64,000 nt of DNA. It comes from Rhodosorus marinus CCMP1338. Lineage: Eukaryota > Plantae > Rhodophyta. The stretch is taken from assembly GCA_029953675.1 (NCBI GenBank), contig JAMWBK010000013.1, positions 992,001 through 1,056,000 of the forward strand. The letters are read 5' to 3'. Made by a program: the position numbers and the translations under genes. Below the pieces are notes generated by a model that worked only from the letters and a program-made list of their open reading frames with translations, was not told where the DNA came from and did not search any database. This document shows positions 1 to 64,000 of the stretch, piece after piece. The first letter of the stretch is position 1; each line of letters opens with the position of its first letter.

Positions 1-372
1 ATCAGCAGAATACTGGTCATGAATACCGGGGAGTGTTGAGGGTCCCAGGAAAGGAACCTGGCTCTTCTCAAAGCCCTCAAGATCAAGCAGAACTGAGCGA
101 ACAGTTTAATCGGTTCCTAATTGTCAAAATGACCTTGACTAGTGTCTCCTCCGATAGGGAAATCGGCCTTAATAGACTAAAGACTGCTCATAATCGGTTC
201 CGCAGCTGCCGATAAACCTCCTGAGCAGATCGGTGGCGACTTTCGAAAGCCAGAAGTTCCTCGGCTTAGTTCCGGGGACTTTTGATTTCCGGAAGTACAG
301 CTAGCACACGTCTGGGTGGAGAGGTTGACCGCGGAATGTCTTCTAGAGAACTAAGAGTGAGTGTCTAGTCTG

Positions 373-1176
373 ATGGAAGTCCATCTCTCTTCTTCCAGCT
401 TGGCATTCGTGACGTGGTCGTCTTCTTCAACAAGCAGGAGACGTGTCCGGCAGGATGCATGCAATGTGAGTAGACGTCGAATTTTGGGATGCGTCTTATC
501 GGCCGGGCTTGGGCTCCGAATCGATACAGTAAAGAACAGACCGTTGCTTGCTGCTGAGTACGATCGCTATGCAGCGGAGTATGATGCTCTGGAGGAATCT
601 GTATTTGCGGATGGATTTGGTCTGAAGGATCTTCGTGAGTTTGTGACGAAGCGGGCGGACGGAGAGGTCTTGGAGCTCGCGGTGGGGACAGGCCTGAATA
701 TCGGTTACTATGATGCCAGTCGAGTAGAGAGTTTCATGGGGGTGGATATCAGCGAAGAGATGCTTAAGATCGCCAGCGCCAGGGGCTCTTCGCTTGGTAC
801 CAAGGCCAGCTTTCAGATCGAGGACGCCTCTAGACTATCGTTCAAAAGCAGCTCGTTCGACACGATCGTCGATACCTACAGCTTCTGCACTTTCTATGAC
901 CCGCAGGCCGTCATCACAGAGCTGAGACGTGTCTGCAAACCCACCGGAAAGTTGGTACTCGTCGAGCACGTCAGGAGCGATAACCGCATCCTCGGAGTGT
1001 ATCAAAACGTCACGAATGCAGCTGTTAAAACGATGTCAAAAGGCTGTGCCTGGAACCAGAACATCCCACAACTTCTCGAAAACGAGGGATTCCAGATTTC
1101 CTTTCAGAAACGCTTCCTTGCGGGTACAGTGATCGCTGTCGTCGCTAGGCCCCGGCTAGATACACAATCTACCTAA
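373..1176 (+). CDS. Class I SAM-dependent methyltransferase (Methyltransf_11/METTL7-PmtA-like) with probable plastid-targeting N-terminus
   Basis: Single ORF (first ATG at 373). Motif I VLELAVGTG, MGVDIS, FDTIVDTYSFC and LVLVEHVRS..GCAWN; Ser-rich N-terminus. Confidence 0.85.
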   Translation: MEVHLSSSSLAFVTWSSSSTSRRRVRQDACNVSRRRILGCVLSAGLGLRIDTVKNRPLLAAEYDRYAAEYDALEESVFADGFGLKDLREFVTKRADGEVLELAVGTGLNIGYYDASRVESFMGVDISEEMLKIASARGSSLGTKASFQIEDASRLSFKSSSFDTIVDTYSFCTFYDPQAVITELRRVCKPTGKLVLVEHVRSDNRILGVYQNVTNAAVKTMSKGCAWNQNIPQLLENEGFQISFQKRFLAGTVIAVVARPRLDTQST

Positions 1177-1890
1177 AGAGAAACATGACAAAACCCAAGA
1201 ACGGTTCGGACCTCATGATGGCCTTCCACCGCCAATCCAGTTCTGCAGAACAGCTCACGGCTGTCAGGACGGTGTGGACACTTCACCAACCTCGCAGCAG
1301 TGATGCTCGGCTCATGATCTTGAGAGCAAAGACGCCTAGTAGGAGCTATCGAACGGAACCATCCCCTTTATCAAGTGAGACTTTACTCAGATGGGCTGCA
1401 TGCTTCATATCGAAGCGATGACTGTGGTCTGCCTTGGGGCTTCCCTTGGTCTTCTCCCCCCGGGGGGATCTGAGCTCCAGCATGTCATCACCAGACCTTC
1501 AAGTGACAGTGGGGGCATTTGGGGATCGCCCTTGTTGGTCTTTAAATCTTGTTGCGAACCGGCAAAGTGGGAAGCTGCCCTTGGATGTTACCACGGAAGA
1601 GCGTTCAGGAGGGCTCCTTGGTCAAGAAACGTGGAATAGCGGCCGTAGGCGGGACCGAAAGAGGTTGTGAACGGTCCGATGGAAACAAAAAGAGTTGTGG
1701 ACGATCGGCCAAGTCGAAAAACGAGCCCGTGAACGGTTGAGCCGGTCAAGAAAGGGGCAGCAGTAGTGGTTGCTAGTTGTATTTCCCACATTATTACCTC
1801 TTGAGTGTGCTTCCACAAGTAGTAACAAACTGCGCTTGTGAATTTTGCTGGTATGGCTCTACTTTTTTCCCACTCAACGTTGTCTTATTG

Positions 1891-2268
1891 TTGTTTGTTC
1901 CAACCATTATGAGTGATTCGGTTTGAGTCGATAGCGTTGCTTGTCCCCGGATTCGGAGTGCGGATTGCTGGAAATTCAAGGCTGGTTGTTTGTTCCAACC
2001 ATTACGAGTGATTCGATTTGAGTCGATAGCGTTGCTTGTCCCCGGATTTGGAGTACGGATTGCTGGAAATTCAAGGCTAACGAGTCTCGTTTTTATCTAC
2101 CATCCAAGTGCGGATTGTTGGAAATTCAAGGCCTACGAGTCTCGTTTTTATCCACAATCCACGTGCAGATTGTTGGAAGTTCAAGGCCTACAATTCTCGT
2201 TTTTATCTACCGTACGCCCATCTAATGGTAGGTAAAAACGAGACTCACAAGCCTTGAATTTCCAGCAG
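1891..2268. repeat. Degenerate tandem repeats (two ~98-bp units, then ~50-bp units) ending in an inverted copy
   Basis: The core GGATTGYTGGAARTTCAAGGC recurs four times. 2227-2268 (ggtaggtaaaaacgagactcacaagccttgaatttccagca) is the reverse complement of the ~50-bp unit. Confidence 0.8.
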
Positions 2269-2299
2269 GTTATGAGCCCAGCTCACCGTCTCGGAGCTG

Positions 2300-4311
2300 C
2301 GTGAACTAAGAACATGAGGATGAACTGGATTGTACAGAAGGTTAATGGTTTGAGGAAATCCTTGGCAAAGGAGGACCTCGTCTAGCTGCTTGTACCGAAT
2401 CGAGGAACCGGATGTGGAGGTTTCGGGGGAGACTAATTGAGCATGATAATGACAGCTAACCGGACGCAGAGAACCTACGAACTCACTCGAAGCAAGACTG
2501 CAAAGACGCATGGAGGAAGAAGACAAAGACTGTGCTAGGCAGAGAACATGAACCAAAGACATAGTACTTGGACAAGAATGTGAGAGGTTTGTTACCGTCT
2601 CAATGACGATGACTTGCACAACGGAAGTTCGTGTAGTCGGATTGTTTGCTACGAGTCGGAAAACTCCAGCGCAAGACCCCGAATTCGAAAACTCCAAGAC
2701 ATGACAGAGGCCAGATATGACCGGAAGAGCAAGTGCCTGTGTATGGACTTGTAGAATCACGCTCATATGAATGTAAAAAGTTTGCCATCTGAAGTTATGA
2801 GCTGGTCTGGCTAACTGGGCGCAAGAAAAAGGGCGAGCCCGGAAGGAAGTTCATGAAAATGATCCATAAGTATATTTCCTGTAAAGGAAATGAGAATGTC
2901 GATGTCTTGATGCCAGCACAAGTCGAAGTCGGAATCGGAATTCCAGAAACTTTCGCAGAGTGAAAATTTTATGGAGACATGAAAGTCTTTGATGCCAAAC
3001 CAGCAGTACAGGGATTGTCTCAAAGTTGATTGTTGGGGCGAACACGGCATCGTATGACTCCTCATCTCGTGTATACCCAACCGAGCCTTGTATATTTCGT
3101 CAAAAAAAAATAAAAATTGATGAGCATAATACCTGGGAGGAGCTGGCAAAGAGACCGCCGAACGCAAAAGTGTTGAAGACAAAGTTCGTTTTCAAAATCA
3201 AAAAGGATGCGGCGGGGAGAATAGAGGGGTACAAAACGCGATTGGCTGTGCAAGGGTTCGCACAAGATGAGGAGTTATACGATGCCGTGTTCGCCACAAC
3301 GACCAAGTTCGAGACAATCCGGGTACTGCTGGTTTTGGCGTCAAGTTATGACTGGGAAGTACTACAATGTGATGTTAAAACGGCATACCTCTACGGCCAG
3401 TTGCGCGATGATGTATACGTGGAGCCGCCACACGGATATGAGGGTGCACAGGGATTTGTGAGTAAATTGCGGAAGGGATTATACGGATTGAAGCAGTCTG
3501 CTAGGACCTGGCACGACCAGCTTACAAAAGACCTGCAGAATAAGGGTTTCCAGCAACTGAAGAAGCGCCCTTGTGTGTACGTGAGAACGGGGGTGGTGTT
3601 GTTGGTTATGTCGAGGATATTCTCATCATGGGAATGGAAAAGTCTACCCGAGAGGCAAAGATGATTTTTGTGGAGCTGTACGAGATCAAGGATCTGGGTG
3701 AGGCCCGTTACTATTTGGCAATAGAGATCGTAAGGGATCGGAAGCTCAAGACAATTATCCTCAGCCACGGAAAGTACATCAACATGCACTTAAGAGGTTT
3801 GAAATGGAAAATTCCAAACCAATGAAAGCTCTGGCGATTGGGAAGTCGAATTGTACGACTACACAGCCGTCGGCTACGCCCGAGGACGTACCATACAGAG
3901 AGCTCGTCGGATGCCTGATGTTCGTCGCGACCAGAACGGGTCCTGATAGATATCATGTATGCCGTACGAGGATTGTCTGCGCACTTACATGATTACACCG
4001 GCGAGGATTGGAGGAGCGCGAAGCGAGTTTTGAGGTATTTGCAAGGAACGGACCACATGACCTTGAGCTTAGGAAACAAGCCACACAAAACGGAGGTAGC
4101 CGTTTACGCCGATGCATCGTGGGCAGAATCTGAGGATCGGAAGTCTGGTACAGGAGTTTGCATTTATTTGCACGGAGCTTTGGTCATCTACTACAGTCGA
4201 CGTCAACGTCCCATAGCAACGTCGTCGTCGGAAGCCGAATATGTTGCGACAGCGGAAGGCGTGAAATCTTTGAGATGGCTCCAGCAACTCCTGGTTGAGG
4301 TGGTGTTGTAG
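2300..4311 (+). mobile_element. Degenerate Ty1/copia retrotransposon pol fragment (RT + RNase H), frameshifted
   Basis: ORFs 3026-3664 (KTKFVFKIK, YKTRLAVQGFAQ, QCDVKTAYLYG, LYGLKQSARTW), 3571-3825 (YVED), 3804-3992 (YRELVGCLMF) and 3955-4311 (YADASWA, SSSEAEY). The 5' boundary is approximate. Confidence 0.9.
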
Positions 4312-4319
4312 TTCCAAAG

Positions 4320-7110
4320 GCAACTCTCTTTGCCTGTATCCAGTCTTTATGGGTTGGACAAGTTAGCTGGTTGATAACTTACTTACAGCATACAAGATCT
4401 CCGGTCTTGTTCGTTGGGCCAGGAACATCAGGCTTCCCACTACTTCTCGACATGGTGTTTCCTCTCCAACAGCTTTTCGGAGGCTCCGCTCGCGCAAGTT
4501 ACCTTTTCCTCTTTGATAATTGGAGTGTCAACAGGTTTGCATTTCTCCATGTTGAAGCGTTTCAACACCTTCTCCACGCAGTGTTGTTGGTGTAGGAGAA
4601 ATCGTCTCCCTTGCTGATCCCGGCAGATTTGGATGCCTAAACATTTAGCAGGTCCTAGATCTTTCACTGCGATTTTTTTCCGCAAGTCCCTCTTTGCCGT
4701 CAACACCTCGGGCTCCCCTCCTGCGTTCAGTATATCGTCGACATAAATCAAAACGATAATCCCCTTCTGGTAAAAGTGCATCGATCCCCTTGCATTCGCT
4801 CAAAACCAAGACGCTCCAGATCAGCTGTCAATATCTGATTCCATGCTTTTGCTCTTTTTTTAGACCATATAGGCCTTTGCTCAATTCGCATATGCGGTTT
4901 TATATGCGGTTTTGTGCCGTCTGCGTAACTTTCCGGCTGTTCCATCCATGCATCTTCGTTGAGTATGCCGTTGCCGTTCAGGTAAGCCGTCCTCACATCC
5001 ATTTGATGTAGGACCCATCCGTTGCATAAGGCCCTTGCAATTACCAGTCGGACTGTGCTGAATCCGACCCTTGCAGCGAATATATGATCGTAATCTCCAA
5101 CTTCATCTCGTAGCCTTTCACTACCAGACGCGCCTAAACTCCGCCATCTGGAGTTTTTTTGACTCTGAAAACAAATCGGTTCTTTAAAACTTTCTCCCTG
5201 GGAGGCCTTTCCACCAACTGCCATGTATCGTGTGACGTGAGTGATTTAATCTAATCATCCATAGCTTCTCTCCATTCTGGTGAAAAACAACTATTCATGG
5301 CTTCCTCTGCATTCATGGGTTCTTCAGGCTCCGCCGTAATTCCAGCAAACGGCTGGTTACGGGTGGTTGCTCCAGGCCCGACTGATAACGCCTGGACTTC
5401 ATCGGATTTAGTTCTTGATTCGTAACTGGGGCGTCTCCGGCCGACCCTGCTGAGCCTAGTTCTTCCCCGAGCTCGTCGTCCTCTTGTTCTTCCTCGTGGT
5501 GGGTCAAGTGTTCCACCACGGCATCAGTGATCGGGCTCTATTGAAGACCTTTGTAAGGAACAGTTCAGGGTTGATCTTCGCATCCATTACCATATGACTT
5601 TTCGGGTTTCATCCTCAATATCGTAATTGCCATTCGCATGGCAGCCCAACAATACTCCAATTCTGACTGGGTATATCCAATTTCGTCTTCCATTCTTTTC
5701 GTCGCCAAAACGTTGCAAGACTGCAAGACAACTGAACGGGAAGATGTTCTTCATTTTGTCTGCTCTTCCGTAAATCTGTTCGTTCGCGCTACCACCTTGT
5801 CGAGTTCTTTCGGCAGCTGCTCAGTAAAGTTTACTATTACATATCCGCTTGATCAATTGTAAGGGTAGATGCCATTTATCATGGGAACACCCGGATTGGT
5901 ATAACATAGTTCTCAACGCCTCCAATAGGGTTCGATTCATCCGCTCCGCTATACCGTTCGTCTCTGGTGAATAAGGGGTTCTGTCCCACTCGATTCCGTT
6001 TCGCTTAAAATGCCGTAGTGAGGCTTCGTACTGTCCACCAGCATCCGAGTGCAGTCTAAGAACTTTTCGGTTTGTTTGCCGTTCAATCCAGGCTTGCAAT
6101 TCAATAAAACACTCTGCCACCTCATTCTTTTGTTTTAGCGGATATATCTTCATGTGTCTTCACTTCTCATCAATGAAAGTGACCAAATAAAGGGCTTTCG
6201 TAGTGCTCCTCACAGGCATGGGGCCGCAAACGTCTGAACGTATAACGTCAGCTTCCCTCGTTGCTTGCGCTAGTTCTCCTCTTCAGGGTACTCGCTTCGT
6301 TTTTGTTCTTATGTACATTTCACACTGTGCATAAGAACACATTGTGAAATGTGCATAAGCTTTACGGAGTCCTTGGTGTAAAGTGACCCTCGTCATGGTG
6401 TCTCGACGTCATTGCTCGCGCTTGTATGGGTGCGTCTTCGTACTGCAATAAGTATGTTTTATTGCATCTGACTGCTCCTCCTATTCTCGTCCCTTCGCAT
6501 CGACTAATTTACATCCGTTCCTTCTCGTTGTGAACGTAATATGTCGATCCGTGAAGGCAGGTACGGAGAGATAGTTGCTCTTTTTCTCCGGCGCATAGAG
6601 TACGTTCGTCAGGATGAGATCACGATGCTCCGTGTTTGTGTGGGCATCTCCAGCCGTCGTGCAAGTGATCTTGCTGCCGTCCGCAGTCGTTCGCTGGCCT
6701 GTGCATGTCGGATCCAGTCAGACTGGCATGCGCTTTATGCGCCATATCCTAACGATGGTAACGCCGCAGCGTACCTCGTGGTCTTCCGTGAGTCCATCCC
6801 GTCTGGTACCTCCCAGATGGAATTTGTAAACATCAGACCTCATCAGCAGTTGCCGATCCAGATCTTCCGTTCACGAACGGAAGAAAAAAAAAATTGATAT
6901 AATGGTTCTTCTACCTCGAGGCATGTAGATCCCACCTTATCATACTTCGTTTCTGATAAGGGTTATGGAGCTCGCACCGAACTGTCCTCTATGTCCTCCC
7001 GGCGCCGATCGTTGAGCACCTTGAACATGGCATCTCCACCCCCGCCCTGGATATGTAACCTTAGAAACGTATCCTTCCAGATCTTCAGACTCTTTGTAGG
7101 CGGTCCTATT
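4320..7110 (-). mobile_element. Degenerate Ty1/copia retrotransposon (gag/protease/integrase/RT remnants)
   Basis: IYVDDIL (4440-4781), HQMDVRTAYLNG (4748-5224), integrase RLHSDAGGQY...ETNGIAERMNRTL (5821-6153), protease-like LTNVLYAPEKKSNYLSV at ~6560-6620. No LTR seen; boundaries approximate. Confidence 0.85.
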
Positions 7111-7242
7111 TAATCGATCCTGTGGTGGTCAAGCAGAGGCAACTGGAAGGTCGAGGACTTTTGTGCAGGATTCGATGATAGACGGAAGGAGCAGAGGGAG
7201 AGGACCAATGTGCTTTCTCCGGAAAACAAAGAGTTGTGAAGC

Positions 7243-8722
7243 ATGGAGTGGCTAAGTAGGGAAAGCCTGGCTCGTGTAGCTCTGCACCTGGAGAGCAGAG
7301 ATAGACTCAGCCTGGCTCTATGCTCGCGGAAACTGTATGAGTGTCTAGATACCTCACTCGACTTTCATAGGACCTGTGATCAGATTTCCTCGACCTTGAA
7401 AATCGGGCATCCTGATGTGCATGGTGGTGATGTTGAAAACTGGATTGTTAGTTGCGCAATCTCCGATGACGGAGGTACGCTGTCGGTGGTTTCGATATCC
7501 TCTTACCCTGAGAACGGGACGCGCTGGCTCGTGGAGATCATGAAAATCCCACAGGGGAAAAAGCACCGATTGGAGTTCAGCACGAGGGGCTGGTTGGTGG
7601 GATCGGGGTTGCTATTGAACAGACTCTCCAACAACGGACAAGTCCTGGTCATCGGCGGAGTATTCAGCCAAGTAGGAGACAACTTTCAAGGAGCAAGCCT
7701 GATATACTTCCTGGAATTTGGCAACGATTCAGTCAAGCTGGTCCGTGGCAATATTTACATGGCGTGGACCGATGCCCTGCAATGTCGTATCTCCCCTTCA
7801 GCCCAATTCGTGGCCGTCATGGGAGGTTATGAGGACCACTACGGTATCCACATGTTCACAGCAGATGGAAGCAGATTGTGCGGGTGGCTTGTGCGCTACT
7901 CTTTGCTGGAACCCAGTGGTTTCGCATTCAAGGCAGGAGATGAATTGGTATATCTCGGAGAGCTGGATGACTCAAACGACGAATCCGTCGAGGCTTGGAT
8001 GGAACAGGAGCAGCCAAAACTATGGATTTCTGCTCCTCCTTTCGGTCCGAGCTCAGTGATAAAGTTGCTACCACCGCTACCACCAAATCGAGGCCCTCCT
8101 ATGCGTTTCATGAGACTTGACGATTCTAGTAGAATCATCTCCTCTGGCAGGCATTTCGGGCTTCTTGAAGTTTTTGATATACGAAATACTGAAGCAGGAT
8201 GTGCTTACGACCGCCGCTTTCATTGCAGATACCCAGATGTTATTGTATCTGCCGAGGCTTTGGCTTGTTTCCCCTTTTTGGGTGAGGTAAGGTCATCGAG
8301 AAATCAACCTATACCCGATTCAGCATACGGAGAGAGGGGTAGTTTTGACTGTCATTTTCATTTCCCGTTCTACGAAATAGGGCGAGAAGCAGGATATCTG
8401 TCTCTACTCGATCAGGTTGGAAAACGGAATTCAGTATTGGACTTCTGAAGACGCATTGGAAGAGGACGGGGAAAATTCACCCGGGCCGTGGATTGGAGCT
8501 AACGGATTCCTCGCAAAGCTCCCGGGAGTCCGACATGGGAGCGATTATCTTGCTTTTGATGATGGCTCTGCGTGGTATTGCGGAACGTTCGACGGCGGTG
8601 GTATCTACGTTGGAAAGTTTCTGCCGTCCCCGAATCCTGGGACTACGATAAAATACACAGAGTTCGAGAGGGCCGTGGTGTTCGGCGATGGGCACAATGA
8701 TGACATTATTTGTGAGCGATGA
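7243..8722 (+). CDS. F-box protein with a beta-propeller-like C-terminal region; probably 2 exons (7243-8286, 8381-8722)
   Basis: N-terminal LSRESLARVALHLESRDRLSLALCSRKLYEC fits the F-box pattern, followed by beta-strand-rich repeats. A GTAAGG...TAG intron at 8287-8380 joins the ORF in frame to the 8417-8722 ORF. Confidence 0.65.
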
Positions 8723-10211
8723 CGTTGATCCGGCTGTTGAAAGTGGGTTGAGGAGATGATACACGCGGACTGTTAGCACATGAATATCAAAAACTCTGGC
8801 AAGCTTCGCATGGGAAGTGGATCTGATAATCGGGTTTGAGGTTGTTCGCCAGAGGCAGGAGGAATCAAGGTTCTACTTCACCGCAGCCAAATCATCGCTC
8901 TGACCAGACAGAAAAAGTGTGATGCTCATCGGATCAGAAAGGGTGGCCCCGCCATGCTCTCGCCAGCACTGCGAGTTTCCGGTTTCCCGAGGCGAATCAG
9001 GAGTTGAGAATCTCTCAACTCCTGACTCCCTCCAGCGGTACTACAGGCCCTCCTCTGCGACAAAATCAGGGAGGATCACAGGCTTTTCTTTGCCACTGAA
9101 TACCGAGCAGGTGAAACCTCTAGAGTTCTAACTCGATGGCTCTAGACTAGGAGCGATAAATCATCATCAGGGACCCGGATTCCAAGCGAGCATCGAAACG
9201 CACTATTTAACAGCTGAATTGTTTTTCAAAATATATAGTTTTTAGTAGGAATTCAGCTCTACTAGTCGGCAATATCCTGACTAAAAATTATTGCGTTTTA
9301 ATATTTTCCATTTTACACATGACATATTCGTATTGGTTGAGAATACACAAAAATATCGATTAAAGATAAATATGTAAATCTTATAATGCTAGATAAAAAT
9401 AGCCTGAGTAGAGGGTATATGCTTTTTTAAGGTATTATGATTGGATCTCAGGAGATACATCTCAAAAATAAGAACAATTTATAATTGATGAATCTACTAA
9501 AGCGATGAATGTACTTGAATAGAGGAAATAAAATGGAGCTTGGGTAGATTGCTGCCGACGAGGTACAGGACTTTTGAAGATTTTGAAGTTTGTTTTGTGA
9601 GGTGATGGATTTCCGATTCGCAATGAACAGTTTTGCATGCCTCGAAACCGTGACGGACTCTTCTTATCGACTGCTTTGGCTGGTCGTGGAGGCTAGTAGA
9701 GGATTGCTCTGGACTAACTATTCTCCGCTAGCGTCCTGCGAGACTCCCCAATCTGTGTCTGCAGCAGCATCTCGTCTTGCCCACACGCATTTTGTGTGAG
9801 ATGGGAGAACTCTCGGCTCTTCGACTAGATCGATATGGGCACATGGAGCTCACGCGGTCCTTGCACGTGTCCGTGATACCCTCCATGAAGTACCCATGTG
9901 TATCTTTTGGCGGATAATCGAGTCTTGAAATCCAAACCTTGGCTTTTACATCGCAACAGGTTCATGTTCTGGTGCCGCAGCGGCCAGCTTCGTCGAGCTC
10001 TTCCGGGTGGAGGAACAGTGATCCTCTCTTGAGAAACAACGCCGTCCGACAAGCACGAGATTACGTAGCATTACCCGAGGAGAATTCAACTGACAGCTAC
10101 CTAAGCTTCTCATCACGGTTCATGAAGCTCCAATAGCTGCCGAAGACGGCTACAGCCGTGTCAGATATATCTCGTATAGACGAGCAACGGAGAAGGTGCG
10201 CTTGGAGCGAC

Positions 10212-11335
10212 CTAATCGGCACCGACAGTGAACTCGAGGCCTCGTGATTTCTGGATTGCCTGGACAAATCCGGAGCCGATCACAGCAGTTGGTACAGCGA
10301 AGATTGCCACTGCTATGACCGCGATGATGCCTGCGATGTACTTTCCAGCCGTGGTAAACTCCGCATACGGGTACTCTCCAGTGAGCATAACCAGCGTGGG
10401 GAACATGGCGTTGGGAATGCTGGAGAAGGCCTCGGCGAGCTGCGGGTTCTCGCGCTCGGTAAAGTACAGCAGCGTTGAGCACACAAACCAAGTGATCGTT
10501 GAGTAGTACAGGGTTACAATAAGCAAGGATCCGTTTTCAGCGAGCACAGATCCTAAAGAGTGGACAGGGAGGAAGCGTCACATGCTGAGTCTCCCAAACG
10601 CGATTCAGGAGCGAATTAGAGAAATGCGCTGGCCATCTCACCGAGAAGAGAGAACGCGTTCAGATACTTTTCAGCCTTGAGCAGTCGGATAAGCCGGAAA
10701 ATCCTAAGCGAGGTTGTGAAATCGACATCAGGGATGATGTTCAGCAGAGTTAAGTACCACGGGAGGATTGAGATGAGATCGATCATGGGGTAGAAGCTTG
10801 TTGCGTAAGCGATTCGGCCCCAGAACGGGCCCTAGTTTTTTCCACAAGAGATCGTGGCTTAGTTTGACGTCAAGAAGAAAAAACACACCTTGGTTTGGTT
10901 GTTCGGACTTGGTGGAATCGCTACCTTTGATGCGATTTCTGGATCTTCAACACAACTCCAGATTCGAAGGCAGTATTCGAGCGTAAAGACCGCCACCGAG
11001 AATGCCTCGAACACCTCAAGAAAATGCTCATGTTTGTCGTTCCATGTCACACATTCACCCTTACATGGAGGACTTCCCTCGACAACCAAGGTCCCGAGCA
11101 TGAACGCGAAAACGTTAAATATAATCAACGCGAAAATCGAGTACTCGAACCACGAATCGAAATCGCCTTCCACAAGGTCGTGCACGTAAGCCCGCAGAGA
11201 ATCATAGTCATTCCTCGCACTGGCCATATCACGAAGACCTAAATATCCTCCCTTAGCGACGCTTCTCGTCCTCTCCACAGGAAGACCTGCCTCCGCCTGA
11301 TCCCCATCCCTAGCTATCAATGGCGTCGATTCCAT
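10212..11335 (-). CDS. Voltage-gated (Kv-like, 6TM) ion channel; exons 11335-10925, 10831-10642, 10552-10212
   Basis: S1-S3 helices, S4 LRIFRLIRLLKAEKY, S5, pore helix AFSSIPNAMFPTLVMLTGEYP and S6 IAVAIFAVPTAVIGSGF. GT-AG introns of 93 and 89 nt restore the frame. Confidence 0.85.
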
Positions 11336-12347
11336 TTTTTCACCAGCTGATCAAGCTAAAGCACCCAGCCCCTTTCAAAGAAATAAACCAAAAACACTAC
11401 GAGCGCAACACACACACTAAGAGTATCTTCTCCAGCGCAAACCTTCCCCTCCAAGCTTCAGCCCTTAACCACTCCTTCCCCCCAAACCATTCAATGCAGA
11501 CGCAACCCAACAGCCCTCAATACATACAACGTCATCATCATCAATCATCATCCCGGCATTGATCCAGATTCACAAATCCTCAAGGCAATCCGCGATCACC
11601 ACAAACAGGTAGTTGGAAGAGGGAGGGGAAACAAAACAGAGGGAAGACAATCTTCAAACACAAAGGCGGAATTACAACGCCACAGCTTCCAGTATTCAAC
11701 AGCTCGAAACACTCAAACAAGAAGATTGAATACCCGCCCTAGTGAGATGACAAAATTTCGGACGAGCACACAGTCATCGAAGAGGAGCCAAATCCACCCT
11801 CAAGCTGAATGAAAAACCAATCCAGATTTTAGAAAAATTCCATCTTCTCCCGATCCGGTAACTTTTTTTTCTCGACAAGCATTGGAGTACTGCCGATATC
11901 ACGTAATAAGAATTCTATATATATAAAGGAAGCATATTTGATTTCTAAATATTTGTTCAGATGATCATATAGTTTTAATTAGACGTGTATAAGTAAAAAA
12001 TGAGTACTTGTCTCACCAGTAAAAAATAACTTTAAATTTATGATATTTATTTAACTGAAAGACAAATAAACAAGATATTACATTCACATTAGTTGGGATT
12101 GGATGTTCTGTTCTGGAAAGAGAATATATTAATGACATATTTAAAGGAGATACACTATTTATATTTGAAAAACAATTTTCAGAGAGATTTAATTGGATGT
12201 GGTTTTGTTGTATAGATGTTTAAAGGAGTCCGTTTCAAGTAGGATCAATTTATTTATTGAAAAACAAACGTATGGTTTGCTTTTTGGTGGCTTGATTAGT
12301 TTTTGGGAGGGATTGGAACCTATCGTGGTAGCTGCTGCTTCCTGTCA

Positions 12348-12488
12348 TCACCCGGTTCGCTCCAAAAGATACATAACGAGATCGGTCTTCGTGTCCTCGA
12401 GGCATTTCATATACTCCTCCTCATTGTGCTCCTTGAGAGCCTTGCACCGGTCCTGCTCGAGTACTTTCCTCCTGGAATTCCGCCGCAT
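12348..12488 (-). pseudogene. 46-codon fragment resembling the HSA/post-HSA segment of SWI2/SNF2 (BRM/BRG1-like) remodelers
   Basis: Manual translation MRRNSRRKVLEQDRCKALKEHNEEEYMKCLEDTKTDLVMYLLERTG* resembles the remembered R..L...(D/N)EE.Y..L....K..R...LL..T motif. No helicase domain nearby. Confidence 0.45.
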
Positions 12489-13599
12489 CTACTTTCTTGT
12501 ATCCCGTCGGTCCCATTTAGCTGGGTCTCAGTAGAAAAGCATCCCAAGCTTGTGCAACTTGAAACACAAAAGCTGAGGAGTTATGCCTTTATCGACCCTG
12601 AATAAACCGATGATAAATACCTTCTAGCTAGAGAAACGAACTCCACAAACTTGTCCATGGAAAAAAAGGATCCCCAAAGACTTGATTTTCACAAGCTAGG
12701 ACTTGCTGCCTCCGCTCCTATTTCATGACTCTCCCTCAGTCTTCCAATGCTGTTCTGAGAAGATCAATGATCCCAGTTCCTCCCGCAAGAAACTTAATCA
12801 TCTCCAATCTGGGGAATGCTCCCAAGCCCGAGTCGAGCTCAAGTAGCTCTTCTACCCATCCCCTGTGGATCCCTTGTCCTCTGTTTAACCTCCTCCGCGG
12901 ATCTGCTTCCCCATCCTGTCAACGGACCGATTTCCAATCGCCCAAGCTTCCCTCACTGTTGTCTGTGGTTCTGCCGCGCTCCTCTCAAAAAGTGCGATTC
13001 TGAAAATCAAAAATCCCCTTGTACCCTTGAAAGCATCTGCGTTTTCGCGTACCCACTAAAAACCCGCGACAGGTATTAAAATTTCATTGCCCAGCCACCA
13101 AATGCTCCAGGTACTCACTGGAATCGCCTATTGCCCACTTATATTGCAACTTATTCCCCCGCTCTCACTTAAAACCCCCTGCTTTCGCCCGTTTACAGCT
13201 TCTCGGTCGTAAACAGCGAAAAACCCGACCCACTTCTCACCCCAGGCTCTCAACCCCATATATACAGTGGTTTCTGAGCTTTTCGTAAAGCATTCAACTT
13301 AGTTCATACCGTCTTAACACCTTTTCACTTTTTGCCCTCGAATTGTGGTACTCCTCCAGGTGGGAAGTGCCGTGCCGCCACATTGTGAACAGCTCCCAGA
13401 CTCTCTTCGACTAGGATTTTTGCATCTGGCATCTGGGGTTTGCTCTATGGGTCCTCTCAGGGTCTTGTGTCAACACTCCCAGTCTTGAATAATGCGGAGC
13501 ATTTCTGTTTCTGTTGTTTTTACCTAAATTAGTGTTGTAAGTTTTCTCAAGTTGCTTGTGAGTCCTGTCGCTAAAGCACTTAATGCGAAGCGGGTGTTC

Positions 13600-16500
13600 C
13601 TAGCCCGCCTCATCTTCGCCGTCGCTCTCGGGTGTGGTTTGTAGCTTTGATATTCGTTCTCCGAGCCATTCGTATCTATCCGGAGCGAGGACTGACTCAG
13701 CAGCTTCGTAGGCGCCGCTGCGCTCCCCTCCAGTTTCGTCCAGGAAAAGGCCGCGTATCGCTTTGTCGGCCATGTACTTAATCATCGTATTCTTTTGATG
13801 TGCTGCCGCGGTTACCTGCGGGGATAGCGAGAAAGAATTGTTAGCAACTTGCGTATAGCTCTCAGGAGATAGTTGTTGGAGTTCTTTGCGGTTTTGCGAC
13901 TTACCGCGGCGACGAGCTCTGGCACAGCATCGGCTGGTGCAGAGCCACAGCGACCGGCACCTTTAAGAGCTGCCAAACGAACGTCTACGCCGGGATCCGA
14001 TAGTATTGTGTTCGATAGGCTCTCGAGCAAGGACTGCTCTCCAAATAGGCAGTACAATTCGGCTGCGGCAATCGCGTTCTTCTCCCGTACAGATGTTTCT
14101 CGGGAAGAGAAGCTCTCGTCCGCAACTCCAAGAAACACCGACTTCTCCAAATGCTCTCCGATTTTCGCGGTAAGACCGTCTACTGTAGAACATTCGCGCA
14201 ACACGCTTGACACGCAAAAAAGCCTGCCGCCAATCTGCGTAGAGCTCTCCCCTTCTGTATGAATTGCGCGATTCAGTATTTCCGCTATGTCCTCCGGCTC
14301 CGCGATCCTCTTGCAGAATTTCCCCAGCGTTGCACCGGCCGCGTTCCGTACTTCTTCCTCGCCATCCTGGACGCAGAGCAACATCGCTGCTGGCACGCTG
14401 GTGGCAGCGGAGTTCGGCAACGACTTCGTGTTCATGGACGCCAACGATAGTGCCTCAAGCGCGGAGGCCCTAGAACCCGCGCCAACTTCTGCCTTCAAGC
14501 AGACCGAAACTAGCTCGTTAAACACTGGCTCCGGCCGAGGATGGATCTTCATCAGCTCCCCGAGAGCGAGCTGTGCTCGCTTCCGTACGGTTCTGGTTGG
14601 GTCTTGAAGATTCTTCAGGAAGATGGACTGGAGCTGCGGGACAAGCATTTTCAGGGTCATCGCACACCTCTCGAGCAGTCGCAGCATTGCATGCAGTATT
14701 GCCGCTTTCACCTGCCACGGTCCCCTGTCACTTATGACGCGGATCAGCGGGCCTGTGAGTTTTATCACGAACGGGGACAAGGCTTTTTGTTCCGAAAGCT
14801 CTACCAATTCCGCAATACATAGGGCAGACTGCTCTCGAAGTTCGGGCGAGCCGTAGAGGAGTCCCTCGTTGAGAATTGGAACGAACGGAGCCGGTCCCTG
14901 CTTAATACACAACCCTTCGATCCGGTCTCCCGGCAGATTATCGGTTGCCCGATACGTTGAGTTAGCCCCTGCTTGGCGTAGAGACTGCCGTAGCTGAACT
15001 ACCTCATTTCTTAACCGGCTGGTTTGCACCACCTTGCTCAGAATGTCCAAACTTCTCCACGCTTCAACGACAGCTCCGCTATCTACATCTGCTAACTGCC
15101 TCACTGCAGCTTCCAGGATGGTTCCGGCATAGTTGCCAGCGTCTTCTCCAAGAGCCTTTACAAACAAGCCCAGCATCCTCGCACCAGCAACCCTCATCTC
15201 GACGTCATGGCTCATTGGCGAGAGGATCTCGATTAAAAGCGCCTTTGCTAGAGTCTCGCCCGATGCAGCCACTGAGCTGAAAACTGATATCACGGAATCG
15301 TCAAGCTTCTCAGGACTCTCGTGCCGAAGGTGCACAAATGTCTGAGACATAGCGACCATCACCTCCTTCAGATGTGCCTCAAATGTGCCCTCCGCCACCC
15401 TGGCTGCCGCTGCCAAAGACATCAGCCCCGTATCCGTGATGGGGATCTCTGCAATCACGTTCGTCACAACCGAAGACAGAACCTTGCCACTGCTAAACGA
15501 CAAAACCTTTTGTAAGCCATCCAGAGCGTAGTTTTCATCCCGCATGTCCTCATCACCGGACGGCTCTTGGTATTCTGCTGCTCTGAGGATAAGGTTCTGG
15601 ACAACGCCCTCTGAAGCAGTATGTCCCAGTGGCCGACTGAGATACGAGAATATCTTCGCCGATGCCGATCTAACGCTCTCAGAGTCGTCGCTCAGCGCCT
15701 CCTCGACTCCAGGTAACAAATCTGAAGTGTGCTCAACTAGCTGTAACTTCGTTGCCGTCTGAATAAGTTCAGACAATCCTTCGCATGCACCCAAACGCAT
15801 CCGCTCATTCTCACTTCGAAGGCCTTCCCTCAGCAGCGGGAGTACCTGTGGGAAGACGCGATCACCCAATTTTTGTCCCAGGTCGCCCAAAGCTCGAGCA
15901 GCTGTAGTAGTTTGTTCCTCGTCCGGACTGGAAAGCGCACTGATGATCATCTTCGCGGCCACGGGAAGTATCTCGCGCAGTACTCGAGGTGTGTTGAAGA
16001 TTACCATCTTCCACACTTGAATCGCTGTCATTCGAACCCTGGACGAGACATCGTTTCGCGCCATGTACAGAGTAGCGACAACTTCGTTCCGTCTCTCCAC
16101 TCCAAGAGCATTTGTCACTGCCGCCATAACCTCCGCTGGTGATATGCTCACCGTAACGCCGAAGTCATCATCTTCATCACTTTCTTCTCCATCTTTTTCG
16201 CTCTTGTCGCTGCCCTCCTCTTCTTCGTCTTCGGACTCCTCCACAACCATCGCAGACCCATCCACAGACGCTTTCGCGCCTGCGAGCCCCAACAGTAGAT
16301 CACCCAAGAGCTGCGTTGAACTCTGCCGGATTCTCCAAAACGTGTCCTGAATGCCGTCGCAAATCAAGGGCAACAACTGATCCAGAGAACTCTTTCCGAA
16401 TTCGGACACAATCGAGCGTCCGGCAGACAGAGCAGCATCGCGTACACTGTCAGATTCATCTGCGAGGCCTTTCAGAACAACCGGCAAAGCAAGCGACAGC

Positions 16501-19500
16501 CTCATTTCAAACCTGTCCTTCATCATACCGGGCATCGCGGCTAAAACCAATAGGGCCCCCTCCCTGGCCGCCGTGACCTCGGCCGGGCTCTTTTTCTTGC
16601 TCGAAGCGGAGATCGTGGCTTCGAGGACATTATTTACACGAACATCGCTGAGGGAACTCGCAACAGCAGCTAGTCCTAGCGCTGCGCCGGATCTCTCCGC
16701 TGTTGTTAGGGTGTACCTAACAAGACACTCCTCCAACCAGTCGAGGAGTCCTGGTAGATACTCAATTCCTATTCCAGCTGTGAGAGACCCGAGCGCGGAC
16801 GCACTGGTCTTTCGAACTTCTGGAATCGGATCCAGCAGCACGGAACGCAAATCTGGCACTAACAGGTCAAGATAGGGTAGCACATCTGACGGGTCGCTGG
16901 CGTGCGAGCACATCGATCCTACAATAGCGGCTGACTTTTTCTTGACTTCCGTACTGCGATCTCTAAGTCCTCTGTGCAATGGTGGTACCAGCAGAGCCAT
17001 TGACGCCGCGTCAATAGAATGCACGAACTCTGTTTGCAACATGGCATCGATTGCGCCCGCGGTCTTCCCGGCGGGATCTCGAAGGGCGCTCAGTAGGAAC
17101 GGACACAGGGACCGAACCTCAGGGTTGTTAGTTACAGCGGCAATTCTGGAAACGGCAGCTTCAGATGCCTCAACCACTTTCGGATGCGCATCGGTTAAAG
17201 TTCCGGCGAGCTTGGGAACAATTACTGGAAGGCTCTTCGCGAGCTGCCGCGGTGCACAGAAGGCCATCGCACCCAAAAGATCTGCACTCCCCGCTTTTGT
17301 CCTCCAGTTCTGGCTCTTTAGACCATCCATTAAAGTCGGGAGCACCAATCGAACTCCATGAGCTGAAAGAGACCCCATCAGGGCTTTCGCCGCACCCCAG
17401 CTGGCCTGTCGGATGTCGGCTGTATCGCTCATGCCTGTGAGGAGAAGGGGAAGCAGCGACACAAAGTACGGCTCGAAAACTCTTTCAAAAGCCAGTGCGA
17501 GCGTCTCAATCAAGAATAGCGCACTTTGCTTTTTATAGGCAGGTTTCTTTCCCGTCAGCGCTGCTTTGATCTCCTGTATCACTTCCATTCTCTTCATCGC
17601 CTTCAGTCCCAACCCGGCGAGAAAGCCTGCGAGCGCATACGCAGCTCCCCGTCTTGTTGCGAGATCGCCGTCACCATAGAGTTTTTCACAGACTTGCTTC
17701 TTGTGCTCCTCCTCTCGTGCCCCGAACGATCTGGACAGTGCACTAATGCACTTCGAGCATGCACGTTGCACCGATTCCGACTTCGAGTCGATAGCGGTGT
17801 TGGTTAGCAGAAGAGCAATTTCAACTCTCTTTTCACCCTGCTCCTCAGGTAAATACGTCGCCACAGTGCCCAGGCATACAACCAGGTTCTCATGGGTTCT
17901 GTCAAAATGTACGAGCACGTCCTCCTTCTCCTCTTTGCCGGGTACCCGTTGTAGCTGCGATTCGATCATAGGTAGCAGAGTCTCTGGAGCATTCGGCCCA
18001 GCGGCATCCACAACTGCGACCGCCGTTGAAGCCATCTTCCCCCGGACTTCGTCATGAACATCGCCCAAGCCACGAGCTGCTAAGAATGTGAACACAAGAA
18101 CAATATCCTTTCCAGCTAAAGCTCCATTCTTCGCAAGTTGACTCAACGCAAGCGGAACTCCTTCCCTGGTTGCGTAATTTTTATCTGTCAGCGTATCTTT
18201 CGCCTGCTTCTGTCTCCGAACAACGCGATTTGTATCCACCTCTTCCTTCTTGGGCAGATTGTCAAGATACATCTTAAAAAGCTTTGCAATCGCCTGATTC
18301 CGCTCGGCGGTTCTTTCTTGGCCGACAAGCAACTTTGCAACAGCTATGGATGCCATCACTCTCATATCCGCATATTGGCTACCAACCAAGTCAACCAGGG
18401 CGGGAATGTCTTCGGAGAGCACAAGCTGATGCCCGTAACGGTGCCAAAGCGAGTCTGCAATTTCTGTTAAGGACTCATCCACATCGCATTTTGCCAGCCA
18501 TAGAAGCCTACCCAGCAATAAATGTGTGGGTGACTCTCCTTCCTCCAGGTCGGGGAGACGGTCCAGCGACTCAAGCGTGGCTTCACGAACAGAATTTTTG
18601 CCGGAAATCAGACCCTCGAGCACCTGCTCGAGCTTGTCATCAATCGCAAGCGCAGATTCCGCCAGATTTGATAGCGCCTCAGCCGCTCTACTGAAAAGGC
18701 TGTCCTCCTGCTCCAGGACTTCTAGCAGCCATGAGCCGGCATATTGATTTGCGCATGCAGAGGCCGTGTTCACGGACTCAAGCGTCACATGTTGCTCCAA
18801 AAGCTTCAACGCAGAATCCACACTGGCGGGCTCTGCGTGTCCCGGATCAGTCAAGACGCTCTTCACTAGCGGCAACAGCATTGAAAACGATTTTGCATCT
18901 AGCAGGGGAGGTACGAGAGCACTTATGCTCGCGAACAGATTTGTCACAAGGCTCGCGCCACCTCCTACACTCAGTTCGTAGAGACATGCCGCAGTCATCA
19001 TTGCATGTGCAGCCAAACGCGGTTCGCATGTGCTCCCCATCAGAGTAAATGCTCCTCGGCAAAGATCCTCCTCGACACCAGTGCTTGCCACTTGGATTAT
19101 CGCTAGCAGAACGGAAGAGACCGTATCGTCGCCAATTGAGTCCGGTGCTGCTCGACAAAGCGCACATACTCCTTTCAGCCCAGCTTCAACGTCATTGAAC
19201 AGGGTCGCAGCATGTGTTATCAACGCATTGTTCTTCTCCCTCTCCTCCCGTCCAAGCCGCTCGGCCTCCTCCTGTGCTCTTTTTCGATCACGCTCAGCTT
19301 GTATCGCCTGCTTATCTCGAGCAGAGTCTTGCGCCTTACGGTTTTTCTTCCGCATCCCAGCACCTTGCGATGTGGTTGTCTCTTCCATAATATTCTCGGA
19401 TGAGTCGTCATACCCCTTCTCGCGGGATGCAACAAACAAATCAATAGCGTGCTTGCCGAGCCCTGATATTTCATCTGCGTGAAGGATCTTCACCAGGTAC

Positions 19501-21901
19501 GGCACAGATATTGCGCAAACTCCATCCTTATTTGCAGCTGCAACAGATTCCAGAGCAGCACAGCTCCCAATAGCTACGGATTTATCAGGATTGCACAGCC
19601 TTTCCGAGCAAAAATTTCTGCAATGTCAGTCACTGAGCTCATAAAACGTAAAAGATGCTTGCGGTCTCACCCTTGATCGGACAATATTCTGTCCAATGTT
19701 GTTCGGAGCCACTCGCTCTGGGGTGGAAGATGCTTGAGATTCCAGAAGCGACCTACTCCATCACGCAGGACTTTAGGATGATGAACAGCCAGTACGAACG
19801 ACGGAACGGATCCGGCATGAGGTCCACCTGCACAGGCGACCGCTGCTCGGCCCAGTCGTTCGGCAACCAACCCTTGCTCTTCAACCCCAGCGAGAGAACT
19901 GAATCCATGGCTACCGGCTATTTCAAACAGAAATAGGCTCTCCAGAAGCAGCGCGGAACTATCACCAGACGACGCGAGGTTCATGCACGTTGCAATACTT
20001 GCGGACCTTACTTCCTTCTTCGGAGAGACGCAGAACGAGGTGACAACATCACAGGCTGCACGTAGCGTCCGAGGTGGGACTCGCATACCCTTCTCGTTTC
20101 TGCTAATAAGCTCTTCAGAGAGCTTCAGAATGGAGAGCAGATCTTTCTCCCAAAGATCTTTGACAACTGCAGCGGAAAAATTGTAATAGATGGGCCCCTT
20201 TTCTTCGTCCATCGCCGCTTCTATGGCCGATTTCACCTCCGCTGTCTCTACATCTGCTGAGTTCTCGGCCATGATTAACAGTGCCATAAGCGAATTCGAC
20301 GCTTCAGCTCGCGTTACCTGTAGGCCAAGTCTATCAGAATAATCTCGTTATGGCTCTCTAGATGTTGATTCTAACATTTCCGCACCTTTTTGGAATTGAT
20401 CAAGGCCACCAATTCCTCTGCCAGGGCCCTGTGTCTTAGTAGTTCGGAGCCAGTGAGCCCTGCCAGACTTCTTAGCAAAGAATTGAGCTCGACGTCACTA
20501 TGCTTGCGTTGAAGTATTCTCTTCAGAATGGAGGTCGTTTCAGGCGTCAAGTCCGCGGAAATAGCCGTCACTAGCACTGCGCGATGGGCAATTTAGGAAA
20601 TCAGGTCTCTTGAATCCCTACGTGATCTCAGTTCCTGGCAGCTTACCTAAGGAGTTCACACCCGATGACCTAGCTTCTTCGTTGCTGTCCTTTCCTCCTA
20701 GCCACTTGACCAGACAATCAACTGTTGACGCTGTATACTCCGCAAAGGAACTCCGTTCTTCGCATTCGTAGAGAGTTTCAAAAACCCGCTCGAGGACTGA
20801 AGCAGCTGCAGTTCTCTCAACGGCGGAGGATGCCTTTAGGCCAATAATTGAGCATGCTGCGTCCGCTATTAATTTGCGAGCGCTAGCTGCGCCGCATCGT
20901 TTAGTCAGCTGCTCCGCAAGTGGCACCGCAACCTCGCTTGCCGGCGGTTTAGCACTTTTCATCGCCGAAGATAGACCCGGAACGAGCGGTTTCTCGGCAA
21001 ACGAGCTCAGATCGACAGATAGCCCTTGCAGCAGGTACGGGAGCGAGCCCAGCGCAGTTTGTTTCTCCCTCAACAGAGAACGGCTAACCTGCTCGATTGC
21101 GTTGAATCCCTCGGTTAAGATACTTAAGGAAGCGAAGTGCGGAGGATATGAAAATTCGTACCTGTGGGAAAAAGTTCTTCTCAAGTTCATCAATACGGAA
21201 AGAGCCTAGCAAGTATGGCGCCTCTTCTGCAAGCCGAACGCCCACATCATGTCCTCCTTTCATCGCAGCGACTGTGAGCAACTTGAGAATTCGTTCCCGC
21301 ACGACGTTATCAAGCTTGCGTGGGTTCCTTCGATGTGTACGCTTCTCGATCGCTCGAAGGAAGAATAGGAGACCAACGGGCTCTTTCTCAAGCTCTTTCA
21401 GACACTCCTCGACAAGCCAAAGTGCTAAATCTATTGTTGACGCAAAGACGCTGGCCGCAATTTTCCTCTGTGACAATCACATGCACTGTTAACACATCAT
21501 TTTCAAAACGACTTGAGGCCACGAACACAGGATGAACTTACCAGCTTCGCCGGGCTCGACTCCAAAGACTCTCCAACTTGAAGACAAGATCTGACTACAT
21601 AGTTCAAATCCAAGGCGCCCGTTCCCTTCCTAGTCTCCTCCGCGACTACCAATTTTACCGCTCTGAGATAGTTGATCCTCTCTCGTGAAGAGCTCCTCAG
21701 CACATGTACACCTGTTAGCAAATCTTGCTCATCCTCCTGGCTAAGAACAGATCGCTTCACAGAGGACTCAAGGACTGAGCGAAGCGCCGAAACCGTCTTC
21801 TGCTCATCGAAAGTGAGGCCCTCATGAAACAACCGTTTCACTAAGCGCGAATCCTCCGTCGAAACGCAGGATTTCAGAAAGACGACCTTGTCAGGACCCA
21901 T
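13600..21901 (-). CDS. GCN1: GCN1 translational activator (HEAT-repeat protein, ~2700 aa), multi-exon
   Basis: 1897-aa ORF with the hallmark WRTKAGSADLLGAMAFCAPRQL...LPVIVPKL...DAHPKV and PWQVKAAIL. Verified GT-AG introns include 13816-13904 and a ~52-nt intron near 21110-21165; upstream ORFs at 19667-21901 are further exons. The start codon is tentative. Confidence 0.93.
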
Positions 21902-23128
21902 TCTAGAGAGACCTAGAGCAGAACCTCACGTTCACACCCTCATCGACGCAGGTCTCTTCCCAGAACCTCCTCGCCACCAGTCAAACGGATCCGTCTCCCC
22001 GCTTCAAGACTCACAAGAAAAACTTAAAACAGCCGAAGTTCCCAGAGCATCCAACGGCAGAAAATTCTCGTTATGCAAAACACTGGGAAACAGAGGTTTC
22101 AAACAAGAAATTGATCTACTCTCAACACGAAAAACCAAGGTGGGTGACTCTGACGCTTCTCCCCAACTCAAAAAGCTTTGCACGGACGTCCCACAGTGGC
22201 CCACAACTCCGCCGACGTCCCCAGGCTTTTCAGGCAGACCTTATCGGTGATTGAGCTGCAAAAGAATTTGATTCTCAGCAAGCCGAAGCTAATCAATGTT
22301 GCAAGGGAAAACCCAAAGCCAGATCATTCGCACGTTGATCTTGGACAATGCTTGAGGTGACAAGTCGAACAACAGGAGGTCCGTCTTTTCTCCTTAGGAA
22401 AACGGTGAATCCACGATGTCCTTAAGACTTTGAAGACCCAAAGCCTCAGCAAAACAAGAACTGGAACGCAGAACTCGTCCTCAGAGTGACACTAAATCGT
22501 CTATATCATGCTTATCGTTGTGGAAATGGGCACAACGGATGACTGAGGTTTCACTCCCCGCCCCCGACGACGCCTCGATCGAATGCCTACATCATTCACG
22601 GCCATTCAGCAAGATGGAAGATTGCTTCCGAACATCAAGTTACTAGAAGAGGTTTTGAGGATAACTGGGATCAGGTCTCTCTTTCCGCTCCCAGTCTAAG
22701 TCGGGAGCGTCTGACGCTTCCACAACCCCACGTCGAAAACCTTAGCACGAGAGGGCTTACAACCGAAGCAGCAGTACCTTTGTAAAAGAGTCGACAAAAA
22801 AACTGAAACGAGCAAACTTGAAAATTATGCCATGCTACGCGGATGGACCTCCAAACCCAAGGCGGCGTTGAACGCACAGCATAAGACGCAACGAAGAGGG
22901 GAAACACGAGTTTAGCTCATTTTGGTCTCGAAAGCAGACCCAAAGCCAAGCCGCGCCAGAGTTTTCGATGCTCCAACGTGAAAGGTCAATGACAAGTGGA
23001 ACAAACCACGGCTGATTGCGGAGTGGCCACATTCGTGAAGGCCGACTGGTACAAGATCTCTTTGTGAGGACGCATGGTTCGAGCTGCTGCAAGCTGCATC
23101 ATGCTCCCGAGTCGAAGACAAGAAGTTA

Positions 23129-23536
23129 CCGCCGTACCACATACGTTGATCTTGCTGTTCCTAACCCTCAAGCTAGTCGTTATCTCCCAGCTGCGGGGGA
23201 GCGCCGTGGATCTGCCGCCGCCAGCATGAGACGCCGCAAAGAGATCAAATACGCGGGGGCTTTGTCTTCCCCAGGTGTTCGTGCTTCGGCACTAGCACAT
23301 CGCTTGGTACCCCTGATCATTGAGTGCTTTGGGTTCATGGACTCTGTTGGTTCTCGCTGGCTTCGGGAGTTGTTCCGCGAACGCCCTGACCGTCTTCAAT
23401 CGTTGTTTACCCGCTTAAGTTTCCTGCTGTGGCGCATGAATGCCGCTTTGATGTTGGAGGCGCGAGTACTTCGCCGCGTTTAGTCTTTTTTTCCCCTCGG
23501 GGTTTTTTTTTCAGCCTCCGATTAAACCATTCGTTC
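23129..23536 (+). mobile_element. 5'-truncated copy (last ~410 bp) of the CRE-like non-LTR retrotransposon
   Basis: Matches 41727-42135; encodes YVDLAVPNPQASRY...KEIKY...ECFGFMDS and ends ATTAAACCATTCGTTC. Confidence 0.93.
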
Positions 23537-24830
23537 TAAGGACTTTGGGGTTGGGTGGGTTGGCCGTTGGGGGCTATCCGAGGATCCAACCTGCGGCTGT
23601 GGTCAGTTCGTGGGCAAACGCTTTGACTACGTGGGCCCAGGCGGTTGAAGTCTGTCCGCTGGGTTAAAGCGAGTTCTTCGTGAAGGGCGCCTATCCGAGG
23701 CTCTCTCCTCGCAGCTGAGTACCTTTTTGAGGAGCTGACGACAGTCATGCGGCAGTGTACGTTGCTTGGCAGCGGGATCCAACCGCAGTAGAGCTCCTGG
23801 GAGTGGGGTTTCACGTCCTTTGGGAGCCCGGCTATCTCAGGCTCTCCGGCTGCGGCGAATTTTGGACAAGGTCGAGATAGTTTCTGAGAAGAGCGTCCGT
23901 GTTGCTAAAATCGACACTACTGTCGACACTGCAGACTCCGCTGGCGGCCTGTGGACAAGGTCGAGATAGTTTCTGAGAAGAGCGTCCGTGTTGCTAAAAT
24001 CGACACTACTGTCGACACTGCAGACTCCGCTGGCGGCCTGTGGACAAGGTCGAGATAGTTTCTGAGAAGAGCGTCCGTGTCGCTAAAATCGACACTACTG
24101 TCGACACTGCAGACGACGAGGCTGTACCTGAGAGGCCGCCAGCGGAGTCTTCTTCGTCGGGACTCGCATGCCAGCGTCCGAGGTCGATCTTCCTCTTCGC
24201 CCGCTACCTTGGCCCGGTTCCAGAGTTTGGGCAGCAGTCTGAGCTCCAAGTTCTTCACGGTGATTCCTGCCTACCCTTGACTAGCCTTAACAGATTTTTC
24301 GATCTGCGTGTGATACTGCGTTCATATCTGGGTCTCCCCCAGCCGCTTGGCCTCTCGAGCGGAATGCCCCGTCTCTCCTCTCTGGTTGCATTGTGGAATC
24401 CCGCGCCTTTGGTGCCCGCCTGTTGGCGTCCTCTCCGGTGGTTCCAAGGCGCCGGTGTGCGTCGTCATACGCGTATAAACTGGTTTTTATTCGGATATCT
24501 ACGATTGCAGGTTCTTGGTACGGATCACGAGGTGGAGGTCCATTCGCCTGCAGCTCATTCGCTTGATGCTGATGATGAGATACCTGTTGTCCAGCGTGTG
24601 AAGGATTTGGTGGTCACTGAGCTGGCTTCTAGCAGGATTGAGTTTATTGACTTGCCCATTCCTTGTCTCCAGGATGCGCGATATCTTCCCACGTCGTCAC
24701 AACGTCGTGGTGCAGCCGCTGGTTCAATTCGACGACTGAAGGAGTCCCAGTACGCTAAGCGACGACTCATCCAACCTTTCGGGACTCGGCGTTGTCTCAT
24801 CGGCTTGCACCGTTGATCATCAAGTTTAGA
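23537..24830 (+). mobile_element. Older degenerate CRE-like ORF2 relic (thumb, zinc-knuckle region, RLE)
   Basis: LGLGGLAV..IQPAAVVSSW, DLRVILRSYLGLPQP, VRRHTRI and RVKDLVVT...FIDLPIP...RRGAAAGSIRRLKESQY align by eye with ORF2 of the young element. Confidence 0.8.
23863..24114. repeat. 89-bp tandem repeat, ~2.8 copies (also at 42462-42713)
   Basis: The unit starts tggacaaggtcgagatag at 23863, 23952 and 24041. Confidence 0.95.
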
Positions 24831-26054
24831 CAGTGTTGCTTCTCGCTGGCATAGTCGCGTTTTCCCTAGGTGACGTTCGTAGGAGCCTCCTCGTATCACA
24901 TCCTTGTGGCGGAGCATATGCGTGCAGCCGCATCCCACTCTCGAGTTGAAGAGGACAAACAACCCGAGGCAATTTGGGCAGCGACCGAGTCTACCAAGGC
25001 GTATGCGGAGTAGAAGCACTAGGTCACTTGAACTTCCGTTGGTGGAGATGAGTTGCCCGGGACGATTACCTTTCTGAATAAAGAAGCGTTGAAGGATGAG
25101 CATGGGGAGTTAATTAGCTCAGAGGACGGTACCGAAGCGATGCTTGCCTCGGATGAGATTGTGGAGTTCTCCCTGCAGACTGCAGAAGAAAATGCAGGGA
25201 CACAAGGATGGTCAGCAGAGCATTTCCGCAGCCACTCCAATCCCGACTTCTCCAGGAGGCCAAAGGCCTCTACGAGGAAAGCTGAAAATTTTTCATGGTG
25301 GATGCTCTCCGTGACTTTTTAAGTTTAGGGCTCCTTTCCGAGGTCCGGACAGAGGATCCAGCTCGACTCAACCATCAGGGCCTTGCCATTTGGGAAAGTT
25401 TCGGTTGTGCAGGTGTGAAGCAACAAGCTCTATCCAAAATCAACAGTTCCCTCCTTCAAATCACATATTTATACGGATCGCCAGAAGGTGTCAGCACAAC
25501 ACAACTGATCTGCGTATATCGTATGCTCCCCTGAAGCTGCACGTAAACTGTATCTCTGTTGAAAAGGGTCTCGTACAGGTCCTAATCTGAGACACCTAGT
25601 GGTCAACTGAAGGAAGAGGCTGGAAACCAATCAAGACCTACATGTTGACTGGACTTGGAAGGCGGGGGTTTCTGCGACGGTCGGGTCTAATGTTACCAAC
25701 ACAGGGCAACGTAGTCGCTACCAGTAATCCGTAGTTGTCAGCTAACGAAAAGACTGAGGATCCAGTTGGTGGGATGAGGGTTTTCGTCCGCTTGCGTCTG
25801 CATGAACCTTTTCCCGAAGTCAACAAATCTCGAAGACTGGAGCGCATAGATAGTGATCCTCGTGGGAATCAAGGACGAGCGAGAGGATGGGAAGGATCAT
25901 GAATACTCATCTACCTCGCCATTCCCAACAGACGCAATTTTCTAAATTCTGCTTCTGATGGAATCCGCAATCTGGTATCTGCTCCATCGCGGCCAGCCCC
26001 TGTCATTCTTTCGAGCGCGCGTTAGAACTTCAGACAAACAACAACCCCTTGATT

Positions 26055-37648: not shown

Positions 37649-38946
37649 ATGGTTGGGGTTTCCCCACCCATTCCGGCGGACGGAGCCGTTCTCTCAGCGC
37701 GCGTGGAGCTCAGCGTGGGCGGGTTTAGTACCGCGGCCACCCTCACGGACTGCGCTGACGAGTTAGCCCATGGGATCTGCTCGAAACTGACGAGTCTTCT
37801 TGTGACTGCTTCCCAGGAACACCGCCTGCCCCTGCTGATCGCCTATTTGGAGCGCTTCTCCGCCTCCGCGCCTGCCCCATACCCCCGGTGCCCGTCCCCG
37901 CGGATCCGCACGGTACAGCGGGGCCTGCCTCCACCCGACCCGAGCGCTCCGCTCCGGTCATTCCTGATTCCGACTGGCCTACCCCTATTCAAGGACAGAC
38001 GCCTCCTGGGCCCGCGTCGGGCCCGAATCCTGCTCCCTCCAGTGCCCCACGTGCGACCTATTCGCAGGTCCTACGCAGGGGCTCTTCTGAACAACGCACG
38101 ACGGCAATGGTGCGTATGATGCCACAACACATCCTTATTGACTCTTCTCGCCAACTATCTCCGTTCCACTTTGTTTGGATGACGAACGTGCGTCCCCAGA
38201 CCCCCTCTCGTGGTCGGGGCCGCGCGCCCGTCCACTACCGCGATTTTCGCGACACCATGGCTTCCTCCCTTGGGGTCGCCCCGTCTGAATTCCTATATGT
38301 GGACTTCACGGGCCCTCATGCCTGTTTTCTTGTTACTGACTCGGCTTACCAGTTCCTTCAATCGCTTGTAACCACCCCCGCGCCCCAGCGCTCTGCTCTG
38401 GCCAACATGATACTGACTCGTCCTCATGTCTCTTTGTTTGTCGAGTTCGATCGTTTTGACGCCGGCTGGGTTCCACCGTCGGCCTTGCAAAACCTGGATG
38501 CCTCGCAGGCTTCGGTTGTCGCGCTACACACTCATGCGGCGCGGCTCTCGCGCATACAGGCGAGCCTCTTCGCGCGTTTTCCTCCTCGCGGGGTCCTCCG
38601 CACCGCGCTAGAGGCCTTCCTCTCCACTGAGGCCACCCTGCTGGAAGCCCACCCTGCGTCTGACCTTCTGCCGCCGACTCCTGAGCACCCTTCCTCCCCT
38701 CGCCCTGTCTCCGAGGCTCGTGACACCGACATGGCAGAAGCACCATCGGCCTCTCCCAATCCGCTGGCTCTGGACACCCTCAGTCAAGACTCCGCTGCTG
38801 AAAACCCTGTGTCTACTTTCTTCAGGTCTTTTAGTTCCTTCGTGCGCCCTCCACGTAAGCGTCGTGCGGCTCCTGAGCCTCCCTCCGAGGCACCTCCTCC
38901 GGATATTCGATCTGCCTTCCCGACTGAGGGGAGGCCCGATGTCTGA
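37649..38946 (+). CDS. ORF1 of the CRE-like element (Pro-rich), with one -1 frameshift in a C5 run at 37882-37886
   Basis: ATG at 37649 in the 37535 frame joins the 37888-38946 frame if one C is added. The stop overlaps the ORF2 start (ATGTCTGA). Confidence 0.7.
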
Positions 38947-41900
38947 GTCTTCCTCCTCCGCGTGCGTGTCGTCCCGGTTACCCCTGTTTACCAGTGACCG
39001 CTCAGCCTGGCATGAGCGTGTTCTCTCGTGGTTTTCGCACCTTATCGCCTCCTACCCGGACGGTTCCCTTCCCCTTTGTCGTCAGAGCACGGCCGTACGG
39101 CTCCCTCGTCGACTTCATAAGCCCCTAGGATTGGTGTTGGATTTTCTCTGGCAGCAGGTCGCCGCGAACCCTCACTGCTCTCTTCGCTGGGAACTCTTGT
39201 TCTTTTTTCCCCGCCTCGTGCTCACATCCTCTACCGTCCCCCTCAACCCACATCCTCGCCGGGTCCACCCTCGCCGAAAACTGCAAATGTTCCTTTCCGG
39301 CGACTTTGAGGACCTCGAACGTCTTTATTTCGCTTCTCTCTCTTCCTTTTCTCCTAGTGCTTCCTCAGCTTTTAGGTCTTCTCGACAGAATCGGGCGCGT
39401 CACGCGGTGGCAGGCGGTGATCTGCGGCGGGCAGCCGGGATCCTCCAGCAGCGGCAACCTGTGGTTCCATACTCCGATGATCTTTCTTCACCGCTCCGTT
39501 TGCTCTTTCCCTCGGAAGGCTCCCCTTGGGACTCCTCGTTTGAATCAGTGTTGGAAGAGTACCGCGCCGCGCCACATCCCAGTGCGCGGTTAGTGGTCAA
39601 TCTGGAGGCGGTGCGTGAGTTGGTTCATGATGCTCCGAAGGGCCGTTCCCCAGGGCCCTCGGGGCTGCGGGTGGAATATCTCCGTTTCTTAAGTGATGAA
39701 GGTTTGAAGGCGTTGGCGTGGGTGGTCGAAGCGCTTGTGAATGGTGATCCCCTGTGTGAGTGTGCGTGGTTCTTGGTCGGGCGTTCGCAGTTGTGTCTGC
39801 TTTCGAAGCCCAGCCACACGGCCTCGAGCCCTGCTATTCGCCCTATTGGCCTGGTTGAGGTGGTCCGCAAATTGGCGGCGCGATGGTTAGTGAAAATCCT
39901 GGTTCGCGAATCCCGCCGTTTCTTTGGGCACGTGCAGTTAGGCGTGGGCTATCGTGGTGGCTGTGAGTTGTTGTCTGTTTTACTCCGTTCGGAAATGGCG
40001 TACTCCCCAGATTCTGGGCTCCTCTCTGTAGATTTTACCAATGCGTTCAACCGCGTCTCTCGTCCGGCTCTCATGCACGTGGTGCGCGAAGTCTTCCCTG
40101 TAGGCTTTCCCTTTGTTAGTAGACTTTATTCTCCGCTTGGTCGTGGGGCTACCTATGACACCCTTGGCGCTTCCTCACACACGTTTGCGGCGCGCACAGG
40201 GGTACAACAGGGTGATCCCTTGTCCCCTTTCCTACATGCCTGTGGACTACAACTCGTCTTGCTTTGTCTTCGCTCCGAATTCCCGCAGGTTCGTACGGTT
40301 GCATACCACGACGACGTGTGCCTCCTGGGGCCCCCTGATACTCTAGCACTCGCTTATGATCGTCTCCGCTCCTTGGCTTCGCGGGTTGACCTGGAGGTTA
40401 ATCATCACAAATCGTTCTACTGGGGAGGTGTAGCTGCACAAGAGCAGCAGGTACCTGCGTCGTTCCAGGATATTTGGAGACCGGATGGTTTTGTCCACTT
40501 AGGCATCCCCTACGGGTCGCCGTCCTTCGTTGAAGGCGAGTTGCTGCAGCTCCTCGGTAAGCACAGACAGCTGGTTGCAGAGCTTCGACGGCTACCTCCG
40601 GGCTTTCTCCAGTGCTCGTTGTTGCTGTTTCGGTATTGTTGCAGTCAGCGGTTAACCTATTGGCTTCGCTCACTTCCAACTCATTGGGGCCGGTGGTTGG
40701 CCACTCGTGCGGATGCTGAAAGTTTCCGTGACCTGGGGTATTTTCTCGATGAAGAGCTGAGCGCTCTGCCGCGACCCACCTGTGATGTTGTGCGCGCCCA
40801 GGTAGGCCTCCCATTGCGATTGGGGGACTGGGCCTCTGCAATCGTGTTGTGGTCCAACCTGCAGCCGCAGTAGGGGCCTGGGGAACCGCACTTCCCACTT
40901 TGAGCAGCTTGGGTATCTCGAAGTTCCGCAATTTGATGGCGAGCCTCTCGCGGGGTGTCTTGCTTCCCAGCGTACCGGAAAGCGCCCAAGACTTGTTTCT
41001 GGAGCTCCAAACCGCCCTGAATTCCTGTACTAGTCTCCCCGAAACCGTTCAACCCCGTCTTCCTGACTGGCGAGCTGTATTTGACCGCTCTCGAGGCTCC
41101 GCCCCGGGGATTCGTCCTGCGCCTGAACCTGTTCTAGGGGAGATTGACCCAGTGGTTGCCGCAGAAGAAGAAGTTCCAGTTGATCCTCCTGATGATTCCC
41201 AGCGCGCTGGGAGCCGAGCTCAAGCACGCACGGATGCGCTGCAAAATATCCTTTCTTGGGACTTGCACCGTGCTGCATATGGCCGACTCCTCGCGCAGAT
41301 GGTCTCATCTTCTCGCGCTCGCGCCCGCCTACGTAGTCTTGGAGGGGTTATTAGCTCTCAGTGGCTCATGACCGTACCAGCCTTTCCGCCACTCACACTG
41401 TCGGATTTCGAAGTGCGTACTTCACTGCGCTTATACCTCGGCTTACATCAGCCCCCTTGGCCGTACGAGATGGGTTCGTCGTGCCCTCTCTGCTCTCAGA
41501 CTGAAGACAACGCAGATTTTGGCGCCCACCTGCTCGCTAGTTGCCCGGCGGTGAAAGGTGCTCGAACCCGCCGCCACACACGGATCTTGAACCTGTTATA
41601 CCGGGAACTTCGACCTATAGTCCGGCAAGCCGGTCTGGAAATCGAACGTGAGAAACCTTTACCCGTCGCGGACTTTCAAAATGATGAACGCCGTGTAGCC
41701 GACCTGGTGATCACCTGTGACGACAGCCGCCGTACCACATACGTTGATCTTGCTGTTCCTAACCCTCAAGCTAGTCGTTATCTCCCGGCTGCGGGGGAGC
41801 GCCGTGGATCTGCCGCCGCCAGCATGAGACGCCGCAAAGAGATCAAATACGCGGGGGCTTTGTCTTCCCCAGGTGTTCGTGCTTCGGCACTAGCACATCG

Positions 41901-42081
41901 CTTGGTACCCCTGATCATTGAGTGCTTTGGGTTCATGGACTCTGTTGGTTCTCGCTGGCTTCGGGAGTTGTTCCGCGAACGCCCTGACCGTCTTCAATCG
42001 TTGTTTACCCGCTTAAGTTTCCTGCTGTGGCGCATGAATGCCGCTTTGATGTTGGAGGCGCGAGTACTTCGCCGCGCTTAG
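38939..42081 (+). CDS. ORF2 of the CRE-like element: reverse transcriptase + CCHC + restriction-like endonuclease, with one frameshift in a G5 run at 40822-40826
   Basis: Adding one G restores LPLRLGGLGLCNRVVVQPAAAVGAW and fuses the 717-aa and 410-aa ORFs. Confidence 0.88.
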
Positions 42082-42135
42082 TCTTTTTTTCCCCTCGGGG
42101 TTTTTTTTTTCAGCCTCCGATTAAACCATTCGTTC

Positions 42136-43430
42136 TAAGGACTTTGGGGTTGGGTGGGTTGGCCGTTGGGGGCTATCCGAGGATCCAACCTGCGGCTGTG
42201 GTCAGTTCGTGGGCAAACGCTTTGACTACGTGGGCCCAGGCGGTTGAAGTCTGTCCGCTGGGTTAAAGCGAGTTCTTCGTGAAGGGCGCCTATCCGAGGC
42301 TCTCTCCTCGCAGCTGAGTACCTTTTTGAGGAGCTGACGACAGTCATGCGGCAGTGTACGTTGCTTGGCAGCGGGATCCAACCGCAGTAGAGCTCCTGGG
42401 AGTGGGGTTTCACGTCCTTTGGGAGCCCGGCTATCTCAGGCTTACCGGCTGCGGCGAATTTTGGACAAGGTTGAGATAGTTTCTGAGAAGAGCGTCCGTG
42501 TTGCTAAAATCGACACTACTGTCGACACTGCAGACTCCGCTGGCGGCCTGTGGACAAGGTCGAGATAGTTTCTGAGAAGAGCGTCCGTGTTGCTAAAATC
42601 GACACTACTGTCGACACTGCAGACTCCGCTGGCGGCCTGTGGACAAGGTCGAGATAGTTTCTGAGAAGAGCGTCCGTGTCGCTAAAATCGACACTACTGT
42701 CGACACTGCAGACGACGAGGCTGTACCTGAGAGGCCGCCAGCGGAGTCCTCTTCGTCGGGACTCGCATGCCAGCGTCCGAGGTCGATCTTCCTCTTCGCC
42801 CGCTACCTTGGCCCGGTTCCAGAGTTTGGGCAGCAGTCTGAGCTCCAAGTTCTTCACGGTGATTCCTGCCTACCCTTGACTAGCCTTAACAGATTTTTCG
42901 ATCTGCGTGTGATACTGCGTTCATATCTGGGTCTCCCCCAGCCGCTTGGCCTCTCGAGCGGAATGCCCCGTCTCTCCTCCTTGGTTGCATTGTGGAATCC
43001 CGCGCCTTTGGTGCCCGCCTGTTGGCGTCCTCTCCGGTGGTTCCAAGGCGCCGGTGTGCGTCGTCATACGCGTATAAACTGGTTTTTATTCGGATATCTA
43101 CGGTTGCAGGTTCTTGGTACGGATCACGAGGTGGAGGTCCATTCGCCTGCAGCTCATTCGCTTGATGCTGATGATGAGATACCTGTTGTCCAGCGTGTGA
43201 AGGATTTGGTGGTCACTGAGCTGGCTTCTAGCAGGATTGAGTTTATTGACTTGCCCATTCCTTGTCTCCAGGATGCGCGATATCTTCCCACGTCGTCACA
43301 ACGTCGTGGTGCAGCCGCTGGTTCAATTCGACGACTGAAGGAGTCCCAGTACGCTAAGCGACGACTCATCCAACCTTTCGGGACTCGGCGTTGTCTCATC
43401 GGCTTGCACCGTTGATCATCAAGTTTAGAC
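42136..43430 (+). mobile_element. Duplicate of the older CRE-like relic (with the 89-bp repeats)
   Basis: Near-identical to 23537-24830; the 258-aa ORF translation is the same. Confidence 0.8.
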
Positions 43431-44652
43431 AGTGTTGCTTCTCGCTGGCATAGTCGCGTTTTCCCTAGGTGACGTTCGTAGGAGCCTCCTCGTATCACAT
43501 CCTTGTGGCGGAGCATATGCGTGCAGCCGCATCCCACTCTCGAGTTGAAGAGGACAAACAACCCGAGGCAATTTGGGCAGCGACCGAGTCTACCAAGGCG
43601 TATGCGGAGTAGAAGCACTAGGTCACTTGAACTTCCGTTGGTGGAGATGAGTTGCCCGGGACGATTACCTTTCTGAATAAAGAAGCGTTGAAGGATGAGC
43701 ATGGGGAGTTAATTAGCTCAGAGGACGGTACCGAAGCGATGCTTGCCTCGGATGAGATTGTGGAGTTCTCCCTGCAGACTGCAGAAGAAAATGCAGGGAC
43801 ACAAGGATGGTCAGCAGAGCATTTCCGCAGCCACTCCAATCCCGACTTCTCCAGGAGGCCAAAGGCCTCTACGAGGAAAGCTGAAAATTTTTCATGGTGG
43901 ATGCTCTCCGTGACTTTTTAAGTTTAGGGCTCCTTTCCGAGGTCCGGACAGAGGATCCAGCTCGACTCAACCATCAGGGCCTTGCCATTTGGGAAAGTTT
44001 CGGTTGTGCAGGTGTGAAGCAACAAGCTCTATCCAAAATCAACAGTTCCCTCCTTCAAATCACATATTTATACGGATCGCCAGAAGGTGTCAGCACAACA
44101 CAACTGATCTGCGTATATCGTATGCTCCCTGAAGCTGCACGTAAACTGTATCTCTGTTGAAAAGGGTCTCGTACAGGTCCTAATCTGAGACACCTAGTGG
44201 TCAACTGAAGGAAGAGGCTGGAAACCAATCAAGACCTACATGTTGACTGGACTTGGAAGGCGGGGGTTTCTGCGACGGTCGGGTCTAATGTTACCAACAC
44301 AGGGCAACGTAGTCGCTACCAGTAGTCCGTAGTTGTCAGCTAACGAAAAGACTGAGGATCCAGTTGGTGGGATGAGGGTTTTCGTCCGCTTGCGTCTGCA
44401 TGAACCTTTTCCCGAAGTCAACAAATCTCGAAGACTGGAGCGCATAGATAGTGATCCTCGTGGGAATCAAGGACGAGCGAGAGGATGGGAAGGATCATGA
44501 ATACTCATCTACCTCGCCATTCCCAACAGACGCAATTTTCTAAATTCTGCTTCTGATGGAATCCGCAATCTGGTATCTGCTCCATCGCGGCCAGCCCCTG
44601 TCATTCTTTCGAGCGCGCGTTAGAACTTCAGACAAACAACAACCCCTTGATT

Positions 44653-47600
44653 TCACATCACGACGCAACAGCCTTCTTTGGGCCGGAGTCTATATGGGAG
44701 AGTGTCCGATCCACCGCCTGCTCCAATGGAGCTAGCTCCTATACGATTTTCGAGCATCAGTCTAGTGCTGCTGTCCGCTACTGTTGCCAACCACTTGGCT
44801 ATATCTTCTTTCGACATATACTTTTTCCCATGTTCTGCCAACTTGAACAGCGTCTCAACCTCTGTCTGGTACTGCGCGCACAATGCAAGGACGCTCCGAC
44901 CCCTCTTGTCGACGTGTGACAGCCACTTGGCCGTATCTTCTTTCGGTACATACTTTTCCCCATACTCCAGCAACGCTATCAACGGCTCTCCCTTCTCCTG
45001 GTATTCCGCACACATATGAAGGACGCTCTCACCGTTGTTGTTGACGTGCGACAACCACTTGAACATCTCTTCTTTGGGTAAATACTTTCCCCCCGACTCC
45101 AGCAACGCTATCAACGCGTCTCCTTTCTCCTGGTGTCGCGCACAGAGATGAAAGACGCTCCAACCGTCGTTGTTGACGTGTGACAACCAATTGGCCATCT
45201 CTTCTTTGGACATATACTTTCCCCCATACTCCAGCAACGCTATCAACGCGTCTCCCTTCTCCTGGTATTCCGCACACATATGAAGGACGCTCGAACTGTC
45301 GCTGCTGACGTGTGACAACCAATTGGCCATCTCTTCTTGGGGTAAATACTTTCCCCCATACTCCAGCAACGCTATCAACGCGTCTCCCTTCTCCTGGTAT
45401 CGCGCACATAGATGAAGAACGCTCCAACCGCCTTTGTCGACGTGTGACAACCAATTGGCCATCTCTTCTTTGGATATATACTTTCCCCCATACTGCAGCA
45501 ACGCTATCAACGCGTCTCCCTTCTCCTGGTATTCCGCACACATATGAAGGACGCTCGAACTGTCGCTGCTGACGTGTGACAACCAATTGGCCATCTCTTC
45601 TTGGGGTAAATACTTTCCCCCATACTCCAGCAACGCTATCAACGCGTCTCCCTTCTCCTGGTATCGCGCACATAGATGAAGAACGCTCCAACCGCCTTTG
45701 TGGACGTGTGACAACCAATTGGCCATCTCTTCTTTGGACATATACTTTCCCCCATACTCCAGCAACGCTATCAACGCGTCTCCCTTCTCCTGGTATCGCG
45801 CACATGGATGAAGAACGCTCCAACCGCCGTTATTGACGTGTGACAACCACTTGGCCATCTCTTCTTGGGGTAAATACTCTCCCCCATACTCCAGCAACGC
45901 TATCAACGCGTCTCCCTTCTCCTGGTTTAGCGCACATAGATGAAGAACGCTCCAACCGCCTTTGTCGACGTGTGACAACCAATTGGCCATCTCTTCTTTG
46001 GACATATATTTTCCCCCATACTCCAGCAACGCTATCAACGCGTCTCCCTTCTCCTGGTATCGCGCACATGGATGAAGAACGCTCCAACCGCCGTTATTGA
46101 CGTGTGACAACCACTTGGCCATCTCTTCTTGGGGTAAATACTCTCCCCCATACTCCAGCAACGCTATCAACGCGTCTCCCTTCTCCTGGTTTAGCGCACA
46201 TAGATGAAGAACGCTCCAACCGTCGTTGTTGACGTGTGACAACCAATTGGCCATCTCTTCTTTGGACATATACTTTCCCCCATACTCCAGCAACGCTATC
46301 AACGCGTCTCCCTTCTCCTGGTATTCCGCACACATATGAAGGACGCTCGAACTGTCGCTGTTGACGTGTGACAACCAATTGGCCATCTCTTCTTGGGGTA
46401 AATACTTTCCCCCATACTCCAGCAACGCTATCAACGCGTCTCCCTTCTCCTGGTATCGCGCACATAGATGAAGAACGCTCCAACCGCCTTTGTCGACGTG
46501 TGACAACCAATTGGCCATCTCTTCTTTGGATATATACTTTCCCCCATACTCCAGCAACGCTATCAACGCGTCTCCCTTCTCCTGGTATCGCGCACATAGA
46601 TGAAGAACGCTCCAACCGCCTTTGTCGACGTGTGACAACCAATTGGCCATCTCTTCTTTGGACATATACTTTCCCCCATACTCCAGCAACGCTATCAACG
46701 CGTCTCCCTTCTCCTGGTATCGCGCACATAGATGAAGAACGCTCCAACCGCCTTTGTCGACGTGTGACAACCAATTGGCCATCTCTTCTTTGGACATATA
46801 CTTCCCCCCATACTCCAGCAACGCTATCAACGCGTCTCCCTTTTCCTGGTATCGCGCACATGGATGAAGAACGCTCCAACCGCCGTTGTTGACGTGTGAC
46901 AACCACTTGGCCATCTCTTCTTGGGGTAAATACTCTCCCCCATACTCCAGCAACGCTATCAACGCGTCTCCCTTCTCCTGGTTTAGCGCACATAGATGAA
47001 GAACGCTCCAACCGTCGTTGTCGACGTGTGACGACAACCACTTGGCCATCTCTTCTTTGGACATATACTTTCCCCCATACTCCAGCAACGCTATCAACGC
47101 GTCTCCCTTCTCCTGGTTTTGCGCACATAGATGAAGAACGCTCCAACCGTCGTTGTCGACGTGTGACAACCACTTGGCCATCTCTTCTTTGGACATATAC
47201 TTTCCCCCATACTCCAGCAACGCTATCAACGCGTCTCCCTTCTCCTGGTATTCCGCACACATATGAAGGACGCTCGAACTGTCGCTGCTGACGTGTGACA
47301 ACCAATTGGCCATCTCTTCTTGGGGTAAATACTTTCCCCCATACTCCAGCAACGCTATCAACGCGTCTCCCTTCTCCTGGTATCGCGCACATAGATGAAG
47401 AACGCTCCAACCGCCTTTGTGGACGTGTGACAACCAATTGGCCATCTCTTCTTTGGACATATACTTTCCCCCATACTCCAGCAACGCTATCAACGCGTCT
47501 CCCTTCTCCTGGTATCGCGCACATGGATGAAGAACGCTCCAACCGCCGTTATTGACGTGTGACAACCACTTGGCCATCTCTTCTTGGGGTAAATACTCTC

Positions 47601-50600
47601 CCCCATACTCCAGCAACGCTATCAACGCGTCTCCCTTCTCCTGGTTTAGCGCACATAGATGAAGAACGCTCGAACCGTAGTAGTCGACGCGTGACAACCA
47701 CTGGGCCATCTCTTCTTGGGGTAAATACTTTCCCCCATACTCCAGCAACGCTATCAACGCGTCTCCCTTCTCCTGGTATTCCGCACATGGATGAAGGACG
47801 CTCGAACCGTAGTAGTCGACGCGTGACAACCAATTGGCCATCTCTTCTTTGGACATATACTTTCCCCCATACTCCAGCAACGCTATCAACGCGTCTCCCT
47901 TCTCCTGGTATCGCGCACATAGATGAAGAACGCTCCAACCGCCTTTGTCGACGTGTGACAACCAATTGGCCATCTCTTCTTTGGACATATACTTTCCCCC
48001 ATACTGCAGCAACGCTATCAACGCGTCTCCCTTTTCCTGGTATCGCGCACATGGATGAAGAACGCTCCAACCGCCGTTGTTGACGTGTGACAACCACTTG
48101 GCCATCTCTTCTTGGGGTAAATACTCTCCCCCATACTCCAGCAACGCTATCAACGCGTCTCCCTTCTCCTGGTTTTGCGCACATAGATGAAGAACGCTCT
48201 CACCGTCGTTGTCGACGTGTGACAACCACTTGCCCATCTCTTCTTTGGACATATACTTTCCCCCATACTCCAGCAACGCTATCAACGCGTCTCCCTTCTC
48301 CTGGTATTCCGCACACATATGAAGGACGCTCGAACTGTCGCTGTTGACGTGTGACAACCAATTGGCCATCTCTTCTTGGGGTAAATACTTTCCCCCATAC
48401 TCCAGCAACGCTATCAACGCGTCTCCCTTCTCCTGGTATAGCGCACATAGATGAAGAACGCTCCAACCGACTTTGTGGAGGACGTGTGACAACCAATTGG
48501 CCATCTCTTCTTTGGACATATACTTTCCCCCATACTCCAGCAACGCTATCAACGCGTCTCCCTTCTCCTGGTATCGCGCACATGGATGAAGAACGCTCCA
48601 ACCGCCGTTGTTGACGTGTGACAACCACTTGGCCATCTCTTCTTGGGGTAAATACTCTCCCCCATACTCCAGCAACGCTATCAACGCGTCTCCCTTCTCC
48701 TGGTATCGCGCACATAGATGAAGAACGCTCCAACCGCCTTTGTCGACGTGTGACAACCACTTGGCCATCTCTTCTTGGGGTAAATACTCTCCCCCATACT
48801 CCAGCAACGCTATCAACGCGTCTCCCTTCTCCTGGTTTTGCGCACATAGATGAAGAACGCTCCAACCGTCGTTGTCGACGTGTGACAACCACTTGGCCAT
48901 CTCTTCTTTGGACATATACTTTCCCCCATACTCCAGCAACGCTATCAACGCGTCTCCCTTCTCCTGGTATTCCGCGCACATATGAAGGACGCTCCAACCG
49001 TCGTTGTTGACGTGCGACAACCACTTGGCTATGTCCTCTCCGAGTAAATACTTTCCCCCCGACTCCAGCAAAATTGTCAACTCTTCCCTCACCCCAGTGC
49101 ACTTACGCAGGTACTCCCCTGCCAACTCCAGGTCCCAATTCGCCCCTTCTATAGACTGCCCTAAAGCAACAAAACGAGATTCGTCTAGATCCTCGCGACC
49201 CTTTCCGGATTTCGGCGACAATCTACCAGTCTTGCCTGCGTTCGCGGGCTGTTCTGGCCCGATCGTGCTGGCTACAGCTCCCTCCTGAGGAGTCTGACCG
49301 ATACCTCTTCCATTTCTAGATTTATTCTCGGATGATTTGTCATCCTCTTCATCGCTCATCACTGTCGACAATCTATCTTCAACTTCCCCCGGCGATTCGG
49401 GTGCTTCCCGCCCTGGATCAAGTCCCCACAGAGTCTCTTCCAGTCGAACCACAATTGTTCCAAACTCTGGCCGTTCCCCTGGTGCTTTGGAAAGACATTC
49501 ACAAGTCAATGTCTTCACCTCCTCGGGGCAATCGTCTTTCATTGCCGACGACGGAAAGTCATAAGTGCCGTTTTCCAACTGACGAAATATTGACCTCAAC
49601 TGCAGTCCCTTGTATGGAACCTCGCCAGAGAACAGCTCCCACATGAGAACCCCAAAGCTGAAAACGTCCGTCTTCCTGTTGAAAGTCGGTTGGTCCTCGG
49701 GGACGCATTCCGGAGCCATGTATTGATAGGTCCCGCCGTTGGCCCCAGCATGCGTAACCGCCGTGCCCTGAATGACTGCCGTCTCCTGCACGATTTTGGC
49801 TACCCCAAAATCAGCGATTTTCACCGCTCTTTCGTCTCCAGGTACCAGCACGTTCCCAGGTTTCAAGTCCCTGTGTATGACATGCATTTGATGCATGTAG
49901 CTCATTCCCACCGCAATCTGCCTCGCCACGTCAGCCTTGCGCGCCGTTCCCTCGATAAACCTGCCAGGGTTACACAACGTATACAAGCATGGAGAAAACA
50001 AAGTCGAGCATGAGTATCTGAAAGTCCAAGCATGGCCGTCCGTGCCAACCTTCAATCCGCTCGTATACCGCAGTGGTAGACCATGACCTCGTCCGTTTAA
50101 GAGACAAGACTGAACACGACTGCTTACCTTTGGTGCTTCTTGTCATGTATAGCCCTCGAGAGATCACAACCATCGACAAGCTCCATGACCAAAAAGGGAC
50201 AACGACTTTCCTCCTGGAGCGGAAAATAAGCTCCGATTGGAAACACGATGTTCGGATGTCTTAAGCGGTGCATGATCTCAACTTCTACACAAAACGTTCT
50301 GTACTCGGCTTCTGCTCCACTAAATAAGTCGATCTCCTTCACTGCAACAAGAGTGCTCTTCCTGTACGTGCCCTTCACTACCCGACCTTGTGCACCTAGT
50401 CGAATTAAGTCTCCTAGCGCCACATCCTCAAATCGCAAATACCAGAATGGCTTTTTCCCCGGCTTTTCCCGCCCCTGCGAGTGCCGTAGTTCGTGTAGAA
50501 TCGTTCCTAACATCTCTTTTACATCTCCTGTCTCATCCACGATACGTTCCACCGCCTCTCCGACAGATGTTTGAAGTTTTTGAATTTCGCTCCGTAGTTC

Positions 50601-50993
50601 GGCAAAGTCCTCACAAAGCGCGTCCTCCAGTCCGTAGGAAAGATCCAGGGCGATGTCAAGCTGGAGATCTCGTATGCACTGGTCAAGCTGATCCATGCAA
50701 CACTTGAACATCTTTACAAATTTGTCCGCAGACACAAGCCTGCTGAGGTACTGCTTTTTGCACCGCCACCCGTCTACCTGAGTGTTCAGAGATTCTAGAG
50801 CACGGTTCAACCGTTCCAAACTGAGCTTGTCAAGGTTTTGATGCTTGGCCAACGACTCCCGGATGGCTTCCACTCTGCCCCTGGCCCATTTTGCTGTGGC
50901 TTTGTTGCATTGCACCTGGTCGATCCTTTCCAGCGTAGTTTCAATGAGGCGCACGGCTATGCCCATGCCCTCACCCGCTGCCAAGTCGGCCAT
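44653..50993 (-). CDS. Paralogue: MLKL-like 4HB + TKL kinase + 32 x 44-aa ankyrin-like repeats + CaaX (CCVVM); exons 50993-50128 and 49960-44653; 2057 aa
   Basis: Same splice sites and motifs as 26055-30676; the frame stays open across the whole array. Confidence 0.88.
44794..49023 (-). repeat. Coding tandem array: 32 units of 132 bp, two with 3-bp insertions
   Basis: 4230 bp = 32x132+6; units counted in the translation. Confidence 0.97.
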
Positions 50994-51516
50994 ATTGCGT
51001 CTCCCAGCACAGAAGTTTTCTCACCTCAGCTCCACAGGCAAGAGGAACATGACCGCGAATGATGTGTCACGCAATAGAAAGGTTGAAACCACCAGTTCGC
51101 TTCACCCAACTCTTCAACGACCTCTTCAACAGCCCACTGCTCCAACCCCAACTTGCCACAACCTCACCTCCCTCCTCCGCCCCTCCCCCACCCAACAGCT
51201 GCAGAATCACCCCTCCCTCAATCCCCCCTCTTTAAAAACTAGACTACAATCAACCTCCCTCCATTACCAGAAGACCTTCCGCAAATCGAAACTAGCTCGT
51301 CCTCCCTACCCATCAATGACAAACACACAACATGCCCCGAGATTTCTTGCCCAGACCCCATCTCATCCCCCCCCCCTCCGGATGGTCAATAACGTGATGT
51401 TTAGAGCAGAAATATATCGGCAGGAAAAGGGCCCTCTATAATTACATTTATGGTCAGTACTTCCGAGCACCTTTTTGGGAGACGCACACTGGCTCCGGCT
51501 ATAGCTAAGACCCCAT

Positions 51517-51635
51517 AGTTTCCTGCTGTGGCGCATGAATGCCGCTTTGATGTTGGAGGCGCGAGTACTTCGCCGCGCTTAGTCTTTTTTTCCCCTCGGG
51601 GTTTTTTTTTCAGCCTCCGATTAAACCATTCGTTC
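51517..51635 (+). mobile_element. CRE-like 3'-end stub (duplicate of 31197-31315)
   Basis: Same sequence and same flanks as 31197-31315. Confidence 0.9.
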
Positions 51636-52382
51636 GATTGCCTCACCGTAGCGACTTTGCTCCATGTGGAAAACAGTCTCCAGTTGAACAGCATTACCCG
51701 AATACCGGTAGTACTGGAAACGAACTCAGTTTCGAGGTTTTGCTCGTACGTGCTTTTCGAAATTCGAGAAGGGCGACGCTGTAAGGCCTGGCTAACTGTG
51801 GAGTTCCACCCAATCATGTCCTGCGAGGTGATGAGGGTTTACGACCCGAAGGCGGTCGCGACTCAAAAATAGCGCCCAGAAGTATTGACCATACGCGTAT
51901 CCGCATAGTGCCAGCCAGCACTGGCATTTTCTCAGCAATTGTAGAATAAATTTCTGTTGTAGAGCTAGCAAGTTCATGGTTTGCTCTAGATTTATTGGGA
52001 AGTTAACAACGCCGAGTTGGGTTTCCTACGAGAGGGAAAGGAGAGCGCTAGCAGTCACAAGTCTGTGGAGCAACTTGTGACTGCTAGCCACTCAATGAGC
52101 AAGAACTACCCCGTGCTGACTGGCACTCGCACGCCCACTAAGTGTTTGGTCTGTTTAGATCGTGGACGAGTTGTAACCTAAGGTCCCAAACTAGCTCAAA
52201 TGTAGTAGTGATTAGGGAGATCACGTAAAAACGAAAGGGATCCTTGTTGGAGCATCTGAGCCAGAACCTACCAGGGACGTTGGCCGGAAAGCACCTCATG
52301 TGGGAAATTTCTCAACAGTGTTTTTGCCGTGAAAAAACGGTAATGTCGATACTAAATCGGTAATTGCGTTAAAAATCAGCTC

Positions 52383-52777
52383 TGCGCCAACATATCTGTA
52401 GGGGAATCGTGCGCCACCATATGTGCAGAGGAATCGTGCGCCACCATATGTGTAGAGGAATCGTGCACCAACCTATCTGGAGGGAAATCGTGCACCAACC
52501 TATCTGGAGGGGAATCGTGCACCGACGTATCTGTAGGGGAATCGTGCACCAACATATCTGTAGGGGAATTGTGCACCAACATATCTGTAGAGGAATCGTG
52601 CACCAACATATCTGTAGGGGAATCGTGCACCAACATATCTGTATGAATCATACGCCAACTTCTCTGTAGAGAATCATGCGCCAACTTCTCTGTAGGGAAT
52701 CATACGCCAGCTTTTCTGAAGGGAATCATGCGCCAGCTTTTCTGAAGGGAATCATGCGCCAACACTTCTGTAGGGAA
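52383..52777. repeat. Minisatellite (27/26-bp units), shorter copy, truncated at the duplication breakpoint
   Basis: Same units as 32063-32580, fewer copies, ending at ...ttctgtagggaa|gagggcg. Confidence 0.93.
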
Positions 52778-52937
52778 GAGGGCGATGAAGGGTCAGACCG
52801 ACATGAGTCTTGTATTGACACCCCTCTCTGTCGTCGACAAGATCTGTACTGTCACCGACTACATTCTTTTTTTTTTACAAAAATTGTATCTCAACATCAC
52901 AAGTCACGCAGTGTTTCTCATCTCCGCTTCGAAGGCG

Positions 52938-55900
52938 TCAAAGGGTCTTCGCTTTGACGCGGAAGATATAAGCGAACAAACGGTCTACCGCAAACGACGC
53001 GACGGCATCGATTAAGATCCACTTAACCGTCTCGTAACGAAGCCAAGCGGCGGGCATCTTTACCAGCTCCGCAAAGGCGTTCAGCTCAGGGACGATCTCG
53101 AGGGCGAGCAGGAGCACCACGCAGAAGTTGACTATGAGAGAATCTCTTAGCATCTTATTGTCCTGAAGGCCCTGCATGAATGGATATCCTTTGTAGTTGA
53201 CCGCGAAAACGACAACTTGCTGAGCGGTCGATATGAGGAACACGATGGTATTTAGCACGTTTGGTTGAAAAGCGCCGTTGACATCTGGATCAAAGTCCAT
53301 TGGCAAGTACTGTTTGGCAACCGAAACACACATCGCCAAGCACACCAGGTGAACGGCAAACTGCGCTATCAAAGACAGGAAAAGTGATGGATGGAAGACG
53401 GTTGTCGCCGGTCTCTGAGAGGAGAGCTTTTCCAGAGGCTGCTCATCGATACAAAAAGGGTCGGAATCGTGCTCTCAGTTGTCCGCGAGCCGGGCACGAA
53501 GATGGGTTTGCAAGAGCCAACTTACCTTTGCCCTGGTAATCAGGAAGAATGCACCAGCGATGGCAAGTCCAGAGATTGTCATTTGACGGTCGCCAAACTT
53601 GACGCCGTCAATGTACAAAACGGATAGACCATAAGCCGAGGTTAGGCAATCCAGTGCAAGAATTTGGTACATTTGCAACGTCGTGGCGAGAGTGCATCGG
53701 CCCTGAGGGTGAATGGGGTCCCAAGCAAGAATACCAGTAAGCCTCCCTTCCCGTGGGATAGAGAAGCAAAGTTTCACGTTGGAATGACAGTTAGTCCGTT
53801 ACCTGTCGAATAATCACCGCGCAAGATTCGATGCTCATCTTCTTTGAGGTGAACGGTGACGCAATGGAAGCATCGCCCAGTTTCACCAGCTTTGGACCGT
53901 CCTCACCCATCATCTCGTCCAACTCCTTGAGCTGGGCCTCGAGCCTCTTCTTTAGTTCGCGTTGACGGCGCTCTTCAGGAGTAAGGTGGCTTAGATCTTC
54001 CTCCGGCTCTGGCGGAGGCGCACGTGCCTTTTTCGGGTTAAGCACTCCGCCGTTGGCACTCGAGGTCGACTCTGCCTTCTTCGTCTGTGACCCTGCGGCT
54101 GCCTTCTTCTTCGTCATGGGCTTTTCACTTGTTCTGGTTTTCGTCTTGCGCACTATTTGAGCAGTATTCTCAGGGCGCTGCAACTGCGGGCGCTGTTGGT
54201 TCGTCCCCTGTGTATGTGGGGCGCCCGGCTGTGCGACGAATGAAAGAAGGGCAACGCCAACATGCGACTGTTTTAGGGCTCCGACATCGTTTGTCCCATC
54301 TCCGCACATCAACGTCGTAAAGCCTAGCAAAAGACCATCAAGGTCAGCCACAACGAACACCTGCCATAAGAACACGACCGCATCAAAGTCGGCTTCTGAG
54401 ACAAACCTTGATCCTTCAACTGTGTCAACACTCGTTCTTTGTTTTCAGGGGTCATACGAGCAAAGACCGTTGCATGAAGCACAAGCGCGTTGCGGGCTTT
54501 CTCTGACAAGCTAGTTCCGTCGAACACAAACCCAGGCACTGCAAGATCATATGTCTGAGACAGATCTCGCACCTTGGTAGAGGAGCAATGCAGAGGAATC
54601 AGACACTTGCTTACCCATCTTCGTTCCTGCTGTCCGTCGTCCTTACCTCAGCTAGATTGAAGAGCGAATGCCGATCCCCTGTGCGCGCGGATGACCATTG
54701 CAGTTCTTCCTTCTCCTTCTCTAGAATGAGCGTGCGCTTCCCAACCATGGAAACCTAAAAAAAACGCATCCTCCTTGATAAGAGAAAGATGCCATGGAGA
54801 CCGAGCAAACTTTTCTAATACGGCTACCTCCTTAGCTACGTGGACAGCAGTTAAAACTGCATCTCCAGTAATCATGACCACCTTGTGGCTTGATCTGCGC
54901 AAGTTCTTCACCACTTTCTTCGAGTCTCCTCTCATGGGACACTCAAACGCAACGAACCCAGCAAACACGAGATCTGTTTGTCGGGCGCGAATACGATCAG
55001 ATCTCACGAGAAGCAACAGCTTGGTCCACAAAAATGCTCGTACCTCGTTCAAGCTCCGCTCTTGTCGTCGCCTTCAGCTCAGATGGCGTCTTCGCGGGAT
55101 CGAGATCTTTGTACGCGAGCGCCAAAACCCTAAGGCCTTGTCGAGCCAGGCTTAGCGCCGTAGCATCGTACAGGGGGGGCTTCGGCCCGGCTAGTAACTT
55201 TCCAACGGCCTCAGGCGACCCCTTCACAAGCCCTCGAGGTTTGAATGTCGTGCCGCCTTCTTGTACCTGCAATAAAAATTCAAGACATACTGGTCAGTAT
55301 CCAAGTGCGCCATCGGCTTCCCAAGCAACAGGCTCATGGTGAAGGTGTACCTCAACAATTGTGCTCATCCTCTGAAGACTGGAGAGAAAGCGAAACCTGT
55401 TGAGAATCTTCAATCCATTGCCCGAGCTTCCTTTCCTCGGAAAAGCAGCCTCAGATCTCGAGTAACCCCATTCCACTCCTACAAGCGCGGCAAGCTCAAG
55501 CGGGTCACCCACCAGCTCGTCATCCACAAAGACCAGCGAATGGCACCCGGCGAGCACACACGCTGCGCTGAAGCTAGCCTCGGTAGGCTTTACCAGCGTG
55601 TACTCTTAACGTCGTATAAACCTTTGATTAGATCGATTCTCTCATAAAAGACAGATGTTTTGGCAACCCTTAACCTTACCATCAGCAGCTGCTGGGTCTT
55701 CGTCTCCGGGAGGGAGAGCCACTCCCGCAGCCTAGTCGATCACGAAAGGGGGTTCACACAGGCCGGCTAACGGTCAGCGAGCTAAAGATGATCTGCACCT
55801 TGAGCGAGGGAGCGGACGCAGACAAACCTTTATGTTGTCAGTCGTCAGGGTGCCAGTCTTGTCAAAGCAACAGACGTCCACCTTTCCCGCAAACGGAATT

Positions 55901-57899
55901 CTGAAAGGCTCTGTACAGAAAACCAGCTCCTGCGCCAACGCAAGCAGCGAGGAGTTGACCGCCAGAGCCAATTGCATTGGCAGTTGGGGCGGGATGACTG
56001 ACGTAATGATCAGAATGCAGTGCAAAAGCAGCTTGTACTGGTCGCGGTCCTCGTCCTGCGGATTGTGAAGGCCATAAAGTAAGCTGAAAGCGGGTCCTGT
56101 AACCAGTTGTCCTTCGACCCGTCGCTCACCTCCATTCCCTTGACTAGAACGTATCCGGATGCCACCACGGCGAAGACGAGCAGGAACAGAATAAAGAATG
56201 CTGCCTCCCACGAATCCGCAGATACCTATTTTTTTGGAGATACGGTCATCGCTGAGTAAGTTCGTTGGCTTTGAAATAAGCATACATTTCCGCAGACGAC
56301 ACTCGATGACATTACCTTCTCCGTGGATGCGAGGATAGTCCTCAACAAGACGCCTTGTGAAGAAGAGTACCCTGTTCGAAGAACAAAGCAGACGCAGCCG
56401 TTATCTGGAGCTTTCGATGTCGGAGTTGCGTCTGAAATGGTCGCGGAAGTGTGCGTCAGTATCCGAGTTCCTCCAAAAAGAACGTGTGCTTTGTCCTCGG
56501 AGTTGAGCCGAAGTTCGCGATCAGCGTCCTAGACCACCAAAACATTTCACATGCCTCGTCAGCCATCGAACACTCCTAGGAGCTTAGCAAAGCGTTCCAA
56601 CTCACTCTGTCAGGCAGGGGAGCAATGCCTTCTTTCATGAGCGGTACAGATTCGCCCGTTAGCATGGCCTCATTGACAACCGCTCCTCCGCTCAGAATCA
56701 GACAATCACATGGTACGACCATCTACATGCCAAGGGGAACAACGGTCGAGTACTTCAGCACAGCTTCATTGGGAACAGAGAGGATTCCAAGTGATACACG
56801 TACATCTGGTGTCGACCCTCTGGTAAGCGAGATGATGTCTCCGGGAAGCAGCTCGAGGGAGTTGATGGATACCCACTTCTTATTACGGTAAGAGCTGATC
56901 TTTGATGGTCTGTTCCTCATTCCTGAATGCATTTAGAGAATAAACTTTCCTGTTTAAGCCATCGTGACTCAGGAGAGAGTCTCATTGTCATCTTCGAGCA
57001 CCTCGTAGCTCAGTCAAACTCCGAAGACGGCCCTTCACAACTGTTGCTTCGAAAATCAGCATCATGACAAGAGTCATCGCAAAATACTGCCAGTAGGCGT
57101 CAAGAACCCAGAGAAGGATGCAGAACACCTGAGGAACAGGACGGATAGTCAGCAGAAGGTCTTATATGGTCATCTATGGATGGATTGTTTGGCTCACCTG
57201 AAAGACAAAAAATGGAGATAGAAGCTGCTCCTGGTACAAATCCCAGAACCTTGGCAGAGGAATCTCGATTCTGTTCGTTCCGAAGCGGCTCATGACACGG
57301 AATTTGGACTCTTCATCTAGTCCTCCGGTTTTTCGAGCGTACTCAACGTAGTGCTTAAGAGGAAGGCTATCTGGCGGAAGCAGCTGTATTCGGAGAAGAC
57401 GGGGCAGTATCGAATACTGAGTTTTGGTGTGTTTTTCGTATGAGAATTAGGCAGAAATCACCTGTTCAAAACAGCCTGTTTCTCGATTGTATTCATAGGT
57501 CAACATCTGGAAGCTAAAATGTATTCTCCCGTTATCGATCTGTAGGGTTGTAAAGTCCGCCTTTCCGCGATGCGGGAGTGGGATGGCTCGAACCCTAATC
57601 TTTCCCTCGCTGATATCAGCTTCATCTTTTTCTCCAATGGATTTTAACGTCCCATGCCCAACCGCAACCCGCACCGAAAGGGACCAGTACTGCATCAAGA
57701 ACACCAGGAGGTGCAAAACGACCAACACCACAGCTACGAAGATCTCAAAAAGCCGAGGAATCTCATTCGTAGAGCAGGTCACCGCCCAGCCCAGGTAAAG
57801 AGCGACAAAGGGAAGGAAATCAAGCCTAGCTACCAGGGTCACCGGACGATGCAGGGATAACCCAGCTAGTGCTTCACCTTTCCACTCTGGAAACCCCAT
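52938..57899 (-). CDS. ATP13A1: P5A-type ATPase (SPF1/ATP13A1 family), multi-exon
   Basis: [76 protein letters not shown]; many short GT-AG introns. Confidence 0.93.
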
Positions 57900-59451
57900 G
57901 CCCGCCTCAGCTCAACCTTTTCAAATCACTCACGTCTCAGTTTCAAACATTATTGAAGAGCAAATACAGAGGACCAAAGCTCTTTCAGCGTTTTCCTTAA
58001 TACTCAATTGACCCGATTTCACTTTGGGGGCTCAACTCGTCCTCTCCAATTGCTCCCAAGCACCGTCGATGGTCAACATGGGGAAAAATATGGATGCGAA
58101 CTGTTTACCTCGAACGGGAAAACGCTCAGAGTTTCAATCCTTTCATGTGATACGTGTATCGGTCGCCAAGGACTTGAGCAAGTAGACGCCGATTGGGTCA
58201 GCATGGGTACGATACCGATCGAGAGGAGAGATCAGGAACCAGGTGGGTCAAGTGTCGTGTCGTTTGGTGAAACCGCCTCCGGCGATATATTTCAAGCGCT
58301 TGATCGAATCTGAACCAGATAATTAACGAAAAAAACTCTAAGCAAGCCGAAGATAGGAAACAATTCGAGAAAGTGAAAGTATCAGATCCGCACCATTGCC
58401 GGCACACTCAACAGAGGGGCCGAGGGCGGACACTGTCATCCTTCCGGTCTGCAGCTCTTTCGCAGTACCCGATGGATCCAATTCAATCCATGAGTAAAGC
58501 TGTCAGACTCCTCCGCAACTACCAGTCTTGTCCAAAGGCTGGCGAAGAGACTGAACACTTCAGGCCCCGTTGTTGATTGAAATAGCGACTGAACTACGTT
58601 AAGTTGACTGTTTCAGCTTCACATCGAAACAGCGACCTGGACAACATCTAAACGATAAATAAGGCGATAGATGCTTAGTGAACTAATCGACTCGATATAA
58701 AAAAACAAAGGCTATGTCAAATATATATCTAATAAACATAGTTATTATCCGATAGAGACGATAATAAAGAAAGTATTTAATAGATTTCATGGCCCTCTCG
58801 TGGGAAACACAACAAAGACTAATTTAAGCGATAGTAAAATACTTCTACGGCGCAATCAAATAGAGGTAAACGTATAAGGAAGGAACGCAGTGACAGTCTG
58901 TCTCTAAATGAAGAAAGTTTTAGAAGCCGTACTGTTTAGATTTAGAATATGCTTTGGCATCTACTCAGCCCGAGAAAAGGCTAGAAAAATATTGTAGATA
59001 CGACTTCTATCTGCTTTAGGAGGAGAGCAGATAGGACACAACAAGGTTAAGTGGGGAATAGATTTAACCGTTGTCGTCTAGAGCTAGACTAACTAAAGGA
59101 ATGAGGTTTATTCCTTTGAGAAAAGAAAGTGTGCGGGTATTGGACATAGGGTCTAATAATAATACTTCTGAAACAAGATTGAAACGATAAGGATATAGTG
59201 TATACAGAAATATATCTTGGGAAAAACTAGTTTTTATATTTTTACTATTTTTATGTATTCGTAAATAAATAATTAAGTAGTTATAATATGTTCATTAAAT
59301 TAGTTTTATATGATACTAATAAACATGCATATAGACGTAATGTATTTGAAGTCGTAAGCGTATTATTATAGAGGAAACTACGGCGGATTTTGGCGATGAA
59401 GATATCCGCGATTGGAGAGTTGGGGCTGATTCTTGTTGATGGTGCGTCCTA

Positions 59452-59800
59452 GTGCGTATGTTTGACATTGCTGTTCCGAATCCACAGGCTAGCTTTCATA
59501 TTCCTGCTGCGTGGGAGCTCCGTAGGATGGGAGCTGCCTCTAGCAATGCACATAGTCAAAATGAAGCAAAGCACGGGCGGGCCAAGTCTACCCGAAGGAA
59601 CTCTAGCTACTTCTTTGCCTCCATCGCCTTGAACCTTTGCACCTTGCTTTCTGAGTATTTCCGTTTCCTGGACTCTTCTGGCTGTCGTTGGATCCGTGAA
59701 ATTTCCCGTGAGCGTCCAGATCAGGTCGGCTCTTCTCTCTGTGTAGTCGTCTGAGTTTCGTCTCGTAGCTCACGAACGCTGTCCGTCTTGGTGCTGGAGG
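59452..59800 (+). mobile_element. Degenerate 3' fragment of a CRE-like element
   Basis: FDIAVPNPQAS...EYFRFLDSSGCRWIREISRERPDQ aligns with the ORF2 C-terminus of the young element. Confidence 0.8.
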
Positions 59801-59968
59801 GGGGCGATTTGCGCATCTTAGTAGTCTTCCTTGCGGCTCATTCAGTTGGGGGAGCTCGGTAGGGAAGAGGGCTAGGAGAGGGACAGTTGCTGTTTTTTCT
59901 GGCATTAGTGATTCTTTGGAGAAGGTGTCTTGGTGAGAGAGTCTTGTATTCTAAGAGGAACAGAAAGC

Positions 59969-60746
59969 ATGTTGAGTGTATGGGCTAGACAGGGTGGGGT
60001 GATTGGAAGTCGGCTTCGATGGGTATCGTTGGTAGACGGGAGGAGGTTTTCGAGCGGTCAGGTTGATAAGGAGGAAGAATCGGATCCAGACTTCCAACCG
60101 CAGGTGAAAAAGTCGGCGAGTGATCAGGATGATGTATCTAAAGAGATTGATAAGGTGAGGCTTTCTTCCTGAGCCTCAAGCAGCACTGTGCTTTCCCCAA
60201 ATGAAAGGGAATGGTATTGAAATTCGCATATTAATGAAATCATTGCCTTTTGGTTTGACTAGATCGTGAAGGAAACCCCAGTTGTGCTCTTCATGAAAGG
60301 TCTTCCGTCCGCTCCGCAGTGTGGATTTAGCTACAAAACCGTGCAAATCTTAAACACCCTCGGTAAGAATGGACAACGCATTGGCCTTGGCGGTTCACAC
60401 GACTCTCCAGAAGAACTCAGCGCCCACTCGCCTCCCGAATTCACTAGGCTCCGAGTACCGAGCTTTCAATGTACTGTCCTCAAACGAACTTCGAGAAGGT
60501 ATCAAGAAATATAGGTACGAATTCGAAAAGGTCGCAAGTTTCGTTAATGTCCTCTTTGAAGGATGCTTCCTAAAACGCATACGATCCTCTTTCTCCAGTC
60601 AATGGCCGACAATTCCACAGCTCTTCGTGAAAGGCGAGTTCATTGGCGGCTGCGACATTGTCGAAGGAATGAACTCGAGTGGAGACTTGAAGAAACTTCT
60701 CGACTCTGCGGTCCCTCCCAGTAAAGATGCTGAGCAAAAAAAATAG
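59969..60746 (+). CDS. GRX5: Mitochondrial monothiol (CGFS) glutaredoxin, Grx5/GRXS15-like; exons 59969-60154, 60263-60362, 60448-60514, 60599-60746
   Basis: [42 protein letters not shown]; Arg/Ser-rich presequence; three GT-AG introns (108, 85, 84 nt) restore the frame. Confidence 0.93.
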
Positions 60747-63203
60747 GTAATATATATGCTCTTCCAGAGCAGGTGTTTGAGGATGCGCCTCGGCCAAGCG
60801 ACGGGAGGCAGCTGGGACGACCACGTAGAGGAAGTTGAAGTCAAATTCAGTGATATTCTTGCATAGTAAACCACGCCTGAACAAAGCAGCCATCACTCCT
60901 ATGCTCTGAGAAGGAGCGGACCGAATGCCGGACTAGGTAACAAAGGCGAAATCCTGGACGCTCTCATTTCTTCAAGAAACTATCTCAGGGTAGTTGGGAG
61001 CCCGAGTGAAACAAATTGGTTGCTCAATGTCTTATAACCAACAGCTTCAGCAGCATGATAACCATCAGCTGTTACCGAATACGTATACCAAGGAATGAAG
61101 TTGGAGATTGTTTAAGCAGTACGGAGCACGGAGAGGTTGTTCGTGGCATCAAGTCTATGGTCTTGGAGGCTCCTCCAAATCTAAAACGTGCCAGGAGCAA
61201 GAGGTACCGACATAAGGTCGATTGAAAAAGTTGGCGAACATGCATGCGTAGCGGAACGTTTATTTGTGACATAAGTTTAGAGGTCTTCCAGTATGAAAAT
61301 TCTAACGTGAGGCTTGCATTGTTATGGACATACTACTGACAGGTCAGCAGGTGCTGCGAGAGTTCTCAGGACGTCTTGAAAGCTTTTTTGAAAATGGGTA
61401 CCATGCTCGTGATGTTCTCAATAGTATTCGGGAAGCAAAACTTGTTCTATGTTTCCTCCATGATGCTTAGCTGTCGTGAGTGAATATTTGGATGCGTTCA
61501 AGCAGCCCGCTGGGTCAGCCTGAATGAATGTGTTTACTTGGAGTCAGGACCCGTCCATTCCAAGAGAGAATTCCAAATGCTTGCTTGGAACAAAATAGGT
61601 TTGTCATAAATCGTCCCATAAATCGATGACGATTAGTTATTGAATAAATGTAGACAATTGAAAGGTGGTTGATATTAATTATTCTAAAAAACCCTGTCTG
61701 ATTCCAGTCCGATAAACCCTTTTCGAAAACAAAGCCAAAGTCAATCAACGTTTTGTAATAATCAATCATCTCTGCGGAGTATTGAATCATGATAATGCGA
61801 GAGCCTCCCAGAAGAGTTCTAACAGATTACTTCTCGTTATGACAAGCTGCCACTCTGATATATTGAATTAATTAACGAACAGACAGGCTGTCATAAAAAA
61901 CACATTCTCAGGGTTTTGTTTCAGATTGATGATGATTTCAGATTCTACTAAAGGAAGAGGGGAGCGACCATGGAATCAATGGCGAACCAAGTTCTAGGAA
62001 GGGTCCTCTTCAATTCTGTTTTATTTCTGGTGTGTTCGTCTGACCTGAACTGTCCCAATCGCAAAAGATTACGCTGATAGGAGCGACCACTAGAGATTTA
62101 TCCTTATTCGATGGCAAGAGAGTAGGCGCTGGTACGAGAAGACGGAAGTCTGGTGCTGTGGATGTAGGAATTCTTCCACAGCACCAGAAGCAAAACGAAA
62201 CCCTCAGCATGTGAGGGGCAAACAAGGCGACCGACCAAGGCGGAATCAGCAGCACTGAATCTCCCTAGTATAACCCCGCCGTCCGAATGCATGGCTCAAT
62301 TTCCTTTGCAGTTTAGTCCATATTTTCACCAACTCTCCTAACAAGATAGGTGACCCCAGCTCCTCTGTCTGGTAACTTCAACTATTCCTTACGCTATGGC
62401 TCCCTGGACTTTACGCCCTATAATTGAACAAGCGCAGACGCAAGCGGACCCCTTGTCCCAAAGAAGAAGATGATTGAAATCCTATCAATAGCGGTCATTG
62501 ATTGAAAAATATTAGACGCCAGTAGGGCGCTATCGGACCGATATCATACAAACCTTTGTTTTTATTTCTTGTTCAACCCTGCGCACCATATATCGGACAG
62601 GAGCTTGAAGCAAATTTGGCTAATAATAACGTAATGCACGTCCGATAGACGTTTTATATCAGACGATATCGGACTTTCTTCTTTTCTTATCGGACACATC
62701 GGACAACCCTACCATACATATAAATGCGCCCTGTTCGGCAAATGACTTGTTGCCAGTCAATCAAAATTGGTAGATGGGAATCGTATTTTGCGGGTATTTG
62801 CGCGAGGAGTTGGGATTGCTGTGAGAGTTCACGAGAGCGGAAAAGGCATGGCGCAATTACTACCCCCGTTGGGAGGGGGTGATTTTTTTTCGAGTAAGAC
62901 TAGAAAGGAGGGGGTTTTATGATAAGTTTGCGGGTGAGGGTGGCAGCGCTTGAATGGGGAGAGAGTTGCGGGTGTTGGACATGAGGTAAAGGAGGGGAAT
63001 GTGGTGTGAAGGTGGCGCAGAGGGTTTGGAGAGGAGGGTGTTGTTGTTGGGTGATAAGGCGGCTCTGTTTTTTAGCAGCTGTATCCTCAACAGGATTAGG
63101 GAATTTCTTGTCCTCCGAAGTTGTTTTTGGAGGGTGAGTTTTTTTTTTCTCGTCTGAGTGTTCTTGCGCCGGCGCGTTGCGGGGTCGTTTCTTTGGTGCA
63201 ATA

Positions 63204-63608
63204 ATGGAGGATGAAAATATTGTATTGGATGAGGAGGAGGAGGAGGTGGAGGTTCCTGAACATTTGCATGACTACGTAGAACAGAACAAGAAGCAAATTT
63301 TGTGTCGAAATTGTCGGAGGAGAGTTGCTGAAGGGAAGGACTTGCTCAGGCAGGACGAGGATGCTTACTGCTCGAATGAATGCATGTGGACCACAGCATT
63401 CGGAGGCTGCACGACAAAACGGAAACCAAACAACAGGAAACCTGGGGCGACTAGTATCAGGCCCAAAGGCCCCTCTCTCGTAGAGCGCGGAAAACCGAAT
63501 GTTTCAACATCCGCAGGAGCAAATGGCGACCGAAATGCCATGTACATGTATCATACCTTGATGGGCTCAAGTCTGTTGCAACGGCTTAATCAGGACAAGG
63601 CGAGATGA
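63204..63608 (+). CDS. Small protein with an acidic N-terminus and an FCS-like zinc finger (FLZ/DUF581-like)
   Basis: CRNC-X17-YCSNEC matches CX2CX17-19(F/Y)CSX2C; single-exon ORF from ATG 63204. Confidence 0.7.
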   Translation: MEDENIVLDEEEEEVEVPEHLHDYVEQNKKQILCRNCRRRVAEGKDLLRQDEDAYCSNECMWTTAFGGCTTKRKPNNRKPGATSIRPKGPSLVERGKPNVSTSAGANGDRNAMYMYHTLMGSSLLQRLNQDKAR

Positions 63609-64000
63609 AGGGCTATAAGACGGAACTGCTCACACTTTGCTTCCCAACTTCAATATTTTTTCTCTATTTTCCGATATCTGATTTGTATTCTTCCTGATTC
63701 TATGGCAAACTTCCAACCTTCAATAAACTAGTTTTAATTATGCTTTGGTGCCCAACTAAGCCTGGTGTTTTGAAACGTCCGGACTCTGCCGTTAACCCCA
63801 GGAGCTTCCGCCTCCCGGTTGGGGGATCACTAGACCCTCGTTTCGTAGAATGGACGTTCTAAAGTGGAACCGCTCGCGACTCCACTTTCACCTGCACTTT
63901 ACGGTTGAAGGTCATTTGCTCTTGCTTGCACTTTCTGTTTAGGAGGCGCATTGGAGAACTAAAGTCAGCCCGTTTCGACCTCTTCGATTGAGCTTGCACT

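What the first reader, a model, noticed from the sequence alone, without database searches (positions are those of the whole stretch)
44653..50993. Two very young paralogues with completely reshuffled arrays (19 vs 32 repeats)
Seen: outside the array I found only three amino-acid differences (F/L in the 4HB; V/A and H/Q in the kinase) and one silent change. The first two and last three repeats are shared, but the interior differs in number and order. Recurring higher-order blocks (NNGGW-P-RY > HKGGW-L-RY > SSDSS-M-EY) appear in both copies. Turn, helix and linker modules recombine in new combinations, and all indels are multiples of 3, so the frame is preserved over 4.2 kb. Inference: array remodelling by unequal crossing-over or gene conversion runs far faster than point mutation, as in fungal het-e/NWD loci, and could generate new specificities.
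Basis: partly seen in the sequence, partly recalled or inferred. Interest (0 to 1): 0.82.

Follow-up and report, generated by a model that had tools for sequence, protein, structure and literature searches.

The report
Fast-evolving ankyrin-repeat kinase gene pair
Two almost identical neighbouring genes of the red alga Rhodosorus marinus encode a kinase with a long tail of near-identical 44-residue ankyrin-type repeats, and the tails (19 and 32 repeats) have diverged by gain, loss and exchange of repeats much faster than by point mutation, as happens in fungal self/non-self receptors.

Summary
The sequence facts are correct. Copy A (26055-30676) and copy B (44653-50993), both on the minus strand, lie in a 9.4/11 kb segmental duplication. 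Outside the arrays they differ by 4 nucleotides in the coding sequence (3 amino acids) and by about 0.2% in 7 kb of flank. The arrays hold 19 and 32 in-frame units of 132 bp.

"Completely reshuffled" is overstated. Three block indels (3, 3 and 13 units) align 16 of A's 19 units colinearly, better than all 1000 order shuffles. Of the 27 differences left in paired units, 22 swap variants already present in other units. Private mutations occur at the flank rate. So remodelling outruns point mutation.

Variation sits at unit positions 1-5, 10, 13 and 14, the ankyrin binding face (pN/pS 4.2, against 0.35 in framework codons).

The window is Rhodosorus marinus. The family has four members, one of them decayed. 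The public annotation truncates all four before the array.

The protein has an orphan all-helical N-terminus (MLKL-like only at non-significant level), a motif-intact TKL kinase, the array and a CaaX box. There is no NOD domain.

A recognition or immune role is inferred, not shown. The Nanopore/Pilon assembly needs checking against raw reads.

The parts
44653..49960 (-). Copy B, exon 2: second half of the kinase, acidic/Ser-rich linker, capping half-repeat, 32-unit array, 41-aa tail ending in CCVVM, stop codon
   Evidence: The ORF and the GT-AG splice were read directly. The joined CDS is 6174 nt and has one terminal stop.
50128..50993 (-). Copy B, exon 1: all-helical N-terminal domain (aa 1-~190) and first half of the kinase domain
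   Evidence: This is NDN08_000273 (P0121), which carries L86, A298 and Q409.
49961..50127 (-). Copy B, 167-nt GT-AG intron inside the kinase domain
   Evidence: It is identical to the intron of copy A.
44779..49008 (-). Copy B array: 32 units of 132 bp (two of 135 bp), aa 607-2016
26055..29643 (-). Copy A, exon 2 (as in B, but with a 19-unit array)
   Evidence: This is NDN08_000271 (P0001), which carries F86, V298 and H409.
29811..30676 (-). Copy A, exon 1
   Evidence: It has one nucleotide difference from B exon 1.
26181..28691 (-). Copy A array: 19 units (one of 135 bp), aa 607-1443
23129..32570 (.). Segmental duplication, copy A segment. The low boundary is sharp, at a point that corresponds to the inside of a non-LTR retroelement ORF. 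The high boundary lies in a 27-bp minisatellite.
   Evidence: Self-BLAST and boundary reading
41727..52777 (.). Segmental duplication, copy B segment
   Evidence: Flank identity is 99.6% on the low side and 99.1% on the high side, minisatellite included.
44653..44670 (-). C-terminal CaaX box (…EGCCVVM*). The same motif is at 26055-26072 in copy A and in both paralogues on the other contig.
   Evidence: Translations. No hydrophobic segment is long enough for a transmembrane helix.
52383..52775 (.). 27-bp minisatellite about 1.4 kb upstream of copy B (14.8 copies). Its counterpart upstream of copy A is at 32063-32579 (19.5 copies).

Best explanation
SHOWN
- The window is from the nuclear genome of the red alga Rhodosorus marinus. 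A recent segmental duplication of about 9.4/11 kb produced two tandem paralogues of a four-member gene family.
- Each gene encodes five parts in order: an orphan all-alpha N-terminal domain of about 190 aa; a TKL/RAF-like Ser/Thr kinase with intact catalytic motifs; a disordered acidic linker; 19 or 32 near-identical 44-aa ankyrin-type units; and a C-terminal CaaX box.
- The model of the array gives each unit three helices and a beta-turn finger.
- The array behaves as a 132-bp coding minisatellite. Since the duplication (about 0.2% flank divergence) the two arrays have come to differ by at least three unit-block indels (3, 3 and 13 units). They also differ by many exchanges of pre-existing variants between units. 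New point mutations have accumulated only at the flank rate.
- The unit length is 44 codons, so all such events keep the reading frame.
- Variation among units is overwhelmingly non-synonymous. It is concentrated at positions 1-5 (finger tip) and 10, 13, 14 (first helix), the canonical ankyrin ligand-binding face. The 30 framework codons are under purifying selection.

INFERRED
- Mechanism: out-of-register pairing of units that are 92% identical. This gives unequal sister-chromatid or paralogue exchange, or replication slippage, plus short-tract gene conversion within arrays, between arrays, and possibly with the paralogue on the other contig.
- Function (about 0.3 probability on its own): the array is a diversifiable recognition surface held at the cytosolic face of a membrane by farnesylation. 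Ligand binding would be passed on through the kinase and/or the helical N-terminal domain. That would make it a NOD-less analogue of fungal receptors with highly conserved repeats.
For: - Organism and family. P0001 and P0121 are NDN08_000271 and NDN08_000273. Two further paralogues are on JAMWBK010000007.1.
- Gene models and differences outside the array.
- Duplication extent and flank divergence.
- Units and their identity matrices.
- Colinear alignment and shuffle test.
- Exchange-type versus private differences.
- Four-gamete test.
- Variability profile and pN/pS (1.79 overall; 4.2 at positions 1-5, 10, 13, 14; 0.35 in framework codons; at the a-priori DARPin positions 2, 3, 5, 13, 14, pN 0.30 and pS 0).
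- Pfam gives PK_Tyr_Ser-Thr at 4.7e-52 and Ank_2 at 5.8e-24.
- The nearest solved kinases are RAF. VAVK, HRDLK, DFG and APE are all present.
- The AF2 model of the array has pLDDT 91.2. Its Foldseek matches are all ankyrin proteins, E about 5e-6.
- CaaX box present and no transmembrane segment.
- Copy C shares units with B that A lacks (C6 = B11; C11-12 = B28-29, 0 differences). So at least part of B's extra block is ancestral and was lost from A.
Against: - The assembly comes from Nanopore reads polished three times with 100-bp Illumina reads. Multi-mapped short reads can transplant variants between units, so some of the 22 exchange-type differences could be artefacts.
- Unit numbers have not been verified on spanning reads.
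- pN/pS among repeats of one gene is not a formal test. Part of the site set was chosen after seeing the data, and recombination inflates such tests.
- Unit types follow a quasi-regular order (DNDGW > NNGGW > D/HKGGW > SSDSS). That could reflect an old, structurally required higher-order repeat and not ongoing diversification.
- Only paralogues were compared. There are no population or allele data.
- I examined no transcript evidence for the array, and the public gene models stop before it.
- The N-terminal domain has no detectable homologue. Its model has low confidence (pLDDT 52), so any effector role is conjecture.
Confidence: 0.65

Rival explanations
1. Assembly or polishing artefact. The two arrays, or the fine differences between them, were produced by mis-assembly of a tandem repeat from noisy Nanopore reads and by Pilon polishing with multi-mapped 100-bp reads. 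On this view they are not biological.
For: The methods are ONT GridION, NextDenovo and three rounds of Pilon with 100-bp paired reads. The fungal literature shows that arrays of this type cannot be reconstructed from short-read assemblies (PMC12222747). Most differences between paired units are swaps of variants that exist elsewhere, which is what mis-polishing would also produce.
Against: - The arrays are 2.5 and 4.2 kb, shorter than the 6-kb size-selected reads, so single reads should span them.
- Three independent arrays stay in frame over 2-4.2 kb, and the flanks carry their own private substitutions and different boundaries.
- Long-read data reconstructed the comparable fungal arrays correctly.
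- Block indels of 3, 3 and 13 units cannot come from polishing.
- A collapse or expansion would also be in frame, so the open frame does not protect the unit counts.
Confidence: 0.12
2. Neutral minisatellite drift in a structural ankyrin scaffold or tether. Unit types would be old and kept in a quasi-regular higher-order pattern for packing, or for binding a periodic partner. Copy number and order would wander without consequence for specificity, as in long ankyrin 'springs' and adaptors.
For: - Unit types recur in a preferred order, and several module combinations are fixed. NNGGW always goes with P-RY-KMSK, in 9 of 9 units.
- A non-coding 27-bp minisatellite in the same duplicated segment also changed copy number.
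- The fourth paralogue has decayed.
- Long ankyrin solenoids such as NOMPC and AnkB are among the structural matches.
Against: - Non-synonymous differences exceed synonymous ones across the whole unit (pN/pS 1.79). They pile up on the finger tip and first helix, while the framework codons are constrained (pN/pS 0.35).
- All five a-priori binding positions are among the 11 most variable of 44 (P = 4e-4).
- Neutral drift does not predict that pattern.
Confidence: 0.2
3. The public gene models are right. The genes encode only a ~550-aa N-terminal-domain-plus-kinase protein, and the repeat array is untranslated 3' sequence or a relic.
For: All four annotated proteins (540-571 aa) end just before the array. 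For A and B this is through a 70-nt GT-AG 'intron' that shifts the frame to a stop at 49105-49103. The only annotated protein cluster that covered the N-terminal domain and kinase stops before the array, and my protein searches found no full-length product.
Against: - The four models end in three different ways at homologous places. That is typical of a predictor escaping a masked repeat.
- The direct reading frame runs without a stop from the kinase through 19, 32 and 15 units into a conserved tail with a CaaX box, in three paralogues.
- All indels are multiples of 3, and the framework codons show pN/pS 0.35.
- The units match Pfam ankyrin models and fold with pLDDT 91.
- A related transcript-like contig (L003/P0124) reads from N-terminal-domain-like sequence and linker into such repeats.
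Confidence: 0.05
4. The paralogues are old, and gene conversion keeps only the non-array parts identical. On this view the arrays diverged slowly and the 'young duplicate' clock is misleading.
For: Conversion clearly operates in this family. Divergence is lowest next to the array (0.06-0.16%) and somewhat higher in the distal flanks (about 0.3%).
Against: Near-identity extends evenly over non-coding flanks, including fragments of transposable elements, up to a sharp breakpoint inside a retroelement ORF. That is the signature of a recent duplication of the whole segment. Unit-private mutations inside the arrays are as rare as the flank differences.
Confidence: 0.08

Closest known systems
Fungal NLRs with highly internally conserved repeats (Podospora het-e/het-d/NWD family; ANK, TPR or WD arrays; Dyrka et al. 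2014, PMC4986451; PMC12222747)
   Same: - C-terminal solenoid array of near-identical units.
- Repeat-number differences and unit exchange within and between family members.
- Hypervariable positions on the ligand-binding face, with dN > dS.
- Cytosolic protein with an N-terminal helical domain in front.
   Different: - No NACHT or NB-ARC domain; an apparently active TKL kinase sits in the central position.
- The unit is a 44-aa three-helix ankyrin variant, not the 33-34 aa unit.
- There is a C-terminal CaaX box.
- The host is a unicellular red alga.
- Internal amino-acid identity is 83%, just under the 85% used to define the fungal class.
MLKL-type proteins: animal and plant MLKL, and the wheat Pm13 'MLKL-K' protein (4HB - brace - kinase; PMC11297308)
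   Same: - Helical N-terminal domain of about 120 aa, then a long helix, then a kinase domain; no signal peptide.
- The MLKL executioner domain gives the top structural matches of the N-terminal model.
- As in Pm13, the kinase keeps its catalytic motifs.
   Different: - No sequence similarity, and no Pfam match to a four-helix-bundle or MLKL-type domain.
- The structural match is not significant (E 0.28) and rests on a low-confidence model.
- MLKL proteins have no repeat array and no CaaX box.
Kinase-plus-ankyrin proteins of the TKL group (RIPK4/ANKK1: kinase followed by ankyrin repeats; ILK: ankyrin repeats followed by kinase). Named from my own knowledge.
   Same: A TKL-type kinase joined to an ankyrin array in one polypeptide.
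   Different: Those arrays are short (about 4-11 units), their units are divergent, and they are evolutionarily stable. No hypervariability or copy-number dynamics are known for them.
Coding minisatellites under diversifying selection, e.g. the PRDM9 zinc-finger array. Named from my own knowledge.
   Same: Tandem coding units whose ligand-contact residues are hypervariable while the framework is homogenised. Evolution is by unequal exchange and conversion, always in frame.
   Different: A different fold, a different ligand (DNA) and a different biological role.
Brown-algal LRR-ROCO and NB-ARC-TPR candidate immune receptors (PMC11378527)
   Same: Algal multigene families whose repeat sensor domains are shuffled and under diversifying selection.
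   Different: There each repeat is a separate exon, and diversity comes from exon shuffling and alternative splicing. Here the whole array lies in one exon and changes by unequal recombination. The signalling domains are also different.

Membership tests
NLR/STAND receptors with highly conserved repeats (het-e/NWD type) | Central NOD domain (NACHT or NB-ARC) | tested here: not met
   Pfam scan of aa 1-1002 finds only kinase and ankyrin families. No NACHT or NB-ARC domain is found.
NLR/STAND receptors with highly conserved repeats (het-e/NWD type) | C-terminal ANK, TPR or WD repeats with high internal conservation (>85% identity over >=100 aa in Dyrka et al.) | tested here: inconclusive
   Mean pairwise identity of interior units is 92.5% at nucleotide level and 83% at amino-acid level over 660-1270 aa. 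This is very high, but marginally under the 85% amino-acid cut-off.
NLR/STAND receptors with highly conserved repeats (het-e/NWD type) | Repeat-number polymorphism and unit exchange between alleles or paralogues | tested here: met
   The four paralogues have 19, 32, 15 and about 30 units. Identical units occur at different positions and in different genes. Alleles from other strains were not available.
NLR/STAND receptors with highly conserved repeats (het-e/NWD type) | Positively selected hypervariable sites on the binding surface | tested here: met
   pN/pS is 4.2 at positions 1-5, 10, 13 and 14, against 0.35 in the framework. At the a-priori positions 2, 3, 5, 13 and 14, pN is 0.30 and pS is 0. 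The positions map to the beta-turn and helix 1 of the model. This is a rough test and is not recombination-aware.
Ankyrin repeat proteins | Sequence match to ankyrin profiles and an ankyrin solenoid fold | tested here: met
   Ank_2 matches at 5.8e-24, and Ank_3, Ank_4 and Ank also match. The AF2 model has pLDDT 91.2, and its Foldseek hits are exclusively ankyrin proteins.
Ankyrin repeat proteins | Canonical unit of 33 aa with two helices | tested here: not met
   The unit is 44 aa. A third short helix (positions 34-41) is inserted in the loop. The only other proteins found with this unit are from Rhodosorus marinus or of unidentified source (a JGI contig).
MLKL-like (4HB - brace - kinase) | N-terminal four-helix-bundle executioner domain (MLKL_NTD / HeLo-like) | tested here: inconclusive
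   - No four-helix-bundle or MLKL-type family appears in Pfam even at E <= 10.
- No homologue exists among 1.84 billion representative proteins.
- The single-sequence AF2 model is all helical (H3-26, 31-50, 56-74, 89-117, 123-174) but has pLDDT 52.
- The top five Foldseek hits are MLKL executioner domains, with E 0.28-0.8 and TM 0.43-0.59, which is not significant.
MLKL-like (4HB - brace - kinase) | Kinase or pseudokinase domain directly after the helical region | tested here: met
   PK_Tyr_Ser-Thr covers aa 196-462. VAVK, HRDLKPGN, DFG and APE are present. The glycine loop is atypical (LGAQGRV).
Active TKL-group protein kinases | Catalytic Lys, HRD Asp, DFG and APE; nearest relatives are TKL kinases | tested here: met
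   Motifs. The best solved relatives are B-RAF and RAF1, E about 1e-35. Catalytic activity itself cannot be tested here.
CaaX-prenylated proteins | C-terminal Cys-aliphatic-aliphatic-X as the last four residues | tested here: met
   All four paralogues end in CCVVM followed by the stop codon. That CVVM is a farnesylation signal, as in N-Ras, is established knowledge. The modification itself was not tested.

The most novel reading that the evidence does not exclude
A unicellular red alga carries a self-contained innate-immunity or self/non-self receptor that has no NOD domain. A farnesyl-anchored, hypervariable 44-aa ankyrin array senses a foreign or altered-self ligand. A TKL kinase acts as the switch. 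An MLKL-like helical N-terminal domain executes membrane damage or cell death. On this reading the family evolved the 'highly conserved repeat with hypervariable sites' strategy of fungal NLRs by convergence, and it joins both halves of a necroptosis-like RIPK/MLKL module in one polypeptide.
Probability: 0.2. Interest if true: 0.85.

Novelty: new variant of a known kind. Interest (0 to 1): 0.62.

Why it matters
Arrays of near-identical repeats with hypervariable contact residues are a known way to generate recognition diversity quickly. They have been described mainly in fungal (and some bacterial) NLRs.

Here the same dynamics appear in a red alga. They are attached to a kinase and a prenylation signal in place of a NOD domain, and they use a repeat subtype that my searches found only in Rhodosorus marinus and in one unidentified contig. 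This suggests the strategy is more widespread and more modular than thought. It also gives a candidate for the almost unknown immune or recognition systems of red algae.

There is a practical lesson too. The public annotation cuts all four genes short and hides the arrays. Families of this kind are therefore likely to be missed systematically in proteome-based surveys.

Tried and rejected
1. Retroelement 3' transduction as the origin of the duplication. The low boundary lies inside the ORF of a non-LTR element that is upstream on the same strand. But I saw no poly-A tract and no obvious target-site duplication at the other boundary, which ends in a minisatellite. Not supported.
2. Old paralogues with conversion limited to coding sequence. 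Rejected, because the non-coding, TE-derived flanks are equally identical.
3. Homologues of the N-terminal domain. Pfam at E <= 10 gave only noise; the best hit was PUB10_N at E 0.026, below its threshold. An exhaustive phmmer search of 1.84 billion representatives found only the family itself. PDB sequence searches hit only the kinase.
4. Structure of the N-terminal domain. The single-sequence AF2 model has low confidence, and the four paralogues are too similar to help. The Foldseek result is therefore only a hint.
5. Affine unit alignment with cheap gap extension collapses to the trivial 'replace the whole interior' solution and says nothing. Intermediate costs gave between 3 and 6 gap blocks, so the exact history is not unique.
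6. Relatives of the array, searched with one sequence and with a profile. Only two proteins were found.
7. Pfam on ORF fragments of the neighbouring gene at 52.9-56.3 kb gave nothing. I call it a P-type ATPase from the DKTGTLT and GDGTND motifs alone.
8. I looked for a citable list of the DARPin randomised positions in the paper library and did not find one. Positions 2, 3, 5, 13, 14 and 33 are from my own knowledge (Binz et al. 2003).
Full report
WHAT IS THERE

The window is eukaryotic DNA with spliced genes, retroelements and about 50% GC. A protein search with the non-repeat part of the gene returned, at 98-100% identity, two 'hypothetical proteins' of the red alga Rhodosorus marinus: NDN08_000271 and NDN08_000273, both on one 1.1-Mb contig of GCA_029953675.1. 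P0001 carries the residues of copy A and P0121 those of copy B.

The finding's coordinates hold copy B on the minus strand: exon 1 50993-50128, a 167-nt GT-AG intron, exon 2 49960-44653, 2057 aa. Copy A lies at 30676-26055 with the same structure and 1484 aa.

Both genes sit in a segmental duplication, 23129-~32570 against 41727-~52777. The low boundary is sharp and lies inside the ORF of a non-LTR retroelement. The high boundary lies in a 27-bp minisatellite. A copia-like element and the full retroelement lie between the copies.

CHECK OF THE OBSERVATION

Outside the arrays the two coding sequences differ at 4 nucleotides: F86L, V298A, one silent change, and H409Q. The intron is identical, and so are the last 537 nt.

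Tandem Repeats Finder reports a period of 132 with 18.8 and 31.8 copies. Splitting the proteins gives 19 and 32 units of 44 aa. A has one 45-aa unit and B has two, so every indel is a multiple of three. Units 1-2 and the last three units are identical at the nucleotide level. The block NNGGW-P-RY > HKGGW-L-RY > SSDSS-M-EY is present at A7-9, B12-14 and B25-27.

The title's 'completely reshuffled' does not hold.
- Eleven of A's 19 units have a twin in B with zero differences.
- With moderate gap costs the arrays align colinearly with only three gap blocks: A1-2 = B1-2; A3-5 extra; A6-12 ~ B3-9; B10-12 extra; A13-16 ~ B13-16; B17-29 extra; A17-19 = B30-32.
- Other cost settings give up to six blocks, so the exact history is not unique.
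- The colinear cost (73) beats all 1000 shuffles of B's interior order (mean 84.6, minimum 75).
- A rare 3-nt insertion (WLSSHV) marks unit 15 of both arrays and is followed by an identical unit 16.
- One 13-unit block therefore accounts for the whole difference in length.
- The paralogue on the other contig (copy C) has units identical to B28-29 directly before the shared terminal three, and a unit identical to B11. At least part of what B has and A lacks is therefore ancestral and was lost from A.

RATES

The unique flanks of the duplicated segment differ by about 15 substitutions in about 7 kb (0.2%), plus three small indels. The 2.5 kb before the array differs at 4 sites, and the 1.7 kb from the third-last unit onwards at 1 site.

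In the 16 paired units (2112 nt) there are 27 substitutions, where 4.5 would be expected at the flank rate (Poisson P = 6e-13). Of these 27, 22 exchange alleles that both occur in at least two other units. Only 5 involve a private allele.

Over all 45 interior units there are 9 private variants in 5940 nt (0.15%), which is the flank rate.

Of the 276 pairs of informative sites, 102 show all four gametes. Almost none of these pairs lie within a module, and many lie between turn, helix and linker modules.

So ordinary point mutation is not elevated. What is fast is the gain and loss of unit blocks and the exchange of existing variants between units. The non-coding 27-bp minisatellite upstream also changed (19.5 against 14.8 copies). 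An 89-bp repeat did not.

THE FAMILY

The cluster of the annotated protein has four members. The other two lie 20 kb apart on contig JAMWBK010000007.1.
- Copy C (NDN08_004488, locus L001) is intact, has 15 units, and differs from A and B by 1.2-1.5% outside the array.
- Copy D (NDN08_004490, locus L002) is 6.7% divergent. It has about 30 more degenerate units with a 264-bp higher-order period. Its reading frame is broken at least twice. It looks like a decaying copy, unless these breaks are uncorrected sequencing errors.

All four annotated proteins stop at 540-571 aa, just before the array, and they do so in three different ways. For A and B the model uses a 70-nt frame-shifting 'intron' (49226-49157 in B) that runs into a stop. 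I take this to be a gene-predictor artefact at a repeat, for these reasons:
- The direct frame stays open through the array into a conserved tail in three paralogues.
- The framework codons are under purifying selection.
- The units match ankyrin profiles.
- The units fold with high confidence.

THE PROTEIN

- aa 1-~190 has no Pfam match. It has no homologue among 1.84 billion representative proteins other than the family itself. The single-sequence model is all helical (3-26, 31-50, 56-74, 89-117 and a long helix 123-174) but of low confidence, pLDDT 52. Its best PDB matches are MLKL executioner domains, with E 0.28-0.8 and TM 0.43-0.59.
- aa 196-462 is a protein kinase (4.7e-52). It is closest to RAF among solved structures. 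It has VAVK, HRDLKPGN, DFG and APE, and an unusual glycine loop.
- An acidic, serine-rich linker follows, and then a capping half-unit and the array.
- A model of the cap plus six units has pLDDT 91.2 and pTM 0.87. Each 44-aa unit has helix 1 (positions 7-14), helix 2 (19-31), an extra short helix 3 (34-41) and a beta-turn formed by position 44 and positions 1-6 of the next unit. The structural neighbours are all ankyrin proteins: DARPins, gankyrin, AnkB (E about 5e-6).
- Searches with a single sequence and with a profile found this 44-aa unit in only two other proteins. One is an R. marinus transcriptome protein. The other is a 1.7-kb contig about 81-83% identical at the nucleotide level.
- The protein ends in CCVVM followed by the stop codon in all four paralogues. 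This is a CaaX box of the N-Ras type with a neighbouring cysteine. There is no hydrophobic segment. A cytosolic protein tethered to a membrane by its C-terminus is therefore predicted.

WHERE THE VARIATION SITS

Among 42 interior units of A and B, the variable positions are 1-5, 10, 13, 14, 26, 30, 32-34 and 39. The other positions are essentially invariant.

Of the 33 variable nucleotide sites, only about six are synonymous.

pN/pS among distinct units:
- whole unit: 1.79
- positions 1-5, 10, 13, 14: 4.2
- positions 26, 30, 32-34, 39: 2.1
- remaining 30 codons: 0.35

Unit positions 1-14 are in register with the ankyrin consensus (G4, [T/S]6, L8, H9, A12; Pfam alignment). To my knowledge, the five positions randomised in designed ankyrin binders are 2, 3, 5, 13 and 14. 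All five are among the 11 most variable of 44 (P = 4e-4). At those positions pN is 0.30 and pS is 0.

Dyrka et al. found the same location, the inner helix and the beta-hairpin on the concave face, for positively selected sites in fungal NLR ankyrin repeats (PMC4986451).

These are rough tests. Units of one gene are not independent, recombination is rife, and part of the site set was chosen after looking at the data.

HOW IT MOST LIKELY WORKS

Shown: the array is a coding minisatellite whose unit is exactly 44 codons, with 92.5% nucleotide identity between units. Its differences are block indels and allele exchanges.

Inferred:
- Units mispair out of register. This gives unequal exchange or slippage (block gain and loss) and short conversion tracts (module swaps), within an array and between paralogues.
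- The frame is always kept, so every product is a new, foldable solenoid with a different string of contact residues.
- The hypervariable face is a ligand-binding surface. The kinase and/or the helical N-terminus transmit binding. The farnesyl tail places the whole protein on a membrane.

The functional reading as a recognition or immune receptor is a hypothesis, at roughly 0.3.

COMPARISON WITH KNOWN SYSTEMS

It works like the fungal het-e/het-d/NWD and other receptors with highly conserved repeats. It is not a member of that family, because it has no NOD domain.

The first two-thirds resemble MLKL-type proteins, above all the wheat Pm13 'MLKL-K' protein, which has a four-helix bundle, a brace and an active kinase. 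Membership is unproven, because the N-terminal domain shows no sequence similarity to them.

TKL kinases with ankyrin arrays (RIPK4/ANKK1) and coding minisatellites such as the PRDM9 zinc-finger array are further partial analogues; both are named from my own knowledge. Brown-algal ROCO and NB-ARC-TPR families diversify their repeats by exon shuffling, which is a different mechanism.

My literature searches found no description of this family or of conserved-repeat sensors in red algae. This is an absence in a limited library, not proof of absence.

CAVEATS

The assembly is ONT (6-kb size selection) with NextDenovo and three rounds of Pilon with 100-bp reads. Long reads can recover such arrays where short reads cannot. 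But short-read polishing inside a repeat can transplant variants between units. Unit counts have not been verified on spanning reads. Only paralogues of one strain were compared. I examined no transcript evidence for the arrays.

VERDICT

This is a real and well-described feature, a young gene pair with fast-evolving ankyrin arrays. The architecture is a new variant of a known kind of system. Function remains to be shown.

Noticed in passing
window 44653-44670 and 26055-26072 (minus strand); L001 about 14050-14073; L002 about 16020-16043: All four paralogues end in ...RPKEGCCVVM followed by the stop codon. This is a CaaX box of the N-Ras type (CVVM) with an adjacent cysteine. It predicts farnesylation, possibly with palmitoylation, and so a C-terminal membrane anchor behind the repeat array. 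No transmembrane segment is present.
   Followed up: partly
window 49103-49226 (copy B) and the equivalent place in copy A; proteins P0001, P0121, P0122, P0123: The public annotation truncates all four family members to 540-571 aa, just before the array, and does so in three different ways. In A and B it uses a 70-nt frame-shifting 'intron'. The arrays are therefore absent from the public proteome, and protein-based surveys would miss them.
   Followed up: partly
L002 10001-16043 (NDN08_004490, contig JAMWBK010000007.1): The fourth paralogue is 6.7% divergent. Its array has about 30 units, is more degenerate, and has a 264-bp (two-unit) higher-order period. Its frame is broken at least twice, and the kinase motif reads DLG where the others have DFG. 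It is probably a decaying copy, unless these are uncorrected Nanopore errors.
   Followed up: partly
window 32063-32579 and 52383-52775; L001 3447-3885: A 27-bp minisatellite lies upstream of three paralogues, with 19.5, 14.8 and 16.5 copies. It forms the upper end of the A/B duplication. A mechanical ORF through it (52376-52684, minus strand) reads as a 9-aa repeat, but it is probably non-coding.
   Followed up: no
window 37888-42081 (+); fragment at 23129-~23900: A non-LTR retroelement with an RVT_1 ORF (38720-40873) and a following ORF (40849-42081). The A/B duplication breakpoint falls inside that second ORF, so copy A carries only the element's 3' end. A second, degenerate ORF related to the element's C-terminus follows in both copies (24040-24816 and 42639-43415).
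   Followed up: partly
window ~32839-37201; L001 1-3370; L002 19058-21888: A copia-like element (gag-pre-integrase, integrase core; ORF 34561-35523) lies upstream of copy A. It is 99% identical to elements beside both paralogues on the other contig, although the genes there are only about 94% identical over the aligned gene region, array included (98.5% outside the array). Either the element is recently active or the loci have a mosaic history.
   Followed up: no
window 23863-24114 and 42462-42713; 32656-33022: An 89-bp tandem repeat (2.8 copies) lies in the duplicated downstream flank and is unchanged between the copies. A perfect 183-bp x 2 repeat lies next to the copia-like element.
   Followed up: no
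L003 (JGI sample 3300016967, contig Ga0186194_103271, 1707 nt), protein P0124: A contig about 81-83% identical at the nucleotide level encodes duplicated pieces of the N-terminal domain, the linker and at least 4.5 repeats of 44 aa. It has no kinase domain, and its units are much less alike. It may be a transcript of a relative lacking the kinase, or a mis-assembly.
   Followed up: partly
window 13812-19505 (-), 361-1176 (+), 52938-56283 (-): Neighbouring genes. There is a GCN1/EF3-type HEAT-repeat protein (1897-aa ORF) and a class I SAM methyltransferase. There is also a multi-exon P-type ATPase, recognised only from its DKTGTLT and GDGTND motifs; Pfam found nothing on the fragments.
   Followed up: partly
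copy A and copy B, aa 198-206: The kinase glycine-rich loop reads LGAQGRVVKG, one residue short of the usual GxGxxGxV. All other catalytic motifs are canonical.
   Followed up: no
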